Origin: an uncultured Chloroflexia bacterium
Lineage (GTDB): Bacteria; Chloroflexota; Limnocylindria; Limnocylindrales; CSP1-4
Reading direction: 5' to 3'
Length of the DNA stretch: 64,000 nucleotides
Assembly (NCBI GenBank): GCA_963767165.1
Contig: CAVYCV010000008.1
Span: forward strand, 41,978-105,977
Part shown: piece after piece, positions 1 to 64,000 of the stretch
Numbering within the stretch: the first letter of the stretch is position 1
How the letters are laid out: the number at the start of each line of letters is the position of its first letter
Made by a program: the position numbers and the translations under genes
The notes under the pieces: generated by a model
Seen by the model: the letters and a program-made list of their open reading frames with translations, nothing else
Databases searched by the model: none
What the model was told of the DNA's origin: nothing

Positions 1-527
1 AGATCCAGTTCCCCAAGCTCGTCCTGCCGGTCGCGGCGACGACGGCCGGCGTCGTGGGCTTCGCGTTCGGACTGATCCCGCTGGGGGCCCTGCTGCTCCT
101 CAACGCCCACCGCCTGAGCCCGTACGTCCTGCTCGTCCCGGTGATCGCCGTGGTCCAGTACATCTTCACGCTCGCGATGGCGCTGCTCGTCTCCGCCGGG
201 AACGTGTTCTTCCGCGACCTCGGCAACGTGTCGGTGCACATCCTTCGGCTGTGGTGGTTCCTCTCGCCCGGGCTGTACAGCCTCGCGTTCCTCGACACGC
301 TCCACATCGTCGAGCAGTACCCGATCATCAAGACGCTGGCCGAGGCGAACCCGTTCGCCATCCTGTTCGAGGCCTACCGAATGGTCATCTACGGGACGGA
401 GACCTCTCCACCCGGCTTTCCGAACTGGGGCTCTCTGGCGGTCCTGACGGTGGGCAGCACGCTCTTCCTCGGCGTCACGACCGTGGTCTTCAAGCGCCTC
501 GAGCCCAACTTCGCCAAGGTCCTGTGA
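1..527 (+). CDS. ABC-2 type polysaccharide/teichoic-acid exporter permease (Wzm/TagG/KpsM-like), 5' end outside window
   Basis: Frame-0 ORF runs from the window edge to TGA 525-527. Several predicted TM helices. Immediately followed by a translationally coupled ABC ATPase. Confidence 0.65.
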   Translation, partial: IQFPKLVLPVAATTAGVVGFAFGLIPLGALLLLNAHRLSPYVLLVPVIAVVQYIFTLAMALLVSAGNVFFRDLGNVSVHILRLWWFLSPGLYSLAFLDTLHIVEQYPIIKTLAEANPFAILFEAYRMVIYGTETSPPGFPNWGSLAVLTVGSTLFLGVTTVVFKRLEPNFAKVL

Positions 528-1360
528 CCGCGCCGCCAGGGCCGCCGCCCATCCGTCCGTCGCGCGAGCACGCCATCCGGGTCGATGACCTGGGTGTTCG
601 CTATGACCTGCGCTTCACCCGCAAGACGACCATCCGCCGGTCGTTCGGCCAGATGCTCGGGCGCGGCGCCTCCGAGCCGTTCTGGGCTCTGCGCCACGTG
701 TCGCTGCGGGTGCTCCACGGCGAATCCCTCGCCGTCATCGGGCCGAACGGAGCGGGCAAGAGCACCCTGCTGCAGGTCCTCGCCGGCATCATCCGGCCGT
801 CCGAGGGATCGGTCGACGTCCTCGGCCACGTGTCGGGCCTGCTGACCCTCGGGGCGGGCTTCGACCGGGACCTCTCCGGTCGGGACAACATCCTCCTCGG
901 AGGTGCGTTCCTCGGTCTTGACGACGACGTGACCCGCGAGCTCCTGCCGTCGATCATCGACTACGCGGAGCTCGGCGACTTCATCGATGCGCCGCTGAAG
1001 ACCTATTCGTCGGGGATGCGGGCGCGCCTGGGATTCGCCATCGCGACGTCGGTCGACCCGGACATCCTGCTGCTCGACGAAGTCCTCGCGACCGGCGACG
1101 CGCAGTTCCGCACGAAGTCCAAGGCACGGGTCATCGAGCTGGCGAAGTCGGCCAAGGCGGTCGTGCTGGTCACCCACGACATGGCGTGGGTGACGGAGTA
1201 CTGCAACCGCGCCGTGCTGATCGAGCGAGGCAAGGTGATCATGGAGGGTGAGCCCGCCGAGGTCGTCGAGATCCACAAGCAGCATTCCGAGGAGGCGCGC
1301 GCGCTCCGGATCGCGGCCGCCCAGGCCGCGGGCGTCGACCCGGGGATCGTCAAACGCTGA
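524..1360 (+). CDS. ABC transporter ATP-binding protein (Wzt/TagH-like) of polysaccharide exporter
   Basis: GTG start overlapping the permease stop (GTGA). Walker A GPNGAGKST, ABC signature YSSGMRARLGFA, Walker B ILLLDEVLATGD. Confidence 0.8.
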   Translation: MTAPPGPPPIRPSREHAIRVDDLGVRYDLRFTRKTTIRRSFGQMLGRGASEPFWALRHVSLRVLHGESLAVIGPNGAGKSTLLQVLAGIIRPSEGSVDVLGHVSGLLTLGAGFDRDLSGRDNILLGGAFLGLDDDVTRELLPSIIDYAELGDFIDAPLKTYSSGMRARLGFAIATSVDPDILLLDEVLATGDAQFRTKSKARVIELAKSAKAVVLVTHDMAWVTEYCNRAVLIERGKVIMEGEPAEVVEIHKQHSEEARALRIAAAQAAGVDPGIVKR

Positions 1361-2030
1361 GGGCGCCCTCGCGAACGACCGGTCCGCTCCGCTCCACGAG
1401 CGAGTCGTCGTCCGGGACGTAGGCGTACCGCCGTCCGCACCGGGTGCACGAGAGGACTGGATCGATGGCGTAACGCTCCACCTCGGCCGGCGCCGGATCG
1501 CCGTTGGCGTCGCGCAGGCGGCCACCGCAGGCACAGACCCAGCCGATCCGACGCGCCGGGCTGCCCGCGGCGAGGGCATGGGCGCCGACGCTGCGGGTCA
1601 CGACCGAGCCAGCCCCGACCGTCGCGAACCGGCCGACCGTGCAACCGGCGAGGATGACCGCGCCCGCGCCGATCGAACTGCCGTAGGCGAGCACGATCGG
1701 CTCGATGACGCGGTCGGCGTCGCTGGCGATCTCGCCCTCAGCGGTGATGGCTCGCGGGTAGCGCTCGTTGGCGAGGATGGCGCCGGTGCCCAGCAGGACG
1801 CCGTCCTCGACCGTGCCACCGCGCTGGATGACCGCGCCGTCCTGGATCTGGACCCGGTTCCCGATGTGGACACCATCCGCGATGACGACATGGAGACCGA
1901 CGCGCGTCTCGGAACCGATCGCGACGGCGTCGCCGAGGCGGGCGTGAGCCGAGATCATCGCGGCCTGGCCGACGCTCGCGCCGGCGCCGAGGCTCGCGCT
2001 CGGATCCACCTTGGCGGATCGATGGATCAC
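1350..2030 (-). CDS. hexapeptide-repeat sugar N-acetyltransferase (PglD/WbpD/NeuD-like) with C-terminal CxC...CxxC zinc ribbon
   Basis: GTG start. Left-handed beta-helix hexapeptide repeats (VGDAVAIGSETRVG...IGNRVQIQDGAVI). C-terminal WVCACGG...CTRCGRRY. Confidence 0.65.
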   Translation of the reverse strand: MIHRSAKVDPSASLGAGASVGQAAMISAHARLGDAVAIGSETRVGLHVVIADGVHIGNRVQIQDGAVIQRGGTVEDGVLLGTGAILANERYPRAITAEGEIASDADRVIEPIVLAYGSSIGAGAVILAGCTVGRFATVGAGSVVTRSVGAHALAAGSPARRIGWVCACGGRLRDANGDPAPAEVERYAIDPVLSCTRCGRRYAYVPDDDSLVERSGPVVREGALSV

Positions 2031-2108
2031 GGTGGCGCTCCACTAACGACTGTCGTTCTGGGCTCCCGAGTATAGACCGGGGGTCGGGCGGCCCCGCCGC
2101 GCCCGAAG

Positions 2109-2873
2109 TCAGCGGCGGCGGAGCAAGCCGATGACGAGTCCCGCCGTGGCGCCGAAGGCGATGGCGCCACGCCAGTCCATGAGCGCCTTGACGTTGCCGT
2201 CGACGTTCCGCGCGACCAGCACCAGGACAGCGCTCGTCCGTTCGAACGTCGCGCGCCCTGTGATGGCCGTGCCGATCAGGCCCTGTTCGAAGCGGAGGTC
2301 GCGGGCCAGGACGTTGCGCACGAAGCCCTGGCTGACCCGAGCGTCACTCGCGATCGCGACGCCGATGCCACCCATCTCGACGGAGATCCGATCGGCGCGG
2401 GCAAGGCCAATTCCGCCCTGGCTCAACGCGACGTCCGTCGCCTCGACGCGGCCGATCCCGCCCTGCCGGACATCGACCTGCTGGGCATGCGCTTCGCCGA
2501 GGCCACCTTGGCTGATCGTGACGGTCCGGGCCTCGACCCTGCTCGAACCGTATCCCGTCGACAGCGGCACGACCGAGCCCGACGGCACCGAGTCGACGCG
2601 AGTCGTCCGTGGCGTCAGGGTCGGGTCGCCGCTCGACGTCGCGCGCGCGGCGGCCGACTTGGCCGCGGCGGCCGGCTTCGCCGTGACAGCGGCTGCGGCA
2701 GACTTTCCCGACGCAGTCGGCTTCGGCTTTGCGACGCTCGAGTCCTTCGCGCCACGCGCGGCCTTGGTGGCACTCGCGGGCTTCGCCGCGGCCGACCGAG
2801 CCCGGGTCCCCTTCGGCTTGGGCGTGGCGGCCTTGGCGGTCGTCGGTTCGTCGGGCGGTTGGCTGTCGGCCAT
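2109..2873 (-). CDS. tail-anchored protein: Lys/Ala/Pro-rich basic N-terminal tail, about seven 15-residue (Q)GGIG repeats (predicted beta-solenoid), C-terminal TM helix
   Basis: ORF translation shows period-15 repeats xxAxxVxVxQGGIGx. N-terminal AKxAxxKPK low-complexity region. C-terminal AIAFGATAGLVIGLLRRR. Confidence 0.55.
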   Translation of the reverse strand: MADSQPPDEPTTAKAATPKPKGTRARSAAAKPASATKAARGAKDSSVAKPKPTASGKSAAAAVTAKPAAAAKSAAARATSSGDPTLTPRTTRVDSVPSGSVVPLSTGYGSSRVEARTVTISQGGLGEAHAQQVDVRQGGIGRVEATDVALSQGGIGLARADRISVEMGGIGVAIASDARVSQGFVRNVLARDLRFEQGLIGTAITGRATFERTSAVLVLVARNVDGNVKALMDWRGAIAFGATAGLVIGLLRRR

Positions 2874-3079
2874 GGCTGGGTTCCTCAGGTTCGGGCAGAT
2901 GGGCTCAGCGCGCTGGGCGCGGCTCGTCGTGTATCGCGCAGCCTACGCCCGGTTCGTCTTGAGCGCGACAGCCGGCCTCGTCCCGACGCTCCGAATCGGC
3001 GGCTCCTGTATCCTGCGCCAGCGTTGCGCCGCCCTGGAGGATCGGGGCCCGGACGCGACACGGACGAGGGGATCGATCG

Positions 3080-4288
3080 GTGCGCAGTTCGATGACGCCG
3101 AAGCGGTGGTTCGTCGCGTTCGTCGTGGCGATCGCCGCGGTGGCGGGTGCGGTCGGGCTCGGCCTCGTCGCGGCCGGTGCCGCCCGGTCGTCGGCGAGCA
3201 GCCCGCCACCGATCGCGATCGCGTCCTCGACCCCGGCACCGACGCCGTCGCCCACGCCCGCGCCGACACCGACCCCAGTCCCGACGCCCACGCCGACCCC
3301 CACCCCGGTCCCGACGCCGACCCCTGTGCCGGCGCCCCTCACCGGCAGGCTGGTCCAACCCAACATCGCGAAACGCCACCCGATCGCCGTCATGATCGAC
3401 GACCTGTCGGCGGCCAGGCCGCAGTCGGGGCTGGCATCGGCCTCGGTCGTCTGGCAGGCGCCGGCCGAAGGCGGCATCCCACGCTACATGGCGATCTTCC
3501 AGGACGACCTGCCCGATGTCGTGGGCCCGGTCCGCAGCGCTCGCTACTACTACATCGCCTGGGCGGCCGAGTGGCGCGCCCTGTACGTCCATGCCGGTGG
3601 CTCACCGCAGGCGATCGACACGCTCCGGGCGCAGGGCAGCGGTCAGCTCGTCTACAACGCCGACGAATTTCGCTACGGCGGATCGTTCTACCGGTCACGC
3701 GAGCGGTTCTCGCCGCACAACCTCTATGCGAAGGGCTCGACGCTGCGCAACCTCGGCAAGAGGGTCGGGGCGAAGGACAAGTCGTACTCGCCGGTCTGGC
3801 AGTTCGCGCCGGACGCTCCGCTTGCTGCCCGGCCGTATGGCGGGACGATCACGCTTCGCTACCCAGCCAACACGATCAAGTACAAGTACGACCGTAAGAC
3901 CAACACGTACCTGCGCTCGGTGACCGGCGAGGCGAAGGAGAAGGACGCGGCCGACGGGCAGCGGATCGCGCCCAAGAACGTCGTCGTGATGATGATGCGG
4001 TTCGGTCCGCTCAACGACGGCCACCCGAACAAGCACCGGCTGGAGGCCACCGTCGTCGGCAGCGGGACCGCCTGGATCGCCACGAACGGCAAGACCATCA
4101 AAGGCACATGGAAGAAGACCGGGCTGACGAAGCCGACCCGCTTCTACGACTCCAAGGGCCGCGAGGTCACGCTCACCGTCGGCCAGACCTTCGTGCAGGT
4201 CATGCGGATCGGCTACTCGGTGGCGTTCACGGCGGGATCCAAGGAGCCGCCGGCCACGGCCGCGCCGTCCGCTTCGCCCGCCGGCTGA
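3080..4288 (+). CDS. DUF3048 domain membrane-anchored protein (YerB-like) with PT-rich linker
   Basis: GTG start with upstream GAGGGG. N-terminal TM helix and a (PTPxP)n linker. Conserved PIAVMIDDLSAARPQSGL...ARYYY core typical of DUF3048. Confidence 0.65.
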   Translation: MRSSMTPKRWFVAFVVAIAAVAGAVGLGLVAAGAARSSASSPPPIAIASSTPAPTPSPTPAPTPTPVPTPTPTPTPVPTPTPVPAPLTGRLVQPNIAKRHPIAVMIDDLSAARPQSGLASASVVWQAPAEGGIPRYMAIFQDDLPDVVGPVRSARYYYIAWAAEWRALYVHAGGSPQAIDTLRAQGSGQLVYNADEFRYGGSFYRSRERFSPHNLYAKGSTLRNLGKRVGAKDKSYSPVWQFAPDAPLAARPYGGTITLRYPANTIKYKYDRKTNTYLRSVTGEAKEKDAADGQRIAPKNVVVMMMRFGPLNDGHPNKHRLEATVVGSGTAWIATNGKTIKGTWKKTGLTKPTRFYDSKGREVTLTVGQTFVQVMRIGYSVAFTAGSKEPPATAAPSASPAG

Positions 4289-4301
4289 GGACAGGGCTGG
4301 G

Positions 4302-5669
4302 TCAGGCGGTCCGCGGGACGCCGACCTCGGCGTAGATGGCCCGGGTCTCGCGCGCGACGTCGGCCCACGTCCGGCGCTGCCAGGTCGCCCGTTCGAGGGC
4401 ACTCGCCGCGATCCGCTCATGCACCCGGTCGTCGGTCCAGACCGCGCGAAGGGCGACGGCGAGGCGCTCCGGATCACGCGGCTCGACCAGGATCCCGGCC
4501 CCGCCAACGAGGTCCGAAAGCGCCCCGACCGCGGACGCGACGACCGGCGTCCCGCAGGCGATCGCCTCGCTCGCCGCGAGGCCGGCCGCATCGGAGACCG
4601 CGGGCAGGATGGCTGCGCGGGCGCCTCGGACGAGCCCTGCCACGACGGTCGGGGACAGGTGCGGGGCATACGTCAGGCTGCCGCCGATGTCGTGGCGCGC
4701 GGCGGCGCGGGCCAGGGCGGCCCGGTCGTCGGGAGTCGCGCCGACCAGCAGGATCCGGGGCGGCCACGCGACATCCTCGGGGAGTCCAGCGGGGCGGCCG
4801 GCCTCACCCAGTGACACCAGTGCCCGCAGGAGCGTGCCGAGGTCCTGGCGGGCGTCGTAGCGCCCGGAGTAGACGAGATACCGCTCCGGCAGTCCCAGGC
4901 GCTCTCGCTCGCGGGTCGCGTCGGCCTCCAGCCTGGCCCCACCGTGCCCGACGGCCAGGGAGAACGCCGGCCGTGACGCGAGAGGGACCACGCGCAGCCG
5001 GTCCGACCGGATGCGCAGGACCCGCCGGGTCGCCTTGGCGACGCCCGGGCTGGCCACGAGGACCGCGGCCGCCTCGCGCAGGAGCTGGGCCCGCAGGCGC
5101 TGGCCGAACCGGGCACTCGCCGACCGGGCGAAGACCTCGGGCATCTCCCACGGGGCGAGGTCCAGCAACGTCGCGACGACCGGCAGGCCGGAGGCGATCG
5201 GGAGCGGGCCGGCGCCGGCCGTGTGGTAGACGGCCCCGGCGGCGCCGCTGCGTTCCGCGCGCCACGCCGCGCCGAGCGAGGCGCCGCGCAGCAGGAACGG
5301 GTCGATGGTCAACGCGGCCGAGCGCAGCATCCGGGTCGGGGGCAGGAGTCGCCGGCCGACGACGTCGAGGTGTCCGTAGGTCGCGGTGGGGTCGTCGAGG
5401 TCGCTGCGCAGGAGGAACGCGAAGGACTCGCCCGGCAGAGGGTCGGCATCGAACGCCCCGAGCAGGCCATCGAGGTAGGCGGCGGTGATCGGCGCACGCT
5501 CGGGTTCCTGGATCGGCCGCACGTCCATCACGACCCGGACGCCCGCCGACACCGGCTCGTCGCCGATCTCCCGCAGGGTCGGTCGGGGGTCCGCGAGTTC
5601 GTTCGCCTCAAGGCGTTCGGCGCCGCCCGCCCCGGGGTCGCCGGACTCGGCGGCTTGCGGGTCGGTCAC
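4302..5669 (-). CDS. glycosyltransferase family 1 (GT4-type)
   Basis: C-terminal GT1 motifs (ILLVGATPDD..., EAIACGTPVVAS). Proposed GTG start forms a GTGA overlap with the upstream GT2 stop. The annotated 698-aa ORF is an in-frame high-GC extension. Confidence 0.6.
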   Translation of the reverse strand: MTDPQAAESGDPGAGGAERLEANELADPRPTLREIGDEPVSAGVRVVMDVRPIQEPERAPITAAYLDGLLGAFDADPLPGESFAFLLRSDLDDPTATYGHLDVVGRRLLPPTRMLRSAALTIDPFLLRGASLGAAWRAERSGAAGAVYHTAGAGPLPIASGLPVVATLLDLAPWEMPEVFARSASARFGQRLRAQLLREAAAVLVASPGVAKATRRVLRIRSDRLRVVPLASRPAFSLAVGHGGARLEADATRERERLGLPERYLVYSGRYDARQDLGTLLRALVSLGEAGRPAGLPEDVAWPPRILLVGATPDDRAALARAAARHDIGGSLTYAPHLSPTVVAGLVRGARAAILPAVSDAAGLAASEAIACGTPVVASAVGALSDLVGGAGILVEPRDPERLAVALRAVWTDDRVHERIAASALERATWQRRTWADVARETRAIYAEVGVPRTA

Positions 5670-6472
5670 GACCGTCGCCGCCGGCGCGTGAGGCGACCCG
5701 CCAGTTCCTCTGCGCGGAGCTGGACGACGACCACCAGCGCCTCGACCACGATCCGTCGCGACATCTTGCTCTGGCCGACGCGCCTGTCCCGAAAGACGAT
5801 CGGGACCTCCACGATCCGTGCGCCCCGTCGATCGGCACGGAACGTCATCTCGATCTGGAAGACGTAGCCGCCCGCATGGATCCCATCGAACGGCACGGCT
5901 GCCAGGGTCTCCGCGCGCCAGCACTTGAAACCGCCGGTCAAGTCGTTGGGCCCCAGACCCAGCACCGTCCGCGCGAAGATGCTCCCGCCGCGCGAGATGA
6001 CCCTCCGGCCGAGGCCCCAGTCCACCACCCCGCCGCCGGCGGTGTAGCGCGACCCGATCACGAGATCGGCGCGATCGGCGCTCACCGGCCCGATGAGGCC
6101 GGGCAGGTCCGCCGGGTCGTGGCTGAAATCGGCGTCCATCTGGACGACGCTCCGGGCTCCGCCTGCGAGTGCTCGACCGAACCCATCGAGGTACGCCCGA
6201 CCCAGGCCTTGCTTGGACGGCCGATGCAGCACGCGGACGCGTGGGTCGGCCGCCGCGAGGCCGTCCGCGAGCTCGCCCGTGCCGTCCGGGGAGCCGTCGT
6301 CGACGACAAGGAGCGTTGCCCCCGGGAGCGCCCCGAGGATGGCCGCGGAGATCGGGCCGATGTTCTCGGCCTCCTGGTACGTGGGAAGGACGACCCACAC
6401 GCCCGCGCCGAGCGCGGATGGTTCGTCGGGACCGCCGGCCGCGGCCGGGCGTGGGCTCGTCATCGCCGGCAA
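5666..6472 (-). CDS. GT2 polyprenol-phosphate glycosyltransferase (Ppm1/dolichol-phosphate mannosyltransferase-like)
   Basis: VVLPTYQEAENI, DDGSPDGT and QMDADFSHDP motifs. Confidence 0.8.
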   Translation of the reverse strand: MPAMTSPRPAAAGGPDEPSALGAGVWVVLPTYQEAENIGPISAAILGALPGATLLVVDDGSPDGTGELADGLAAADPRVRVLHRPSKQGLGRAYLDGFGRALAGGARSVVQMDADFSHDPADLPGLIGPVSADRADLVIGSRYTAGGGVVDWGLGRRVISRGGSIFARTVLGLGPNDLTGGFKCWRAETLAAVPFDGIHAGGYVFQIEMTFRADRRGARIVEVPIVFRDRRVGQSKMSRRIVVEALVVVVQLRAEELAGRLTRRRRRS

Positions 6473-6491
6473 GTGTACGGACGGGTCGGGG

Positions 6492-8981
6492 TCAATGGAC
6501 CTGGACCGTCACGCTCCTCGAGAAGCGGGTGGTGCCGAACTTGCTTCGGGCCGTCACCGTGACCTTGTAGACGCCGGGCTTGACGTACGTGCCCGCGGCC
6601 GTCTTGCCGCTCCAGGTCCAGCGGTACGTGCCGGTCTTGACGGAGCGATTCTTCCAGATCGTCCGGATGAGCGTTCCGGCCCTGTAGATCGCGACATCGA
6701 CCTTCGCCGCGCGCCGGAAGGTGATCACCGCCTGGCTCTTCTGCCGGGCGCGCGGGTCGAAGGAACGATCGGTCCAGCGGACGGCCGCGATCGTCCCGTC
6801 GACGAGGATCGTCCGCCGGACCAGCGTCAGGTTGCCGGCCCGGTCGCGACCCTTGACCTGGAACGTGTACCGGCCGGCCGGGACGAAGACGCCCGCCCGG
6901 GTCCGGCCCGACCAGGCGGTCTTCCAGCTCGTCCGCTTCGAGAACGACCACGATCGGACCGACGTGCCGGCCGAGTTGCGCAGGCGCACGACGCCGGTCA
7001 GCGCCTCGCTCGCCTTCCACGACAGCGGCAGCGTGTCCTGGTGACCGTCGCCGTCGGGTGAGAAGTACCCGCGCGACGCCGCGGTCGTCACCCCGGCCGC
7101 GGTCCGGTCGACGGTCACCGTGAACGCACGCTCCGCCCGGTTGTTCGAGGCGTCCGCCGTCCACAGGGTCAGCCGGTATCGGCCGTCGGCCACGACCGCA
7201 CCGCCCTGGTCGCGCCCGTTCCAGGTGAGTGACGGGGTTCGGCCGGCCTGGCTCCCGGTCCGCACGGCGGCCCCGAGGGTCGCGCCATTGACCCGCTGGA
7301 CGCGGTAGCCCCATGCGGTCAGGCCACTCGCGGTCAATCGCGCCGTGGTCGTCTCGAGCCGGCCGTCGCCGTTGGGCGACACGAGGCCCGACGAGATCGA
7401 GCCACTCTTGATCGTCGGCGGGACCGTGTCGGTGATGAACTTGGCCTCGATCGCCGCGTACAGCTCGGGGCGCGTGCCGTCGTACCCGAGCGCCCAGATC
7501 CCCGAGCCGCGCAGGCCGTACTGGTTCACCAGGTCGTACTTGGCCTTGAGCGCCTTCGCGTCATCGAAGTAGAGCTGGCGCCACGGCTTCACGCAGCCGT
7601 AGGCCGGTGTGCAGTTCTGCCGTCGATAGGCGGTCCAGGCGACGCCGTCGACAGCGTCATAGGACTTGCCGTAGGTGACCCCGAATTCGCGTGCGGTCAC
7701 ATACGGCACCGTGACCGAACCGCCGTACTTCGTGCCCGAGATGTTCTTCGCGTGCACCGACGAGCTCGACGTGGACCAGGCACGACCGTAGTACGGCACG
7801 CCGAGGATGACCTTCGAGGCCGGGATGCGCGCGACGTAGGCCTTCAGGGTGTCCCGGATGTCGTAGGTCGGTCCGCCGATCGGCGCGATCGAGCCGACCG
7901 GGGTCGACGAGGATGACCGGTAGTCGTAGCCCATCACCAGCACAGCATCGGCGCCGCCCTTGGCCGTCGCCGCCTCGATCGGGTAGTTGCCGATCCAGCC
8001 GGTGGTGTCGAAGGTGAGCTGGTAGCCCTTGGCGACGGCCTTGAGCGAGGACCTGACCTTGCGCACGAGCAGCGTGAACTCGTCGGCGTAGCCGGACGCG
8101 ATCGGCTCGAAGTCGAGGTTCACGCCGTCCGCCCCGCGCGCCCGCACGGCCGACGCGATCTGGGTCGCGAGATTGGCCCGCGCTGCCGCGCTGCCGAGCA
8201 GCTTCTTCTGCCGGGCGAGGCCTGTCGCCGTCCAGGCGAAGCTCTGCACGGTCAGCACGACCCGGGCGTGGCTGGCGTGCGCGGCGTTGATGACGCTGGT
8301 CATCCTCGAACTGGTCCAGCCGCTCCAGCCGACCGTCGCCGAGCCGTTGCTGTTCTTCCTGATGAGGTTGCCCTTGCCGTCCGCACCGACCCCGAAGTAG
8401 GCGACGGTCGAGATCTTCTCCCAGTCGAGCGTGGTCGAGCTGTCGCTCAGCTCCCAGTAGGGCAGGAAGCCGAACACCTCGCGCTTGAGCGCACCCGGAT
8501 CGACCGCGGCCGTCAGTTCGAACGTGGGCTGCCCATCGTCGAACGACCAGGTGGCGCCGTCGGCGGCGATGACGGTGGCAGGGTCGACGATCGGCGCGTC
8601 GACGCGCGGGGCGGTCGTGGGGACGAGCGAGGCTGCACCGTTCGGGAGAGCGCGGAGGGCCTTGCCCGAGGCCGATCCCGCGGGGAGAGCCCGTGGGCGG
8701 GCGCCGTCGACCACCCACGGATCGCCTGCCCGAGGGCGGAACGGCACGGTGACCCGCCCGCCTGCCTTGAACGCGATGCGGTCGTTGGCGTGTGCGAGCG
8801 CTTCCTCGTACTGCACGGTCGGGCGGAGCGTCGTGGCGCCGTCGGCCCGGGGTGCGGCGGCGAGGGTCGCGACCGGCAGCAGGCCGGCGCCGAGGACGAG
8901 TGCCAGCGCGGCGGCCATCGGCCGGAGACCGAGGAACGGCGCGGGCGGACGACGAAACAGCATCGGGTGGACGACCCTCAT
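6492..8981 (-). CDS. secreted GH18-like glycosyl hydrolase domain protein with C-terminal FlgD Ig-like repeats
   Basis: Signal peptide. GH18-like core (FGFLPYWE, DGVNLDFEP resembling DGxDxDxE with D->N). Repeated SPDGDG/NGRDQGG FlgD_ig-type modules. Confidence 0.55.
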   Translation of the reverse strand: MRVVHPMLFRRPPAPFLGLRPMAAALALVLGAGLLPVATLAAAPRADGATTLRPTVQYEEALAHANDRIAFKAGGRVTVPFRPRAGDPWVVDGARPRALPAGSASGKALRALPNGAASLVPTTAPRVDAPIVDPATVIAADGATWSFDDGQPTFELTAAVDPGALKREVFGFLPYWELSDSSTTLDWEKISTVAYFGVGADGKGNLIRKNSNGSATVGWSGWTSSRMTSVINAAHASHARVVLTVQSFAWTATGLARQKKLLGSAAARANLATQIASAVRARGADGVNLDFEPIASGYADEFTLLVRKVRSSLKAVAKGYQLTFDTTGWIGNYPIEAATAKGGADAVLVMGYDYRSSSSTPVGSIAPIGGPTYDIRDTLKAYVARIPASKVILGVPYYGRAWSTSSSSVHAKNISGTKYGGSVTVPYVTAREFGVTYGKSYDAVDGVAWTAYRRQNCTPAYGCVKPWRQLYFDDAKALKAKYDLVNQYGLRGSGIWALGYDGTRPELYAAIEAKFITDTVPPTIKSGSISSGLVSPNGDGRLETTTARLTASGLTAWGYRVQRVNGATLGAAVRTGSQAGRTPSLTWNGRDQGGAVVADGRYRLTLWTADASNNRAERAFTVTVDRTAAGVTTAASRGYFSPDGDGHQDTLPLSWKASEALTGVVRLRNSAGTSVRSWSFSKRTSWKTAWSGRTRAGVFVPAGRYTFQVKGRDRAGNLTLVRRTILVDGTIAAVRWTDRSFDPRARQKSQAVITFRRAAKVDVAIYRAGTLIRTIWKNRSVKTGTYRWTWSGKTAAGTYVKPGVYKVTVTARSKFGTTRFSRSVTVQVH

Positions 8982-9104
8982 CCAGCGGCGGGAGCGTCCA
9001 CCCTAGTCCCGCGACGCAAGCAACGACTACGCGACGATGGTCCCGGGGAGTACCGGTACGGTGTGGCTGGGTGGGGACTGGTGCGGTCCTGCGGCGGGCC
9101 GACC

Positions 9105-9120
9105 GGGCCCGAGCTGACCG
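9105..9120 (-). terminator. short hairpin (CTGACC-GAG-GTCAG) just 3' of the peptidase gene
   Basis: 5-6 bp inverted repeat seen in sequence. No U-tract. Confidence 0.2.
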
Positions 9121-9123
9121 AGG

Positions 9124-11424
9124 TCAGTGGATCGGGTACGCCTTGCTGGTCTTCTGGGAGTGCCCGTCCTTGTCGAGGGCCTTCGCCTTGAACGTGACCG
9201 TCCCGGCCGAGCCGCCCGTCTTGAGCCTGACCGTCGCTCGGTACTCGTATGCGGCGACCTTGGTCATCGCGACGCTCCAGGTGGCCTTGCCCGGCTGCTT
9301 GATGTACAGCCGCGGCTTCGTGGAGAGCTGCTCGGCCGAGGTCACCGTCACGGTGACCTTCTGGCCACGCTTGGGCGTCGCGTCGGACGGCTTGATCCCG
9401 AACGCGTTCATCGTGAACCCGATCGCCTGGCTGACCGTGCCGGCGCCGTCGGTCGCAGAGACGACCGAGCTGTACGTGCCGACCGGGAGCCGCGTGCCGT
9501 TTGTCCGCCGGCCGTCGTAGGTTCGCGTCCAGCTGCCGGCGGCCGTCGGTTGCGCGTCGAGCAGGGTCGCCACGACCGCGCCGGCCGCGTCGTTGATGGT
9601 CCAGGTGACGGTCGCGGGGACCTTCAAGGTGAACCCGAGGGTCGTGCTCTTGGCGAACCGGTCGTTGTCCTGTGGGTAGAAGAGCTTCTTCGAGCTCGTG
9701 ACGAAGCCCAGGGTCGTCGCGACGCGGATGGTCCGGTCGAGGGAGCTGCCCTGCGTCCCACTCGAGTCCCGTGGATAGAACCGCATCGTGTAGAGGCCGT
9801 CGGCGACGACGTGCCCGCCATCGTCCTTGCCGTCCCACGTGATCGTGGCCGCACCAGCAGCCTCCGACACGGTCGACGTGCGGATGTGCGTGCCTTCGCC
9901 GTCGAGGACGCGCCACACGATCGAGCCTGACTCGGCGGTGGTGGCCGTCCATGAGGCCGTGTCGCGTGAGCCATCGCCGTTGGGCGCGAACCAGCGGTCG
10001 GTGCTCTCGTCGGGGGTGACGGAGGTGAGCTCGGCAGGGACGGTGTCGATGGTGATGGAGTCGGTCTTCGTTACCGGCATGTTGCCCCACGCATCCTCGG
10101 CGAAGACCTCATACGTGTAGGCACCGTCGGGGTACGGGGTGGCGCCATCGAGTCCGCTCCAGCTGACATCGAAGTCGTCGCCGGAGCCAGTCGTTTCATG
10201 GAGCACCGCGTTCGCGGCCCCGAGGACCCGCACGCGCCAGTCGACCGACTCGGAGAACCGTCCGCTCAGGTGCGCGATATCGAAGCGGCCGTCGCCGTTG
10301 GGCGAGAAGCGCCCGCCGAGCGTGTCGAGGGCCCAGACCTGCGGCCCGCGGCTGTCACGGGGCAGGAGATCGGTCGTGGACATCCAGCCGTGGATCGATG
10401 CGTCGTCGATGCCCTCCACCCGGACGGCGCCCGTCCCGGTCGAGGTGGTCACGTTGCCGTTGGCGATCGTCCGCAGGCGCGCGCCGGCCGGCACCGTCTG
10501 GGGCGGCTGGCCGCTGCCGCCGTCGGGCGTCAGGGCCGCGTCGCCGTACAGGCCCGCGCCGGCGGTCCCGACCTCGGCGTTGCCCGGCACGACGAGCGTC
10601 GTGGGATCCGTGCCGGTGTCAGCGTACGTGGCACCGGTGACTTCGTCGGTCGTGAGGCCCGGTCGCGCGACGAGTGAGCGGTAGTAGCCGCTCGATGCGC
10701 CGTCGGTATCGGTGTAGGCGGTCGCGCCAGCTGTCCGGGTCGAGGGGAAGGCACTGGCGTGACCGTGGAAGTTCGGTGCGCTTTGCCAGAGCTCCTCGAT
10801 CGTCGCGTGGGTCGTGAAGAGGCTCCGGATGTAGGGCACGACGCTCCCATGGCCCTCGGCGATCACCGCCTGCGCGCCGGCCTTGAGGAACCCGGCCGCG
10901 AAGTTCGAGACACGCTTGCGGGCGGTGGTGACGCTCGGTGCGGCGTCGCCCGGCTCCGAGTTGCCCGAGGCGTAGCAGAGGTGGTTGAGCAGGATGACCG
11001 CGTTCGGCGCGAGATCGAGCGTCGAGACGTACGGCTCGCCGTAGTACTTGGTGTTGGTGTCACCATGCCCGGCTGTGGCGTTGAGGCCGAAGCCGTCCTT
11101 CGTCGCGTACTTCGGGTCGTAGGTGTAGGGACTCGGCCAGCCGTTGCCGTGGCCCAGGTACAGGACGATCGAGGCACCCGTGACCGCGGCCTTGACCTTC
11201 GACCACGTCGCGTTCGGGCTGTAGACCTTGACGACGTTCGAGGTGTACTTGATCGCCTCGGCGTATGCGGCATTCGCGTCTGCGCGGTAGGACGATGTCG
11301 CCCCGTGGGTCGGGCCGACGATGATCACGACCTTCGGGCCCGCCGGGGCAGCACTGGCCGCGGGCGCGAAGGCGCCCATGACGGCGAGCATGGCGAACAC
11401 GAGGATGGCGACTGACCGGCGCAA
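9124..11424 (-). CDS. secreted putative caspase-fold cysteine peptidase (clostripain/gingipain-like His-Cys dyad) with FlgD Ig-like repeats
   Basis: Signal peptide. LYLGHGNGW and LLNHLCYASG motifs. Several SPNGDG-type Ig-like repeats. Confidence 0.4.
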   Translation of the reverse strand: MRRSVAILVFAMLAVMGAFAPAASAAPAGPKVVIIVGPTHGATSSYRADANAAYAEAIKYTSNVVKVYSPNATWSKVKAAVTGASIVLYLGHGNGWPSPYTYDPKYATKDGFGLNATAGHGDTNTKYYGEPYVSTLDLAPNAVILLNHLCYASGNSEPGDAAPSVTTARKRVSNFAAGFLKAGAQAVIAEGHGSVVPYIRSLFTTHATIEELWQSAPNFHGHASAFPSTRTAGATAYTDTDGASSGYYRSLVARPGLTTDEVTGATYADTGTDPTTLVVPGNAEVGTAGAGLYGDAALTPDGGSGQPPQTVPAGARLRTIANGNVTTSTGTGAVRVEGIDDASIHGWMSTTDLLPRDSRGPQVWALDTLGGRFSPNGDGRFDIAHLSGRFSESVDWRVRVLGAANAVLHETTGSGDDFDVSWSGLDGATPYPDGAYTYEVFAEDAWGNMPVTKTDSITIDTVPAELTSVTPDESTDRWFAPNGDGSRDTASWTATTAESGSIVWRVLDGEGTHIRTSTVSEAAGAATITWDGKDDGGHVVADGLYTMRFYPRDSSGTQGSSLDRTIRVATTLGFVTSSKKLFYPQDNDRFAKSTTLGFTLKVPATVTWTINDAAGAVVATLLDAQPTAAGSWTRTYDGRRTNGTRLPVGTYSSVVSATDGAGTVSQAIGFTMNAFGIKPSDATPKRGQKVTVTVTSAEQLSTKPRLYIKQPGKATWSVAMTKVAAYEYRATVRLKTGGSAGTVTFKAKALDKDGHSQKTSKAYPIH

Positions 11425-11562
11425 GACGACTCCAGCGAGGGACGAGTGGATGCCCTCACCGTGGTCGCGGGGTCGCGCACCGACAATCGCAGGATGGTCC
11501 GGGCCCTCGTAGGCCCATCGGGGCCGCCGCGTGCGGTCCGGTGCGGTGCGGTTGGGTCCGGT

Positions 11563-12162
11563 CTAGTCGGCCGTGTCGCGCAAGCGCACCAGAAGGTCCG
11601 CCAGGGGCGGGTTCGAGCGGTCCCGGTCGGACAGGATCGGCCGACCGTCGGGCGTGCCCGGGGCGGTCGGCCAGGGCACGCCGACGGCCGGGTCGTCCCA
11701 GGCGAAGCCACGTTCATCGCTGCCGTCGTACTCGTTGGTCACGAGATACAGGAGCGCAAGCGGCTCCAGGGCCAGGAACCCGTGAGCCACGCCGGTCGGG
11801 ATGACGACCCACTCATCCTCGGCCAGCACCCGCGTCTCGACACTCGGCGAGGTGCTCCGGCCATCGAGCATCGGGCGGATGTCGACGAGGGCCACGAACG
11901 CCCGTCCCGAGGCGACGACCCAGTAGTCGAGCTGGCGTTCATGGCAGTGCAGCCCGCGCAGCACGCCGAGCGCGGACGTGGACAGGTTGGCCTGGACGAA
12001 CGTGGGTCGCGTGTCGGGGCCCACACCCGCGTCGCCCGGGTCGATCGACCCGAGAACGCTCGCGCGCCAGAGCTCGCGGAACGATCCGCGGCGGTCCTCG
12101 GCCCGCGCGACCGCGCCGAAGCGGACGCCCGGCAGGACCGACGGCGCGCGTTCGATGCTCAT
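11563..12162 (-). CDS. rmlC: dTDP-4-dehydrorhamnose 3,5-epimerase
   Basis: RmlC cupin motifs (RGLHCHERQLDYWVV...GVAHGF). ATG overlaps the rmlD stop (ATGA). Confidence 0.8.
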   Translation of the reverse strand: MSIERAPSVLPGVRFGAVARAEDRRGSFRELWRASVLGSIDPGDAGVGPDTRPTFVQANLSTSALGVLRGLHCHERQLDYWVVASGRAFVALVDIRPMLDGRSTSPSVETRVLAEDEWVVIPTGVAHGFLALEPLALLYLVTNEYDGSDERGFAWDDPAVGVPWPTAPGTPDGRPILSDRDRSNPPLADLLVRLRDTAD

Positions 12163-13088
12163 CGCGCGACGCGCTCCCGGCGCCACGCCCGCTCGAGGGC
12201 CGGCGCGTAGTCGGCCATCGCGTCGGGCCACGGGCGCAGCGGCTCGCCCGACGGCAGGGGTGTGGCCTCGAGCACGCCCCATCGTGGCGGCACCGATGCG
12301 CGCTCCCAGGTGGAGCCTGGGACGTGCTCGACCGTCACGGGCGACGCGAACCGCCCGACGATGTACTCGGCCCACAGGGCCCGGGTGGCGGTCAAGCCGT
12401 TCACCACGTGATGGATCCCGGCGTGGGCGTCCTCGGCGAGGAGCGCAACGATCGCGTCGGCGACGTCGGCGGCGAACGTCGGCGTGCCCCACTCGTCGCC
12501 GACGACCCGCAACGGCTCACCGGCCGCGGCCGCACGATCGGCCGCCTCGAGGATCTTGCGCGGGAAGTCACGCCCCGGCGGCCCGAACAGCCACGCCGTC
12601 CGGACGATCCCGAGGCGGCCACGGCCCGACGACCCGTTGCCGACGCCATCGAAGGCGTCGGTCGCCGCCTGTTCGCCGGCCAGCTTCGACGCGCCGTACG
12701 GGTTCGACGGCGCCGGCGGATCGGAGGGGGCGTACCCGATGCCGTCGTGTCGCCGCCCGTCGAAGACCTCGTTCGTCGAGATCGCGACGAGGTCGATGCC
12801 GCGCGCGGCGCAGGCCGACGCCAGTACGCCGGTCGCGGAGCCATTCCGTCGAAGGGCGAGTCCCGGGTCGCGGGCGCAGCCGTCGACATCGGTCCAGGCC
12901 GCGGCGTGGACGACGACCTCCGGCCGGTCGCGGTCGAGGCGCTTCCCCACAGGCTCCGGGGCGTCGAGGTCGAATGCGCTCCGGTCCCATGCGAGCGGCC
13001 CGCCCGGACCGGTGAACGGCGCGTCCGCGAGTGCGGTCACGAGGGCGCTCCCGAGCCGCCCGGTGGCACCAGTCACGGCGACGCGCAT
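12159..13088 (-). CDS. rmlD: dTDP-4-dehydrorhamnose reductase
   Basis: N-terminal VTGATGRLGS Rossmann motif, SDPPAPSNPYGASK; start overlaps the rmlB stop (TGATG). Confidence 0.8.
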   Translation of the reverse strand: MRVAVTGATGRLGSALVTALADAPFTGPGGPLAWDRSAFDLDAPEPVGKRLDRDRPEVVVHAAAWTDVDGCARDPGLALRRNGSATGVLASACAARGIDLVAISTNEVFDGRRHDGIGYAPSDPPAPSNPYGASKLAGEQAATDAFDGVGNGSSGRGRLGIVRTAWLFGPPGRDFPRKILEAADRAAAAGEPLRVVGDEWGTPTFAADVADAIVALLAEDAHAGIHHVVNGLTATRALWAEYIVGRFASPVTVEHVPGSTWERASVPPRWGVLEATPLPSGEPLRPWPDAMADYAPALERAWRRERVAR

Positions 13089-14188
13089 CAGCCGGTCGGT
13101 CGATCGGTGGCCGTCGCGGCGGCGGCCGCGGCGCCGGCGGCTGCCTCTGCGCCCGCAAGCCGTGCCCCGTACTGGCGCTCGTAGTACGCGTCCCAGTCAC
13201 CCGAGCGCGTGGCGCGCCACCAAGCTTCGTTGGCCACGAACCAGTCGACGGTCGCGGCGAGGCCCTCGTCGAACGCCGTCTTCGGTCGCCAGCCGAGCGT
13301 CGCGAGCTTCGTCCCGTCCATCGCATACCGCCGGTCGTGTCCCGGGCGATCCTCGACGTGGCGCACGAGCGACCAGGGCTTGCCGAGGCGGTCGAGGAGC
13401 ATCTGGACCGTTTCGCAATTCGTCATCTCGGCACCGCCCGAGACGTTGTAGGTCTCGCCCGTCGCTCCGTGGCGCAGGACGAAGTCGACGCCGTCGGCGT
13501 GGTCGGCGACGTACAACCAGTCGCGACGCTGGAGACCGTCGCCGTAGAGCGGCAACGGCTGGTCGTCGATCGCGTTCGTGATGAAGAGCGGGATGAGCTT
13601 CTCGGGATGGTGGAATGGGCCGTACGTGTTCGAGCCGCGCGTGACGACCGCGTCGACGCCATGGGTCACGACGTAGCTCCGGACCAGCAACTCGCCGGCC
13701 GCCTTGGCCGCGGCATAGGGCGAACGCGGGGCGAGGGCATCGCCCTCATGGGCCTCGCCGGTGTCCACCGAGCCATAGACCTCGTCTGTGGAGACCTGCA
13801 GGAAGCGCGGCCGCCCCGGCGCGGCGAGGCACGCGTCCAGGAGCACGTGCACCCCGATCACGCCGGTCCGAAGGAACGCCTCCGGATCGAGGATCGAGCG
13901 ATCGACGTGCAATTCGGCGGCGAAGTTCACGACCGCGTCGGCTTCCGCGACCAACTGCGCGACGGTCGCCGGGTCGGCGATGTCCCCCACCACGAACGTC
14001 AGTCTCGATGCCTGCTCGGGATCGGCGCGCACCTGCGCCAGGTTCGCCTCGTTGCCCGCATAGGTCAGCTTGTCGAGGACGGTGATGTGCGTGCCGTCGC
14101 GTCGGGCGAGGACATCGCGGACATAGCACGAGCCGATGAATCCGGCACCGCCGGTGACGAGGATGCGGCGGATGTCGCGGCTTGCCAT
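13088..14188 (-). CDS. rmlB: dTDP-glucose 4,6-dehydratase
   Basis: ILVTGGAGFIGS, YAAAKAAGE, extended SDR family. Confidence 0.85.
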   Translation of the reverse strand: MASRDIRRILVTGGAGFIGSCYVRDVLARRDGTHITVLDKLTYAGNEANLAQVRADPEQASRLTFVVGDIADPATVAQLVAEADAVVNFAAELHVDRSILDPEAFLRTGVIGVHVLLDACLAAPGRPRFLQVSTDEVYGSVDTGEAHEGDALAPRSPYAAAKAAGELLVRSYVVTHGVDAVVTRGSNTYGPFHHPEKLIPLFITNAIDDQPLPLYGDGLQRRDWLYVADHADGVDFVLRHGATGETYNVSGGAEMTNCETVQMLLDRLGKPWSLVRHVEDRPGHDRRYAMDGTKLATLGWRPKTAFDEGLAATVDWFVANEAWWRATRSGDWDAYYERQYGARLAGAEAAAGAAAAAATATDRPTG

Positions 14189-14195
14189 GGGACCG

Positions 14196-14957
14196 TCAGT
14201 CCGTCGGCCGCTCGACGGGCGCCGCGAGCCGGCCGGCCGCGTCGTCGTCGCGGGCGAGCTCGGCGGCGCGCTGGAGCGAGGCGACGGTGCCCGCGTCCGC
14301 CCAGTGCCCGTCGTAGACGCGGCTGAACAGCCGGCCGCCCGGGACGTAGTGGTTCAGGACGTCGGTGATCTCGAACTCGCCGCGACCGGACGGCGCGAGG
14401 TGCTCGATGACCTCGAACGCATCGGGGCGCAGGAAGTAGACGCCGATCGGGATCAGGTCGCTCTTGGGCGAGGCGGGCTTCTCCTCGAAGCCGATCACCT
14501 GCCCGTTCGCGTCGAGCTCCGCCACGCCGAACCGTTCGGGGTCCGGGACTCGATAGAGCAGGGTGCCCGCGCCGTGCGGGCCCGCGTCGAACTCGGCCGC
14601 CACGTCCGCCAGGTCGCGGCCGCGGAGGATGTTGTCGCCGAGGATGCAGCAGAAGGAGTCGTCCCCGACGAACCGGCGGGCGAGCCCGATCGCATGGGCG
14701 ATGCCCAGCGCGCCCCGCTGGTAGCGATAGGTCAGGTCGAGACCGAAGTGGGACCCGTCGCCGAGCAGCTCCACGACGTCGCCGACGCTCTTGCCGCCCA
14801 CGATCACCATGACCTCGCGGATGCCCATCCCGGCGAGCGTGGCGATGGGGTAGTAGATCATCGGCCGGTCGTAGATCGGCAACAGGTGCTTGTTGGTGAC
14901 GATGGTCAGCGGGAAGAGCCGCGTGGCGGTCCCGCCGGCGAGGACGATGCCCTTCAT
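14196..14957 (-). CDS. rmlA: glucose-1-phosphate thymidylyltransferase
   Basis: MKGIVLAGGTATRLFPLT...KHLLPIYDRPMIYYPI motif. Confidence 0.8.
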   Translation of the reverse strand: MKGIVLAGGTATRLFPLTIVTNKHLLPIYDRPMIYYPIATLAGMGIREVMVIVGGKSVGDVVELLGDGSHFGLDLTYRYQRGALGIAHAIGLARRFVGDDSFCCILGDNILRGRDLADVAAEFDAGPHGAGTLLYRVPDPERFGVAELDANGQVIGFEEKPASPKSDLIPIGVYFLRPDAFEVIEHLAPSGRGEFEITDVLNHYVPGGRLFSRVYDGHWADAGTVASLQRAAELARDDDAAGRLAAPVERPTD

Positions 14958-15012
14958 CGCGCGGAAGCGTAGCAGGGGCGCCCGTGACGGACGCCGCCGC
15001 CGCCCGGCCTCT

Positions 15013-15193
15013 GAGTCGCCCAGCGGCGCTACTGACGAAGGAGGTCACTCTCGACCGTGGTCGGCCGCCTGATCGGTCGCCAGGCGACGTATTCGACGTC
15101 CCGACGCGGGCCCAACCGTGCCTTGGCCGTCGGATCGGTCGCTCAGCGACGAAGCGACGAGCACCTTCGACGGTAGCGTCGCCAAGCGACGAC
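15013..15193. repeat. 181-bp direct repeat copy 1 (contains SD-like GAAGGAGG and three GTCGC-N-GCGAC palindromes)
   Basis: Identical except 1 nt to 15935-16115 (coordinates +/-2). Confidence 0.8.
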
Positions 15194-15249
15194 CAAGAAC
15201 TGGTGCGCCCGGTGAGTGACGGTGAAGTGCGCCGGCCCATCATTGATCG

Positions 15250-15906
15250 ATGGCTACGCGGAACCGCCGACTCGATCGAGCGATGGCGACGTCGCGTCGT
15301 CTTGCGGCTGCGGCGATGTCCGAGATCCGTGATGCTCGGATCGCCAGTGGCCTGAGCCAGCAGGAGGTCGCCAAGGCCCTCGGGATGTCGGCAAGCCAGG
15401 TCGCACGATTCGAACGCGGGGCGTTGAACGATCTCCGACTCGAGCAACTCTGTCGACTCAGTGCCGGTGTCGGACTCGAGCCGAGCCTTCGCTTCTATCC
15501 GGATGGTGATCCCCTCCGAGATGCCGGACAGGTACGGCTCCTAGAGCGGCTCCGATCACGCTGCGCTCCCACCATGCGATGGCGCGTCGAGGTGGCGCTC
15601 GCCGGCCAGAGCGATCTTCGAGCGTGGGATGCGGTGATAGACGGGACCGGCTGCGTCGATGCGATCGAGGCCGAAACGCGGCTGCGCGATCTGCAGGCGG
15701 TGGAGCGCAGACTCGCGCGGAAACTCCGTGACGACGCGACGATCCAGCACCTGATCCTGCTCGTCGCCGACACTCGGTCGAATCGGCGAGCGCTCGCCGA
15801 AGGACGCGACGCGCTTCGGGCCCAGTTCCCACTCGACACTCGCGAGGCCATGGAGAACCTTCATCGCGGAGGATGCCCCGGCGCGAACGCGATCGTCTTC
15901 CTCTAG
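15250..15906 (+). CDS. XRE-family helix-turn-helix transcriptional regulator with C-terminal uncharacterised domain
   Basis: HTH_XRE signature GLSQQEVAKALGMSASQVARFERG. True start may be an internal Met (about 15283 or 15316). Confidence 0.55.
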   Translation: MATRNRRLDRAMATSRRLAAAAMSEIRDARIASGLSQQEVAKALGMSASQVARFERGALNDLRLEQLCRLSAGVGLEPSLRFYPDGDPLRDAGQVRLLERLRSRCAPTMRWRVEVALAGQSDLRAWDAVIDGTGCVDAIEAETRLRDLQAVERRLARKLRDDATIQHLILLVADTRSNRRALAEGRDALRAQFPLDTREAMENLHRGGCPGANAIVFL

Positions 15907-15934
15907 ATCACCAGCGGTGCCGCGGAGGGCGTCC

Positions 15935-16115
15935 GAGTCGCCCAGCGGCGCTATTGACGAAGGAGGTCACTCTCGACCGTGGTCGGCCGCCTGATCGGTC
16001 GCCAGGCGACGTATTCGACGTCCCGACGCGGGCCCAACCGTGCCTTGGCCGTCGGATCGGTCGCTCAGCGACGAAGCGACGAGCACCTTCGACGGTAGCG
16101 TCGCCAAGCGACGAC
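15935..16115. repeat. 181-bp direct repeat copy 2
   Basis: See copy 1. Ends 25 nt from the mreC stop. Confidence 0.8.
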
Positions 16116-16139
16116 ACGGCCGCGGCTACCGGCCGCGGC

Positions 16140-17105
16140 TCACGGCTTGGTCGTCGGCGCGGCCGCCGGCGGCGCCGGGGTCGGCGTGTAGCACGGCTGC
16201 TCGCCGACCGGCAGCGTGTCGCCGGTGCACTCGACCGGCTGCTGCTCGATCGGCGGCAGGCCGCCCTGGTAGTCGAGGATCACGAGGACGTATTCGAGCC
16301 GGTCGAGATCGGCCGTCGGCTGCAGGAAGGCGGTCTGGACGACATCGTTCGCGTCACGGCGGACGTCGACCACCTGGCCGATGAGCAGACCCTTGGGATA
16401 GGGCGAGCGGATGCCGCTCGCGAGGGTGATGCCCGCGGTCAGCACCTCGTCGTTGAGGCCCACCTGCGCACTCGAGTCGATCTGGTTCATCACGAGCACG
16501 CCCCCGAGCTGCCCGACCACCTCGCCGGTCGCGGCATTCGAGGCGATCTGGCCGATGACCGTCGATTCGGCGTCGGTCAGCAGCACGACCGTCGAACTGC
16601 CCGGGCCGATCTCGGTGATGCGCCCCGCCAGCGCGCCACCGGCCGCGATCACCACATCGCCTTCAGCCAGGCCGTCATCGGTGCCCTTGTCGAGGGTGAT
16701 CCGTCGTCGGAACTCGCTCGGCTCGCGACCGATGACAGAAGCCGCCGTCGTCTTGAAGTCGAAGCCGCTCTTCAACTGCAGCAGCGCCGTCAGCTGGTCG
16801 TTCTCGCGTTTGGTCTCCTGGAGGCGCGCGTTCTCGTCGGCGAGGCGCGCGTTCTCGTCGCGGAGGGCCGCGTTGTCGATGCGCAGGCGGTCGATCTCCG
16901 TGATCGCACTGCCGATCGAGGCGATGCCGCCGGCGATCGTGTCGAGCGCGCCCTGGATGGGCCGGAAGGCGAACCCGATCCCGTTCTGCAGTTCGCGGAT
17001 GCCCGGGTTCGACGAGAAGGCCATCATCAGGAGGGTGACCGCAAGGAGCACCATGTAGGCGATCCCGCGGCGGCGGGCGGAGCGGTTGGCGAGCAGCGAG
17101 GTCAT
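16140..17105 (-). CDS. mreC: rod shape-determining protein MreC
   Basis: N-terminal TM helix, coiled coil (ALRDENARLADENARLQETKRENDQL), MreC beta-barrel domain motifs. Follows mreB. Confidence 0.8.
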   Translation of the reverse strand: MTSLLANRSARRRGIAYMVLLAVTLLMMAFSSNPGIRELQNGIGFAFRPIQGALDTIAGGIASIGSAITEIDRLRIDNAALRDENARLADENARLQETKRENDQLTALLQLKSGFDFKTTAASVIGREPSEFRRRITLDKGTDDGLAEGDVVIAAGGALAGRITEIGPGSSTVVLLTDAESTVIGQIASNAATGEVVGQLGGVLVMNQIDSSAQVGLNDEVLTAGITLASGIRSPYPKGLLIGQVVDVRRDANDVVQTAFLQPTADLDRLEYVLVILDYQGGLPPIEQQPVECTGDTLPVGEQPCYTPTPAPPAAAPTTKP

Positions 17106-17130
17106 GCTCGTTCCCCTTGCTGGTGTCCGC

Positions 17131-18183
17131 TCAGCGAGGCGGCCGCGAGTACGTCTCGGCGACCAGCACGCGATCCATGCCGTCGAGCTCCTGGAGGACG
17201 ATGCCCGTCCCCCGGACCACGCACGTCAGCGGATCGTCGGCGATGTGGACGGGCATCTGGGTCGCCTCCGCGACCCGGCGGTCGAGGCCCGCGAGCAGCG
17301 CGCCGCCACCGGCGAGCACGATGCCCTGGTCCATGATGTCGGCGACCAATTCCGGCGGCGTCTCCTCGATCGTGTCCTTGACGGTGTCGACGATCTGCGC
17401 GACCGACGGCTCGATCGCCTCGCGGATCTGGTCGGCCCCGACCTCGACGCTGCGCGGGAGGCCGGTGAGGAGGTCGCGGCCGCGCAGCGTCACGCGCTGC
17501 GCGTCCCACTCGCCCGGGTAGGCCGAGCCGATCGCGATCTTGATGTCCTCGGCCGTGCGCTCGCCGAGGAACAGGTTGTACTCGCGGCGGGCGAACGTGA
17601 CGATGTCCTGGTCCATCTCGTCGCCACCGATGCGGATGGACCGCGACACGACGATGCCGCCGAGACTCAGGACTGCCACCTCGGTCGTGCCGCCGCCGAT
17701 GTCCACGATCAGGCTGCCGGACGGCTCGCTGACCGGGAGACCCGCGCCGATCGCGGCGGCCATCGGCTCCTCGATGAGGCGAGCCCAGCGAGCGCCGGCG
17801 TTGAGGGCCGCGTCGCGGACGGCGCGCTTCTCCACCTCGGTGACGCCCGACGGGATGCCGAGCAGCATCCTCGGGCGCGGGATCAGCCCGATCCGGTCGT
17901 GCACCCGGTTCACGAAGTACTTGATCATCTGCTCGGTCACGTCGAAGTCGCTGATGACGCCGTCGCGCAGGGGCCGGATGGCGATGATGTTGGCGGGTGT
18001 CCGGCCCACCATGCGCTTCGCCTCGGCCCCGATCGCGAGAACCCGCCGCGTCTTGGCGTCGATCGCCACGACCGACGGCTCGCTCATGACGATGCCCCGG
18101 TCGCGCACGTGGACGAGCGTGTTCGCGGTGCCGAGGTCGATCCCGATGTCGCGGGAGAAGATGCCGAGGATGCGGTCGAACAT
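17131..18183 (-). CDS. mreB: rod shape-determining protein MreB (actin homologue)
   Basis: MFDRILGIFSRDIGIDLGTANTLV..., DIGGGTTEVAV. ATG has an upstream GAAGGA. Confidence 0.9.
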   Translation of the reverse strand: MFDRILGIFSRDIGIDLGTANTLVHVRDRGIVMSEPSVVAIDAKTRRVLAIGAEAKRMVGRTPANIIAIRPLRDGVISDFDVTEQMIKYFVNRVHDRIGLIPRPRMLLGIPSGVTEVEKRAVRDAALNAGARWARLIEEPMAAAIGAGLPVSEPSGSLIVDIGGGTTEVAVLSLGGIVVSRSIRIGGDEMDQDIVTFARREYNLFLGERTAEDIKIAIGSAYPGEWDAQRVTLRGRDLLTGLPRSVEVGADQIREAIEPSVAQIVDTVKDTIEETPPELVADIMDQGIVLAGGGALLAGLDRRVAEATQMPVHIADDPLTCVVRGTGIVLQELDGMDRVLVAETYSRPPR

Positions 18184-18456
18184 GCTGGGAAGGAGTCCTT
18201 CGTTGATGCGATCGGGGCCACGGCGCGGGCACCGCCGGCGTCCGGGGGCGGGTCGCGCGGGCGGGCGGGAGGCTCGGGCAGTATACGCGCTCGTTCCGGT
18301 CCGGCCGGTCGGGATCAAGTGAGTGGCGCGGCCGTCGTGCCGCTCGGTCGGGCATCGGGCCTCGCAGCGACCGCACGGGTGGGCGCCGGAGCGGGATTTC
18401 CCCAGGACGCGCAGACTCACGGGGCGAACGGGCACGCGCCGGGCCACGCCGAACTC

Positions 18457-19493
18457 ATGACAGGGGCAAGGATCGTGCGCGACCTCGCGACCATCAAAGC
18501 AGTGGGCCGCGTGTCCGGGTGCCTCGCTGTCGCTGCCATCACCGCCGCCCTGTCCTTTGGCGCCTGCGGCACGACGCGCCGACGACGGGCCCTGCCACGA
18601 CCGGCCCGTCGTCGGCGGCCGCGCCCGTGCAGTCTCCGGGCACGCCCTCCCCCGCACTGTCGCCGTCGGCCTCACCGGACGCGCTGGTCATCGACGATCC
18701 GGCCTACCTCGCCGGCGACGCCTTCACGGTGTCGGTCGACCAGGCGGGGACGGATTGGACCGCGCCGTCCGCAGCCCCGGTCATGCCGAACGGCGAACGG
18801 GCCGTGCGCGTCGCCTTCCTGCCCGCCTCATGCGCGACCGGCACCTTCACGATCAGGGCGGACGACGTGCCCGCCGACGCCTGGGAGACCGACCTCCAGG
18901 CGGATGGCGATCGGCACGGCTACGAGTTCATGTCCTGGCCCGCCGCTCAGCCCTCGCAGTGCGCGGACGGGCACGGGGAGGCCTACTTCCGGGTCGCCTA
19001 CCACCCGTTCACGCTCCATGGCGCGATCCACCTGGTGGCTGACATCAGGAACGTCGTCGACGCCCCGAACGCCGTCGAGGTGGTGCCGGTGTTCACGAGC
19101 GCCGACGCCACACAGCCGTCGCTCACGACCGTGGGCTTCTTCGCCCTGGAGCAGGTCCCCGGTCCAGAGAAGCGACGGAGCGCCAAGGCGAAGGAGATGG
19201 CCGCCACGGACTTCGACCGGACCACGCTCCCAGACGGGACGACGCCGACGCATTGGGGCCTCAGGTTGACCGGGTGCGGTCCGATGGGCGCCGAGCCGAT
19301 CTTCATCACCGCACAGATCGGGGACGCCGCACCTGTCGACGTCGGGACATGCTCCGATGGCAGCATCCGGGTCGAAGAGATGTCGTTGCCGCTGGCGGTG
19401 AACGGGACGCGGTTCGCGGTGCTCGTGGCGGGTGGCACGACGAAGTCGCAGGTGCGCGTATCCGAGTTCCAGTTTCGGGGCGACCGCCCCTGA
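18457..19493 (+). pseudogene. secreted/lipoprotein gene of unknown function with apparent -1 frameshift (signal peptide in frame 1, mature domain in frame 0)
   Basis: ATG 18457 encodes MTGARIVRDLATIKAVGRVSGCLAVAAITAALSFGACG (signal/lipobox-like) in one frame. The contiguous Thr/Pro/Gly linker and 300-aa domain continue in the frame of ORF 18519..19493. One missing base near 18575 would fuse them. Confidence 0.45.
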
Positions 19494-19522
19494 CCCTGCA
19501 CCCGTGACGCGGGGCGCATCGC

Positions 19523-20266
19523 TCAGGTCGTCGGTCGCACGGTGGGTGCCGGCCGGTCGAATGCGATGCCGCGATCGCGCATCGAGACGTACGCGTCGTG
19601 GCCGATGACGAGGTGGTCGAGCAGGCTGATATCGAGCAGACGGCCGGCGGCCAGCGCCTCGGCCGTCAGGTGCAGGTCGTCGGGAGAGGGCGTGGGGTCG
19701 CCTGACGGATGGTTGTGGACAAGGATCACGCTCGCGGCGTTGAGCCGGACGGCGTCGCGGAAGAGCTCGCCGACCCGGACGAGCGAGGCGCTGACGTTGC
19801 CCTGGTAGACGGTCGCCACGCGCAGCACGTGGTTCTTCGTGTCGAGCATCACGACGCGCAACTCCTCGCGTTCGAGCCGACCCATCTGCAGGATCAGCCG
19901 GTCCGCGACATCACCGGGGCCGCGGATCGACCAGCGACCCGTCGGCCAGTCCGCCAGCGAGCGTCGGCCGAGCTCGAACGCGGCGACGAGCTGGGCCGCC
20001 CGGGCCTCGCCGATCCCGGCCAGTCCCGCAAGCTCGAGGTCCGTCGCCCGCGCGAGGCCGGCCAGCCCGTCGTAACGGGCGAGGACATCCGCGGCGAGGT
20101 CCACTGCAGAGTGGCCACGCGTGCCGGAACCCCAGACGAGGGCAAGCAGCTCGGCCGCGGTGAGCCCGGCGGCACCCCGGAGGGCCAGTCGCTCGCGCGG
20201 CCGCTCGGTGGCCGGGAGCTCGCGGATCGCACGCCCGCGAACGGTCGTATCGGACGGATCGGCCAC
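19523..20266 (-). CDS. radC: RadC-family JAB/MPN domain protein (UPF0758)
   Basis: N-terminal helix-hairpin-helix region, HNHPSGDPTPSPDDL JAMM-like motif. Confidence 0.85.
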   Translation of the reverse strand: MADPSDTTVRGRAIRELPATERPRERLALRGAAGLTAAELLALVWGSGTRGHSAVDLAADVLARYDGLAGLARATDLELAGLAGIGEARAAQLVAAFELGRRSLADWPTGRWSIRGPGDVADRLILQMGRLEREELRVVMLDTKNHVLRVATVYQGNVSASLVRVGELFRDAVRLNAASVILVHNHPSGDPTPSPDDLHLTAEALAAGRLLDISLLDHLVIGHDAYVSMRDRGIAFDRPAPTVRPTT

Positions 20267-20422
20267 CCCGGCACCTCACGGGTATCGGCACGCAGCAGAG
20301 TCGGGCGTCCCCGGGCCCGAACGACGGGAGCCCGCCGATTCCCCCCGCCATCCGGACCTCGAGGACGGGGCCAGACTACCGAGAGGCACTCACCGCGGGC
20401 TCACCCACCGCTTCGCCGCCGC

Positions 20423-21433
20423 TCACTGCGGCACCGACGTCCGAACGGCAAGCTCCCCGAGGACCAGCAGGATGCCGTTGAAGGTCATGTGGAGCCCGAT
20501 CGGCGCCCAGATCGAGCCGCGACGGACGAAGAGCCAGCCGAGGGCGAGGGCGACCGGCACCCGCGTCGCGAACCCCACGATCACGAGCCCGGCCGCCTCC
20601 TGGGCGCTGCTGCCGGTCACGGTCAGGACGTGCGCGAGCGCGAACACCAACGCCGCGCGGATCACGCCCCGGCGCACGCCCAGTCCGCGGACCCAGGCGG
20701 TCGTGGCCAGGCCCCGGAAGAGCACCTCCTCGCCGACCGGGGCGATGACCGCGCCGGCCACGAACTGCAGGATGAATCCGGTCATCTCGCCGGTGGGCGG
20801 CAGCGGACTGACGGGCGTCACCGGGAAGAGCCTCAACAGGATGGCCGAGATCGGGATCGTCACGCCGATGACGACGAGTGCCCAGCCGGCGCCATGGAAG
20901 ACGTCCCACACGGTCCCGGCGTCCGGGCGACGGATGCCCATGTCCGACCAGCTGAGCGCCCCGACGTCGACGACGAGGAGTCGGATCAGGCCGATGTACA
21001 CGAGCGTCTGGACGCCGACCGAGAGAAAGCGCCCGAACGGACTGTCGACGTCCACCCCGAGTGCCACCAGGGGCAGGCTCAGGATGATGACGGCGACCAG
21101 CGACACCGGGATCGCGGCCACGAAGACAAGCAGCGGTGACGGGCCCTGATAGGCGAGCTCTCCACGCGCACGCCGCTCGATGCCCTGCGAGCCCGCGCCC
21201 GCGATCAGGCCGAACGACAACAGGACCAGCCCGGCCAGGAGGAGGATGATGGCGCCGCTGCGGTCGCCGGACATGACCCCGATGACGACGAGGCCGAAAC
21301 CGAGGAGCGTGGCCAGCCAGCCGACGACGAAGAGCGCGGGCGCCGCCCGGCCCTCGATCGTGAATGTGCCCGATCCCGGCCGCGGCGGCGGTGTCGGCTC
21401 CGGCCCGGGTCCCGCCCCGTCGGGCGAGGTCAA
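20423..21433 (-). CDS. CPBP-family intramembrane glutamic endopeptidase (CAAX protease/Abi domain)
   Basis: EEVLFRG, FALAH and HMTFN motifs in a polytopic membrane protein. Non-ATG start (probably TTG). Confidence 0.7.
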   Translation of the reverse strand: MTSPDGAGPGPEPTPPPRPGSGTFTIEGRAAPALFVVGWLATLLGFGLVVIGVMSGDRSGAIILLLAGLVLLSFGLIAGAGSQGIERRARGELAYQGPSPLLVFVAAIPVSLVAVIILSLPLVALGVDVDSPFGRFLSVGVQTLVYIGLIRLLVVDVGALSWSDMGIRRPDAGTVWDVFHGAGWALVVIGVTIPISAILLRLFPVTPVSPLPPTGEMTGFILQFVAGAVIAPVGEEVLFRGLATTAWVRGLGVRRGVIRAALVFALAHVLTVTGSSAQEAAGLVIVGFATRVPVALALGWLFVRRGSIWAPIGLHMTFNGILLVLGELAVRTSVPQ

Positions 21434-22080
21434 TTCTCTGGGAGCGGGTCCTGCGCGGGCGCCTTCCGGCTGCCGCTGCCCGCGGCCAGAGGCGTCCGGA
21501 CAGACGGGCGCATCTGCGTGGGCGCCGAGGCGTTGGCCGCGATCCGGCCGGTCGCCTCACGCCGACTCGTGACGGGCTCGATGACCGCGGCGGCGATCTC
21601 GCGCCGCTCGAAGTCCTTGCCGCACCACGCGCAGAGTGACCAGTCCATGCCGACGAGCCGGCTGCAGTTCGGACAGACGCGGTTCAACCGGGTGCGGCAG
21701 CTGGGACAGATGATCCACTCATCGTTGATGCGGCGGTCGCACCCGGGACAGTGGTGGATCGCGTCGACCTCGGCCAGCAGCGCCTCCTCCGCCAGATTGC
21801 GCTCCCAGACCTCGCCGATCTTCTCGTGCGGTCGGATGATCTTGTAGACCCAGACCGCGAGGATGAAGAAGACCGGGGTGAACAGGATGATCCCGGCGGC
21901 CGCGAGGTACGGCAGGATGACGTTGTCCGAGCGCTGCTGCATGTCGCGGAACGCCCAGTAGGCGGTCGCGAGCCAGATGACGACGAGGTAGATGCCGATC
22001 AGGCGGATGCCCAGCTGGACGATCGGGCTGCCGAAGATGCCACCGATCGTCTCGCCGATCTGGCCGAGGATCTCGTCCAT
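21430..22080 (-). CDS. membrane protein with C-terminal double zinc ribbon
   Basis: Two TM helices, then HHCPGCDRR...ICPSC...CPNC...CAWCG. Confidence 0.5.
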   Translation of the reverse strand: MDEILGQIGETIGGIFGSPIVQLGIRLIGIYLVVIWLATAYWAFRDMQQRSDNVILPYLAAAGIILFTPVFFILAVWVYKIIRPHEKIGEVWERNLAEEALLAEVDAIHHCPGCDRRINDEWIICPSCRTRLNRVCPNCSRLVGMDWSLCAWCGKDFERREIAAAVIEPVTSRREATGRIAANASAPTQMRPSVRTPLAAGSGSRKAPAQDPLPEN

Positions 22081-22247
22081 TCGCCTGGTCAGGTGCCTCC
22101 GTGCGGCGCCGAGGGGATCGATCCATCCGGCTGGGGCTGGCGGCCGGCGACGTCCGGCGCAGTGTAGCAGGGGTCGCCGGGGCCCTCGGTGGACTCTGGC
22201 GGCTTCGATTCGAGGCGGACGCGGGCGTCAAGCACGCGCCGAATCCG

Positions 22248-23207
22248 TCAGACGGGCGGTTCGTCCGCCGCGTGACGGTCGCGCCATCCGGACGTGATGC
22301 CGGCGACCGTGACCACGAGAGCGCCGACTGTCACGACCAGCGCGCCGATACCTGCTCCGAGGGGGCCGATGACATACGGCCAGACGAGGCCGAGGCAGAA
22401 GGCGCCGAGCAGGAGTCCAGCCAGACCGGACCGGATCGTCACCGGGATGCGGGTCGGCAGCACCGAGACGGCGAGGAGGGCCAGCGCCCAGAGGAACACC
22501 AGGATGTGGCCGGAGCCGGCGAGACCCCACGTGTCGAAGTACCCCGAGACGCCGGCGGCCCCGATCACGCTCCTCGACCACGGCATCAGCAGCCCGAAGG
22601 CGATGAGGCCGGAGCCGGCCGCGGTGGCGTACCCAAGCGCCTGGCCAAGCCGTGCGGAGTCCAGGGTCATCATGTCTCGGCTCGCGGCCGTGACGGGGAG
22701 CGCGGCGGCGGCGGCCGAGGCCGGCGGAGGCGTCGCCGGCGCTGTCGGGGCCGGACCTGGGGGCGTGGCTGCCGATGGCGGCAGGGTGCCGGGCGGCACG
22801 TAGCCCCACTCGGGCGGCGCCTCGGGCGCGGCACTGGCCGGATCCATCGCGACGGAACCCTCGAGCTCGGCCTGGTGGATCGAGCTCGGGGCCATCGGCG
22901 TCGCAGGACCGCGATCAAGGGACGTGGCCGCAACAGCGGCGCGCGGCTCATCGGACGATGCCGCCGGGATGGACTGGGTCTGGATGCGGGCCGGGGCCAT
23001 CGCCGACAAACCATCGGCGGGGGCGCCGCCCGGGTCGCCGCCCGGGTCGCCGGATGCGGCCTCGGGCGTATCCTCGACAGCGCTCGCCGGCGGCCGCGCC
23101 CCGCCGCCGGTCACCGACGCGAGCAGGGCCCCGCAGGCGGGACACGACAGGCGTCCGCGCGGAACGGCCTCCCCACAGTCTGGGCAGACGATCGTGCGTG
23201 CGGGCAT
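22248..23207 (-). CDS. zinc-ribbon protein with Pro/Ala-rich linker and C-terminal multi-TM domain
   Basis: N-terminal CPDCG...CPACG, PA-rich low-complexity region, 4-5 C-terminal TM helices. Confidence 0.5.
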   Translation of the reverse strand: MPARTIVCPDCGEAVPRGRLSCPACGALLASVTGGGARPPASAVEDTPEAASGDPGGDPGGAPADGLSAMAPARIQTQSIPAASSDEPRAAVAATSLDRGPATPMAPSSIHQAELEGSVAMDPASAAPEAPPEWGYVPPGTLPPSAATPPGPAPTAPATPPPASAAAAALPVTAASRDMMTLDSARLGQALGYATAAGSGLIAFGLLMPWSRSVIGAAGVSGYFDTWGLAGSGHILVFLWALALLAVSVLPTRIPVTIRSGLAGLLLGAFCLGLVWPYVIGPLGAGIGALVVTVGALVVTVAGITSGWRDRHAADEPPV

Positions 23208-23247
23208 CGGTCACCTCGAATGTCGCTCGGCGCGCGACCGGGCGTGA

Positions 23248-24285
23248 CTACAGCCTGCCAGACCCTCCTTCGGCATTCCAGTCCCCCGGACGGCGGCTGG
23301 CCGACCCCCCGAACGTCCGGTGCCCGCGCCGCGTCGCGTCGACGGTCCAGGCCGCCTGGCGCCAGGCGGCGACGACGCCCGTGAGCGCGAGTCCACCGGC
23401 CCACAGCGCGACGAACACGATCAGCATCACGGCCGCCAGGAACACATTCCGATCGACGAGCGCGGCCCGCAACCCGGCCCACGCGACCGACGCGGCCCCG
23501 CCCGCCGGGATCAGCACGAGCAGCAGGGCCGCGGCCGGGACCGCGAACAGCGCGAGCGTCCCGAGCGGGTGTCGGACCGCCTGGGTGACCGCGCCGACAA
23601 GCCCGCCCGCGATCGAGGCCCCGTCCAGGGCGATCCGTCGAGCGGCGATCCCGCCGATGATCTCGCCGATCAGCCAGACGACGATGACGACGACGATCGC
23701 ATCGGGGACAGCAGTCACGATCCTCCAGGTGATCGGCGTCGTGACATCGCTCGGCCGGGTCAGCTCCGCGTAGGTCGCGGCCACGGTCCGGGCGGACGCC
23801 CAGGTCACGGCCACGAGCAGGGGGAACAGCATGGCCATGCGCGCAGCGAGGACCCGGAGCGCCTGACGGGTCGGATCGAAGGCGTGGGACGGCGCGGCAG
23901 CGACCGTGGCGCGCCAGTCGGCCGCGGCCGGATCATCGGGGGGTGGGGCGGCCGCGGTGACGTCCTCGTCGGCGGCGACGATGTGGATGCCCTCGATCTC
24001 GAGGGTCGCCGCCAGGAATCCGCCGAACACGAGCCAGGCCAGGACGGCCGCGACGCTGAGCACGATCAGCGCCAGCAACCCGACGGACAGGCCGCCCAGC
24101 ACGAAATCGATGACCGTGGGGCCCGTCAGGTTCGCCAGCCCGGCCGGTGTCGGCAGCACGAAGATCGGGATCACGAACGCGACGATGCCTCCGCGGATGA
24201 GGAACCCCGCCAGCGCGAGGAGCCACGTCTGCGGATGCGCGAGCGTCGCGAGCAGCGACGTGACGAGGGTCCCCCCCACGGTCAC
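23248..24285 (-). CDS. polytopic membrane protein, unknown function
   Basis: GTG start overlapping the UPF0182 stop. Multiple hydrophobic helices. Confidence 0.45.
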   Translation of the reverse strand: MTVGGTLVTSLLATLAHPQTWLLALAGFLIRGGIVAFVIPIFVLPTPAGLANLTGPTVIDFVLGGLSVGLLALIVLSVAAVLAWLVFGGFLAATLEIEGIHIVAADEDVTAAAPPPDDPAAADWRATVAAAPSHAFDPTRQALRVLAARMAMLFPLLVAVTWASARTVAATYAELTRPSDVTTPITWRIVTAVPDAIVVVIVVWLIGEIIGGIAARRIALDGASIAGGLVGAVTQAVRHPLGTLALFAVPAAALLLVLIPAGGAASVAWAGLRAALVDRNVFLAAVMLIVFVALWAGGLALTGVVAAWRQAAWTVDATRRGHRTFGGSASRRPGDWNAEGGSGRL

Positions 24286-27200
24286 GGGGCCGGGCTGGCG
24301 GAGGCTCCGGGCGCCAGGCCGAGCCCAGGCGCGAGTGCATCGAGCCGGTCCAGCGCTGCCTGGACCCGCGCTATCTCCTCGCCGTACCGGGCGAAGTCAC
24401 CGTTCCGGAGGGCGGCCTGGGCCAGGTCGAAGTGGCGTTTGGCGTACGAGATCAGCCCGGGCACGTCATTCGGGAGCGGCTCGACGGGTCCACTCGACGG
24501 TGTCGGGGTCGGCGACGCTCCCGGACTCGGCGATGGCCCCGGTGTCGGCGTCGGCGTCGGTGTCGGTGTCGGCCCCGAGTTCGCCTCGGCGCGCAGCAGC
24601 AGGTCGATCGCTCCACCGAGGGTCGGAGCCCATGTGACGTTGCGCGTGGAGGCGACGACGATCCGCTGGAACTCCGGGAAGGAGACCGCGGTCGACTGGA
24701 GGTAGACCGGCTGGAGGTAGATCAGGGACTGGCCCAGCGGGACGACGATGAGGTTGCCCCGGATGACCTTGCTGCCCGACTGGTTCCACAGCGAGACCTG
24801 CTGGCTGATGATCGGGTCCTGGTCGATCCGACCCTCGATCTGGACGGGCCCGAAGACCGTCGACTCCGCGGGGAAGCGGTAGACCCGGGTCGCTCCGTAG
24901 TTCGGGGCGTCCATCCGGGCCGCGATCCAGGCGATCATGTTCGGCCGTCCGCTCGGGACCATGGGCTGCAGAAGCAGGAACTCGGCGCTGCTCTCCCCGG
25001 GCATCCGCATCACGACGTAGTAGGCCTCGGATGGCAGCGTCTGCTCGTTGGACGTGCTGGTCGGCACCGTCCAGAGGTCGTTCCCCGCGAAGAACTGCTG
25101 CGGGTCGGTCACGTGATAACGCCCGAACACCTGCGTCTGCACGTTGAACAGTTCCTCGGGGACTCGCAGGTGGTCGCGCAGGCCGGCGGGCATCTTGTCG
25201 ATCGACGTGAACAGCGTCGGGAAGACGCCCTCGTAGGCGCGGACGATCGGGTCGGTCTCGTCGGCGACGTAGAAATGCATGGTGCCGTCGTACGCGTCGA
25301 TCGTGACCTTCACGCTGTTGCGGATGTAGTTGAAGCTCGACGGCCCGAGGGCCGTGGATTCGAGGAGACGCGGGTCGAAGGACTGCGCGTTCGGGAACCG
25401 GTCCGAGGTCGTGTAGGCATCCTGCACGTAGACCAGGCGACCATCGTCGCCGACCACGAGGTACGGGTCCTTGTCGAACCGCAGGAACGGCGCGACCCGG
25501 CTGACCCTGTCCGCGAGCGATCGGTGGAAGAGGAGCTGGCTGTTCCCGGTCACCTGGTCGCTGATGAGCAGGTCGAGGTCGCGGAAGCGAAGGGCGAACA
25601 GCAGCCGCATCAGCGTGCTGTCGATCTTCACGCCGGTCGTGCCCGTCCAGCGCGTCGAGGCGCCGGATGCCGCCAATTCGTCGCCCTCGCCGGTCGGGTA
25701 GTCGAACTCGGCCTGCTTCGCGCCGACGACGACATAGTCGGACGAGCGCTCGCCGAAGTAGATCCGCGGCTCCTTGACGACCGGGGCACCCGGGACCGAC
25801 TGGGTCGGCAGGTTGCCGATGAAGATCCGGGGCTGGCCCTCGTTCGTGACCTCGTTGACCGGCACCATCGCGACGCCGATCCCGTGGGTGTAGACGATCC
25901 GCTTGTTCACCCAGCCGGTCGCGCCCGGGTTCTGGTCGAGCGCCAGCTCGCGGCCCGACAGCATGACCTGGCGCTGGACGTCGTTGATGACGTACCGGTC
26001 CGTGTCGACGTCCTCGAACGTGTAGTAGCGGCGGACGGTCTGGAGCTGGTCCAGGGTGTCCTTGAGCGGGCGGTAGTCCCAGAGCCGGGCGTTGCGGAAC
26101 GTGTCCTCCTCGCTGTCGACGAGCGCCTGGGTCACCGGCTCATTCCCGCGGAACGGCTGGTCCTGCCAGTCGCCCAGGTCGTACGCGAGACGCGTCATCG
26201 CGATGTTGTTCGCGATGAAGTGCTCCTCCTGCACGAACTGATTCGGCAGGACGGTGAAGCGCTGGATGGCCTCCGGATAGAGCCGCCCGATGACGATCGA
26301 TGCGAGGAACCAGACTCCGAGCGTCAGCCCGAGTGGCCAGATCAGCTTGGTGAGCGCACCGCCGACGAGGAACGCGGCGGCCAGCCCGGAGATGACCGTC
26401 AGGACGTCGAACGCGAAGAACTGGGCGTTCTGGTCGGTGAAGCTCACGCCCGTCGCAACGCCGCGCGTGCTGTACACGAGCTCGAACTTGTCGAGCTGGT
26501 AGCCGAACGCGACCGAGAGAAGGAACAGCCCGCCCAGCACCGCGAGGTGCATCCGGATCGGCGTGCCGAAGACGAGCCCGCCGCGGGTGGCGCCCACCAT
26601 GTAGCGCACGAGCACGACGATCAGGGTCGCGATCACCAGGCCGTTGAAGAGGCCCTGGACGAGGCGCAGGAACGGCAGCTCGAAGAGGAAGAAGCCGATG
26701 TCCTTCCCGAAGACCGGGTCGTTCACGGCCGCAGCCCCGGCCGGCGCGAATGACACCTGCTTCGCCCAGAGCATGACGGTCTCCCAGGCGCTGCCGAGCG
26801 AACCGCCGAAGGTGACCGCGAGGAAGATGGCGAAGATCGTCAGGGCAACGCCGGCCAGCGGCGTCAGGTCCGGGATGTCGTCCGCCTCGAAGATGATGGG
26901 TCGGGCCTCGCCGAACCCGCGCTGACCGCGGGTCCGACCGCCGGCCTGGGCCGCCTCGTTGAAGCGGTCGACGAGGCCACGGAGGGTGCTCGGCCCGTCA
27001 CCGGGTGGCGGGCTCAGCCGCGCGGCGAGCCAGAGGTTCCCAAGCAGGACGACCAGGGCGAGGACCAGCCCGGCCGCGAACAGCCCGACCTGAGCCCCAA
27101 GACGGGTCCAGAAGACGCCATCGAAACCGACGCTCGCGTACCACAGGGCGTCGGTCCACAGGTCGAGGCCGAAACTGAACAGGATGATGAGCGCGACGAT

Positions 27201-27500
27201 GATGGCGATCCCGACGCCGAGCCCGATCCGCCGGCCGGTCCCGCCGGTCTCGCGACCGTCGTCGGGGCCGCCCGGCGGCCGACGGCGCGGTGGACGCTCG
27301 TCCGTCTGGCGGGCCGGTCGGGCCCGGTCGATGCGCTCGGGTTCTCGATCGCGATCGGGGTCGGACCCGTTGCCTTCATCCTCGCCTTCGTCGTCGCCGG
27401 AGCCGCCTCGATCGTCGCCAGGGCCGGGTGGCGTCTCGCCCCGGACCTGCGCCTCGCGACGCCGGAGCTCCTCCATGAAGTCGTCGAACATGTCGCGCAT
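24282..27500 (-). CDS. UPF0182 family large membrane protein
   Basis: Family signature around LWTDALWYASVGFDGVFWTRL after the N-terminal TM cluster. About 1000 aa with a C-terminal (PT)n linker. The long acidic/GR-rich N-terminus may reflect an over-called start. Confidence 0.7.
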   Translation of the reverse strand: MRDMFDDFMEELRRREAQVRGETPPGPGDDRGGSGDDEGEDEGNGSDPDRDREPERIDRARPARQTDERPPRRRPPGGPDDGRETGGTGRRIGLGVGIAIIVALIILFSFGLDLWTDALWYASVGFDGVFWTRLGAQVGLFAAGLVLALVVLLGNLWLAARLSPPPGDGPSTLRGLVDRFNEAAQAGGRTRGQRGFGEARPIIFEADDIPDLTPLAGVALTIFAIFLAVTFGGSLGSAWETVMLWAKQVSFAPAGAAAVNDPVFGKDIGFFLFELPFLRLVQGLFNGLVIATLIVVLVRYMVGATRGGLVFGTPIRMHLAVLGGLFLLSVAFGYQLDKFELVYSTRGVATGVSFTDQNAQFFAFDVLTVISGLAAAFLVGGALTKLIWPLGLTLGVWFLASIVIGRLYPEAIQRFTVLPNQFVQEEHFIANNIAMTRLAYDLGDWQDQPFRGNEPVTQALVDSEEDTFRNARLWDYRPLKDTLDQLQTVRRYYTFEDVDTDRYVINDVQRQVMLSGRELALDQNPGATGWVNKRIVYTHGIGVAMVPVNEVTNEGQPRIFIGNLPTQSVPGAPVVKEPRIYFGERSSDYVVVGAKQAEFDYPTGEGDELAASGASTRWTGTTGVKIDSTLMRLLFALRFRDLDLLISDQVTGNSQLLFHRSLADRVSRVAPFLRFDKDPYLVVGDDGRLVYVQDAYTTSDRFPNAQSFDPRLLESTALGPSSFNYIRNSVKVTIDAYDGTMHFYVADETDPIVRAYEGVFPTLFTSIDKMPAGLRDHLRVPEELFNVQTQVFGRYHVTDPQQFFAGNDLWTVPTSTSNEQTLPSEAYYVVMRMPGESSAEFLLLQPMVPSGRPNMIAWIAARMDAPNYGATRVYRFPAESTVFGPVQIEGRIDQDPIISQQVSLWNQSGSKVIRGNLIVVPLGQSLIYLQPVYLQSTAVSFPEFQRIVVASTRNVTWAPTLGGAIDLLLRAEANSGPTPTPTPTPTPGPSPSPGASPTPTPSSGPVEPLPNDVPGLISYAKRHFDLAQAALRNGDFARYGEEIARVQAALDRLDALAPGLGLAPGASASPAP

Positions 27501-27550
27501 CGTCGGGCGAGTCTAGCCGGGTTCGGTGGAGAGGGAGGCCCGTCGCGCGA

Positions 27551-28009
27551 TCACGGCCGGTGCAGGCCCTCGACGCCCCGACGGAATGCGGCCAGCACGG
27601 TCTCCGCGAGCTCGTTGTCGCGCATGGTGGCCACGCGCGCCGGCTCGAATCGGAAGGCCGCGCGGATCGCCGCCGGCGCGCGCCACGGGCGGGTCGGGTC
27701 GTCTGGCGGGGCGATCCCGCCGAGTCGGAGCTGGAGCCGGCCGGCGTCTTCGAGGATGAACCCGGAGAGGGCACCGGCGACGGCCGGCCCCAGGCGCGCG
27801 AGCGGGGGATCCGGCGGGGGACCCGCAGTCGGGGCGAGATCGCGGAAGCTCACGACGCCCTCGTCGTCGGTGACCCACAGCATCGTCAGCCACCAGCCGT
27901 CCGGGGCGTCGGAAGGCCGGGCTATGCCGGCTCGATAGGTGCGGTCGCCGACTCGAACCTCGTGCTCGCGCAGGAACGAGGGTCCGGGCGACGGAAGGCG
28001 TTCGGGCAC
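27551..28009 (-). CDS. hypothetical protein
   Basis: ORF in operon orientation with its neighbours. No recognisable motif. Confidence 0.3.
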   Translation of the reverse strand: MPERLPSPGPSFLREHEVRVGDRTYRAGIARPSDAPDGWWLTMLWVTDDEGVVSFRDLAPTAGPPPDPPLARLGPAVAGALSGFILEDAGRLQLRLGGIAPPDDPTRPWRAPAAIRAAFRFEPARVATMRDNELAETVLAAFRRGVEGLHRP

Positions 28010-28034
28010 GGCCGCAGGATAGCGGCCGCGCAGG

Positions 28035-28574
28035 TCAGGCGGGCGTCTCGCCCTCGGGCCGGGCGACGGGCACGGACCCGTCTCCGGCCGCCGCCTCGGC
28101 GGCAGCGCTATCGCCGGCTTCGCCCGCTGGCACCAGATGCATCAATCCGGCCGCCTGGGCGAGGTCGGGCGGGATGTCCAACTTGCGGCCTTCGGCGGCC
28201 GCCTCCGAGAGGAGCGCGTCCGCTTCCGCCTGCATCTCCGCGAGGTCGCGCTCGATCTCGAGCTTGAGCATCTCGCGCCGGACCTCGAGGTCCGGGAAGG
28301 CGACGGCCTTGGAGTCGCCGGGCCGGTAGACCTCCTGGTCATCGGAGTCGCCGCTCAGCCACGAGAGCAGCCGGCTGCGCTGCTTGGGCGGGTTCTTCGA
28401 CCGGATGATCGCCTCGGCGTCGATCGCGGTCAGACCGGGCATCTGGTCCGCGACCTCGCCGCGCAACGCGGCACCGCAGGACGGGCAGGTTTCAGTATCG
28501 GCAGCTGAGAGCGGCGCGGAGCACCACGGACAGACCGGCGCGATCGCGTCGTCGGTGTTGGAAGGTTCGACCAT
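28035..28574 (-). CDS. zinc-ribbon domain protein (CPWC...CPSC) with coiled-coil C-terminus
   Basis: N-terminal Cys4 ribbon. Charged helical region. Confidence 0.45.
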   Translation of the reverse strand: MVEPSNTDDAIAPVCPWCSAPLSAADTETCPSCGAALRGEVADQMPGLTAIDAEAIIRSKNPPKQRSRLLSWLSGDSDDQEVYRPGDSKAVAFPDLEVRREMLKLEIERDLAEMQAEADALLSEAAAEGRKLDIPPDLAQAAGLMHLVPAGEAGDSAAAEAAAGDGSVPVARPEGETPA

Positions 28575-28659
28575 GGGCGAATGCTACCGCGTGGGGATAG
28601 GCCGGGAATACCCCACAGGTCATGGGTGGGACGAACCCTAGCGGGCTACTTTCGGCGGG

Positions 28660-30444
28660 CTATTCCCACTCGATCGTGGCCGGCGGCTTCGAACTGATGT
28701 CGTACACGACCCGATTGACGCCCGGGACCTCGTTGACGATGCGCGAGCTGATCTTGCCCAGGACGTCGTACGGCAGCTTGGCCCAGTCGGCCGTCATCCC
28801 GTCCTCGCTCGTGACGGCCCGGATCGCGACGACGTTCGCATACGTCCGCCCATCGCCCATCACCCCGACGCTCCGGACCGGCGTCAGGATCGCGAAGCTC
28901 TGCCACAGGCTCCGGTACAGGCCGGCACCCTTGATCTCGTCGATCACGATCCAGTCCGCGTCGCGCAGGGTCTCGAGCCGTTCGGCGGTCACCTCGCCGA
29001 TGATCCGGATGGCGAGGCCGGGCCCCGGGAACGGCTGGCGAAGCACCATCGCCTCCGGCAGGCCCATTTCCAGTCCCACCTTGCGGACCTCGTCCTTGAA
29101 CAGATACCGGAGCGGCTCGATCAACTGGAACCGCAGGTCGGCCGGCAGCCCGCCGACGTTGTGGTGGGTCTTGATCTTCTGGGCCGTCTTGGTCTCGGAG
29201 GTCGCCGACTCGATGACGTCCGGGTAGAGCGTGCCCTGAGTCAGGAAGTCGATCCTGCCGAGCTTGGCCGCCTCCTCCTCGAACACCCGGATGAACTCGT
29301 CGCCGATGATCTTGCGCTTCTGCTCGGGGTCCTCGACGCCGGCCAGCCGGTCGAGGAACCGGCTCCGCGCATCGACCATCACGAGACGCATCCCCAGGTC
29401 GCGCTCGAAGGTGACCCGCAGTAGCTCCAATTCCTTCTTGCGCATCAGGCCGTGGTCGACGTAGATGCAGGTCAGCCGGTCGCCGACCGCCCGGTGGACG
29501 AGCGCCGCGGCGACGGCCGAGTCGACGCCGCCCGACAACGCGCAGATGACGAGCCCGTCGGAACCGGTCTCGGCCGCGTGCCTGTCGACGCGCTCGCGGA
29601 TGCCGGCGACGGTCGTGTCGATGAAGTTGGCCGCGGTCCACGTCTGGGCGACACCCGCGATGTTCACCACGAAATTGCGCAGGACGTCCCGGCCGCTCGG
29701 CGTGTGGACCACCTCGGGGTGGAACTGGATCCCGTAGAGATTGCGCTCCGGGGCGGCCAGGCCCGCGAAGGGTGAGGAGTCCGTCGTGGCCGTGGCGCGG
29801 AAGCCGTCGGGAAGCCGGGTGATGGAGTCGCCGTGGCTCATCCAAACCGGCTGCTGGCGATCGATGCCGGTGAAGAGCCCGTCGTCGTCGGTGATCGTCA
29901 CGCTGGCGGGCCCGTACTCGCGGCGGTTGGTCGGGAGGACGTCGCCGCCGAGCTCGAGCGCCATCATCTGGGCTCCGTAGCAGATGCCCAGGACCGGGAT
30001 GTCACCGGTCCAGATCGCCGGATCCGGCCGAGGCGCGTCGGGGTCGTAGACCGACATCGGGCCGCCCGAGAGGATGATCGCGCGGGTGCCGCGCCGGACC
30101 AGTTCGTCGTACGGCGTGTCGTGGGGCATCAGCTCGGAGAACACGTCGAGCTCGCGGACGCGACGCGTGATGAGCTGTGCGAACTGGCTGCCGAAGTCGA
30201 GCACGACCACCGTGCCCGGGGTGGTCGCCTTCGTCCCGATCGGCCGGTCGGCCAGTGACCGCTCGGCGGTCGGGGCGTTCAGCGCGGCCTCGAGATAGGC
30301 CTCCACCTCCGCGTCGTCGGGGGCGAGGACCCGGTGACCGGCGTTGGCCGCCTCGCCGTGGACCGTCTTGCCTCGCTTCGCGGACTCGTCATCGGCCGCC
30401 CGCCCGGCCGCCGGACTCGCCGACTCGTCAGTCGCCTCCGCCAT
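28660..30444 (-). CDS. guaA: GMP synthase (glutamine-hydrolysing) with ~75-aa N-terminal extension
   Basis: GATase motifs (VLDFGSQ, GICYGAQ), PP-loop SGGVDSAV, C-terminal dimerisation domain. ATG 30444 has an upstream GGAGGG. Start uncertain. Confidence 0.85.
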
Positions 30445-30611
30445 CGTCGATATCGCCCTCCGCTCCGTGTCGCCCGCCGCCACAAGTGTACCGGGCGGAT
30501 GGAGGCAAGCCCGGTCGTGCAACCCCAGCGAGATGGCGCCACGCTCGACCGGTGACAGGCGGCAACCATCGATCGCAAGAGGCTTCCATCGCCTGGATCA
30601 GCGGCCTAGGG

Positions 30612-30998
30612 TCAGCCGCGGTTGCGCATCGCCTCCGCGGCCATCTCGAGGTAGCGATCCAGCTCCGCGGCGACATCGGGCGGCGGCGCCACCTCGGTCA
30701 AGGCCGCGCGCATGTGGGCCAGCCACGCGTCACGTGCCTCGGGCCCGATCGCGAAGGGGGCATGGCGCATCCGCAGCCGTGGATGGCCGCGCTCCTGGTC
30801 GTAGGTCGTCGGGCCGCCCCAGTATTGGGCGAGGAACAGGGTCAGCCGGTGGCGCGCGCCGGCGAGGTCCGGTTCGGGATAGAGGGGGCGGAGCACCGGG
30901 TCGGTCTCGACGCCATCGTAGAAGTGTCCGACGAGGGCCTCGAAGAAGGGCATCCCGCCGGCTCGCTCGTACAGGCTCGTCGTACGCGTGTCGGTCAC
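30612..30998 (-). CDS. glbO: group II truncated haemoglobin (trHbO)
   Basis: YERAGGMPFFEALVGHFYDGV...RMRHAPFAIGPEARDAWL, typical of the 2-on-2 globin. Confidence 0.8.
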   Translation of the reverse strand: MTDTRTTSLYERAGGMPFFEALVGHFYDGVETDPVLRPLYPEPDLAGARHRLTLFLAQYWGGPTTYDQERGHPRLRMRHAPFAIGPEARDAWLAHMRAALTEVAPPPDVAAELDRYLEMAAEAMRNRG

Positions 30999-31198
30999 GC
31001 GGCGGAGTCTAGCGAGGTCGGCGGATCCTCCGGCGCGACCGATCGGCCGAGGCCATCTGGGACGCCGCGAGGTCCAGCAGGACGAGGGCGCTGAGGGTGA
31101 TGGCCAGCAGACCGAGGGGATCCATGACCAGAGGATGACGGACCCCCATGGTGATGGTCACCCAGCGAACGTCCCATCACCGGCATGACATATGACGT

Positions 31199-31224
31199 AG
31201 ACGCGCACCAAAAGGATGGTGCGC
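31199..31224 (-). terminator. 9-bp stem hairpin (ACGCGCACC ... GGTGCGCGT) 3' of membrane paralog A and upstream of trHb
   Basis: Inverted repeat seen in an unusually AT-rich spacer. No U-tract. Confidence 0.25.
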
Positions 31225-31277
31225 GTCGATCGTCGGGGGTTCGAGTCGGCGGCCGCCCGGCCGCCAGGGGATTTGGG

Positions 31278-31766
31278 TCAGGCGGCGGCCGAGACCAGTC
31301 CGGTCGAGCGGCCGACCGGTCGACCGGCCGGCACCACCCCACAGAGGGCGAACCGCGCGGCGACCAGCCAGAGGCCGACCATCCAGATCATCAGGCCGAG
31401 GCCCTCGGCCCGAGCCTCGTGGGCCGGCAGGGCGCTCGTCGCGCCGAACGGGTCGAGCCCGGTCAGGGTCACGAGCAGCCCGTAGCCCGCGACGCCGATC
31501 CCGATCGCGGAGACGTAGCCGGTCAGGCGAGCGGCCCACCGGCGGTTCCGGACGAGCCCGACCATCGCGACGAAGTGGGCGATCCCGAAGCCGATGGCAA
31601 GCGGGATGAGCCAGCTCAACGCGACCCGGTCGAGCGAGGTCGCGGGCAGGACCACAGCACCCACCGCGAGCGACACGAAGCCGGCGATGGCGAGGACGAA
31701 GGCACCGAACCCGCGGGTCCCGCGACGGCTGGACCGGGCGCTGGACGGCTGAGCGTTCGAGGTCAT
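31278..31766 (-). CDS. small polytopic membrane protein (paralog A)
   Basis: ATG preceded by AAGGAG. 4 TM helices. Paralogous to the adjacent gene. Confidence 0.5.
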   Translation of the reverse strand: MTSNAQPSSARSSRRGTRGFGAFVLAIAGFVSLAVGAVVLPATSLDRVALSWLIPLAIGFGIAHFVAMVGLVRNRRWAARLTGYVSAIGIGVAGYGLLVTLTGLDPFGATSALPAHEARAEGLGLMIWMVGLWLVAARFALCGVVPAGRPVGRSTGLVSAAA

Positions 31767-31807
31767 GGCGATCTCCTTGTCAGGCTCAGTGTGTGACGAC
31801 CGGCGGG

Positions 31808-32284
31808 TCAGGCGGCGGCCTGGGTCGTGGCACGGACGACGGACTTGCCGTCGAGCGTGAGCGCCACGATGACCCCCGCGTACAGGGCGACGAAGGTGCC
31901 GAGGATCCCGAGGCCGTCGAGCGCCCGATCGGACGCGGCTGCGGCGAATGGGTCGTGGCCGAGGATCACCAGGATCATGTCGAACACGCCGATCCCGGCC
32001 GCCGCGGCGGCGACCGTCGTGGCGAGGCGATCGGCCCACGACGAGCCGCTGACGAGGGCGATCCCGGCGACGATGTTCGCAACGGCGAACGCGCCGACGA
32101 AGGGCATCAGCTGCGTGACGTCGTCGAGAAGGGCGAGATCCGCCGGGCTGATGGCGACCGGCACGCCGGCCGCGATGGCGATGCGCGCGACGACGATGCC
32201 GAGCGCGGAGACCGCCACGACGGCGCCCCCTACGCAGAGGAGTGCCGCGGCGGCGAAGCGGGGGAACGAGACTGTGTGGAACAT
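31808..32284 (-). CDS. small polytopic membrane protein (paralog B)
   Basis: 158 aa, 4 TM helices, similar to paralog A. Confidence 0.5.
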   Translation of the reverse strand: MFHTVSFPRFAAAALLCVGGAVVAVSALGIVVARIAIAAGVPVAISPADLALLDDVTQLMPFVGAFAVANIVAGIALVSGSSWADRLATTVAAAAAGIGVFDMILVILGHDPFAAAASDRALDGLGILGTFVALYAGVIVALTLDGKSVVRATTQAAA

Positions 32285-32419
32285 GGCGTCCTGACACCTA
32301 CCTGCGGACTCGAAGGGTGAGGCCCGATACAGGCAGGATGGCCGCGGCCGGGCGACGCGGGCATGGTCGGCAGACGCCGGACGGGATGGACGGATGACAG
32401 GCGCCGATGGCCCCGCTCG

Positions 32420-32875
32420 TCAGGCCTCGGCGACCGACTCCAGCCGCCGCCGGAACGCTTCCAGGTCGAGGGCGGCCGCCCGCCGGACCTGCGGCGTGGC
32501 CATCGACTCCAGCATCCGGTACCGCAAGGGCAGCCCGATCTTCAGGCGCCAGTCGAGTCGCGTCGCCGGTCCGTCTTCGGTCAGCGCGGCGTCGATCTCG
32601 ACCGTGATGCCGTCGGCGTCGCGACCACGCACGGCGAACCGCGTCGGCACCGCCATCGCCGCCACGCGCGCGTCGAGCGTGCTGGACCGACCCGCGACCC
32701 GCTGCTGGATCCGGAGCGCCGATCCCTCGGCGAGGGGGCCCTCGTCGAGTCGCTCCACCGTGACGATGCCGCTCGCGATCAGCCACTCCGGCCAGCGCTC
32801 GACATCGGTCAGGTGGGCGAAGACATCGGCAGGCGGGCGTCCGATGCGAACGTCGAGCTCGAGCGAGATCGCCAT
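32420..32875 (-). CDS. SRPBCC (START/polyketide cyclase-like) family protein
   Basis: Polyketide_cyc2-like pattern FAHLTDVERWPEW. ATG overlaps the upstream stop. Confidence 0.55.
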   Translation of the reverse strand: MAISLELDVRIGRPPADVFAHLTDVERWPEWLIASGIVTVERLDEGPLAEGSALRIQQRVAGRSSTLDARVAAMAVPTRFAVRGRDADGITVEIDAALTEDGPATRLDWRLKIGLPLRYRMLESMATPQVRRAAALDLEAFRRRLESVAEA

Positions 32876-33216
32876 CAGTCGCGCACCATCGGCCGCAGCC
32901 GGAACGACGGCCCACGGCCCAGCTCCTCCGACGGCGTCCCGTAGCGGACGATGAGTGCCCGGATGGCCCGGATGTGGTCGTCGCGATCGAGCGGCTCGGC
33001 GACGGCGTCCCAGCTCCGGGCGCCCAGGACGATCCGACAGGCCGGATCCGCGGCGAGGTTGCGGGCCCAGGCGGTCGTGTCGCTCCGGGCGGCGACCAGG
33101 AGGCTCCCGTCGGGCTCGCCGACGTATCCGATCGTGACGGTCCGTGGATGACCGCTGGACCGTCCGCGCGTCTCGAGCCGGATGAACCGACCGTTCGCGA
33201 CGAGGTCGTCTTCCAT
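32875..33216 (-). CDS. F420/FMN-binding split-barrel protein (deazaflavin-dependent nitroreductase/PNPOx-like), short N-terminus
   Basis: GRFIRLETRGRSSGHPRTVTIGY...LLVAARSDTTAWARNL resembles the DUF385/Ddn core. Confidence 0.4.
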   Translation of the reverse strand: MEDDLVANGRFIRLETRGRSSGHPRTVTIGYVGEPDGSLLVAARSDTTAWARNLAADPACRIVLGARSWDAVAEPLDRDDHIRAIRALIVRYGTPSEELGRGPSFRLRPMVRD

Positions 33217-33245
33217 GGCGGGTGTCCCTGTGCCGGTCGCCGGCG

Positions 33246-35339
33246 TCAGGCCGCTGCCTCCAGGTCGACCTTGCGGCCACCGAACGTGCCCGTGACCGAG
33301 GTGTTCCCGTCGCCGTCGCGCTCGTAGTGCAGCCTGTTCGCGCCCGACGTGATGTCGATCTCGAACGAACCCGTCTCGTCGTCGGTCTCGCCCTTCCCGC
33401 TGAGCGGCAGGCCCTCGGTGAATTCGCAGTCGTGGAGCCGGACCTCGGTCCCGGTCTCGGTCGGCTCGTAGGCGATCGTGCCGCCATGGTCGCAGCCGGC
33501 GTTGACCAGCTCGCTGTCGTAGTAGATGAAGTCGTACGTGTTGAAGACCTGGGAATCGACCGACGAGGCCAGCGCCAGGGCGTCTTTGTATGCCGACGCC
33601 GAGGTCGGGGCGATGGCGGCATACGCATCGGCGAGGTCCCAGATGCACGTGGTGACGCGGGTGAGGGGCGGGGTCCGGCTCACGAGCCAGGCCACCATGA
33701 GGTCATCCGGGCAGGCCTCGCCCCACGCATAGATGACGTGCGGCCCGCCCACCGCCTGGACGAAGTAGGCGTTCTTCAGCCTCGAGTAGATGCGCATGCC
33801 GTTCGCGATCGGCGTCGCCGGATCGGTGGTCGAGGTCAGGACGAAGACCGGATACGGCGGATCGACGATCGGCGCGGGCCGCTCGTTCGTCGCCCGCGCC
33901 GTCGGCCAGTACAGGCACGGCACGTCGCCGTAGTAGCCGGTCTCGAGGCGAGTGCCGTTGATGCCCGCAGTCTCGGCGCCATCGACCCAGGCGCCCAGGC
34001 GCGCGTCCGGTGTGCCGCCGTCCGGGTAGAACGCGTAGTCCTGGCACTCGACCGCGTAGTACATCGCGTCCGAATAGCCCGGGTCCACCTCGGCGACCAG
34101 CGTGTCGGCGTTCAGCCCGAGCGCGTTGTACCCGAGCTTGGCCAACGGCACGAAGTCATCGTGCGACGCCGCCGCGATCGCCCGCTGGAGCAGGAGCCGA
34201 TCGTACGAGTAATACAGGGCGTTGAAGGCCGCGTTCTCGAGATCCGTGTTCGTCAGCTGGCGCGACTCGGTCGCTCCTGTGGAGGTCGTGAAGTCGAAGG
34301 TGACCGGGCCGCCGTCCAGCCGGGCGGCCAGCGCGTCGTATGCCGCGAGGGCATCCCCGCCGGCTACGTCGGCCGTGCATGTCTCGTTCGCGGTGCACGC
34401 GGCGAGGGTCGCGATGAGCGTGTCCTCGGCCGAGCGGGCCGCCTCCACGTAGTACGTCGGACCATCGACGGTCAGGTCCACGGGGCCATCCACGTACAGC
34501 GTCGCGATGCGGTCCGGGTGGGCGGCCGCGTAGGTCTGCACGAACTGCGTGCCGTAGCTGAGGCCGTACAGGTCCATCTTGTCCACGCCGAGGTAATCGC
34601 GGACCGCCTCGAGATCCTCGACCGCCTGCGTCGTCGCGTAGAAGGGCAGGTCCAATTCGGCGACGCCGGCCTCGGCGATGCAGTCCTTCGCGAACGTCTG
34701 GGCTGCCGCGGCCGCCGCCGCCCGTTCGGCCGGGACCTGCGGACGGGCCGTGGAGGGGTAGTAGACGGCCGCGGCAGTGGTGCACTGGATCGGCCCGGAC
34801 CGACCGATCCCGCGCTGGTCCATGTAGACCATGTCGTACGCCTCGGTGACCGACGTCGCGTAGTAGTCGAGGTAGCTGTCCGAGTCGGGGATGTCGCTGT
34901 AGCCGGGACCGCCGGTGATCTCGACGTAGGTCCCCTTCCTCTCCCCGGTCGCCCGGTGGATGGCGAACGTGATGTTCCAGGTCGAACCGCCGGCCGGCGC
35001 GAAGTGGTCCTTCGGGACGGCGAGCGTCACGCACTCGAACGTCGTCAGGCACGGCTCCTTCGAGACGAGCGTGTAGCCCGCGGTCGAGGCCGAGGCGGAC
35101 GGCGCGGGCGACCCGGAGGCAGCCGCGCCCGACGGCGACGCGCCCGGCGATGCCGGGGCAGGCGATGTGACAGCCGACGGGGCCGCGGAAGGCGCGCCCG
35201 AGGCGGCCGGCGCCGCGCCCGGCGACGCGGGCGCGAACGTCCAGCCGGCCGTGGCCGCCGAGCCGCACGCCGAGACGAGCATCGCGACGACGAGGACCGC
35301 CACCGGGACGGACGGACGCGAACGACTGTGTGTTGGCAC
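33246..35339 (-). CDS. secreted lipoprotein alpha/beta-hydrolase, peptidase S33 (tripeptidyl aminopeptidase TAP-like)
   Basis: Lipobox LVSAC, GGPGYS and DQRGIGRS motifs, nucleophile GLSYG, long C-terminal TAP-like region. Confidence 0.55.
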   Translation of the reverse strand: MPTHSRSRPSVPVAVLVVAMLVSACGSAATAGWTFAPASPGAAPAASGAPSAAPSAVTSPAPASPGASPSGAAASGSPAPSASASTAGYTLVSKEPCLTTFECVTLAVPKDHFAPAGGSTWNITFAIHRATGERKGTYVEITGGPGYSDIPDSDSYLDYYATSVTEAYDMVYMDQRGIGRSGPIQCTTAAAVYYPSTARPQVPAERAAAAAAAQTFAKDCIAEAGVAELDLPFYATTQAVEDLEAVRDYLGVDKMDLYGLSYGTQFVQTYAAAHPDRIATLYVDGPVDLTVDGPTYYVEAARSAEDTLIATLAACTANETCTADVAGGDALAAYDALAARLDGGPVTFDFTTSTGATESRQLTNTDLENAAFNALYYSYDRLLLQRAIAAASHDDFVPLAKLGYNALGLNADTLVAEVDPGYSDAMYYAVECQDYAFYPDGGTPDARLGAWVDGAETAGINGTRLETGYYGDVPCLYWPTARATNERPAPIVDPPYPVFVLTSTTDPATPIANGMRIYSRLKNAYFVQAVGGPHVIYAWGEACPDDLMVAWLVSRTPPLTRVTTCIWDLADAYAAIAPTSASAYKDALALASSVDSQVFNTYDFIYYDSELVNAGCDHGGTIAYEPTETGTEVRLHDCEFTEGLPLSGKGETDDETGSFEIDITSGANRLHYERDGDGNTSVTGTFGGRKVDLEAAA

Positions 35340-35393
35340 CGGGTCAGGCTAGAGCGCGCGACACCGGGCAGGGGTCGCGTCGCACGCGGCGGG

Positions 35394-36587
35394 TCAGCGG
35401 CCGCGTTGCCAGGACTTGCCCTCGGTCTGGGTGGATGGCGCGTAGACCATCTCGACACGCTGCATGTCGCGGATCGTGCGGGCACCGAGGGCCGCCATCG
35501 ACTGGCGCAGCGCGCCGACCAGATTCTCGCTGCCGTCGGTCACGTGGGCCGGACCGAAGAGGATCCGCTCGAGGCTGCCGACCGTCCCGACCTTGATGCG
35601 CGTCCCGCGTGGCAGCGTCGGTGAGGGCGCGGCCATCCCCCAGTTCGTGCCACGCCCGGGTGCTTCCTCGGCACGGGCCAGCGGGGAACCGACCATCAGG
35701 GCGTCGGCGCCGGCGGCGATGGCCTTGGCCAGCTCGCCGCCGCGTCGCATGCCACCATCGGCGACCACCGGGACGTAGCGCCCGGACTCGGTGAGATACG
35801 CGTCGCGGGCGGCCGCGACGTCACTGATGGCCGTGACCTGCGGGACCCCGATGCCAAGCACCTCCCGGGTCGTGCAGGCCGCGCCGGGCCCGACCCCGAC
35901 GAAGACCGCAGCGGCGCCCTGCTCCATCAGCGCGAAGGCCGCCTCGGCATTGGTGGTGTTGCCGACTGCGACGGGGATGGGCATGTAGCGGGTGAAGTCG
36001 GCGAGCGACAACGGGTCGTACTCGGTCGCGAGGTGGCGGGCGCTGGAGACCTGGCTCTGGACGAGGAACAGGTCGGCGCCGTGCTCCGCGCAGAACGGAC
36101 CGAATCGGCGGGCCGCGGCGGGGGTCGCGGCCACGGCCGCCTTCGAGCCGGCCGCATGGATCGCCTCGAGCCGGGCAGCGATGAGATCCTCGCGGATCGG
36201 TTGGCTGTAGGCTTCGGCCAGGTAGTCGTGGACCTGGTCGTCGGGGGCGGTGGCGATCCGCTCGAGGATGACGTCGGGATCGTCGTAGCGGGCCTGGACG
36301 CCTTCGAGGTTCAGGATCGCGAGACCGCCGAGACGCGCGAGCTCGCCGGCCATGCGGGCGTCGACCACGGCGTCCATCGCCGACGCGAGGATCGGGATCG
36401 TCAGCTCGATGCCGGCAAAGACCTGGGCGAGGTCGACGTCGGACGGCTCGATCGTGTCGGTGCCGGGCGCGAGCGAGACATCCTCGAATCCATATGTCGG
36501 CCGGATGGTGTCGACCTTGGAGTGGAAGACGCGCCGCTGGGCCGCGGCCGGATCCGGGATGTGCGTCGTCGCCGTCCGATCGGTCAC
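35394..36587 (-). CDS. IMP dehydrogenase family protein lacking CBS pair (GuaB3-like)
   Basis: TIM-barrel IMPDH motifs ([36 protein letters not shown]). GTG start with AGGAGG 6 nt upstream. Confidence 0.75.
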
Positions 36588-36666
36588 GTGGCCCTCCTGT
36601 GCGGCCTCACGGTGGGCTGCCTGCTGGCGCGAGTCTAGCAGCGACCCCGGCGACCGGAGGGTTGCG

Positions 36667-37164
36667 TCACGGCATCGATGCCCGACCGGCGCCGTCGAGC
36701 GTGAGCTGGAACCAGGCGGCCCGCTCCGGGTCCGAGAGGTCGTCGCGGATCCGCTCGATGGCGGTGCGATAGCCGGGCCACACGACGGCTCGATGGGCAT
36801 CTGCGAGCGACAGCCATCGGGCGTCGTCGTGCTCGTGGGACAGGCGTGGCTGTGAGCCGGCCACGACGCGGACGGCGAAGACGGCCGACGTGACGACGGC
36901 GTCGACCGAGGGTTCGTGGAACTGGTTGACGAGGTCGAGGTCGTAGAACGCCTCGAGATCGGGCCCCTGGAAGCCGGTCTCCTCGTGGAGCTCCCGAAGG
37001 GCGCCGACCGCGACCCGCTCGCCGTCCTCGAGGCTCCCCGAGACGCATTGCCAGAGGCCGGGCAGGATGCGGCCCGGCGCCCGCCGGATGAGCAGGATCT
37101 CCGGGCCAGTGGCGCCCGCCCGGTAGATCCAGCAGTCGACGAGGTCCGGCCGGATGGGGCTCAC
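36667..37164 (-). CDS. NUDIX hydrolase
   Basis: Nudix box GSLEDGERVAVGALRELHEETGF. GTG start overlapping the DinB stop (GTGA). Confidence 0.65.
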   Translation of the reverse strand: MSPIRPDLVDCWIYRAGATGPEILLIRRAPGRILPGLWQCVSGSLEDGERVAVGALRELHEETGFQGPDLEAFYDLDLVNQFHEPSVDAVVTSAVFAVRVVAGSQPRLSHEHDDARWLSLADAHRAVVWPGYRTAIERIRDDLSDPERAAWFQLTLDGAGRASMP

Positions 37165-37778
37165 GACGCGGGCCCGATCCTCGAGCGCAGGTCGTGCAAC
37201 TGCTCGAGGTGCATCAGGTCGTGGACGCCGGCGAACACGAGCCACTCGCCGCAGCGAAGCTGCCCGACCTGCGGGTGGTGCAGGGGGCATGGCTCGGTCT
37301 CGTGCCCGGCGACGGTCCGTGCCGCGCGCTCGATGACGCGTTGGCTCCGGGCGATCCTGCGCAGGAGCGTCGACCGGTCGGCGTCGGCCGGACCCGGGAT
37401 CCCCTGCACGACTGACGGTGCCCCGGCGGGCCAACGACCGGCCGCGGCAAGGGAGGCCGCCAGACACAGGCCGGCGCGCGAATCGCAGTCGTGGCCGACG
37501 GCCTGGGCCACGTTCCAGTCGGCCTCTCCGCCGGGCTGGGTCAATGCCGCGTCCGGCAGAGCCTGGACGATCGCGGTCAGGGCGTCGGCGAGGGTGGCCA
37601 GTTGCGCAGCGATCCGTTCCGCGCTGTCGGCGCCGCCACGCCGGCGGACCTCCCGTCGGACGGTGAGGAATCGCCCGACCTCGATCCCGCGCCACGCCGT
37701 GACGATGTCCGGCGCGCCCGGCTCGAGCGCATCGACCCAGGACGTGGTCGAAGTCCGGATCGCCGAGGTCTCGGTCAT
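37161..37778 (-). CDS. DinB_2/YfiT-like metal-dependent protein
   Basis: WNVAQAVGH ... HDLMHLEQL histidine triad pattern of the DinB_2 family. Confidence 0.55.
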   Translation of the reverse strand: MTETSAIRTSTTSWVDALEPGAPDIVTAWRGIEVGRFLTVRREVRRRGGADSAERIAAQLATLADALTAIVQALPDAALTQPGGEADWNVAQAVGHDCDSRAGLCLAASLAAAGRWPAGAPSVVQGIPGPADADRSTLLRRIARSQRVIERAARTVAGHETEPCPLHHPQVGQLRCGEWLVFAGVHDLMHLEQLHDLRSRIGPAS

Positions 37779-37819
37779 GGCGCGGCCAGCGTAACCCGTG
37801 GCGGCTTCGCCTCGGCCGT

Positions 37820-37956
37820 GGTCGATGCACGGACCGTCCGACGAAGTTCGGCGAGGTGCGGCGTCGAATGGTCGATGGACGGACCGAATGCGGCCCGAAC
37901 TGCCGCTTGAGGGGCGCAGGCGCCACATACTTCGTCGGACGGTCGATGCACGGACC
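37820..37956. promoter_or_regulatory. three copies of 16-bp quasi-palindrome GGTCGATG(C/G)ACGGACC plus a 14-bp inverted repeat (CCGTCCGACGAAGT / ACTTCGTCGGACGG) in the darA-dinB intergenic region
   Basis: Seen directly: copies at about 37820, 37870 and 37941. Lies upstream of the dinB_2-nudix operon and downstream of darA. Confidence 0.4.
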
Positions 37957-38138
37957 ATCCGCGGTCGGTGCAACGCCACCGTTCCAGTCCACGAAGCTCC
38001 CGCAGCTCCGGGCATGGATGGAACGCCTCCGTGCCGATCGACGGCGGATGTCCCGCCGATCGCGCCGATACGTCAGCTCAGCCGACGACTGAAACCCTGG
38101 CGTGCCACCAGCGGACCGCGGGGCACGCCGACCGGCAT

Positions 38139-38468
38139 CTACAGCCGCTCGAAGCGCTCCACGGGGAGGACGAAGACGGTGGCCCCGCCGACCTCGACCT
38201 CGAGCGGGTACGGCATGAAGAACTCGCCCGGCTCCATGATCGGCGGCATCGGGTTGACGACCTGCGTCCGCGACGTGCAGTTCTCGCGGACGATGCCCAG
38301 GATCTCCTCGACCTCCGCGTCCTCGACCCCGACGATGATCGTCGCGTTCGACTGCTTGAGGAACCCGCCCGAGCTGTGCAGGCGGGTCGCCCGGAACTCC
38401 TTGTCGAGCAGGGCGTCGACAAGCACGCTGGCGTCCTCGTTGTGGACGATCGTGACGACGAGCTTCAT
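38139..38468 (-). CDS. darA: cyclic-di-AMP receptor DarA/PstA (PII-like)
   Basis: 109 aa with strong similarity to B. subtilis DarA (MKLVVTIV...ATRLHSSGGFLKQSNATIIVGVED...PYPLEVEVGGATVFVLPVERFE). Confidence 0.8.
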   Translation of the reverse strand: MKLVVTIVHNEDASVLVDALLDKEFRATRLHSSGGFLKQSNATIIVGVEDAEVEEILGIVRENCTSRTQVVNPMPPIMEPGEFFMPYPLEVEVGGATVFVLPVERFERL

Positions 38469-38526
38469 CGCGCGGAGTATCCCCGCCCCGAGCGACCCGG
38501 GTCAACGCGTTTTCGCGGGGTGTACG

Positions 38527-39585
38527 ATGCCGACTCCGACCGAACGAGTGCGTGCAGGAGTTCCCGTGGCCAACGACATGTCTCGCGATCCCCGGACGTC
38601 CCTCCCCGCGGCGATCGCCGCGGTCGCCGGCGCCAACGACCTCGACGCCGCGCTCGAGGCGATCCTCGCGGCCGCTGACGCGGCCTTCGCGCCCCTGATG
38701 GGAGCGGTCGCCCTGGCGGACCCGGACCGCGCCGGCCTGCAACTCGCGGCCGCGCACGGCATCGACGACGCGGGCCGGCTGAGCCTCGCGACCGCGATGG
38801 CCGATCCCACGCATCCGTTCAGTGAGGCGACGACCAGCCGAGGCGCGACGTTCGACCGGCAGGCGACCACCCAGGCGGGTGCCGACTTCGTCGGAGCGTA
38901 CCTGCCACTGCTCGTGTCGAGCGGCGGCATCGAGGTGGCCCTCGGCGCCATCGGGTTCGGGTGGCCCGCCCCGCACGAGGTGGGTGACGCCGACCGCGAG
39001 GCACTCACGGCATTTGCCGCGTTGGCTGCGATGGCGGTCGACCGGGCGCGACTCGCCTCCACCGCTGCGGAGCGGTCCGAGTGGTTCGAGCGCATGGCGC
39101 ACAACGACCCGCTGACCGGTCTCGCCAACGAGCGAACCGTCGGGCGGATCCTGGAGCTGGAGCTCGCGCGGGCAGCCCGTCAGGGCGGCACGGTGTCGTT
39201 GGCCATGTTCGACGTCGACGGCTTCAAGGCCACCAATCGCGACGGTGGCTTCGCCGCCGGCGACGACGTCCTGCGGCGCGTCGCGGCCGTGCTCGCCGAA
39301 TCGGTCCGGCTCGTCGACACCGTCGGGCGGATCGGTGGCGACGAGTTCGTGCTGATCGCGCCCGGTTCGGCCGGCCTGACCGTTGCCCAGCGCGTCCTCG
39401 ACGGCATCGCGGCACTCCCGGCCGTGGCCGGGCAGACGGTGTCCGTGTCGGCGGGCGTCGCCAACTTCCCTGCTGACGGCGCCGACGCCGATTCGCTGAT
39501 CGCGTCGGTGACGGAGGCGCTCGACCGCGCCCGCTCGGGCGGCGGCGGCAATGTCGCCGTGACGGAGCCCATCGTCGAGGGCTGA
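38527..39585 (+). CDS. GAF-like sensor diguanylate cyclase (GGDEF)
   Basis: Active-site RIGGDEF, upstream HNDPLTGLANER. N-terminal about 170-aa GAF-like region. Confidence 0.8.
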   Translation: MPTPTERVRAGVPVANDMSRDPRTSLPAAIAAVAGANDLDAALEAILAAADAAFAPLMGAVALADPDRAGLQLAAAHGIDDAGRLSLATAMADPTHPFSEATTSRGATFDRQATTQAGADFVGAYLPLLVSSGGIEVALGAIGFGWPAPHEVGDADREALTAFAALAAMAVDRARLASTAAERSEWFERMAHNDPLTGLANERTVGRILELELARAARQGGTVSLAMFDVDGFKATNRDGGFAAGDDVLRRVAAVLAESVRLVDTVGRIGGDEFVLIAPGSAGLTVAQRVLDGIAALPAVAGQTVSVSAGVANFPADGADADSLIASVTEALDRARSGGGGNVAVTEPIVEG

Positions 39586-39630
39586 CCCGGATCCGACTCC
39601 GGCGCCGGCGCTTGACCGCGCCTCCGGGCG

Positions 39631-40470
39631 CTATCCGCTCGCAGGCACCACTGTCCCGGCCGAGACCGGGGACGACGATGGGGCTTTCGCTCCGGGACCC
39701 GGCTCGAGCGTGAGCGCGAGGACCGCGCCCGGCTCCGCTGTCAGGCCGGCTCCCGTGTAGAACGCCGTTCCGGAACTCCCCACGGGCACGCCACCGAGCG
39801 GCACCGGAACGCCGTCGGCGCCGATGACCCAGGCCTCGTAGACCTGGTCGCCGGACGTCGGAGCGAGGTCGCGGACCGCCATCGCCATGTCGCCGGACGG
39901 ACTCATCGCGGCAAGGCCACGCGGTCCCCCACTGGCCGTGGGCGCGAGCACGGCCGTGAACGAGCCCGGCTGGCTGGCGACATCGAGGACCACCGCGACG
40001 TCGTCCTGGTACGTTCGTGCCGTCGCGAGCTGGCCCTGGAGCAGGAGGTTCCAGGCGCCGAGGAGCCCGATGACGAGGACGGCCGCGATCCTGATCGCCC
40101 ACGTTGCCGGGGAGGTCGTGCGCGTGGCACGGGCGGCGCGCTCATCCGCGTCAGGGAACGGCGTCGGCTCCGTGACCGGGGTGACCGGCGGCAACCCGCC
40201 ACCCGATCGTCGGGCCTCGAGGTCGGCCGCCGCGGCCGCAATGATCCGTCCCTTCAGCGCGGGCGAGGGCTCCACCTGCGGCACCGACGCGCCGAGCACG
40301 GGCAGCACCGATCCCGCCTCCGCGATCTCGACGTGCGCGTCGGCACACGACGCGAGATGAGCGCGGACCGCGGCGGCCTCCGCCGGCTCGAGCGCATCCA
40401 GGACGAACGCACCGGCCAGCTCGCGGACGTCGTCGCAGGTGAGCTCGGTGGGGCGCATCGGATCGGTCAT
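39631..40470 (-). CDS. rskA: anti-sigma-K factor RskA-like (zinc-binding anti-sigma domain plus membrane/periplasmic domain)
   Basis: HLASCADAH HxxxCxxH motif, central TM helix, RskA-type C-terminal domain. Overlaps the sigma gene. Confidence 0.7.
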   Translation of the reverse strand: MTDPMRPTELTCDDVRELAGAFVLDALEPAEAAAVRAHLASCADAHVEIAEAGSVLPVLGASVPQVEPSPALKGRIIAAAAADLEARRSGGGLPPVTPVTEPTPFPDADERAARATRTTSPATWAIRIAAVLVIGLLGAWNLLLQGQLATARTYQDDVAVVLDVASQPGSFTAVLAPTASGGPRGLAAMSPSGDMAMAVRDLAPTSGDQVYEAWVIGADGVPVPLGGVPVGSSGTAFYTGAGLTAEPGAVLALTLEPGPGAKAPSSSPVSAGTVVPASG

Positions 40471-41096
40471 GTCGTGCCCGCCTCAAGGCCGTCGCGCTCG
40501 ACGGCTTCCTCGCCGGTCAGCGAGCGGCGCATCGCGAGCAGCCCGAGCCGCATGCGGCTCTTGATGGTCCCGAGCGGCGTCCCGGTCCGGGTCGCGATCT
40601 CCTGCTGGGTCAGCCCGCCGAAATAGGCGAGCTCGATGGCCTCGCGCTGGACGTCCGAGAGCGCCGCGAGCGCGCCGCGAACGGCCTCCGCGTCCAGTCC
40701 GGCCGCGACCTCGGCCCAGACGTCGGGCAGGGTCAATGCGGCCGGCGGGACCTCCTCGCGCTCGGGCAACTGGGTCGTCGGCCGGCGGCGGCGGATGGCG
40801 TCGATGGCGCGGTGGTGCACGATCGAGAGCAGCCAGGTCTTCACGCTGCCACGACCCTCGATGTAGCGGGCGGCATTCCGCCACGCGCCCAGGAAGGCGT
40901 CCTGGACGACATCCTCGGCGAGGGTGACATCGTTGGTGATCCGGTAAGCGATCGAGTAGGCCATCGTCCTGTATCGGTCGTACAACTCTTCGAGAGCGTC
41001 AAGGTCCCCGTCCGCGATCCTCGCGAGCACGGCTCGATCCGCCTCGTCGACTGGCGTGGCGGTTCGGAGTCGCAGCGGCGCGCGATCGTCGCTCAT
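40467..41096 (-). CDS. sigK: ECF RNA polymerase sigma factor (SigK-like)
   Basis: Sigma70 regions 2 and 4 (DVVQDAFLGAW...; LTQQEIATRTGTPLGTIKSRMRLG). Confidence 0.85.
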   Translation of the reverse strand: MSDDRAPLRLRTATPVDEADRAVLARIADGDLDALEELYDRYRTMAYSIAYRITNDVTLAEDVVQDAFLGAWRNAARYIEGRGSVKTWLLSIVHHRAIDAIRRRRPTTQLPEREEVPPAALTLPDVWAEVAAGLDAEAVRGALAALSDVQREAIELAYFGGLTQQEIATRTGTPLGTIKSRMRLGLLAMRRSLTGEEAVERDGLEAGTT

Positions 41097-41782
41097 GTGG
41101 TGGTGCGTTGCGGCCGAGGTTTCGGTTCACCCGCACGGAGCATCCGGTCAACGGCGATCGCGGCGGCCGAGGCCACGTCGTCGGCCGGCTGCGACGCATC
41201 CACGACCGCGAATCGAGCCGGCTCGGCGACCGCCATCGCGAGGAAACCCTCGCGCACGCGTCGATGGAAATCGAGATCGAATTCTGCCTCGAACCGCGTC
41301 ACGTCACCGGGCGCCTTGCGCGCCAGGCCGGCCTCGACCGGCAGGTCCAGCAGGATCGTCAGGTCAGGCGTCAGGCTACCGGTGGCGGCCGATCCCAGGG
41401 CGCGCAGCTCGTCGAGCGGGACGCCCGCGCCATATCCCTGGTATGCCAGGGTCGAGTCCGCGTATCGAGCGCAGACGACCGTGCGCCCGGCCTGGAGCGC
41501 CGGATCGATGACCTCGCTGACGAGCTGCCGGCGGGCGGCGTTGAAGAGAAGAGCGTCGGTCAGCGGGTCCTGCCTGGCCGTCGACGCGGTCCGGGCCAGG
41601 AGCAGCTCGCGCAGCCGCTCGCCGAGCCACGTCCCCCCGGGCTCGCGGGTCAGGTGGACGTCGTGGCCGGCCGCCTGGAGGTGCGCCGCAAGGCGCTGGG
41701 CCTGTGTCGTCTTGCCGGCCCCATCCGGCCCTTCGATGGTGATGAACCAGCCGCGGCGGACCGGTGTCCCGGGACGAGTCAC
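41093..41782 (-). CDS. tmk: thymidylate kinase
   Basis: P-loop FITIEGPDGAGKTTQ, DRY-like ARYADS, lid region. Confidence 0.85.
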   Translation of the reverse strand: MTRPGTPVRRGWFITIEGPDGAGKTTQAQRLAAHLQAAGHDVHLTREPGGTWLGERLRELLLARTASTARQDPLTDALLFNAARRQLVSEVIDPALQAGRTVVCARYADSTLAYQGYGAGVPLDELRALGSAATGSLTPDLTILLDLPVEAGLARKAPGDVTRFEAEFDLDFHRRVREGFLAMAVAEPARFAVVDASQPADDVASAAAIAVDRMLRAGEPKPRPQRTTT

Positions 41783-41880
41783 CGCCCGAGTGTAGCCGAC
41801 GGCGACGTGCCGACCGGACCGCGGCAGATGGGTGGGCGACGGCTCATCCGTTCTCGTCGCGAGCGCGTACCCACGCCACG

Positions 41881-43585
41881 ATGGGACGTCGACGCGGTCA
41901 CCTGCCGCTCCCCCGAACCGTGATCCGAGCCGTGCTGGCGGCGTCGGTGGCGGCCGTCCTGGTGCCGGCCATCGCCCTCGCGCATCCGCTCGGCAACTTC
42001 ACGATCAACCACTACGCGGGCGTGCGGGTCGAGCCCGATCGGATCCTGCTCGATGTCGTCATCGACCAGGCCGAGATCCCGACCTTCCAGGCGCGGCTCG
42101 ACCTCGACACCGACGGGGACGGCCAGGTCTCCGACGAGGAGCTCGACACCGGGCGGACGGTCCGCTGCGACGATCTCCGCGGGTCCCTCGACCTGCGCGT
42201 GGGTCAGGTTTCCCAGACCCTGACGCTCACCGAGGCGGGGCTGGCGTTCCCGCCGGGCGCCGGTGGCCTCTCGACGATGCGCGAGGTCTGCGGCTTCCAG
42301 GTGGACCTCGCGGCCCCGCTCAGCAGCGGCGCGAGCGTCACGTTCGCCGACACCTCGTACGCGGAGCGGCTCGGCTGGCGCGAGATCCTCGTCGTCGGCT
42401 CGGGCATGAAGGTCGCGCTGGCCGATGGTGGCGTCCTCGCGACCGCGAGCGTCTCGGAACGGCTGACTGACTATCCGGCCGACATGCTCACGCGGCCGCT
42501 GGCGCAGACCTCGATGTCGGTGGTCGCGACCGTCGGCGGGCCGACGCTGCCGCCATTCGCCATCCCGGACGCGAGCCCGATCGACGGGACCGGGGGCGCC
42601 GGCCCCGTCTCGGCGGCCGTTTCGGATCCCGTGGCGGTGGCCGGTGTCCCCGGCGGTGTCGGGACAGGGGACCTGCCCTCGATCTTCCGCTCAGCGGACC
42701 TGACGCCGGTCGTCCTGCTGGTGTCTCTGCTGACCGCGGCGGGGCTCGGGGCGGGCCATGCCCTGACCCCCGGTCACGGCAAGACGCTGATGGCGGCGTA
42801 TCTCGTCGGGACACGCGGACGTCCCTTGCACGCCCTCGGACTCGGGCTGTCGGTGAGTGTGTCGCACACCGTCGGGATCCTCGTCCTTGCGGCGCTCGTG
42901 CTCGGGGCCCAGGGCGTGCTCGCGCCGGACCTGGTCGTTCGCGCGGCGCCGGTCGTGGCGGCCATCTCGATCGTGGCCATCGGTGGCTGGATGCTGTTCA
43001 GCGAGCTGCGGCGACGGCGGCGACTCGCGGCATCGGCGGCCGCCTCGGCCGGGCATGCGCACACGCACGACGAGCACGAGCACGCGCATGACCATGCGGA
43101 CGAACACGACCACGACCACGCCCATCACGGACATGCACAGGACGCCGACGCGGACCCGCACCCGCACCCGCCCGCACGCCCACCCGCACGAGGAGCCCCC
43201 CGGCGAACACAGTCATGGCGGCGTCCGCCACAGCCATCTCCCCCGTCCGGGCTCGGCGATCACGTGGCGCAGCCTGTTCGTCCTCGGCCTGGCCGGCGGC
43301 CTGATCCCCTCGACGAGCGCACTCCTGATCCTCCTCGGCTCGATCGCCGCCGGCCGGCCGACCTTCGGTTTCGTGCTGGTCGTCGCGTTCGGGGTCGGGA
43401 TGGCGGCCGTGATGTCCGGGGTCGGGCTCGCGATGGTGTTCGCCCGTGGCCGTCTGGAGCGCGTCGGCTCGGGCTCGCCGCTCGGTCGCGTGACCACATA
43501 CGTGCCGCTCGCCGCGGCCGTGCTGGTCTTCACGCTCGGGCTCTACCTCACGGCCCAGGCGGTCGGCGGCGCTCAGACGCTCTAG
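41881..43585 (+). pseudogene. rcnA: Ni/Co efflux transporter (RcnA/NicO family) with N-terminal periplasmic domain; +1 frameshift inside a His-rich (CACCCG)n loop
   Basis: N-terminal signal peptide and HPLGNFTINHY domain, NicO motif HALTPGHGKT, His-rich loop HAHTHDEHEHAHDHADEHDHDHAHHGH. The C-terminal half (HSHGGVRHSHLP...GLAGGLIPSTSALLIL) continues in the +1 frame from about 43171. Confidence 0.6.
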
Positions 43586-43772
43586 GCATTCGCGGGCCAT
43601 TTCCGGCAGATGACACTGAGGCGGTCGTGCGTCAGCGAGAACCTGTCAGATGGCGCCCCACCCGAGCACATGACGGAAATCCGAGCGATGGGCCGCGCCC
43701 GCCACGCTCAGGACCATGCGGTCGACCCTCGCGGACGGTGACGAATGACCGGGCGAGTGTCATCTGACGGGA

Positions 43773-43836
43773 ACGCGGGTCCAACGCGGGTCCAACGCGG
43801 GTCCAACGCGGGCCGGCAACGCAGGCCGGCAACGCG
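43773..43836. repeat. short tandem repeats: (ACGCGGGTCCA)x3 then (ACGCRGGCCGGCA)x2
   Basis: Seen directly in the rcnA-tldD intergenic region. Confidence 0.7.
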
Positions 43837-43938
43837 ATTCGCGCACCGCGCCAGGGCACCCGGCCGGCGACCGATACTTTCGATACGGCATCCGCCGTAA
43901 TGGCCCCGAGTCGCAACCCTCTGCTAGGCTGCGCCGGC

Positions 43939-45387
43939 ATGCGAGAACTCACCGATCGCGCCCTCGACACGGCCTCCGCCCTCGGGGCGAGCTATGCCGA
44001 CACCCGTGTCGTCCGCCGACTCGACGAGAGCGTCTCGATCAAGACCGGGCGCGTCGAGGGCGTCGCCTCGGGCGAGAGCGAGGGATTCGGTGTCCGCGTC
44101 CTTGTCGACGGGGCGTGGGGCTTCGCCGCCAGCCACGTCCTGACCGCGGCAGAGGCGGACCGCGTCGCCGGCGAAGCCGTGCGGATCGCCCGCGCCTCCG
44201 CCACGGCCCTGCGCGAACCCGTCGTCCTGGCGGACCGGCCACCCGCAAAGGGCCGTTTCGAGACCCCCGTCGAGGAGGACCCGTTCACCGTCCCGCTCGA
44301 CCGCAAGATCGCCGACCTGCTGGCCGCGGACACCGCTGCGTCCAAGGTCAAGGGCATCGCCTTCACCGAATCGATGTACGCGGCCCAGCGCGAGTGGAAG
44401 ACCTTCGCCGCCACCGACGGCAGCTTCACCGAGCAGGTCATCACCCACGTCGGCTCGGCCATCGAGGCCAACGCCGTCGACGGCGACGAGCACCAGCGTC
44501 GCTCGTACCCGGACTCCGGCGGCGGCTGGAACGCGGCCGGCTACGAGTTCATCCGGAGTCTCGGCCTCGCTGAGCGTGCCGAGCCGCTCGCCGAGGAGGC
44601 GGTCGAGCTCCTGACAGCGCCCCAGTGCCCGTCCGGGCGGTTCACGATCATCCTCGCGCCGTCCCAGCTGTACCTCCAGGTCCACGAATCGTGCGGCCAC
44701 CCGACCGAGCTCGACCGGGTGTTCGGGACGGAAGCGTCGTACGCCGGCACCAGCTTCCTGACCACCGACAAGCTCGAATCGGGCTTCCGGTACGGCTCCG
44801 ACCTCATCGACATCGTCGCCGACGCGACCGCGCCCGGCGGCATGGGCACCTTCGGCTGGGACGACGAGGGGGTCGAGGCGCAGGCCGTGCCGCTCGTCAA
44901 GGACGGCATCTTCGTCGGCTACCTCACGAGCCGCGAGACGGCACCGCGCATCGGGCGGACGAGCGGTGGCGCGATGCGCGCGGACGGCTGGAATCGGATC
45001 CCGCTCATCCGCATGACGAACATCAACCTGTTGCCGAAGCCCGGCATGAGCCTCGACGAGATCGTCGCCGACACCGACGACGGGCTCTACCTCGCGTCCA
45101 ACCGCTCCTGGTCGATCGACGACCGACGCCTGAACTTCCAGTTCGCGACGGAGGTCGCCTACGAGATCAAGGGCGGGAAGAAGGGCCGGCTTTTCAAGAA
45201 TCCGACCTATACCGGCATCACGTACGAGTTCTGGCGTTCCTGTGACGCCGTGGGCGACGCCAGCAGCTACGTGATGCTCGGGACGCCGAACTGCGGCAAG
45301 GGCGAGCCCGGCCAGGTCGGCCACGTCGGTCACGCCGTCCCGGGTGCGCGCTTCCGGAACGTCCAGGTCGGCGTCGGCAAGTGGTGA
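43939..45387 (+). CDS. tldD: TldD-family metalloprotease
   Basis: HESCGH motif, PmbA_TldD fold. Paired with a downstream paralog. Confidence 0.8.
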   Translation: MRELTDRALDTASALGASYADTRVVRRLDESVSIKTGRVEGVASGESEGFGVRVLVDGAWGFAASHVLTAAEADRVAGEAVRIARASATALREPVVLADRPPAKGRFETPVEEDPFTVPLDRKIADLLAADTAASKVKGIAFTESMYAAQREWKTFAATDGSFTEQVITHVGSAIEANAVDGDEHQRRSYPDSGGGWNAAGYEFIRSLGLAERAEPLAEEAVELLTAPQCPSGRFTIILAPSQLYLQVHESCGHPTELDRVFGTEASYAGTSFLTTDKLESGFRYGSDLIDIVADATAPGGMGTFGWDDEGVEAQAVPLVKDGIFVGYLTSRETAPRIGRTSGGAMRADGWNRIPLIRMTNINLLPKPGMSLDEIVADTDDGLYLASNRSWSIDDRRLNFQFATEVAYEIKGGKKGRLFKNPTYTGITYEFWRSCDAVGDASSYVMLGTPNCGKGEPGQVGHVGHAVPGARFRNVQVGVGKW

Positions 45388-45403
45388 GCGCCGCGGTGAC
45401 CCG

Positions 45404-46756
45404 ATGATCGACGACCGCGCCCGCGACGCGCTGAAGCTCGCCGAGGCCGCCATCGCCTACGCGGAGCGCGAAGGCGCGACCGAGGCCGAGGCGCTCGTCA
45501 TGTCCGACGAGGCCGCGCTGACCCGGTTCGCCAACAGCCAGATCCACCAGAACGTCGCCGAGAGCAACGCCGTCGTGAACCTGCGGTTCGTCGTCGGCAA
45601 GCGGGTCGGCGTCGCCTCGAGCGGTCGGACCGACGACGAGGGCCTGCGCCGCCTCGCCGCCAACGCCGGGGCGATCGCGCGGGTCGTGGAGGAGCTCGAG
45701 GACTGGGGTGGCCTGCCCGGCCCGACCACGGCCGAAGACGTCGAGGCGGGCTACAGCGCCGCGACAGCGGGCGCGAGCCCCAAATCCCGGGCCGAGGGTG
45801 TGCGCCAGGTCATCGCCGCCGCCGACGCGGCCGGCGTCACCGCCTACGGCTCGTTCTCGACCGGCACCGAGACGGTGGCCGTGGCCAATTCGAAAGGCGC
45901 CCGCCAGCTCGGGACCCGGACCGTCGCCCAGCTCCTGACGGTCTCGATGGGGCCGGACGGCGGCAGCGGCTACGCGGAGACCTCGGCCGTCGACAGCACC
46001 ACGATCGACGCCGCCGCGCTCGGCAAGGAGGCGTCCGACAAGGCTCGGGCCACCGCCAACGCGGTCGCCGTCGACGCCGGTGACTACCCGGTCGTCCTCG
46101 AGGAGTACGCCGTCGTCGACATCCTCGACATGCTCGGCTACCTCGGCTTCAGCGCCCTGGCCGTGCAGGAGGGCCGGAGCTTCGTCGAGATCGGCAAGCG
46201 CATCGGCAGCGACCTGGTGACGATCACCGACGACGGGCGGGACCCGGCCGGCCTGCCGTACGCATTCGACTTCGAGGGCGTCGCCAAGCAGCGCGTGCCC
46301 CTCGTCGAGTCCGGCCTGTGTCGGGGTGTCGTCTACGACTCCCAGACCGCGGCGCGCGACGGTGTCGCGTCGACCGGCCACGGGCTCCCGGCGCCCAACT
46401 CGTACGGCCCGTTCCCACTGAACATGGTCATGCACGCCGGGAACGTGGCGCGCGACGAGCTCGTCGCGGGGCTGGATCGCGGCCTGCTCGTCACCCGCTT
46501 CCACTACACGAACCCGGTCCACCCCAAGCTCGCCATCGTCACGGGCATGACCCGCGACGGCACGTTCCTCGTCGAGGACGGCAAGGTCGTGGCGCCGGTC
46601 CGGAACCTGCGGTTCACACAGAGTTACCTCGATGCGCTGACCGGGACCGTGGCGGTCGCGAGCGACCGACGGACGCTCAAAGGGTTCCTCGGGGGTGTCG
46701 TCGTGCCGGCCGTCCGCATCGACGGCTGGACCTTCACGGGCACGACCGAGCACTGA
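45404..46756 (+). CDS. pmbA: PmbA/TldE-family protein (TldD partner)
   Basis: TldD/PmbA family paralog immediately downstream of tldD. Confidence 0.75.
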   Translation: MIDDRARDALKLAEAAIAYAEREGATEAEALVMSDEAALTRFANSQIHQNVAESNAVVNLRFVVGKRVGVASSGRTDDEGLRRLAANAGAIARVVEELEDWGGLPGPTTAEDVEAGYSAATAGASPKSRAEGVRQVIAAADAAGVTAYGSFSTGTETVAVANSKGARQLGTRTVAQLLTVSMGPDGGSGYAETSAVDSTTIDAAALGKEASDKARATANAVAVDAGDYPVVLEEYAVVDILDMLGYLGFSALAVQEGRSFVEIGKRIGSDLVTITDDGRDPAGLPYAFDFEGVAKQRVPLVESGLCRGVVYDSQTAARDGVASTGHGLPAPNSYGPFPLNMVMHAGNVARDELVAGLDRGLLVTRFHYTNPVHPKLAIVTGMTRDGTFLVEDGKVVAPVRNLRFTQSYLDALTGTVAVASDRRTLKGFLGGVVVPAVRIDGWTFTGTTEH

Positions 46757-46809
46757 GCGGTACTAATGTGCGGTTTCGGGGCTGCACGACCGACCGATAG
46801 GCTCTCTCG

Positions 46810-47694
46810 ATGAACGACATCTGGGTCTGCGCGACCTGCAACTCGGTCAACCGCCAGCGCTCGTCTTCCTGCTACAAGTGCCATGCGCCACAGGAACAGG
46901 CGACCGGTGCGATGGCCGATCACCGCATCGAAGCAGCGGTGATCCAGCGCACGGCGTCGCGCTACCGGAGCTCGTGGCTCCTGTTCGTCATCGCCTCGAC
47001 CTTGATCGCGGCGGTGGCCGTGTTCGGGATCGTCCTGCTCGTCGCGAGCCTCGCCGACGTGCCGTGGTATCGCGACCAGCTGGCCGCCATCGCGAACGGC
47101 GCGACCGTTGACGAGGCGGCGCTGGACGCACGCTCCGCGCGCCTCGCTGGTCCCGGATTCGCTCATTTCGTCCTCGCCGCCCTGGCACTGCTCGCATTCG
47201 CGACATGGCTCAGCCGGGTCATCAGCAACATCCCCGTGCTGGGCGGCGGGACTCCCGGCACCTCGCCGACGAAGGCATTCATCTATCCGCTCATCCCGAT
47301 CTGGAACCTGATCAAGACGCCGGGCATGATCCAGGACGCGCTCTACCGGCTCGATCCGCAGGCCGGCGGCTTCTTCATGGTCCTCATCGCCTGGATCGGT
47401 CTCGTCGGCAGCTGGCTCGTGTCGTTCGTCGCCGGATGGGTCCTGAGCGCCAAGCTCGTCGGTGACATCGTCGCCGCCGAGACACAGGCCGCTCTGGGCG
47501 ACGCGCTCCGGGGCTTCTTCGACACCAGCGTCGCGGTCGAGGTCGCGACGAACGTGATGGTCGCCGGAGGCGCGGTCGTGCTGATCCTGGTCATGGCTCG
47601 CATCGAGCGCCGCGCGCGCCACCGCGACGCCGAGATCCGGGCGCTGACGCTGGCGGCCCTGCCGCCCCTGCCAGAGGTGGCAGCCGAGGCGTAG
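46810..47694 (+). CDS. zinc-ribbon plus DUF4328-type membrane protein
   Basis: N-terminal CATCNSVNRQRSSSCYKC ribbon, 4 TM helices. Confidence 0.5.
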   Translation: MNDIWVCATCNSVNRQRSSSCYKCHAPQEQATGAMADHRIEAAVIQRTASRYRSSWLLFVIASTLIAAVAVFGIVLLVASLADVPWYRDQLAAIANGATVDEAALDARSARLAGPGFAHFVLAALALLAFATWLSRVISNIPVLGGGTPGTSPTKAFIYPLIPIWNLIKTPGMIQDALYRLDPQAGGFFMVLIAWIGLVGSWLVSFVAGWVLSAKLVGDIVAAETQAALGDALRGFFDTSVAVEVATNVMVAGGAVVLILVMARIERRARHRDAEIRALTLAALPPLPEVAAEA

Positions 47695-47763
47695 GTCGCC
47701 GTCCGGCGAACGCGCCGGTCGGGTACGCTCGCGGTCCTGAGCAGCCGACTCTTCGGAGGACCG

Positions 47764-49029
47764 ATGCCCGCGTTCGATGTCGATGCCCTGCGTCGCGAGT
47801 TCCCGGCACTCACTCGCGAACAGGACGGGCGACCGGTCGCCTTTCTCGACGGCCCCGGCGGCACGCAGGTCCCGGAGCGGGTCATCGACGCCGTCACGAG
47901 CTACTACCGCGATTCGAACGCCAACGCCGACGGCGCCTTCGCGACGAGCCGCCGCTCGGACGAGATCGTCCTCGAGGCACACGCCGCCGTCGCCGACTCC
48001 CTCGGCGCCGGATCTCCCGACGAGATCAAGTTCGGCTACAACATGTCGACGCTCACGCTCGCGATCGGTCGCTCGATCGGCGCGACGCTCGGCCCGGGCG
48101 ACGAGATCGTCGTCACGACCCTTGACCACGAGGCGAACGTCTCCACCTGGAAGGCGATGGCCGCGGACCGCGGCGTGACCGTGCGCCAGGTCGACATCCG
48201 CGAAGACGACGTGACGCTCGACCTCGAGGACCTCGAGTCGAAGCTCGGACCGCGGACGAAGCTCGTCGCAGTCGGCCTTGCCAGCAACGCGGTCGGCACG
48301 GTCAACCCGGTCGGGGAGATCGTCGCCCGTGCCCATGAGGTGGGGGCGCTGACCTACATCGATGCCGTCGCCTACGCGCCGCACGGGCCGATCGATGTCC
48401 GGGCGCTCGACACGGACTTCCTCGTGACGTCGGTCTACAAGTGGTTCGGGCCGCATCTCGGGGCCCTCTACGGCAAGGCCGAGGTCCTCGACCGCCTGCC
48501 GGTGTTCAAGGTCCGGCCCGCCCACGACCGCTTCGAGACCGGCACCCAGTCGTTCGAGTCGATCGCGGGCACGCTCGCCGCAACCGACTACCTGCGCGAC
48601 GTCGGCCGATCGTATGGCGATGTCACCGGCGCAGCGGGGGCCGCCGACGCCAGCGAGCGCCGACGCGAGCTCGTGGCCGGGATGACCGCGATCGCCGCCT
48701 ACGAGCGGGCGCTCGTCACGCGCCTGATCGACGGCCTGAAGCGCATCGCGCGCGTCCGGATCCATGGGATCACGGACCGCGCCCGGTTCGACGAGCGGGT
48801 GCCGACCGTCTCGGTGTCGATCGAGGGGGTCCACCCGCGGACGGCCGCGGAGGCCCTCGGTCGCGAGGGCATCTACGTCTGGGACGGCGACTTCTACGCC
48901 ACCGGGCTCATCGAGCGTCTCGGCAAGGCCGAGTCGGGCGGCGTCCTCCGCCTGGGCCTCGTCCACTACAACACCGCCGCCGAGGTCGACCGGACGCTCG
49001 AGGCGCTGGAGCGGATCGCGACGGGCTGA
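47764..49029 (+). CDS. cysteine desulfurase-like aminotransferase class V protein
   Basis: PLP-dependent fold with a Lys in the SVYKWFGPH region and an N-terminal DGPGGTQVP motif. Confidence 0.7.
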   Translation: MPAFDVDALRREFPALTREQDGRPVAFLDGPGGTQVPERVIDAVTSYYRDSNANADGAFATSRRSDEIVLEAHAAVADSLGAGSPDEIKFGYNMSTLTLAIGRSIGATLGPGDEIVVTTLDHEANVSTWKAMAADRGVTVRQVDIREDDVTLDLEDLESKLGPRTKLVAVGLASNAVGTVNPVGEIVARAHEVGALTYIDAVAYAPHGPIDVRALDTDFLVTSVYKWFGPHLGALYGKAEVLDRLPVFKVRPAHDRFETGTQSFESIAGTLAATDYLRDVGRSYGDVTGAAGAADASERRRELVAGMTAIAAYERALVTRLIDGLKRIARVRIHGITDRARFDERVPTVSVSIEGVHPRTAAEALGREGIYVWDGDFYATGLIERLGKAESGGVLRLGLVHYNTAAEVDRTLEALERIATG

Positions 49030-49033
49030 CCAG

Positions 49034-49477
49034 ATGACTCCGCCCACGATCCAGACGCGTCTCGCCCGTGGCTTCGATCCGGCCGAGCTGCGCCGGATCA
49101 AGCGGCTGTGGGTCCGCCACTCGATCGCCGAGGATCGGCGGGACATCGACGGGCTGATCGCGACGCTGGCACCGGACTGCGTGTACGAGGTCGTCCCGAC
49201 GGGCCAGCGCTGGGACGGCCATGCCGGCGCACGGACTTTCTACACCGAGCTGTTCGCGGCCTTCCCGGACAACGCCTTCGAGCTCACTGAGATCGTCGTC
49301 GGGCCGCAGGGCGTCTTCGAGGTCGCGACGTTGACCGGCACGAACCAGGGCCCATGGGCCGGCGCCGCCCCGTCCGGCCTGCCGGTGCGGCTCGAGGTCC
49401 TGATCCTGTTCCCCTGGGATCCCGGGGCGGAACGGTTCCTCGGGGAGCGGATCTGGTTCGACCGCGGGGCGCTCTAG
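49034..49477 (+). CDS. SnoaL-like/NTF2-fold protein
   Basis: About 147 aa. RRIKRLWVRHSIAEDRRDIDGLIATLAPDCVYE pattern of the SnoaL_2 fold. Confidence 0.45.
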   Translation: MTPPTIQTRLARGFDPAELRRIKRLWVRHSIAEDRRDIDGLIATLAPDCVYEVVPTGQRWDGHAGARTFYTELFAAFPDNAFELTEIVVGPQGVFEVATLTGTNQGPWAGAAPSGLPVRLEVLILFPWDPGAERFLGERIWFDRGAL

Positions 49478-49587
49478 CGGTCCCACGTCGACGACGACCC
49501 GATGGTCGGGTTGCGCGTTCCGCCCGCGCCACGCATCATGCCGCCGGGCCGGCGGGTGATCGGCCACCTCACGGGGAACCCACCGAC

Positions 49588-50304
49588 ATGACGCGACCCA
49601 CGCGCGCGGGCTTCGGCGCCGCGCTGCTCCTCCCGGTCATCCTGATCGTCGCCGCCTGCGGCGGCGGCAGCACGACCGCGACGCCCACGCCGACGCCCGC
49701 CGGCGACGGCAACGCCCAGCCCACGCTCCCGGCCGGCGCCCTCCCGTCCTTCGATCTCGGCGCGCTCACCGGTGGCATCCCGGGCCTCAATTCGTACCGG
49801 ACCTCGGTCAGCACGAACGGCGTCACGTCGTATGAGAGCGTGGTCGTGACCAAGCCCGTGGTCTCGAAGGCCATCACGACCTTCGAGAAGGACGGCACGA
49901 CGGTCGACTCCCGGTTCGTCGTCATCGGCAAGGAGGTCTGGCAGGCGCAGGGAGCGGACGGCGACTTCGAGGCCGTCCCCGAGGCCCTCGCCGCGCCGAT
50001 GCTCATGATCTTCGACCCGACTGTGATGCTCGCCGGATACGCCAACCTCGACTGGAGCCATGCGGCCAACAACCTGGGCACCGAGGACAAGAACGGCGTC
50101 CGGGCTGTGCACGTCAAGGTCGACCCCAGCACGATCGGTGGGATCGGCGTCCAGATGCCAGCCGGCGCGGCGATCGACGTCTGGGTCGCCGAGGCGGGCT
50201 ACATCGTGTCCTGGGAGATGTCCGGCTTCAAGGAGGGCCAGGACATCGCGATCCAGGTCACTAACGCGAACGACGCTTCGAACAAGGTCGAACGGCCCAG
50301 CTGA
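49588..50304 (+). CDS. lipoprotein, unknown function
   Basis: Lipobox IVAACGG followed by a TPTPTP linker and a 200-aa domain. Confidence 0.5.
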   Translation: MTRPTRAGFGAALLLPVILIVAACGGGSTTATPTPTPAGDGNAQPTLPAGALPSFDLGALTGGIPGLNSYRTSVSTNGVTSYESVVVTKPVVSKAITTFEKDGTTVDSRFVVIGKEVWQAQGADGDFEAVPEALAAPMLMIFDPTVMLAGYANLDWSHAANNLGTEDKNGVRAVHVKVDPSTIGGIGVQMPAGAAIDVWVAEAGYIVSWEMSGFKEGQDIAIQVTNANDASNKVERPS

Positions 50305-50327
50305 CCGCCGTATCGGGCCGCTCTGGG

Positions 50328-53147
50328 CTACGACGCCGCCAGCATCCAGATACCCGGGTCGGGGTCGGCGGGATCGCCGTCGATCTCGGCGAACGCCTCG
50401 ACCGCGCGGCGCAGGTGGATCATCGCGTCCGCTTCGCGACCCGTGGCGTGAAGCATGTCGGCGAGGTGGTTCTCGACGGCCGCTTCGAGGTGGCGATCGC
50501 CGATCCGACGACAGGTCGCCACCGCCACCTCGCAATGCGCCACGCCGGCGTCCAGCGCGCCGCCCGCGGCCTCGGCCATCGCGAGCGCCACCAAGGCGGC
50601 GATCGAGGCCGTCGGGTCAGGGTCCGCCTCCGCGGCGGCCAATGCGAGCTCCAGCGACCGCCGCGCGGTGGCCGAGTCGCCGCGGTCCAGGGCGACGAGG
50701 CCCTGCATCCGGTGGGCGGCACCGGCCGACGCCCGGTCGCCGGCGCGGATCGCCTCGACGAGAGCGTCGGTCGCCGCGGTCGCGGCCCCGTCAGGGTCCC
50801 CCGCGCGACGACGCACCACCGAGCGGTCGACGAGCATCCGGGCGCGCAGACGACCCTCGTCGCAGGTTGCCAGCGCGAGTTCGAGATGCCGATCAGCGGC
50901 CGTGAGGTCACCTCGTCGGATGTGTACGCGCGCGAGGGCCAGCTCGAGCTCGGGGAGGTCGGCCGGCTCGGCCAGCGCCGCCGCCGCCTCGAGCGACGCG
51001 ATCGCCCCCGCGTAGTCGCCGAGCCGGGTCCTCAGCGCGCCGATGGCCGCGCGAAGCTCGACCACATCCGCATGCCCGAGCGCCAGAGCTCCCGAGTAGT
51101 GACCGATCGCGTCGCCGTTCGCGAAGAGCCCGGCGGCCCGATCGCCAGCCTCCTTGAACGCCCGGGCCGCCGCGTCATCCCGCCCGGCATCCCGCTCGTG
51201 CTGCGCGATCTGGACGAGTCGGCCGAGGTCGTCGCGACCCGACCCCCCGAGGTCCATCCGTAGCGCCTCGGCGATCCGTCGGTGCAGGAGGCGGCGTCGA
51301 GCCAGGCTGGTCGCCTCGTCGACGAGGTCGCGCAGCGCGCCATGGGCGAAGTCGTATCGGATCTCGGCGTCGAGCGTGCCGACCGCCTCGCGGACGAGGG
51401 CCCGATGCACGAGTTCGTCGACCGCCTCGACGACCTCGTCCTCGGATCGGCCACTGGCGTATCGGACGGACGGAAGGTCGAACGAGCGCCCGATGGCAGC
51501 AGCGGCCACGAGGACCTGCTCGGCGGTGCCGCCGACCGCAGCCAGCCGCTGCCGGAGCACGGCCCGCACGCTGTCGGGCATGCCGGCGTCGGAGACGTCG
51601 CCTCGCGCCAGGGTCTCGACGACGTAGAGTGGCAGGCCCTCCGACGCCGTCAGCAGCGAATCGACCGCCGCTGGCGACGCCGAATCGACGCCGGTCGCGG
51701 CGGCGACGAGCCGGCCGACATCCGCGCGCTCGAGGCGATCGAGCTCGACCACCGTCGTGGCAGGATCTCGCTCGACCTGCCCGGCGAACGCGAGTCCCTG
51801 ATCGTCGAGCTCCTCGTGTCGCCAGGTCAGCAGCAACACGATCGGGCGACCGGCGAGCCGTCGGGCGAGGTACGCGAGCGCGTCCAGCGATGCCGCGTCG
51901 GCCCACTGGAGGTCGTCGAGCCAGAGGACGCCCGGTGGCGATCCGGCGACGCTTGCGGTCACCCCGTCGGCGATCGCGGCGACGAGCCGTGCCTGCGCGC
52001 CCGGACCGTCGGCCCCGCCGGAGCGAGCCGTCGCCTCGATGGCCGGGAGCAGTCGGTGGAGCTCGGTGCCGACAGCCGGATCGAGGGCGCGGATGCGCGT
52101 CGCCGACGAGGCATCGGCCAGGGCGGACCGGAGCAGCTCGACGATCACGCCGTAGGCGATCGCACGCTCCGTGGCATGGGCCCGAGCCGCAACGACGACG
52201 CCACCGTCCTCGCGGACAGCGTCGGCGAACGCCTCCGCGAGCCGCGTCTTGCCGATCCCGGCTTCGCCGACGAGGACGACGATCCGACCGACATCGGTGG
52301 CCTCGGAGCGCACTGCGGCGAGGCGCGCCAGCGCGTCATCGCGGCCCACGAGTGGGAGTGTCCGCGGGCCCGGGACGACCGCCGGTCGGCGAATCACGGC
52401 GCGATCCGACCTGACCACGGCTGCGTCGCGGATCGCCTCGTACCGGGCGGTGGTCTCATCGAGCGGGGGGACGCCCAGCTCGCGTTCGAGAACCGCCACG
52501 CAGATCCGATACTGACGGAGCGCGGCGGGCCGATCCCCGTGCGCCACGAGCAGGTCCATGAGCCGGACGTGGGCCGCCTCATCGAGTGGGTCCAGCTCGA
52601 CTCGGCGCATGGCTGCTGCGATCGCGCCGGGAAGGTCGCCTGCGCTCACCAGGGCCGCCGAGAGATGGTCGAGGACGGTTGTGACCGACCGCTCGGCCGC
52701 CATCGCGCGCCCGGCACGCCAGTCGTCGAAGTCGGGGCTGTCCCGGAGCGTGAATCCCGCCAGGAAGGGGCCGCGGGCGAGGTCGGCGGCGCGGGCGAGG
52801 TCGCGAGGCAGGGTCGAGCGAGCCAGACGCTCGATGTCCTGGAGGTCGACCCGGACGGCCGCGCGCACGAGATCGACTCTGGAGCGATCGATGCGCAGGG
52901 GACCCTCGCCGACCGCCGTCCGGAGCGCCGACAGCGTCCGACGGAGCGCACCCCGTGCAGCAGCGTCATCGGCATCCGGCCAGAGCAGCGCCGCGAGCTC
53001 GTCGCGGGCATACGGCCGCTGATCGGCCGCGAGCACGAGGAGGATCGCCACCGCCTTGCGCGTGTCAACGACGATCGGGACGCCGTCCACGGAGATCTCC
53101 GGTGGACCCAACAGGCGGATGTCGAGATGCGGTGTCGAACGACTCAT
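50328..53147 (-). CDS. AfsR/SARP-family regulator: OmpR-type winged-helix plus BTAD plus NB-ARC-like ATPase plus TPR
   Basis: N-terminal DIRLLGPPEISVDG...LLVLAADQ, BTAD helices, P-loop GEAGIGKTRL, C-terminal TPR-like repeats. Confidence 0.7.
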   Translation of the reverse strand: MSRSTPHLDIRLLGPPEISVDGVPIVVDTRKAVAILLVLAADQRPYARDELAALLWPDADDAAARGALRRTLSALRTAVGEGPLRIDRSRVDLVRAAVRVDLQDIERLARSTLPRDLARAADLARGPFLAGFTLRDSPDFDDWRAGRAMAAERSVTTVLDHLSAALVSAGDLPGAIAAAMRRVELDPLDEAAHVRLMDLLVAHGDRPAALRQYRICVAVLERELGVPPLDETTARYEAIRDAAVVRSDRAVIRRPAVVPGPRTLPLVGRDDALARLAAVRSEATDVGRIVVLVGEAGIGKTRLAEAFADAVREDGGVVVAARAHATERAIAYGVIVELLRSALADASSATRIRALDPAVGTELHRLLPAIEATARSGGADGPGAQARLVAAIADGVTASVAGSPPGVLWLDDLQWADAASLDALAYLARRLAGRPIVLLLTWRHEELDDQGLAFAGQVERDPATTVVELDRLERADVGRLVAAATGVDSASPAAVDSLLTASEGLPLYVVETLARGDVSDAGMPDSVRAVLRQRLAAVGGTAEQVLVAAAAIGRSFDLPSVRYASGRSEDEVVEAVDELVHRALVREAVGTLDAEIRYDFAHGALRDLVDEATSLARRRLLHRRIAEALRMDLGGSGRDDLGRLVQIAQHERDAGRDDAAARAFKEAGDRAAGLFANGDAIGHYSGALALGHADVVELRAAIGALRTRLGDYAGAIASLEAAAALAEPADLPELELALARVHIRRGDLTAADRHLELALATCDEGRLRARMLVDRSVVRRRAGDPDGAATAATDALVEAIRAGDRASAGAAHRMQGLVALDRGDSATARRSLELALAAAEADPDPTASIAALVALAMAEAAGGALDAGVAHCEVAVATCRRIGDRHLEAAVENHLADMLHATGREADAMIHLRRAVEAFAEIDGDPADPDPGIWMLAAS

Positions 53148-53218
53148 CGCGTAACGGTACCCACTTGGACGGTCATCCCGTAACGTTTCGGTGACGCCGA
53201 CCCCGGAGGATCCCGCCG

Positions 53219-54427
53219 ATGAGACGCCGGCCGATCGCCATCGCGACGTGGCTCGTGACGATGGTCATGTGTCTCGGAGCGCTGCTCTTGATCATCGCCA
53301 CGCGCGACACACCCGTCCCGCCGTCGTGGGGGTTCCCGGGGGCGTCCGTGGCCTTCGGCATCACCTGCGGCACCGTTGGCGTGATCGTCGGCGTGCGACG
53401 ACCGGATAATCTCGTCGGGTGGCTGTTCGGCATCATCGGCATCTGCTTCGCCCTCGAGGCGTTCGTCAACGAGTACGTCATCGTCGCGACCTTCGTGGTC
53501 CCTGGCGGTCTGCCCGCGACGATCCCGCTTGGCTGGACGCTTGCATGGCTGTGGGTGCCGTCGCTCGGCATCGCCCTGATCCTGCTCCCGCTGTTCTTCC
53601 CGACCGGGCACCTGCTGTCACCGCGATGGCGGGCGGTCGTCGCCCTGGGGTTCATCGCGATCGCGGCCTTCGCGGTGGCGATGGCCCTCGCTCCCGGGCC
53701 GATCCAACAGGCCCCATTCGTCGACAACCCGCTCGCGATCACGGGGCTGGACGCCGTGACCTACGGCGCCGTGGTCCTCGGTACGACCCTGATTCCCCTC
53801 ACCGCCGCGATCGCCCTGAGCATGTGGTCTCTGGTCCTGCGGTTCCGTCGGGCCTCGAGCGAGACGCGCCAGCAGATCAAGTGGTTCGCCCTGGCCGTGC
53901 TCATCGCCGGGGCGGTCTTCGCGGTGTACATCACCATCTCGGTCCTCTCGCCACGTCAGTCGCCGAAGGTGCTCGAGGTCCTGGTCGTGCTGTCGCTGAT
54001 GGGACTCCCGGCGGCCGCCGGCATGGCGATCCTGCGGTATCGCCTCTACGACATCGACCGGATCATCAGCCGGACGATCGGCTACGCGGTCGTGACCGCC
54101 GTGTTGTTCGCTGCGTTCATCCTCGTCAACCTCGTCCTCCAGAACGTCATCACCCGCCTCACGGGTGATGACTCGCCGCTCACGGTCGCGATCTCCACGC
54201 TGGTCGTCGCGGTCCTCTTCGCCCCCGTCCGAGCGCGCGTCCAGGTGGTCGTGGACCGCCGGTTCCATCGGGCCCGCTACGACGCCGAGCGGACGACGAT
54301 CGCGTTTGCGGAGCGCCTCCGCGACCAGGTCGACCTCCCGACGCTCGCAAGCGACCTCGACGCGACGGTTCGGACGGTGATCGCCCCCGCGAGCATCGGC
54401 CTGTGGCTGCGTAGGAGCGGACGATGA
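53219..54427 (+). CDS. polytopic membrane 'sensor module' paralog 1 (about 8 TM helices plus conserved cytoplasmic helical tail; no output domain)
   Basis: Conserved motifs FPTGHLLSPRWR, QIKW, ILRYRLYDIDRIISRTIGY, VDRRFHRARYDAERT, WLRR. Confidence 0.6.
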   Translation: MRRRPIAIATWLVTMVMCLGALLLIIATRDTPVPPSWGFPGASVAFGITCGTVGVIVGVRRPDNLVGWLFGIIGICFALEAFVNEYVIVATFVVPGGLPATIPLGWTLAWLWVPSLGIALILLPLFFPTGHLLSPRWRAVVALGFIAIAAFAVAMALAPGPIQQAPFVDNPLAITGLDAVTYGAVVLGTTLIPLTAAIALSMWSLVLRFRRASSETRQQIKWFALAVLIAGAVFAVYITISVLSPRQSPKVLEVLVVLSLMGLPAAAGMAILRYRLYDIDRIISRTIGYAVVTAVLFAAFILVNLVLQNVITRLTGDDSPLTVAISTLVVAVLFAPVRARVQVVVDRRFHRARYDAERTTIAFAERLRDQVDLPTLASDLDATVRTVIAPASIGLWLRRSGR

Positions 54428-55581
54428 CGCGCGCGAACTGGCCGGTCCGCGTCGCGGCGGGGTCGGCCGTCATCGTGACCGGGATCGCATCGCTCGCGGG
54501 CTGGCTGTCGACGTCGGATCCAGGGTTGCCGCCCATCTGGATCATCGACGTCGCGGCGTACGTCTCTGTCGGGGTCCTCATCGGCGAGCGACGTCGCGGC
54601 AACGCGCTCGGCCTGATCCTCTTGGCGATGGGGTTCCTCATCGCCGCCTACGCCGCGGCGGACGTGGTCCTCCGGTGGCCCGAGCCGCCGGCTGTCGCGG
54701 CCTACCTCGCGTGGCTGGTGTCGCTGCTGGACGCGCCACTGTTCGCGATGGTCGCGTTCCTCTTCCTGTTGTTCCCGGATGGTCGGCTCCCCTCGCCGCG
54801 GTGGCGATGGGTCGGGCTGGCCGTCCTGGTGTTCGGGGCGATCTCGCTGGTGGGGACGGCCGTAGCGCCGGGGCCATTCCCCTTCTACCCGGCCTTCTCG
54901 AATCCGTTCGGCATCGAGGGACCGCCCGTCGTCGATGTCGTCTCGGTGTTCTACCTGCTCACGATCGCCTGCGTCGGCGCCTCGGTGCTGTCCCTCATCG
55001 GTCGTTGGCGGGTCGGCGGCCCCGTCGAGCGCGCGCAGCTCAAGTGGGTCACGGCCGCCGCGGGGCTGATCGCCACGGTCATGGTCGCCTACGCGGTCCT
55101 CTTCGGCCCTCGCAACTTCAACGACGTCGCCGACCTGGCGGTCGCGCTCGCGCTCGCCTTCTTCCCGATCGCCATCGGGGTCGCGATCCTCCGCTACCAC
55201 CTGTTCGAGATCGACCGGCTGGTCAGCCGCACCATCGCCTACATCGTCGTCACGGCGCTGCTGATCGCCGCCTATGTGAGCGCGATCCTGCTGCTCCAGG
55301 GCCCGCTCGGGGCGATCACGGGCGGCGAAACGATCTCGGTGGCACTCTCGACGCTGGTCGCCGCGGCGCTCTTCCAGCCGCTGCGTCGCCGGGTCCAGAC
55401 GATCGTCGACCGACGGTTCGACCGCGCCCGGTTCGATGCCGAACGGACGTCGATCGCGTTCTCGGAGCGGCTCCGCGGCGAGGTCGATATCGCCGCGCTC
55501 AGCGCGGACCTCGACGCGACGGTGCGATCGTCCCTGCGACCCGCGGCCATGGGCCTGTGGCTCCGCGAGGTGACGGGCTGA
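54424..55581 (+). CDS. membrane sensor module paralog 2
   Basis: Same motif set (FPDGRLPSPRWRW, ILRYHLFEIDRLVSRTIAY, RFDRARFDAERT). Overlapping stop/start with paralog 1. Confidence 0.6.
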   Translation: MTRANWPVRVAAGSAVIVTGIASLAGWLSTSDPGLPPIWIIDVAAYVSVGVLIGERRRGNALGLILLAMGFLIAAYAAADVVLRWPEPPAVAAYLAWLVSLLDAPLFAMVAFLFLLFPDGRLPSPRWRWVGLAVLVFGAISLVGTAVAPGPFPFYPAFSNPFGIEGPPVVDVVSVFYLLTIACVGASVLSLIGRWRVGGPVERAQLKWVTAAAGLIATVMVAYAVLFGPRNFNDVADLAVALALAFFPIAIGVAILRYHLFEIDRLVSRTIAYIVVTALLIAAYVSAILLLQGPLGAITGGETISVALSTLVAAALFQPLRRRVQTIVDRRFDRARFDAERTSIAFSERLRGEVDIAALSADLDATVRSSLRPAAMGLWLREVTG

Positions 55582-56744
55582 TGCTTCGGCTCTGGCTGAT
55601 CCGGATCGCGTCGGTCTCGTCGATCGCGATCGCGCTCGCGGCCACGATCGTCAACGCGGCTCGCGGCTGGCCGAACGGCGGCCTCTACCCCCTGTACGGC
55701 GCGGTCGCCGGCGTCTTCATCGTGGTCGGTTGGCTCATCACCGAACGCCGACCGGGGAATGTGGTCGGTCCGCTGTTGGTCGCGTTCGGCGCGCTGTTCG
55801 CCTGGTATCTGCCGGCCGACCTGTATCTCCACGTTCCGGCCGATCCGCCGGGCGCCCCGTACGCAGCGTTGTTCGTCAGCATCCTCGACGCTCCGATGTT
55901 CATCGTGGTGGCGCTGGTGCTGATCCTGTTTCCCGACGGGCGACCACCGACGCCACGATGGCGATGGACGATCAGCGCCGGGGTGCTCGCCATCGTGTCC
56001 GTCGCGGTCGGACAGACACTCCAGCCTGGGCCGCTCCGGCTCTTCCCCGAACACGAGAACCCACTCGGGATGGCCGGGTTCCCTGGCGATGCACTCGTCG
56101 CTCTCGGCTACATGGTCATGCTGGTTCTGCTGGTCTCCGCAGCTGTCGCGCTGATGGTGCGTTGGCGAAGCGGGACCGCGACCGAGCGGACCCAGATCAA
56201 GTGGGTGGCCGGGGCGACCGTCGTGCTGGTCGCCACTGAGGTCGTCAACGTCGCGACGTTCCGCCCCGACCAGATAGACAGCGTCACTACCCTCGCGGCA
56301 AGCATCGGCATCGCCCTGGTCCCGATCGCGATGGGCATCGCGATCCTGCGCTACCGCCTGTACGAGATCGACCGGATCATCAGTCGATCGATCTCGTACG
56401 CGGTCGTGACGGGCATCCTGGTGTCCGTGTACGCGGCCGGCATCCTGCTGCTGCAGGCCGCGCTGTCGACCGTCACCCAAGGGCAGACGGTGGCGGTCGC
56501 TGCGTCCACCCTGGCCGTGTTCGCGCTCTTCCAGCCCGTTCGGCGCCGCGTCCAGCGGACGGTCGATCACCGCTTCGACCGAGCGCGTTACGACGCTGGG
56601 CGGACCTCCATCGAGTTCGGCGAGCGGCTGCGGAACGAGGTGGACATGGGCGCCGTGACGGGCGATCTCGTGCGAACAGCCCGGGTGAGCGTCGCTCCGT
56701 CGATGCTGGCCGTCTGGCTGCGTGGTCGCGAGGTGCCGCGATGA
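55581..56744 (+). CDS. membrane sensor module paralog 3
   Basis: Same motif set. ATG overlaps the paralog 2 stop (TGATG). Confidence 0.6.
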   Translation: MLRLWLIRIASVSSIAIALAATIVNAARGWPNGGLYPLYGAVAGVFIVVGWLITERRPGNVVGPLLVAFGALFAWYLPADLYLHVPADPPGAPYAALFVSILDAPMFIVVALVLILFPDGRPPTPRWRWTISAGVLAIVSVAVGQTLQPGPLRLFPEHENPLGMAGFPGDALVALGYMVMLVLLVSAAVALMVRWRSGTATERTQIKWVAGATVVLVATEVVNVATFRPDQIDSVTTLAASIGIALVPIAMGIAILRYRLYEIDRIISRSISYAVVTGILVSVYAAGILLLQAALSTVTQGQTVAVAASTLAVFALFQPVRRRVQRTVDHRFDRARYDAGRTSIEFGERLRNEVDMGAVTGDLVRTARVSVAPSMLAVWLRGREVPR

Positions 56745-57976
56745 CCGCTCGCACGACGACATCGTCCTGGACGGCGCGCGTCGTCTGGGCCACCACGATG
56801 GTGGGACTCATCGCGATCGGGCTGTCGGTCTGGATGTCGGCCACCGTGTCGGGCCGGGCCCCCACGGTGGACGCGGTCGGCGCCGCGACATCTCAGGCCT
56901 TGACGCTCGTCGCGTTCCTCCTCTCGGGGGCCATCATCGTCGCGCGGCAACCGCGCAACGTCGTCGGTTGGCTGCTGATGGTCCCGGGGCTCGGCCTGCC
57001 CCTGACCGCGATCGCCAGCGCGTGGCTGGTCAGCCTCGATCCACCGCCGACGCACGTCGACCCCGGCTTGTGGCTGATCCTGTGGGCGACGACGTGGTCG
57101 TGGCTGCTCCTCATCTTCCCGGTCTTCGGGTTGCTCCAGGCATTTCCGGACGGTCGTCTTCCCTCGGCGCGATGGCGGTGGCTCGTCGGGCTGGAGGTCG
57201 CGATGGTCGTGGCGTTCGCCGGGCCGTTGTCGGCCCTCACCGACGAGATGGGCGTGCTCCTGAACGACGAGACCGTCTGGACGGTCTCGAACCCGATCGG
57301 GATCCTCGACAGCGAGGCGGTCTGGAGCTCTTGGTTCGACACGATCTGGAGCCTCGGTCTCCTGATGGTGACCGTGGCCAGCGTCCTCGCGGTGGTCACC
57401 CGCTTCCGACGTGGCACGGCCGAGGAGCGCCAGCAGATCAAGTGGCCGGTGTTGGCCGTCACGTTCTTCGGGGTGGTGTACGGCACGAGCTCCCTCACGG
57501 CCGGTGATACCACGGAGATCTGGAACATCCTGTTCTTGGTCGCCATCACCGCGATCCCGGTCGCGGTGGCGATCGCCGTCCTCAAGTACCACCTTTACGC
57601 GATCGACCGGATCATCAGCCGGACGATCGGCTGGACCCTCGCGAGCGGGTTCCTCGTGATCGTCTTCGCTGTGACGATCCTCGCGACCCAGGCCGCGCTG
57701 TCCTCGTTCACACAAGGTCAGACCATCGCCGTGGCGGCATCGACGCTCATCGTCTTCGCGCTCTTCCAGCCCGTCCGCCGGCGTATCCAGGGCGCGGTCG
57801 ACCGGCGGTTCGATCGCGCCAAGTTCGATGCGGACTTGACCATCCGCGGCTTCGGCACTCGCCTGCGCGACGATGTCGATCTCGATGTCGTCCGCGGGGA
57901 GATCACGCGGACTGCGGATGCCGCGGTCCGCCCGACGGCGGCGGCGATCTGGCTTCGGGGGGAGTCGCCTTCATGA
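56741..57976 (+). CDS. membrane sensor module paralog 4
   Basis: Same motif set (FPDGRLPSARWRW, VLKYHLYAIDRIISRTIGW, RFDRAKFDADLT). Confidence 0.6.
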   Translation: MTARTTTSSWTARVVWATTMVGLIAIGLSVWMSATVSGRAPTVDAVGAATSQALTLVAFLLSGAIIVARQPRNVVGWLLMVPGLGLPLTAIASAWLVSLDPPPTHVDPGLWLILWATTWSWLLLIFPVFGLLQAFPDGRLPSARWRWLVGLEVAMVVAFAGPLSALTDEMGVLLNDETVWTVSNPIGILDSEAVWSSWFDTIWSLGLLMVTVASVLAVVTRFRRGTAEERQQIKWPVLAVTFFGVVYGTSSLTAGDTTEIWNILFLVAITAIPVAVAIAVLKYHLYAIDRIISRTIGWTLASGFLVIVFAVTILATQAALSSFTQGQTIAVAASTLIVFALFQPVRRRIQGAVDRRFDRAKFDADLTIRGFGTRLRDDVDLDVVRGEITRTADAAVRPTAAAIWLRGESPS

Positions 57977-58061
57977 CCGGCCGGCCGATCCATGTCGTCG
58001 CCGTGACGATGCCCGCCGCCGTAACGATTCCCGGACGACCCGCACCTATGGTGACCGCGAG

Positions 58062-59693
58062 ATGACGGAATTGACCCGCCCGATCCGCCGCCTCCTCGGC
58101 CGCCGTGAGGTGGCCCACGAGTCGGCCGCCGTCCCCACGCCCGATGACGCCGTGGCGACGACTCGGACTCCGGACGATCCCACGATCGCGGTCGACATCC
58201 CGGAGTCGGACCCGCTCCTCGCGTACCTCCAGACGGCCCCCGGACCGGTGGAGATCGCCAGGCTCGAGCTCGACTCGCCAGCTGTCCGCGCCATGCGCGA
58301 GGCGGGGGTGGCCCTCGTCGTCCCGCTCGTCTCGCAGGGCGAGCTCATCGGGACGCTCAACCTCGGACCACGCCTCTCGGAGCAGGACTACTCGACCGAC
58401 GACCGGCGACTCCTCACCACGCTGGCGGCGCAGGCCGCACCCGCCATCCGCGTCGCCCAGCTCGTCCGCGAGCAAGCCGCCGAGGCCGCGGAGCGCGAAC
58501 GACTCGAGCAGGAGATGCGGGTCGCGACGCTCATCCAGCAGCAGTTCCTGCCGCGCGAGCTGCCGAAGCTCGATCAGTGGCAGATCGCGGCCTACTACGG
58601 CCCGGCGCGCGCGGTCGGCGGCGACTTCTACGACTTCATCGAGATGCCCGATGGCCGCATCGGCATCGCCGTCGGCGACGTGACCGACAAGGGCGTGCCC
58701 GCGGCGCTGGTGATGGCCCGGACGCACTCGGTCCTGCGCGCCGAGGCATCACGATCCGACTCGCCGGGCGTCATCCTCGCCCGCGCCAACGACCTGCTCG
58801 TGCCGGAGATGCCCGCCCGGATGTTCGTGACGTGCCTCTTCGCCATCCTGGAGCCGGAGACGGGCCGCATCGTCCTCGCGAACGCCGGGCACAACCTGCC
58901 GTACGTCCGGACGGAAGACGGGGTGATCGAGCTGCGCGCGACCGGGATGCCGCTCGGGCTCATGCCCGGGATCGTCTACGAGGAGACGGAAGGCGTCATC
59001 GATCAGGGCAGCAACGTCTTGCTCTACTCGGACGGCCTCGTCGAGGCCCACGACCCGGCGAGCCAGATGTTCGGCTTCCCGCGCCTCCGCGAGGCGATGA
59101 CGATCGACGACGCCGGCAGCGAACTGCTCGACCGATTGCTCGACGACCTGCATCGCTTCACCGGCGCGGACTGGGAGCAGGAGGACGACATCACGCTCGT
59201 CACCCTGCGCCGCGCGTCCGGCGTCGCCGGCCACGAGGGCTCGCCCGGCGGGGCGTCCGCGATCGTCACGGCCTTCTCCGTCCCGGGCGAGGAGGGGAAC
59301 GAGCGACTGGCCATGGATCGCGTCGCCGCGGCCGTGGCCGACCTCGGCCTCGCTCCGGCGCGACTCGAGCGGCTCAAGACGGCCGTGAGCGAGGCGGCGA
59401 TGAACGCGATCGAGTACGGCAGCCAGGGCGACGCGAACGTGCCGGTGGACCTCGTCGTCGAGACGACCGATGCCGACGTCGTCGTCCGCATCACCGACCG
59501 CGCCCTGTCGGGGGTCGTCCCCGACGACACCGAGACCCCCGATATCGAGCGCAAGCTCGCCGGCGAGCAGAAGCCGCGCGGCTGGGGGCTCTTCCTGATC
59601 AAGAGCATGGTGGATTCGATGGACGTGACCACCGACGGGTCGTCCCAGACCGTGACCCTGACGATGGCGCGCAAGGAGCCCAGCGATGGATGA
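58062..59693 (+). CDS. GAF-PP2C (SpoIIE/RsbU-type) serine phosphatase fused to a C-terminal HATPase_c anti-sigma-type serine kinase domain
   Basis: PP2C motifs (GDFYDF...GDVTDKGVPAAL...DGLVEA). C-terminal GHKL ATPase resembling RsbW/SpoIIAB (NAIEYG, GWGLFLIKSMVD). Confidence 0.75.
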   Translation: MTELTRPIRRLLGRREVAHESAAVPTPDDAVATTRTPDDPTIAVDIPESDPLLAYLQTAPGPVEIARLELDSPAVRAMREAGVALVVPLVSQGELIGTLNLGPRLSEQDYSTDDRRLLTTLAAQAAPAIRVAQLVREQAAEAAERERLEQEMRVATLIQQQFLPRELPKLDQWQIAAYYGPARAVGGDFYDFIEMPDGRIGIAVGDVTDKGVPAALVMARTHSVLRAEASRSDSPGVILARANDLLVPEMPARMFVTCLFAILEPETGRIVLANAGHNLPYVRTEDGVIELRATGMPLGLMPGIVYEETEGVIDQGSNVLLYSDGLVEAHDPASQMFGFPRLREAMTIDDAGSELLDRLLDDLHRFTGADWEQEDDITLVTLRRASGVAGHEGSPGGASAIVTAFSVPGEEGNERLAMDRVAAAVADLGLAPARLERLKTAVSEAAMNAIEYGSQGDANVPVDLVVETTDADVVVRITDRALSGVVPDDTETPDIERKLAGEQKPRGWGLFLIKSMVDSMDVTTDGSSQTVTLTMARKEPSDG

Positions 59694-60018
59694 CCGCACG
59701 TTCGGTGCCGAAGTGACGGAGGTGCCCGACGAGGTCCGGGTCCGTCTCAGTGGTGACCTCAATGCCCGCGCCGACGAGACCCTGGCCGGCGCTTACGCCA
59801 AGGTCGTGGACATCGGCTCACGCCGGGTCAGCCTCGACTTCGGGCATGTCGGCTACATCAACAGCACCGGGATCGCCCTCGTCGTCCGGCTGCTCGCGGA
59901 CGCCCGCCGGGACGGGCGGACGGTCCGGGCGGTCGGGCTCAACGAGCACTACCGGGAGATCTTCCGGATCACGCGGTTGTCGGACTACATGGAGATCGTG
60001 GAGGGAGATGCGGCATGA
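59686..60018 (+). CDS. STAS-domain anti-sigma-factor antagonist 1
   Basis: SpoIIAA-like fold, phospho-acceptor region YINSTGIA. Confidence 0.7.
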   Translation: MDDRTFGAEVTEVPDEVRVRLSGDLNARADETLAGAYAKVVDIGSRRVSLDFGHVGYINSTGIALVVRLLADARRDGRTVRAVGLNEHYREIFRITRLSDYMEIVEGDAA

Positions 60019-60362
60019 GCGCGACCGTCATCGAGTCGGACCTGCGAGGGTCGACCGCGATCCTGCGGATCCACGGCGACATCACGTCCGCGAGCGAGGG
60101 GGACCTCTCGGCGGCCTACGGCCGGGCGATCGACGCGGGCGCATCGACGGTGATCCTCGACTTCGCCGGGCTCGAGTACATGAACAGCGGTGGCATCGGC
60201 CTGTTGGTGACGCTCCTGGTCCGCGCCCAGCGCGGCGGTGCGCACCTGATGGCGACCGGGCTGTCCGAACACTACCGCCAGATCTTCGAGCTGACACGCC
60301 TCGACGAGGCGATCGCCATCCACCACGACGAAGCCGCGGCCGTGGCGGCCGCGTCCGCCTGA
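60015..60362 (+). CDS. STAS-domain anti-sigma-factor antagonist 2
   Basis: Paralog of antagonist 1 with YMNSGGIGLL. Overlapping start. Confidence 0.7.
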   Translation: MSATVIESDLRGSTAILRIHGDITSASEGDLSAAYGRAIDAGASTVILDFAGLEYMNSGGIGLLVTLLVRAQRGGAHLMATGLSEHYRQIFELTRLDEAIAIHHDEAAAVAAASA

Positions 60363-60382
60363 CCCGATGTGAGGAGACCGAG

Positions 60383-61126
60383 ATGAGCGATCCGCTTCCC
60401 ACCGATCAGAGCGGTCGCGACGCGGGCAACTGGGCCCGTCCCGTGGATCGCCTGTCCGCCGCCGGCGTCGAAGGCGCCAAGGTCGACTCGGTCAGCGGCA
60501 AGCGCGTGTCCGGGCCGCTCCAGGGCTTCGGCCAGCTGTGGCAGAAGACCTTCAAGGTTCGCCTGGACGGCACCCATCTTTCGCCGACCGAGCTCATCGC
60601 CACTTGGAAGGAGCGCTTCCCGACCTTCTGGCCGAGCGGTGCCCGGTTCTACGCCCCGCTCGCAGGGATCGCGCCGGGCGAGGTCGCCCTACTCGATATC
60701 CCGCCGGTGCCCGGGTCCCCGGTCAAGCTGTCGACCGGCGTCATGGTCCTCTATGCGGACGACGAGTCGTTCACGTTCACGACGCCCGAAGGCCATACCC
60801 TGTCGGCATGGATCACGTTCTCCGCGTTCCGCGATGGCGATGTCACCGTCGCCCAGGCGCAGGCCCTCGAGCGAACGTCCGACCCCTTCGACGAACTCGC
60901 GTACGTGCTCGGCGCGAACAAGATGAACGACCGGTTCTGGCGTCAGACCCTGGAGAACCTTGCGCGGCACGTGGGCGTCGCCGAGCCGGCGGTCGAGACG
61001 CAGATCGTCTGCGTCGACAAGCAGCGGCAATGGCGCCAGGCCGGCAACGTGCGCAACAGCGCCACGCTGCGGACCGCCCGACACACGCTGACGGCGCCCA
61101 TCCGCTGGGTCACCCGTCGGGGGTGA
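60383..61126 (+). CDS. conserved hypothetical protein (possibly DUF1990-like)
   Basis: GAGGAG 7 nt upstream of ATG. No motif recognised with confidence. Confidence 0.4.
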   Translation: MSDPLPTDQSGRDAGNWARPVDRLSAAGVEGAKVDSVSGKRVSGPLQGFGQLWQKTFKVRLDGTHLSPTELIATWKERFPTFWPSGARFYAPLAGIAPGEVALLDIPPVPGSPVKLSTGVMVLYADDESFTFTTPEGHTLSAWITFSAFRDGDVTVAQAQALERTSDPFDELAYVLGANKMNDRFWRQTLENLARHVGVAEPAVETQIVCVDKQRQWRQAGNVRNSATLRTARHTLTAPIRWVTRRG

Positions 61127-61139
61127 GGCCCGAACGATC

Positions 61140-62573
61140 GTGACCGCGCCGACGTTCGACGCCATCGTCGTCGGCGCCGGACCCAACGGGCTCGCCGCGG
61201 CGATCACGCTGGCCCGTGCCGGTCGCTCGGTCCGCGTCTACGAGGCCGCACCACGGGTCGGCGGGGGCACTCGGACCGAGGAGCTGACCCTGCCCGGGTT
61301 CCGCCATGACGTCTGCTCGACGATCCTGCCGCTGGCCCTCGCGTCGCCGTTCTTCCGGACCCTCGACCTGGCGAGCCGCGGCGTGGAGTTCATCTACCCG
61401 GAGGCGCCGTTCGCCCACCCCCTCGACGGCGGCATGGCGGCCGTCCTGGCGCGGTCCGTCTCGGCGACGGCAGCGGGTCTCGGCACCCACGACGGCCGGG
61501 CGTGGCGACGACTCTTCGCCCCGTTGGTCCGCTCGGCCGACGACCTCGGCGCCGAGCTCCTGCGCCCCGTCGTTCACGTACCACGCCACCCACTCCTCCT
61601 CGCGCGGTTCGGCCTGCCGGCACTGCGCTCCGCGGAGGGCCTCGCCCGCTCAGCGTTCCGCGACGAACCGGCGCGCGCGCTCTTCGCCGGCGTCGCGGCC
61701 CACGCGATGATCGCCCTCGATCGCCCGTTGAGTGCCTCGTTCGGGCTCGTGCTCGCCACCTATGCGCATGCCGTCGGCTGGCCGATGGTCCGCGGCGGCG
61801 CAGTCGCCGTCGCGGATGCGATGGCGGCGGAACTCATGGCGTGCGGCGGGGAGATCGTCACCGACCATCGCGTCATGTCGCTCGACGAGCTGCCGCGCGC
61901 GAGGGCGACGCTCCTTGACGTGACCCCGCGGCAGGCGATCGCGATCGCCGGCGACCGGCTCGACGGCCGCGTCCGGCGTCGTGCGGCACGCTTCCGCTAC
62001 GGAGCTGGGGTCTTCAAGGTCGACTGGGCCCTCGACGGTCCGGTCCCATGGGCGGCAGACGGTCCGCGCCGAGCGGCCACGGTCCACCTCGGCGGCACGC
62101 TCGCGGAGGTCGCAGCCTCCGAAGCCGAGGTCGCGGCCGGCGGTCATCCCGACCGTCCGTACGTCCTCTTCGTCCAGTACGCGCCGTGGGACCCGACCCG
62201 GGCGCCCGAGGGCAAGGCGACGGCGTGGGCCTACTGCCACGTGCCGGCCGGGTCGACGGTCGACATGACGGCGCGGATCGAGGCCCAGGTCGAACGCTTC
62301 GCGCCGGGCTTTCGCGACCGGATCCTGGCCCGCGCGACCCATTCGCCGGCCGAGATAGAGGCGCACGACGCGAACTACATCGGCGGCGACATCAACGGCG
62401 GCATCGAGGACGTCCGCCAGCTCATCTTCCGACCGTGGCCGTCCCTCGACCCGTACCGCCTTGGAGACTCCGGTCTCTACCTGTGCTCGTCCTCGACGCC
62501 GCCGGGCGGCGGCGTGCACGGCATGAGCGGGATGCTGGCCGCGCGGTCCGCCCTACGCCACGAGCTGCGCTGA
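61140..62573 (+). CDS. FAD/NAD(P)-dependent oxidoreductase, phytoene desaturase (CrtI)-like
   Basis: N-terminal FDAIVVGAGPNGLAAA dinucleotide-binding motif. CrtI-family C-terminal region. Confidence 0.7.
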   Translation: MTAPTFDAIVVGAGPNGLAAAITLARAGRSVRVYEAAPRVGGGTRTEELTLPGFRHDVCSTILPLALASPFFRTLDLASRGVEFIYPEAPFAHPLDGGMAAVLARSVSATAAGLGTHDGRAWRRLFAPLVRSADDLGAELLRPVVHVPRHPLLLARFGLPALRSAEGLARSAFRDEPARALFAGVAAHAMIALDRPLSASFGLVLATYAHAVGWPMVRGGAVAVADAMAAELMACGGEIVTDHRVMSLDELPRARATLLDVTPRQAIAIAGDRLDGRVRRRAARFRYGAGVFKVDWALDGPVPWAADGPRRAATVHLGGTLAEVAASEAEVAAGGHPDRPYVLFVQYAPWDPTRAPEGKATAWAYCHVPAGSTVDMTARIEAQVERFAPGFRDRILARATHSPAEIEAHDANYIGGDINGGIEDVRQLIFRPWPSLDPYRLGDSGLYLCSSSTPPGGGVHGMSGMLAARSALRHELR

Positions 62574-63266
62574 AGCCTCGTCGTCCGTGCCGCCGAGCTC
62601 GCGGCGCAGCCAAAGGCCGAGGATGAGGGCCCCGACCGCCGGCACGGCCGTCCACGCGGTGAACACCAGCAGGGTGACCGTGATGATCGCCTGCACGTCG
62701 GCCACCGTCCCGATGCCGGCATCCAGGCGATCCGCCAGATCCCCGAGACGCACCCCGAGCGAGGTCATCGCCGCGGCGTTCGCCTCCAACGACGATCGAT
62801 TGCCGAGCAGGCTGTCGCTGACCGTGTCGAGTCTCGTGTCGAGACCGTCGAGCCCGGAACTGATCCCGGCGACGACGTCGGCTGCGTTCGCGAGGGGCTG
62901 ATTGCCGAGGATGTTGATCGAGCGGAACTGGCCCTCGAGGTCGGCGAGCCGCGGCTGGACCGACCGGACCGTGTCGGCGGCCTGAGCGACCGTCGCCGCG
63001 GTCGCGCTCAGAGTGCCGCCGAAGGACTCGGCGGTCGCGCCGGTGACGGTCAGGAGGTTCGCGGTCTCATCGAGCGACGCGATCACGGCGTCGACCTGGA
63101 CCTGGGCCCGTTGAGCCAGCGCATCGATGCGGCCGCCGACCCAGACGAGGGCGGCCAACCCGAGCAGCGCGACGATCAGCCCGATGGCGCCGTACACCAG
63201 CAAACCCGTCGAGAGCCGGCGCAGGCCGGATCGGAGGCCAGGGGGCCGTTCCGGGCTTGCGCTCAC
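62553..63266 (-). CDS. bitopic membrane protein with coiled-coil extracytoplasmic region
   Basis: GTG overlapping the MBL gene stop (GTGA). TM helices at both ends. Confidence 0.4.
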   Translation of the reverse strand: MSASPERPPGLRSGLRRLSTGLLVYGAIGLIVALLGLAALVWVGGRIDALAQRAQVQVDAVIASLDETANLLTVTGATAESFGGTLSATAATVAQAADTVRSVQPRLADLEGQFRSINILGNQPLANAADVVAGISSGLDGLDTRLDTVSDSLLGNRSSLEANAAAMTSLGVRLGDLADRLDAGIGTVADVQAIITVTLLVFTAWTAVPAVGALILGLWLRRELGGTDDEASAQLVA

Positions 63267-64000
63267 CCGCGGTACTCGAAGTGGTCGCCGATGGCGGTCG
63301 GGATGCTGCGGACCGCCGGCATCAGCTCGGCCACGAACGCGGTGAAGTCGCGCGGTGGCTCGACCAGCCGCCTCGGATACACCCGGCCCATCGCATGCGG
63401 CCAGTACGTGCCCCAGTGGATGGGCATGACGGCGTGAGGCCGGATGAGCCGCAACGCGTCGACCGCGCTCAGCGGGTCGAGATGGCGTCCGCGTCCCAGC
63501 GTCGGGCCCCATCCCCAGATCGGCAAGAGGGCGAGATCGACCGTACCGGCAAGATCGGCCATCGTGGGGAAGAGGTCGGTGTCGCCGGCGAAGTAGACGG
63601 ACTGGCTGCCGCGAAGCACGAAGCCGAGTGTACCGGCGGCCGGTCCCAGCGGCGGTCGGTATCCGGAATGGCGCGCGGGCACCCCATCGATGCGCACGCC
63701 ACCCACCTCGATCGACTCGCCGGGCAACAGCTCGCGGACGTCGGGGAAGCCGGCGGCCCGAAGCCAGTCGCCTGACCCGTTCGGCGCGACGATCGGGACA
63801 TGCGACCCGAGGAGCCGGAGCGATGGGATGTCGAGGTGATCCCAGTGGAGATGGGAGATGAGGACGAGATCGATGCCGGCGAGTCGCCGACGATCCGGGA
63901 CCGGGACGACGCGACGGAGCGGTCCGATCCGTGCCCGCGTCGCGGGGTCGGTCAGGACCCGTAGCCCATCGAGCTCGATGACCGCCGCGGCATGCCCGAT
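63263..64000 (-). CDS. MBL-fold metallo-hydrolase, 5' end beyond window
   Basis: SHLHWDHL (HxHxDH) motif from translating the minus strand to the window edge. Confidence 0.7.
   Translation of the reverse strand: MGHAAAVIELDGLRVLTDPATRARIGPLRRVVPVPDRRRLAGIDLVLISHLHWDHLDIPSLRLLGSHVPIVAPNGSGDWLRAAGFPDVRELLPGESIEVGGVRIDGVPARHSGYRPPLGPAAGTLGFVLRGSQSVYFAGDTDLFPTMADLAGTVDLALLPIWGWGPTLGRGRHLDPLSAVDALRLIRPHAVMPIHWGTYWPHAMGRVYPRRLVEPPRDFTAFVAELMPAVRSIPTAIGDHFEYRG

What the first reader, a model, noticed from the sequence alone, without database searches (positions are those of the whole stretch)
14984..16125. Perfect 181-bp direct repeats bracketing a lone XRE regulator gene at the position where mreD is expected
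Two copies (about 15013-15193 and 15935-16115) differ by 1 nt. Each contains a GAAGGAGG element and three short palindromes of the form GTCGCY-N-RGCGAC (GTCGCCAGGCGAC, GTCGCTCAGCGAC, CGTCGCCAAGCGACG). The 741-bp segment between them encodes only an XRE-HTH protein. The unit sits directly after mreC, and no mreD is present between mreC and rmlA. The A-B-A structure looks like a recent partial tandem duplication or a small repeat-flanked cassette (MITE/REP-like or an excisable regulatory module). It may have replaced mreD.
Basis: seen in the sequence. Interest (0 to 1): 0.6.

Follow-up and report, generated by a model that had tools for sequence, protein, structure and literature searches.

The report
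Repeat-flanked HTH-nuclease gene cassette
The two near-identical 181-bp repeats are arrays of binding-site-like palindromes that flank a dispensable single-gene insert, encoding a DNA-binding protein with a nuclease-like domain, one of a large undescribed family of such cassettes in soil Chloroflexota; it did not replace mreD.

Summary
Window 15013-15193 and 15935-16115 are 181-bp direct repeats with 1 mismatch, and they bracket one intact 218-aa gene.

- **Not a recent duplication or artefact, as an architecture.** Independently assembled relatives (Ca. Limnocylindria MAGs) carry the same unit-gene-unit layout with 80-96% similar copies.
- **The repeat unit.** Each unit has 27-bp terminal inverted repeats and four nnCGC-N3-GCGnn palindromes. 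Homologous units lie almost only next to genes of this family.
- **The protein.** It is an XRE HTH fused to an uncatalogued PD-(D/E)XK-fold domain (828 clusters at 50% identity).
- **The cassette is dispensable.** About 47 related mreC loci, including the window's closest relative, have mreC followed directly by rmlA (25-95 bp spacer) with no mreD. So mreD was not replaced.
- **Occupied alleles.** They occur in both orientations and keep a relic of the resident rmlA promoter motif on the mreC side.
- **Family behaviour.** Genomes carry several diverged copies between unrelated housekeeping genes.

Best reading: a selfish or accessory cassette whose protein binds its own flanking site arrays, with the two copies kept alike by gene conversion. 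Whether the nuclease-like domain moves the cassette is unresolved.

The parts
15013..15193 (+). Repeat unit A1 (rmlA-proximal, upstream of the cassette gene): a 181-bp array of four palindromic sites bounded by 27-bp terminal inverted repeats
   Evidence: repeat; family consensus; positions 1-27 complementary to 150-176 in 70-100% of units
15935..16115 (+). Repeat unit A2 (mreC-proximal, downstream of the gene), identical to A1 except 15954 T versus 15032 C
15015..15041 (+). Left terminal arm of A1, GTCGCCCAGCGGCGCTACTGACGAAGG (site 1 plus the CTGACGAAG arm); the A2 equivalent is 15937-15963
15164..15190 (+). Right terminal arm of A1, CCTTCGACGGTAGCGTCGCCAAGCGAC (site 4), inverted relative to the left arm; the A2 equivalent is 16086-16112
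15076..15088 (.). Internal palindrome, site 2, GTCGCCAGGCGAC (A2: 15998-16010)
15138..15150 (.). Internal palindrome, site 3, GTCGCTCAGCGAC (A2: 16060-16072)
15211..15243 (+). Family-conserved promoter-like block GGTGAGT..GGTGAAG..N10..CATCAT. The -10-like hexamer lies 6 nt before the ATG, which implies a leaderless mRNA
   Evidence: the same block GTAAGC-N4-5-GGTGAAG-N10-12-(C/G)AT(C/G)AT-N6-7-ATG precedes most family genes. The promoter function is an inference
15250..15906 (+). Cassette gene, 218 aa: XRE HTH (aa 26-76) plus a C-terminal PD-(D/E)XK-fold domain (aa ~88-218)
14966..14975 (-). CTGCTACGCT, an extended -10-like motif 8 nt upstream of the rmlA ATG (14957). It is the rmlA-side copy that adjoins the cassette
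   Evidence: the motif is conserved before rmlA in all loci. The promoter function is an inference
16117..16139 (-). Decayed relic of the resident promoter-like motif just after the mreC stop codon (GCCGCGGCCGGTAGCCGCGGCCG on the - strand). It now forms an 8-bp-stem palindrome
   Evidence: it aligns to TGA-GCCCCGG-CTGGTACGCT of empty L175, and the motif is intact at the same place in occupied L177
14976..15012 (.). Cassette-side spacer between A1 and the rmlA promoter-like motif, absent from the empty alleles

Best explanation
The 181-bp repeats are the two flanking binding-site arrays of an accessory single-gene cassette of about 1.15 kb (roughly 14976-16126).

**Components**
- The cassette belongs to a large family specific to Ca. 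Limnocylindria. It has three parts: a roughly 176-bp unit, a conserved leaderless-type promoter block, and a 218-aa XRE-HTH plus PD-(D/E)XK-fold protein. A second unit often follows the gene.
- Each unit has 27-bp terminal inverted repeats and four nnCGC-N3-GCGnn palindromes.

**Proposed working (inferred)**
- The protein binds the palindromes through its HTH, as dimers or higher oligomers.
- Unit A1 lies between the cassette promoter and the divergent rmlA promoter motif, so binding should autoregulate the gene and probably modulate the rml operon.
- The array downstream of the gene allows looping, in the manner of lambda CI on OL and OR.
- The two copies are kept nearly identical by gene conversion, while units diverge quickly between genomes together with the protein's recognition helix.
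- The nuclease-fold domain provides oligomerisation and/or DNA cleavage that serves cassette spread or maintenance.

**Shown**
- The anatomy of the cassette and its conservation across the family.
- Presence/absence alleles in both orientations.
- Relocation of family members to unrelated sites.
- The nuclease fold of the C-terminal domain.
- Co-variation between palindrome type and recognition helix.

**Inferred**
- DNA binding, regulation, gene conversion, and any nuclease activity.

In the window's clade the cassette sits downstream of the resident rmlA promoter motif. A second copy of that motif lies on its rmlA side.
For: **Architecture is conserved in relatives with diverged copies**
- Direct pairs occur in L012, L006 and L008. 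Inverted pairs occur in L001, L013, L014 and L052 (246 bp, 94%).

**Units are tied to the gene family**
- Iterative nhmmer finds units beside about 40 family loci, paralogs included. 97 of 103 hits lie within 700 bp of a family gene.
- Unit copies cluster by genome, not by position: 79-95% within a genome against 59-68% between genomes.

**The sites look like protein-binding DNA**
- Complementarity is confined to the 5-bp core (64-100% at positions 2-6 from the centre) and is random beyond it. A conserved outer CGTCG/CGACG motif lies about one helical turn away.
- Palindrome type tracks the recognition helix: SASQVARFERG with GTCGC, SASAIARFERR with GCCGC, SHAQxGRIERG with AACGC, (S/T)HTQ..RIER with CACGC.

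**The protein**
- HTH_3 is above the Pfam cut-off.
- The C-terminal model has pLDDT 93 and pTM 0.87, with alpha-beta-beta-beta-alpha-beta topology. Its PDB hits are nearly all PD-(D/E)XK nucleases: McrC, AF1548, R2 RLE, OkrAI, Bax1, Can2, Hjc, XisH.
- E114 and D127 are invariant; E140 and K158 are nearly invariant.

**The cassette is dispensable**
- About 47 loci are empty, including the sister taxon L175 (8.8% nt divergence in the flanking genes). Occupied and empty loci interleave on the trees.

**Insertion history and movement**
- The resident promoter motif is intact at the mreC side of L177 and is a relic in W and L012.
- Several diverged copies per genome sit between unrelated genes.
- Many pairs at 70-73% identity lie in different contexts, whereas same-slot orthologs fall to 55-65%.
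Against: - No biochemical evidence shows that the protein binds the units or cleaves DNA.
- The canonical (D/E)xK lysine is missing: the position two residues after E140 is E or I.
- Foldseek E-values are weak (3.9e-3 at best).
- No identical or near-identical copies were found at different sites, so there is no sign of recent transposition.
- Divergence of the cassette protein roughly tracks host divergence, which fits vertical descent with loss.
- Several orthologous cassettes have a unit on one side only (L002, L015, L017, L019, L021, L048). A pair of arrays is therefore not essential.
- Spacing between the rmlA-proximal unit and the rmlA promoter motif varies (about 45-75 bp), which argues against tight co-regulation.
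- Presence/absence can be reassorted by ordinary homologous recombination without any element-encoded activity. L175 and L176 share a uORF-bearing spacer that is absent from occupied alleles.
- The window's exact 218-aa protein is absent from the 15-billion-protein collection although both neighbours are present. This is unexplained.
Confidence: 0.55

Rival explanations
1. It is an autonomous DNA transposon or homing-type element. The HTH-PD-(D/E)XK protein is the sole transposase or endonuclease. It recognises the multi-site roughly 176-bp termini and cuts the cassette out, or cuts empty sites, to move it.
For: - The units are terminal, carry several sites as Tn7 and Mu ends do, and are usually in inverted orientation: L001, L013, L014, L052.
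- Cassettes occur in both orientations and at two or more insertion points in one 25-95 bp spacer.
- A possible 5-6 bp duplication, (C)GCGCC, appears in L014 versus empty L134.
- There are several copies per genome in unrelated contexts, and relocation is younger than some host splits.
- The fold is a nuclease fold with conserved acidic residues.
- Empty sites carry no unit remnant.
Against: - No near-identical copies exist at different loci, and paralogs are positionally conserved.
- The window's own units are direct, not inverted.
- Some cassettes have one unit only.
- No clear target-site duplication exists in the window.
- As far as I know, no transposase consisting only of a PD-(D/E)XK domain has been described (TnsA needs TnsB).
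- Allele exchange by homologous recombination explains the patchy distribution just as well.
Confidence: 0.2
2. It is a purely host-serving transcription factor. A lineage-specific XRE regulator controls the rml (dTDP-rhamnose) operon, and its paralogs control other loci. The units are operator arrays, and the nuclease-like domain is an inactive oligomerisation or sensor domain.
For: - The protein has an XRE HTH and palindromic sites with one-turn phasing.
- In all occupied loci but L015 and L021, a unit in constant orientation lies just upstream of the rmlA promoter motif.
- A conserved promoter block follows the upstream unit.
- The catalytic lysine position is not conserved.
Against: - Most related lineages, including the closest relative, lack the gene and keep the same rml operon.
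- Paralogs sit beside functionally unrelated genes in either orientation, sometimes between convergent genes.
- The protein evolves about twice as fast as its neighbours.
- Many charged residues of the C-terminal domain are invariant.
Confidence: 0.15
3. It is a recent local duplication or an assembly artefact. The second 181-bp copy would be a new or spurious copy of the intergenic sequence.
For: - The two copies are 99.4% identical.
- The unit is found nowhere else in the window.
- A repeat longer than the usual k-mers can be mis-traversed in an assembly graph.
Against: - The same two-unit layout occurs in independent short-read and long-read assemblies with diverged copies: L006-L011, L008, L012, L177.
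- The one mismatch lies inside the repeat.
- Within-genome similarity grades from 79% to 99% across genomes, as expected from episodic gene conversion.
Confidence: 0.03
4. The units encode a structured RNA (an sRNA, a leader or a terminator) rather than protein-binding DNA.
For: - The + strand folds into a closed rod at -96.5 kcal/mol with z = -3.5.
- The terminal arms pair with each other.
Against: - There is no Rfam match.
- The other strand has z = -1.8.
- Per-sequence complementarity is limited to 5-bp cores and the 27-nt arms; the interior is random.
- Primary-sequence motifs are conserved at helical-turn spacing.
- Units occur in both orientations relative to every neighbouring gene.
- The cassette gene appears to be leaderless.
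Confidence: 0.04

Closest known systems
Lambda-type CI repressor with OL and OR operator arrays
   Same: Both have an XRE/Cro-C1-type HTH protein with a second domain. The gene is bracketed by two multi-site palindromic operator arrays about 1 kb apart, next to divergent promoters. Looping and autoregulation are therefore the natural analogy for how the system works.
   Different: The C-terminal domain has a PD-(D/E)XK fold, not an S24-peptidase-like one. There is no prophage around the gene. Each array is a 176-bp unit with its own 27-bp terminal inverted repeats. The cassette stands alone as an insert between housekeeping genes.
Transposons with multi-site ends (Tn7, Mu) and composite transposons
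   Same: Both have terminal segments of about 150-200 bp that carry several binding sites for the element's own protein. The flanking units occur in inverted or direct orientation. Loci are polymorphic for presence or absence, in both orientations.
   Different: There is no DDE, HUH, serine or tyrosine recombinase. There are no identical copies, no clear target-site duplication, and some cassettes have a unit on one side only. Among PD-(D/E)XK proteins, only TnsA is known to me in transposition, and TnsA needs TnsB (from my own knowledge).
Free-standing homing endonuclease genes (for example phage seg/mob genes; I-Ssp6803I as a PD-(D/E)XK homing enzyme)
   Same: Both are lone nuclease-fold genes inserted between conserved genes. 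They are present in some close relatives and cleanly absent in others, and they evolve fast.
   Different: Homing genes do not carry flanking arrays of their own binding sites. This protein has no sequence similarity to known homing-enzyme families. Cleavage of the empty allele has not been tested.
RAYT/REP (REPIN) systems
   Same: Both have a single-copy-like, vertically inherited gene flanked by palindromic repeats that co-evolve with it.
   Different: RAYTs are HUH Y1 transposases. Their REPs are dispersed in tens to hundreds of copies per genome, whereas here the units are confined to the gene's flanks.
McrC, Hjc, OkrAI/BamHI-like and XisH PD-(D/E)XK proteins
   Same: They share the core fold. 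D127 and E140 sit on strands 2 and 3, and an E-x-E arrangement recalls BamHI and OkrAI (from my own knowledge).
   Different: There is no detectable sequence similarity. TM-scores are about 0.4-0.5. The lysine of the motif is not in its canonical place.

Membership tests
XRE (Cro/C1-type) HTH DNA-binding proteins | HTH_3/HTH_31 domain scoring above the curated cut-off | tested here: met
   PF01381 at 40.0 bits (cut-off 23) and PF13560 at 37.8 bits (cut-off 27), covering aa 25-81. 31 of 32 family members match.
XRE (Cro/C1-type) HTH DNA-binding proteins | Binds palindromic operators near its own promoter | not testable with these tools
   The support is indirect. nnCGC-N3-GCGnn palindromes lie next to the conserved promoter block, and their type co-varies with the recognition helix.
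PD-(D/E)XK nuclease superfamily | alpha-beta-beta-beta-alpha-beta core fold | tested here: met
   pLDDT 93, with elements H8-20, E26-32, E41-47, E53-58, H64-77, E83-88; the top hits are almost all PD-(D/E)XK nucleases, although the best E-value is only 3.9e-3 and TM-scores are 0.4-0.5.
PD-(D/E)XK nuclease superfamily | Catalytic D ... (D/E)-x-K signature on strands 2 and 3 | tested here: inconclusive
   D127 is invariant and E140 nearly invariant, and both are on the expected strands. The +2 position is E or I, not K. K158, Q149 and D147 are conserved nearby.
PD-(D/E)XK nuclease superfamily | Metal-dependent phosphodiester cleavage | not testable with these tools
   This needs a biochemical assay.
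Insertion sequence / DNA transposon | Recognisable transposase (DDE, HUH, serine or tyrosine) | tested here: not met
   Pfam, NCBIfam, PADLOC and PHROGs match only the HTH.
Insertion sequence / DNA transposon | Terminal inverted repeats at the element ends | tested here: inconclusive
   Unit pairs are inverted in L001, L013, L014 and L052. They are direct in the window, L006, L008 and L012, and some cassettes have a single unit.
Insertion sequence / DNA transposon | Target-site duplication | tested here: inconclusive
   A 5-6 bp (C)GCGCC is duplicated at the L014 junctions relative to empty L134. No clear duplication is seen for W, L019, L017 or L002.
Insertion sequence / DNA transposon | Several identical or near-identical copies per genome | tested here: not met
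   Same-genome paralogs are at most about 72% identical in protein (L034 versus L066); most are 40-50%.
   There are only two copies in 64 kb. 97 of 103 hits in 0.95 Mb lie within 700 bp of a family gene.
   The same layout with diverged copies is found in L006-L012 and L177.
   mreC is followed by rmlA in all related loci with both genes. No MreD family appears in the gene tables. Candidate membrane ORFs of the window have no MreD match; this was a limited test.
Known RNA families | A match to an Rfam covariance model | tested here: not met
   no match at E <= 1 in 14800-16300.

The most novel reading that the evidence does not exclude
The cassettes are a new class of prokaryotic mobile element. 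Its only protein, an XRE-HTH fused to a PD-(D/E)XK nuclease, recognises roughly 176-bp multi-palindrome termini and moves the cassette by excision or homing into intergenic spacers. The cassette carries an outward leaderless promoter that takes over the downstream operon.
Probability: 0.2. Interest if true: 0.85.

Novelty: new variant of a known kind. Interest (0 to 1): 0.6.

Why it matters
If this reading is right, an abundant but uncultured class of soil bacteria carries a large family of self-contained cassettes (828 clusters at 50% identity). Each pairs a DNA-binding, nuclease-fold protein with fast-evolving arrays of its own binding sites.

Three uses follow.
- The family offers hundreds of natural protein/operator specificity pairs for studying how HTH recognition co-evolves with its sites.
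- It is a candidate for a transposition or homing mechanism based on a PD-(D/E)XK enzyme alone.
- It is a documented case of an insert that sits downstream of a resident promoter, with a second copy of the promoter motif next to the cell-wall sugar operon.

For annotation, these genes should not be labelled simply as XRE regulators. The absence of mreD after mreC is the normal state in this lineage.

Tried and rejected
- **Small circle or collapsed tandem array.** Most homologs sit on contigs of 0.9-1.7 kb, close to the 922-bp period. I dropped the idea because the collection's median contig is about 1 kb and long contigs show a single chromosomal cassette.
- **Simple inversion of the gene plus one unit** to explain direct versus inverted pairs. 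The unit order does not fit.
- **Excision by recombination between the units.** No solo-unit spacer exists among the empty sites. L173 and L174 (300-bp spacers) do not match the unit model.
- **The 39-aa ORF behind GAAGGAGG inside each unit** (15057-15176 and 15979-16098). The Shine-Dalgarno sequence and the ORF are not conserved in L012 or L006.
- **Structured RNA.** There is no Rfam hit, and complementarity is limited to the cores and the arms.
- **Consensus promoter and terminator scan.** It found nothing.
- **Boundaries of the moved unit from paralog pairs.** Homology at about 70% covers the ORF only.
- **Source contig of the window.** The exact MreC (P0121) has no contig on record.
- **Literature.** Three full-text searches and one paper gave nothing on this family.
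Full report
**1. Observation**

The window has 71% G+C. On the minus strand the genes run radC (19523-20266), mreB, mreC (16140-17105), then rmlA (14196-14957), rmlB, rmlD and rmlC. Between mreC and rmlA lie two direct repeats, 15013-15193 and 15935-16115. They are 181 bp long and differ at one position, 15032 C versus 15954 T; the period is 922 bp.

All six exact GTCGC-N3-GCGAC sites of the window lie inside the repeats. A fourth, imperfect site opens each copy. The window holds no other copy of the repeat. The interval between the repeats encodes one 218-aa protein (15250-15906, + strand) with an XRE HTH at aa 26-76.

**2. The architecture is conserved, so it is not a private duplication**

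The protein has 769 detectable homologs, nearly all of 218 aa. Long contigs place its orthologs in the same slot, DZR-Rce1-radC-mreB-mreC-[gene]-rmlA-rmlB-rmlD-rmlC. A scan of species genomes names the lineage as Chloroflexota, Ca. Limnocylindria.

- The closest occupied relatives (L006-L012, 76-78% protein identity) have the same unit-gene-unit layout with direct repeats of about 175-183 bp. Their copies are diverged, at roughly 80-96%.
- More distant orthologs (L001, L013, L014) have the units as an inverted pair. Others have one unit only.
- Unit copies resemble each other within a genome (79-95%) far more than copies at the same position in different genomes (59-68%). I read this as concerted evolution, most simply gene conversion. 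The window's 99.4% is then the most recently homogenised case.

These points argue against a recent tandem duplication or an assembly artefact as the origin of the layout. The reads themselves could not be checked.

**3. What the unit is**

Iterative nhmmer finds homologous units next to about 40 family loci, including distant paralogs. In 0.95 Mb of related DNA, 97 of 103 hits lie within 700 bp of a family gene. The unit is therefore a cis element of the cassette and not a dispersed MITE or REP.

The consensus has the following structure:
- 27-bp terminal inverted repeats, GTCGC-N3-GCGGCGCAACCGACGAAG ... CTTCGTCGGTAGCGCCGC-N3-GCGAC.
- Two internal sites. The four cores lie about 60, 61 and 39 bp apart.
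- Outer CGTCG/CGACG motifs about one helical turn from each core.

Per-sequence complementarity is high only in the 5-bp cores and the terminal arms, and random elsewhere. As RNA the + strand folds into a rod (z = -3.5) and the other strand less well (z = -1.8). Rfam has no match. Units occur in either orientation relative to their neighbours.

The core CGC-N3-GCG is shared across the whole family. Its outer two bases differ between subfamilies and track the HTH recognition helix. I conclude that the units are arrays of binding sites for the cassette's own protein. This is an inference from anatomy and co-variation, not a demonstration.

**4. The protein**

No Pfam, NCBIfam, PADLOC or PHROG family covers aa 85-218, and no PDB sequence matches it.

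- An exhaustive search with the C-terminal domain finds 828 clusters at 50% identity, almost all with the same 216-220-aa architecture.
- AlphaFold models are confident (full length pLDDT 83; C-terminal domain alone pLDDT 93, pTM 0.87). They show an alpha-beta-beta-beta-alpha-beta core.
- Foldseek hits are weak (best E-value 3.9e-3, TM-score 0.4-0.5). Nearly all of them are PD-(D/E)XK nucleases: McrC, AF1548, VC1899, R2 RLE, OkrAI, PvuRts1I, Bax1, Can2, Hjc and XisH.
- E114 and D127 are invariant, and E140 and K158 nearly so. The canonical lysine two residues after E140 is absent.

The fold assignment is sound. Catalytic competence remains open.

**5. The cassette is dispensable, and mreD was never there**

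A scan of metagenome contigs with MreC, which is unbiased with respect to the cassette, gave about 47 loci in which mreC is followed directly by rmlA. The spacer is 25-95 bp and ends in the conserved motif CTG(C/G)TAC(C/G)CT-N8-9-ATG. Only four further loci were occupied. Four loci carry unrelated inserts in the same spacer. No locus has mreD.

Occupied and empty loci interleave on an MreC tree, with sister pairs L014/L134 (93.5% nt), L019/L118 and L101/L115. The window's closest relatives by MreC, L175 (94%) and L176 (92%), are empty. A four-gene tree gives ((W, L175), (L012, L176), L006, L177).

Relative to L094 and L175, window positions of about 14976-16126 are the insert.

**6. Junctions**

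In occupied L177 the resident motif TGA-GGCCCGG-CTGGTACGCT-GGCTCGCG is intact right after mreC. A second copy, CTGCTACGCT-N9-ATG, precedes rmlA. The window (16117-16139) and L012 keep decayed relics of the first copy.

The empty alleles L175 and L176 carry a 12-codon uORF between the motif and rmlA, and the occupied alleles lack it. In this clade the cassette therefore sits downstream of the resident promoter-like motif, with a second copy of that motif on its rmlA side. Occupied and empty alleles have since been reassorted, probably by homologous recombination.

L014 and L019 are inserted at different points and in opposite orientations. L014 shows a possible 5-6 bp duplication.

**7. Family behaviour**

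- Genomes carry two or three diverged members, located between unrelated housekeeping genes.
- Pairs at 74% identity or above always share flanks. Many pairs at 70-73% do not, including two in one genome (L034 and L066). Same-slot orthologs fall as low as 55-65%. Relocation to new sites has therefore occurred during the diversification of the class, but not recently.
- The protein evolves about twice as fast as MreC.
- A conserved block, GTAAGC-N4-5-GGTGAAG-N10-12-(C/G)AT(C/G)AT-N6-7-ATG, precedes most family genes. This suggests a leaderless transcript (window 15211-15243).

**8. Interpretation**

The best-supported reading is a selfish or accessory single-gene cassette whose HTH protein binds its own flanking site arrays. 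Binding would autoregulate the gene and, in this locus, probably influence the adjacent rml promoter. The two arrays are kept alike by gene conversion.

Whether the nuclease-fold domain drives movement (the transposon or homing reading, about 0.2) or is only structural (the host-regulator reading, about 0.15) cannot be decided with sequence data.

The held literature does not describe the family.

The window's exact 218-aa protein is missing from the protein collection although its exact neighbours are present. I cannot explain this.

Noticed in passing
window 18310-19535: A 1.2-kb insert lies between radC and mreB. Relatives L006 and L012 have only 48-60 bp there. The insert carries an ORF at 18519-19493 (+), 324 aa, with third-codon-position G+C (GC3) of 0.89. 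The ORF has no Pfam or PHROG match and no homolog in any fetched locus.
   Followed up: partly
window 14958-14975; all mreC-rmlA loci (e.g. L134, L175): rmlA is always preceded by CTG(C/G)TAC(C/G)CT 8-9 nt before its ATG. This looks like an extended -10 element, so the rml mRNA is probably leaderless. Some lineages (L175, L176, L137, L107, L146, L001) insert a short uORF whose stop codon overlaps the rmlA start.
   Followed up: partly
L112, L114, L127, L159 (mreC-rmlA spacer): Other inserts of 1.1-2.5 kb, with no gene of this family, occupy the same spacer. The site appears to be a general permissive spot or hot spot for accessory DNA.
   Followed up: partly
window 16821-16862: A 21-bp tandem duplication (GAGGCGCGCGTTCTCGTCGGC, two copies, 90% identical) lies inside mreC and repeats the ENARLAD heptad of its coiled coil.
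   Followed up: no
L087 3711-4032; L093 2528-2957; L034/L047 about 460-640: Some paralogous cassettes carry tandem arrays of two to four units on one side. L034 and L047 have a third unit 2.4 kb away, so that an alginate-lyase-like gene is bracketed by units as well.
   Followed up: no
L001 6666-6824: Five tandem copies of a 32-33-bp repeat (CCCGCCGGACGCGGAACCTGCGCCGTAGCCGA) lie directly downstream of the cassette gene, ahead of the distal unit.
   Followed up: no
L019 left and right cassette ends: The ends of this cassette carry 24-bp direct repeats, GTGAGCGCCGGGyGAGmGAyTCAC. Each is itself palindromic (GTGAG...CTCAC). They differ from the 176-bp units.
   Followed up: no
window 15250-15903: The exact 218-aa protein is not in the 15-billion-protein collection. 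The exact MreC and RmlA of the same 184-kb NCBI/ENA contig are present, and the best homolog of the 218-aa protein is only 78% identical. Either the gene was not called on that contig, or that assembly differs at this locus.
   Followed up: partly
window 15057-15176 and 15979-16098: A 39-aa ORF (GTG start) lies 11 nt downstream of GAAGGAGG inside each repeat. Neither the ORF nor the Shine-Dalgarno sequence is conserved in L012 or L006, so it is probably not a gene.
   Followed up: yes

What the first reader, a model, noticed from the sequence alone, without database searches (positions are those of the whole stretch)
53219..60362. Four tandem kinase-less membrane 'sensor modules' feeding a fused RsbU-RsbW-like phosphatase/kinase and two STAS antagonists
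Four co-directional, translationally coupled paralogs (about 385-411 aa) each have about 8 TM helices. They share motifs FPDGRLPSPRWRW, QIKW, ILRY(R/H)LY(D/E)IDRIISRTI and a cytoplasmic tail VDRRF(D/H)RARYDAERT...ERLR..VD...L..DL...V...WLR. I recall this block as the N-terminal sensor region of some actinobacterial histidine kinases, but that is memory and not checked. Every copy ends exactly where a kinase core would begin. They sit immediately upstream of a GAF-PP2C-HATPase_c fusion protein and two STAS proteins, and no cognate sigma factor is adjacent. The arrangement suggests an undescribed multi-input partner-switching device. The detached sensor modules may modulate a phosphatase/kinase that sets STAS phosphorylation.
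Basis: partly seen in the sequence, partly recalled or inferred. Interest (0 to 1): 0.7.

Follow-up and report, generated by a model that had tools for sequence, protein, structure and literature searches.

The report
Sensor domain split across several genes
Four tandem membrane-receptor genes each carry the first piece of a GAF sensor domain, and the rest of that domain starts the phosphatase/kinase gene downstream; in related bacteria all of this is one protein, so this looks like a natural split sensor with interchangeable receptor halves.

Summary
Four overlapping paralogs (402, 385, 387 and 411 aa, 34-44% identical) precede a GAF-PP2C-HATPase_c_2 protein and two STAS proteins. There are two corrections: each module has 10 TM helices rather than about 8, and it ends inside a GAF domain rather than where a kinase core would begin.

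The decisive evidence comes from fused relatives. Among the 150 closest cluster representatives of the PP2C protein, 58 carry a full module in front as one polypeptide. Module M2 (residues 46-381) and the PP2C protein (37-386) tile fused protein P0264 at 60-395 and 399-748. Pfam GAF covers P0264 371-491, which is the whole profile and spans that junction. On its own, the window's PP2C protein has only a partial GAF: AF2 finds two real strands, and Pfam matches only the C-terminal half of the profile.

The split locus is conserved in Chloroflexota (Limnocylindria) and Actinomycetota, with 1-11 modules per locus. It sits next to a divergent AfsR-like regulator, and a strand-specific 18-nt motif precedes both the modules and the PP2C gene.

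My best reading is that the modules are alternative 7TM inputs that complete the GAF in trans and so set STAS phosphorylation. The fission is shown; the trans-assembly and its signalling role are inferred. I rate it a new variant of partner-switching.

The parts
50328..53147 (-). AfsR-like regulator of 939 aa (SARP/BTAD, AAA_16/NOD and TPR domains), transcribed divergently from the module operon
   Evidence: Pfam BTAD 8.9e-16, AAA_16 1.1e-23 and TPR_12. An ortholog lies next to the module array in 62% of related loci longer than 15 kb.
53150..53160 (+). Upstream half-site CGTAACGGTAC, right beside the regulator's start codon
   Evidence: It is conserved in many Limnocylindria loci.
53179..53196 (+). 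18-nt motif CGTAACGTTTCGGTGACG (hexamers GTAACG and GTGACG 11 nt apart), ending 22 nt before the M1 ATG
   Evidence: In related loci the motif occurs 68 times on the gene strand and never on the other strand; 33 of these are upstream of a module.
53219..54427 (+). Module M1 (402 aa): 10-TM receptor-like protein with a cytoplasmic stalk and GAF alpha1-beta1 tail (tail at 54329-54412)
   Evidence: It matches the PrsK model at positions 133-345.
54424..55581 (+). Module M2 (385 aa); tail at 55483-55566
   Evidence: Residues 46-381 align to fused protein P0264 residues 60-395 (37% identity, E 5e-45).
55581..56744 (+). Module M3 (387 aa); tail at 56640-56723
56741..57976 (+). Module M4 (411 aa); tail at 57875-57958
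   Evidence: Its closest relative, at 69% identity, is in another genome.
58020..58037 (+). Second copy of the 18-nt motif (CGTAACGATTCCCGGACG), ending 24 nt before the PP2C ATG, followed by TATGGT at 58047-58052
   Evidence: In 24 related loci the same motif lies a near-fixed distance (mostly 19-28 nt) upstream of the PP2C start codon.
58062..59693 (+). Phosphatase/kinase protein (543 aa). It has a basic N-terminal peptide (58062-58106), a disordered linker (58107-58181), a partial GAF lacking alpha1-beta1 (58182-58466), a long linker helix (58395-58544), a SpoIIE/PP2C domain (58647-59213) and an HATPase_c_2 domain (59304-59663).
   Evidence: Pfam, AF2 and Foldseek, which hits only GAF domains with 80-104 of about 150 columns aligned. 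Residues 37-386 align to P0264 residues 399-748 at 60% identity.
59686..60018 (+). STAS protein 1 (110 aa), with a Ser in the position of the phosphorylated Ser of SpoIIAA (YINSTG)
   Evidence: Pfam STAS/STAS_2 and the NCBIfam anti-sigma-antagonist model. The Ser was read from the sequence by eye.
60015..60362 (+). STAS protein 2 (115 aa), with the equivalent Ser (YMNSGG)
   Evidence: The Ser was read from the sequence by eye.
60383..61126 (+). Conserved 247-aa protein with no confident family assignment
   Evidence: It follows the STAS genes in nearly all related loci. Only a weak Cupin_6 hint was found.
61140..62573 (+). FAD-dependent amine-oxidase/phytoene-desaturase-like protein (477 aa)
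   Evidence: Pfam NAD_binding_8 and Amino_oxidase. It is conserved in the split loci and also next to a fused relative in L085.

Best explanation
The locus is a partner-switching system whose membrane sensor has been cut off within a domain and then multiplied.

The ancestral protein, which still exists in many bacteria, reads 10 TM helices, cytoplasmic stalk, GAF, PP2C phosphatase and, in some, an RsbW-like Ser kinase. Here the gene is broken in the variable loop after the first helix and first strand of the GAF. The N-terminal piece (a 7TM-type receptor bundle, two more TM helices, the stalk and GAF alpha1-beta1) is present in four diverged copies. The C-terminal piece, a GAF missing alpha1-beta1 followed by PP2C and kinase, is present once.

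I propose that a module tail docks into the incomplete GAF of the soluble protein and completes its beta-sheet. The state of the bound module would then be passed through the GAF and the long linker helix to the PP2C domain, shifting the balance between dephosphorylation and phosphorylation of the two STAS proteins. Because the four modules differ mainly in the TM bundle and outer loops but share the cytoplasmic face and tail, they would act as alternative or competing inputs into one output.

The divergent AfsR-like regulator probably drives both halves, and also orphan modules elsewhere in the genome, from a shared 18-nt operator.

Shown: homology, the fission inside the GAF, the incompleteness of the GAF, conservation of the locus, and the motif. 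Inferred: trans-assembly, sensing, direction of control, the target of the STAS/kinase pair, and binding of the regulator to the motif.
For: 1. Fused relatives exist. Of the best 150 cluster representatives for the PP2C protein, 58 have an N-terminal extension of at least 300 aa that matches the module profile through its tail, and 24 more have a shorter extension that includes the tail.

2. The two window proteins tile a fused protein end to end. M2 46-381 aligns to P0264 60-395, and PP2C 37-386 aligns to P0264 399-748.

3. The break lies inside a GAF domain. In fused proteins Pfam GAF spans the junction over the whole profile: P0264 371-491 covers profile 3-133, P0266 408-547 covers 1-133, and P0247, P0261 and P0283 behave likewise. 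The last 25-30 module residues are therefore GAF positions 1 to about 30.

4. The window's PP2C protein has only a partial GAF. Pfam matches only profile positions 81-133. In the AF2 model residues 1-40 are disordered and only two real strands form. GAF structures align over only 80-104 columns. The module model ends in an unpaired segment.

5. The break falls at a variable loop. In 86 fused proteins the loop between the WLR strand and the DPL helix is 10-59 aa (10th to 90th percentile).

6. The split form is conserved. Of 48 related loci longer than 15 kb, 69% carry modules together with the PP2C ortholog and STAS genes, with 1-11 modules per locus (median 5), in Chloroflexota and Actinomycetota including Kribbella. 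A fused relative sits in a matching fused-STAS-oxidase cluster.

7. The modules have variable inputs and a conserved output face. Over 161 modules, the cytoplasmic loops and the TM8-to-tail region carry 2.2-3.6 bits per column, against 0.7-1.9 for TM1-7 and the outer loops.

8. Each window paralog has closer relatives in other genomes (59-69% identity) than in the window (34-44%), so the copies are old and individually kept.

9. Tails of paralogs in one genome are more alike than tails of equally diverged modules from different genomes, for example 56% against 43%. The window shows no long identical DNA tracts that would indicate recent gene conversion.

10. [quoted passage not shown]
Against: No direct evidence of binding was obtained. 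A chimeric or multimer structure prediction was not possible. Joining a tail to the partial GAF did not extend the Pfam GAF match, so at profile level the tail is recognised as GAF only through the fused homologs.

About 30% of long related loci hold a single orphan module with no PP2C gene nearby, so modules may also work without it or at a distance.

The within-genome similarity of tails could come from old gene conversion rather than co-adaptation, and the pairs in that test are not independent.

The signal or signals and the final target are unknown. No sigma factor is adjacent.

Many of the representatives are metagenomic and some may be fragments or mis-called fusions. However, the fused lengths recur (about 735-1008 aa), and P0246 and P0264 were each found on several contigs.
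Confidence: 0.62

Rival explanations
1. The split is an evolutionary relic with no trans-assembly. The modules now act on their own, for example signalling through another partner or doing some membrane job. The PP2C protein would be regulated only through its remaining partial GAF or its N-terminal peptide, and adjacency would reflect ancestry and co-expression.
For: Orphan modules lie far from any PP2C gene in about 30% of long loci. No binding data exist. The joined tail plus partial GAF does not improve the Pfam match.
Against: Both halves of the GAF are strongly conserved in the split lineages: 2.2-2.7 bits per column for the tail, and near-invariant partial-GAF residues across 116 sequences. 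A GAF missing a strand of its sheet is unlikely to be stable alone (inference). Orphan modules keep the tail and the same upstream motif. Tails are more alike within a genome.
Confidence: 0.17
2. The modules are membrane anchors or scaffolds, or titrating inhibitors, rather than sensors. They would complete the GAF and hold the phosphatase/kinase at the membrane, and regulation would come from how many copies are expressed rather than from ligands.
For: The outer loops are very short, with little exposed surface. Copy number varies from 1 to 11. A shared operator suggests expression-level control.
Against: The paralogs are old and individually conserved across genomes. Divergence is concentrated in the 7TM bundle, which resembles receptor folds. 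That pattern is expected for different specificities rather than for redundant anchors.
Confidence: 0.15
3. The split is an artefact: frameshifts or assembly errors broke one or more full-length fused genes or histidine kinases.
For: Some long-read MAG loci (L003, L023, L041, L064) do contain frameshifted, fragmented modules, and some database 'proteins' of 570-670 aa are mis-joined tandem copies.
Against: Of 332 tails, nearly all stop within 20 aa after WLR and are followed by a new start codon. The same architecture is seen in short-read and long-read assemblies from many studies and in an isolate genome (Kribbella, L081). The PP2C protein has its own conserved N-terminal peptide and an upstream motif at a near-fixed distance.
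Confidence: 0.01
4. The modules are a cassette system. Alternative N-terminal sensor genes would be recombined in front of the PP2C gene to make different fused proteins, as in a shufflon or in antigenic variation.
For: Tandem diverged copies share a conserved 3' end next to a single acceptor gene.
Against: No recombinase is present in the locus. The paralogs are only 63-74% identical at the DNA level over the conserved 3' parts, with no long identical tracts or inverted repeats. Every copy has its own start and stop codon, and copies overlap translationally.
Confidence: 0.02

Closest known systems
Single-chain 10TM-GAF-SpoIIE(-HATPase_c_2) phosphatases (for example P0264, whose cluster includes HEX8929012.1 'GAF domain-containing SpoIIE family protein phosphatase' from Actinomycetota, and P0246, 947 aa). 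These are annotated only; I found no experimental study.
   Same: They are homologous over the whole length: 37% identity to the module part and 56-60% to the GAF/PP2C part. P0246 is followed by a STAS gene and the same FAD-oxidase gene.
   Different: In the window the protein is cut inside the GAF domain, and the N-terminal part is present in four copies (1-11 elsewhere). The soluble part has gained a conserved basic N-terminal peptide.
HsbR-HsbA (Pseudomonas aeruginosa) and CrsR-CrsA (Shewanella oneidensis) partner switches
   Same: One protein carries both the PP2C phosphatase and the GHKL kinase/anti-sigma domain and acts on a STAS antagonist encoded beside it (PMC6482189).
   Different: Their input is a receiver domain phosphorylated by a phosphorelay. 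Here the input is a partial GAF, apparently completed by membrane modules. There are two STAS proteins, and the target is unknown.
Mycobacterium tuberculosis Rv1364c (PAS-PP2C-kinase-STAS in one chain)
   Same: It has the same order of phosphatase and anti-sigma kinase, and it occurs in an actinobacterial setting (mentioned in PMC12143880).
   Different: It has a PAS input, a fused STAS and no membrane modules.
Bacillus stressosome inputs (RsbR paralogs feeding RsbT and then RsbU)
   Same: Several paralogous sensors with variable sensing parts and a conserved output part converge on one PP2C phosphatase of a partner-switching cascade (general knowledge; the RsbT-RsbU mechanism is in PMC12143880).
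   Different: The proteins and the coupling are unrelated. RsbR uses STAS domains in a large cytoplasmic complex and releases a kinase. Here 7TM-type membrane proteins would supply a missing part of the phosphatase's own sensor domain.
Histidine kinases with a HisKA_7TM or PrsK-type membrane region
   Same: The TM bundle is related. M3 scores 28.0 bits against HisKA_7TM, M1 194-398 matches PrsK model positions 133-345, and a HisKA_3 kinase in L036 shares TM1-8.
   Different: The modules carry no kinase core. They have two extra TM helices and a stalk/GAF-start tail, and their closest fused relatives are PP2C phosphatases.
Donor-strand complementation in chaperone-usher pili (a conceptual analogue only)
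   Same: An incomplete beta-sheet fold is completed by a strand from another polypeptide, and different donors can occupy the same site (general knowledge).
   Different: The fold, the process and the function are unrelated. For this locus complementation is inferred, not shown.
AfsR (SARP-NOD-TPR) of Streptomyces coelicolor and its afs box
   Same: The divergent regulator has the same domain order. The 18-nt motif has two repeats 11 nt apart. If placed like the afs box (-40 to -19; PMC10936776), the transcription start falls on the ATG of M1 and on the ATG of the PP2C gene.
   Different: The repeat sequence differs. Binding was not tested. The regulated genes here are a signalling operon, not antibiotic genes.

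Membership tests
Partner-switching module (RsbU/RsbW/RsbV type) | PP2C/SpoIIE-type Ser phosphatase domain | tested here: met
   Pfam SpoIIE 4.7e-49, profile 1-191 of 192. The metal-binding Asp motifs (GGDFYD, GDVTDKG, SDGL, DDIT) were read in the sequence by eye.
Partner-switching module (RsbU/RsbW/RsbV type) | RsbW/SpoIIAB-like GHKL Ser kinase / anti-sigma domain | tested here: met
   Pfam HATPase_c_2 2.2e-19. NCBIfam spIIAB 7.3e-10 and RsbW 1.6e-7, both below their equivalog cut-offs.
Partner-switching module (RsbU/RsbW/RsbV type) | Single-domain STAS antagonist with a phosphorylatable Ser | tested here: met
   Two STAS proteins. A Ser is present at the SpoIIAA Ser58-equivalent position in both, by eye.
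Partner-switching module (RsbU/RsbW/RsbV type) | A defined target (sigma factor or other protein) released or bound according to STAS phosphorylation | not testable with these tools
   No sigma factor lies within about 12 kb. The target is unknown.
HsbR/CrsR-type fused phosphatase-kinase response regulators | N-terminal receiver domain | tested here: not met
   There is no Response_reg hit. The N-terminus is a disordered linker followed by a partial GAF.
HsbR/CrsR-type fused phosphatase-kinase response regulators | PP2C followed by an HATPase kinase in one chain, with an adjacent STAS gene | tested here: met
GAF domain (Pfam PF01590) | A complete domain (profile about 1-133) within one polypeptide | tested here: not met
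   The PP2C protein matches only profile 81-133 (46-133 at best). Fused homologs cover 1-133 across the module/PP2C junction.
HisKA_7TM (Pfam PF16927) | Score at or above the gathering cut-off (28.6 bits) | tested here: inconclusive
   M3 scores 28.0 bits (profile 6-222 of 224). M1, M2 and M4 have no hit. Many close homologs carry a precomputed PF16927 hit.
HisKA_7TM (Pfam PF16927) | Followed by a histidine-kinase core in the same protein | tested here: not met
   Every module stops after WLR.
Single-chain 10TM-GAF-SpoIIE(-HATPase_c_2) phosphatases | Homology over the membrane region, tail, GAF and PP2C | tested here: met
Single-chain 10TM-GAF-SpoIIE(-HATPase_c_2) phosphatases | All parts in one polypeptide | tested here: not met
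   The window has separate genes with their own stops and starts. The same holds in 41 related loci.
Stressosome (RsbR/RsbS/RsbT) | Sensor paralogs with a C-terminal STAS domain, plus an RsbS scaffold and an RsbT kinase | tested here: not met
   The modules have no STAS domain. No RsbS- or RsbT-like genes were seen in the locus.
AfsR-type SARP-NOD-TPR regulators | BTAD, a STAND/AAA NTPase and TPR repeats in one protein | tested here: met
   The N-terminal winged-helix part was read by eye only.
AfsR-type SARP-NOD-TPR regulators | Binds direct repeats 11 bp apart that overlap the -35 region | not testable with these tools
   The motif has the right geometry and placement, but binding was not tested.

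The most novel reading that the evidence does not exclude
The GAF domain is assembled in trans from two polypeptides, and the 4 (elsewhere 1-11) diverged 7TM modules exchange or compete for the single phosphatase/kinase. Which receptor is docked, and its ligand state, would then set STAS phosphorylation. This would be a natural one-to-many split-domain receptor system, co-regulated by an AfsR-like activator through a dedicated operator.
Probability: 0.45. Interest if true: 0.85.

Novelty: new variant of a known kind. Interest (0 to 1): 0.72.

Why it matters
Bacterial sensors are usually described as chains of whole domains. In this locus a sensor domain itself appears to be divided between two gene products, and the divided state has been kept in two phyla with a varying number of alternative N-terminal halves.

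If the halves do assemble, this would be a simple way to feed many membrane signals into one phosphatase/kinase switch. It would also be a natural example of a sensor domain assembled from interchangeable parts, useful as a template for engineered split sensors. It would assign a function to a large family of unannotated roughly 390-aa membrane proteins: more than 6,300 clusters matched at E 1e-5 or better. Finally, it links an AfsR-type regulator to a partner-switching operon outside antibiotic biosynthesis.

Tried and rejected
1. A Pfam scan of artificial tail-plus-partial-GAF chimeras did not extend the GAF match. The NCBIfam PrsK model gave two colinear stretches for the M1 chimera, which is only weak support.

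2. A homolog search with the PP2C N-terminus returned only short fragments. That tool appears not to list hits longer than about 1.75 times the query, so it cannot reveal fusions. The fused forms came from the representative search instead.

No heteromer model could therefore be made.

4. Sequence searches of the PDB with the module profile and the tail profile found nothing meaningful.

5. The neighbourhoods of orphan modules showed no recurring partner.

6. The sigma-70 promoter and terminator scan gave nothing useful in this high-GC DNA.

7. My first motif pattern used the wrong spacer (N6) and found nothing. The corrected N5 pattern worked.

Full report
**What is in the window**

The four paralogs are M1 53219-54427 (402 aa), M2 54424-55581 (385 aa), M3 55581-56744 (387 aa) and M4 56741-57976 (411 aa). 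Their stop and start codons overlap (ATGA or TGATG). They are 34-44% identical and share the quoted motifs.

After an 85-nt gap comes a 543-aa protein (58062-59693). Pfam finds SpoIIE (4.7e-49), HATPase_c_2 (2.2e-19) and a GAF match that covers only the last third of the GAF profile (residues 75-129, profile 81-133). Two STAS proteins follow at 59686-60018 and 60015-60362. The public record calls the same products. There is no adjacent sigma factor; an ECF sigma/RskA-type pair lies about 12 kb upstream.

**The modules are a real, widespread stand-alone family**

A search with M3 gave more than 6,300 clusters at E 1e-5 or better. Almost all of the best 120 are 375-425 aa long. The few proteins of 570-670 aa are tandem copies joined by gene-calling or frameshift errors. 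That tool seems not to list hits longer than about 1.75 times the query, so it cannot show true fusions.

In 84 related loci I counted 332 module tails. Nearly all stop within 20 aa after the WLR motif, and the exceptions read through into the next tandem copy. Truncation by assembly error is excluded.

**Anatomy of a module**

Hydropathy and the AF2 model of M3 (pLDDT 89) give 10 TM helices with both ends in the cytoplasm. All arginine-rich conserved motifs lie on cytoplasmic loops. TM10 continues as a long cytoplasmic helix to residue 352, a short helix follows (356-370), and the last 17 residues, including AVWLR, are unpaired.

Across 161 modules, the cytoplasmic loops and the region from TM8 to the tail are strongly conserved (2.2-3.6 bits per column). 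TM1-7 and the outer loops are variable (0.7-1.9 bits). This gives a variable input part and a constant output face.

M3 is just under the HisKA_7TM cut-off (28.0 against 28.6 bits). M1 194-398 matches positions 133-345 of the PrsK kinase model. One related locus encodes a HisKA_3 kinase whose N-terminus is homologous to TM1-8.

**The downstream protein has an incomplete GAF**

The AF2 model of residues 1-175 used 116 sequences. Residues 1-40 are disordered. Residues 41-165 are confident but contain only two real strands (85-91 and 94-101), a two-residue bridge, two short helices and the long C-terminal helix (112-161) that leads into the PP2C domain.

Foldseek finds only GAF domains, aligned over 80-104 columns of targets about 145-177 residues long. 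In the DevS GAF chains (about 153 aa) the strand equivalent to ELIGTLNLG starts at about residue 108. Here only about 53 ordered residues precede it.

**Fused relatives show where the missing piece is**

An exhaustive HMMER search with the 543-aa protein returned 98,420 hits. I analysed the best 150 cluster representatives:

- 58 have an N-terminal extension of at least 300 aa that matches the module profile through its tail. Ten of these also have the kinase domain.
- 24 more have a shorter extension that includes the tail.
- 51 have no extension. These are the split form or fragments.

The sequences make the junction explicit. For example, P0246 reads ...IDRRFYRRKYDAEQ...THTSLWF-GGMNGPAAEEAPAIASSDPLLAH...VTLIAPLVSQGELIGLLNLG.

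M2 residues 46-381 align to P0264 residues 60-395 (37% identity, E 5e-45), ending LWLR/LWLQ. The PP2C protein's residues 37-386 align to P0264 residues 399-748 (60% identity, E 1e-134). The two window proteins therefore tile the fused protein with three residues between them.

In the fused proteins Pfam GAF covers the whole profile and spans that junction. P0264 371-491 corresponds to profile 3-133 and P0266 408-547 to profile 1-133. P0247, P0261 and P0283 behave the same way. The module profile ends 25-30 residues inside each of these GAF matches. So the last roughly 28 residues of each module (VDL..L..DL...V...V.P....LWLR) are the first helix and strand of a GAF domain, and the remainder of that domain is the N-terminal ordered part of the PP2C protein.

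The break lies in a loop that already varies from 10 to 59 aa (10th to 90th percentile) in 86 fused proteins.

One fused relative (P0246, locus L085) is followed by a STAS gene and the same FAD-oxidase gene, so the split and fused systems correspond.

**Conservation of the split arrangement**

A scan of species-representative genomes with the tail alignment gave 80 loci. They come from Chloroflexota (Limnocylindria and others) and Actinomycetota: Rubrobacteraceae, Thermoleophilia, Solirubrobacterales, Acidimicrobiia and an isolate, Kribbella sp. VKM Ac-2569.

Of the 48 loci longer than 15 kb, 69% contain modules together with the GAF-PP2C-kinase ortholog and STAS genes, and 62% also contain the AfsR-like regulator. 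Loci with the PP2C gene hold 1-11 modules (median 5). The rest hold single orphan modules in unrelated neighbourhoods.

Two more genes belong to the conserved set: a 247-aa protein with no family assignment (60383-61126) and an FAD amine-oxidase-like protein (61140-62573).

Each window paralog has closer relatives in other genomes (59-69% identity) than in the window, so the duplications are old and the copies are individually retained.

At equal divergence of the membrane body, tails and stalks of paralogs from one genome are more alike than those from different genomes. At 35-40% body identity, for example, tails are 56% against 43% identical. The window paralogs share no long identical DNA tracts (63-74% identity over the conserved 3' parts), so recent gene conversion is unlikely here. 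This fits co-adaptation to one shared partner, but the pairs are not independent and older conversion cannot be excluded.

**Most likely mechanism**

Shown:
- The locus derives from a single-chain 10TM-GAF-PP2C-kinase sensor by a break inside the GAF.
- The N-terminal part is multiplied.
- The soluble part on its own lacks the first helix and strand of the GAF.
- Both parts are conserved.

Inferred:
- A module tail completes the GAF of the soluble protein.
- The module's state is passed through the GAF and the long linker helix to the PP2C domain. This follows the coiled-coil linker mechanism described for RsbU and proposed for GAF-, PAS- and receiver-linked PP2C phosphatases (PMC12143880).
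- The PP2C and kinase domains set the phosphorylation of the two STAS proteins, as in HsbR-HsbA and CrsR-CrsA, where one protein carries both activities (PMC6482189).
- The four modules act as alternative inputs.

What they sense and what the STAS/kinase pair controls are unknown. I put about 0.9 on the fission and split-GAF statement and about 0.6 on the trans-assembly and multi-input mechanism.

**A feature of the split form**

Split PP2C proteins across a wide identity range (42-75%) begin with a short basic amphipathic peptide followed by a variable linker. Examples are MTELTRPIRRLLGR, MTFMESIRRTVGR, MATLLQSMKRIW and MLSFARSLRWVRGR. In fused proteins this position is occupied by the variable loop, and I saw no equivalent peptide in the examples I read. 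It may help the detached protein find the membrane or the modules. That is speculation.

**Regulator and operator**

The divergent 939-aa gene (50328-53147) has the AfsR domain order of BTAD, AAA_16 and TPR.

An 18-nt motif, CGTAACGWT-N5-RACG, consists of two hexamers 11 nt apart. It lies at 53179-53196, 22 nt before the M1 ATG, and again at 58020-58037, 24 nt before the PP2C ATG.

In 1.23 Mb of related loci the motif occurs 68 times on the gene strand and never on the other strand. Thirty-three copies are upstream of a first or orphan module, and 24 are upstream of the PP2C gene, mostly 19-28 nt from its start codon. CGTAACG occurs within 450 bp upstream of the regulator gene in 37 of 39 loci, 59 hits against 1.6 expected.

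The AfsR box is two 11-bp direct repeats spanning -40 to -19 (PMC10936776). With that geometry the transcription start falls on the ATG of M1 and of the PP2C gene, which would make both mRNAs leaderless. M1 is also preceded by a GGAGG sequence, so a short leader cannot be excluded. Binding is untested.

**Comparison and novelty**

The output half is an ordinary partner-switching set: PP2C, an RsbW-like kinase and STAS. The phosphatase and kinase are fused as in HsbR, CrsR and Rv1364c. The single-chain membrane-GAF-PP2C family exists in databases under generic names.

What I did not find described, in full-text searches for split GAF domains, HisKA_7TM or this gene set, is a sensor domain divided between gene products with a conserved, variable-number array of alternative N-terminal halves. 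The nearest functional analogy is the set of RsbR paralogs feeding one phosphatase through the stressosome. The nearest structural analogy is donor-strand complementation in pili. Both involve unrelated proteins.

I classify the finding as a new variant of a known kind. The main weakness is the absence of any interaction test, computational or experimental.

Noticed in passing
window 53179-53196 and 58020-58037 (half-site at 53150-53160); for example L081 12783, L005 16678, L026 9115: A strand-specific 18-nt motif, CGTAACGWT-N5-RACG, lies upstream of module arrays, orphan modules and the PP2C gene. It occurs 68 times on the gene strand and never on the other strand in 1.23 Mb. Its distance to the PP2C start codon is nearly fixed. 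The geometry fits an AfsR-type box and leaderless mRNAs.
   Followed up: partly
window 60383-61126 and 61140-62573: A 247-aa protein with no family assignment and an FAD amine-oxidase/phytoene-desaturase-like protein follow the STAS genes in nearly all related loci. The oxidase also follows the STAS gene next to a fused relative (L085). Both probably belong to the system, but their role is unknown.
   Followed up: partly
window 58062-58106 (PP2C protein residues 1-15): A short basic amphipathic N-terminal peptide (MTELTRPIRRLLGR and variants) followed by a disordered linker recurs in split-form PP2C proteins at 42-75% identity. I saw no equivalent in the fused forms I read. It may be a membrane- or module-docking element.
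   Followed up: partly
window 39631-40470 (-) and 40467-41096 (-): An ECF sigma factor and an RskA-type anti-sigma factor (zf-HC2 plus RskA_C) lie about 12 kb upstream of the locus. This is the nearest sigma factor, and nothing links it to the locus.
   Followed up: partly
L036 6917-8719 (-): A 601-aa HisKA_3/HATPase_c histidine kinase has an N-terminal membrane region homologous to module TM1-8 but lacks TM9-10 and the tail. It lies next to an orphan module.
   Followed up: partly
L003, L023, L041, L064 (module arrays): Several long-read MAG loci have frameshifted, fragmented modules and PP2C genes. Database 'proteins' of 570-670 aa are mis-joined tandem modules. These are assembly or gene-calling noise that could be mistaken for fusions.
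   Followed up: yes
L032, L042, L046, L059, L066: In several Actinomycetota loci the gene order differs: regulator, PP2C, two STAS genes, the 247-aa gene (sometimes duplicated), the oxidase, and only then the module array. The association therefore does not depend on the modules lying directly upstream of the PP2C gene.
   Followed up: partly
window 62553-63512 (-) and 49354-50304 (+): The flanking ORFs of 319 aa and 316 aa have no Pfam match. The 316-aa protein has homologs near the locus in a few related contigs (L007, L017, L025).
   Followed up: no
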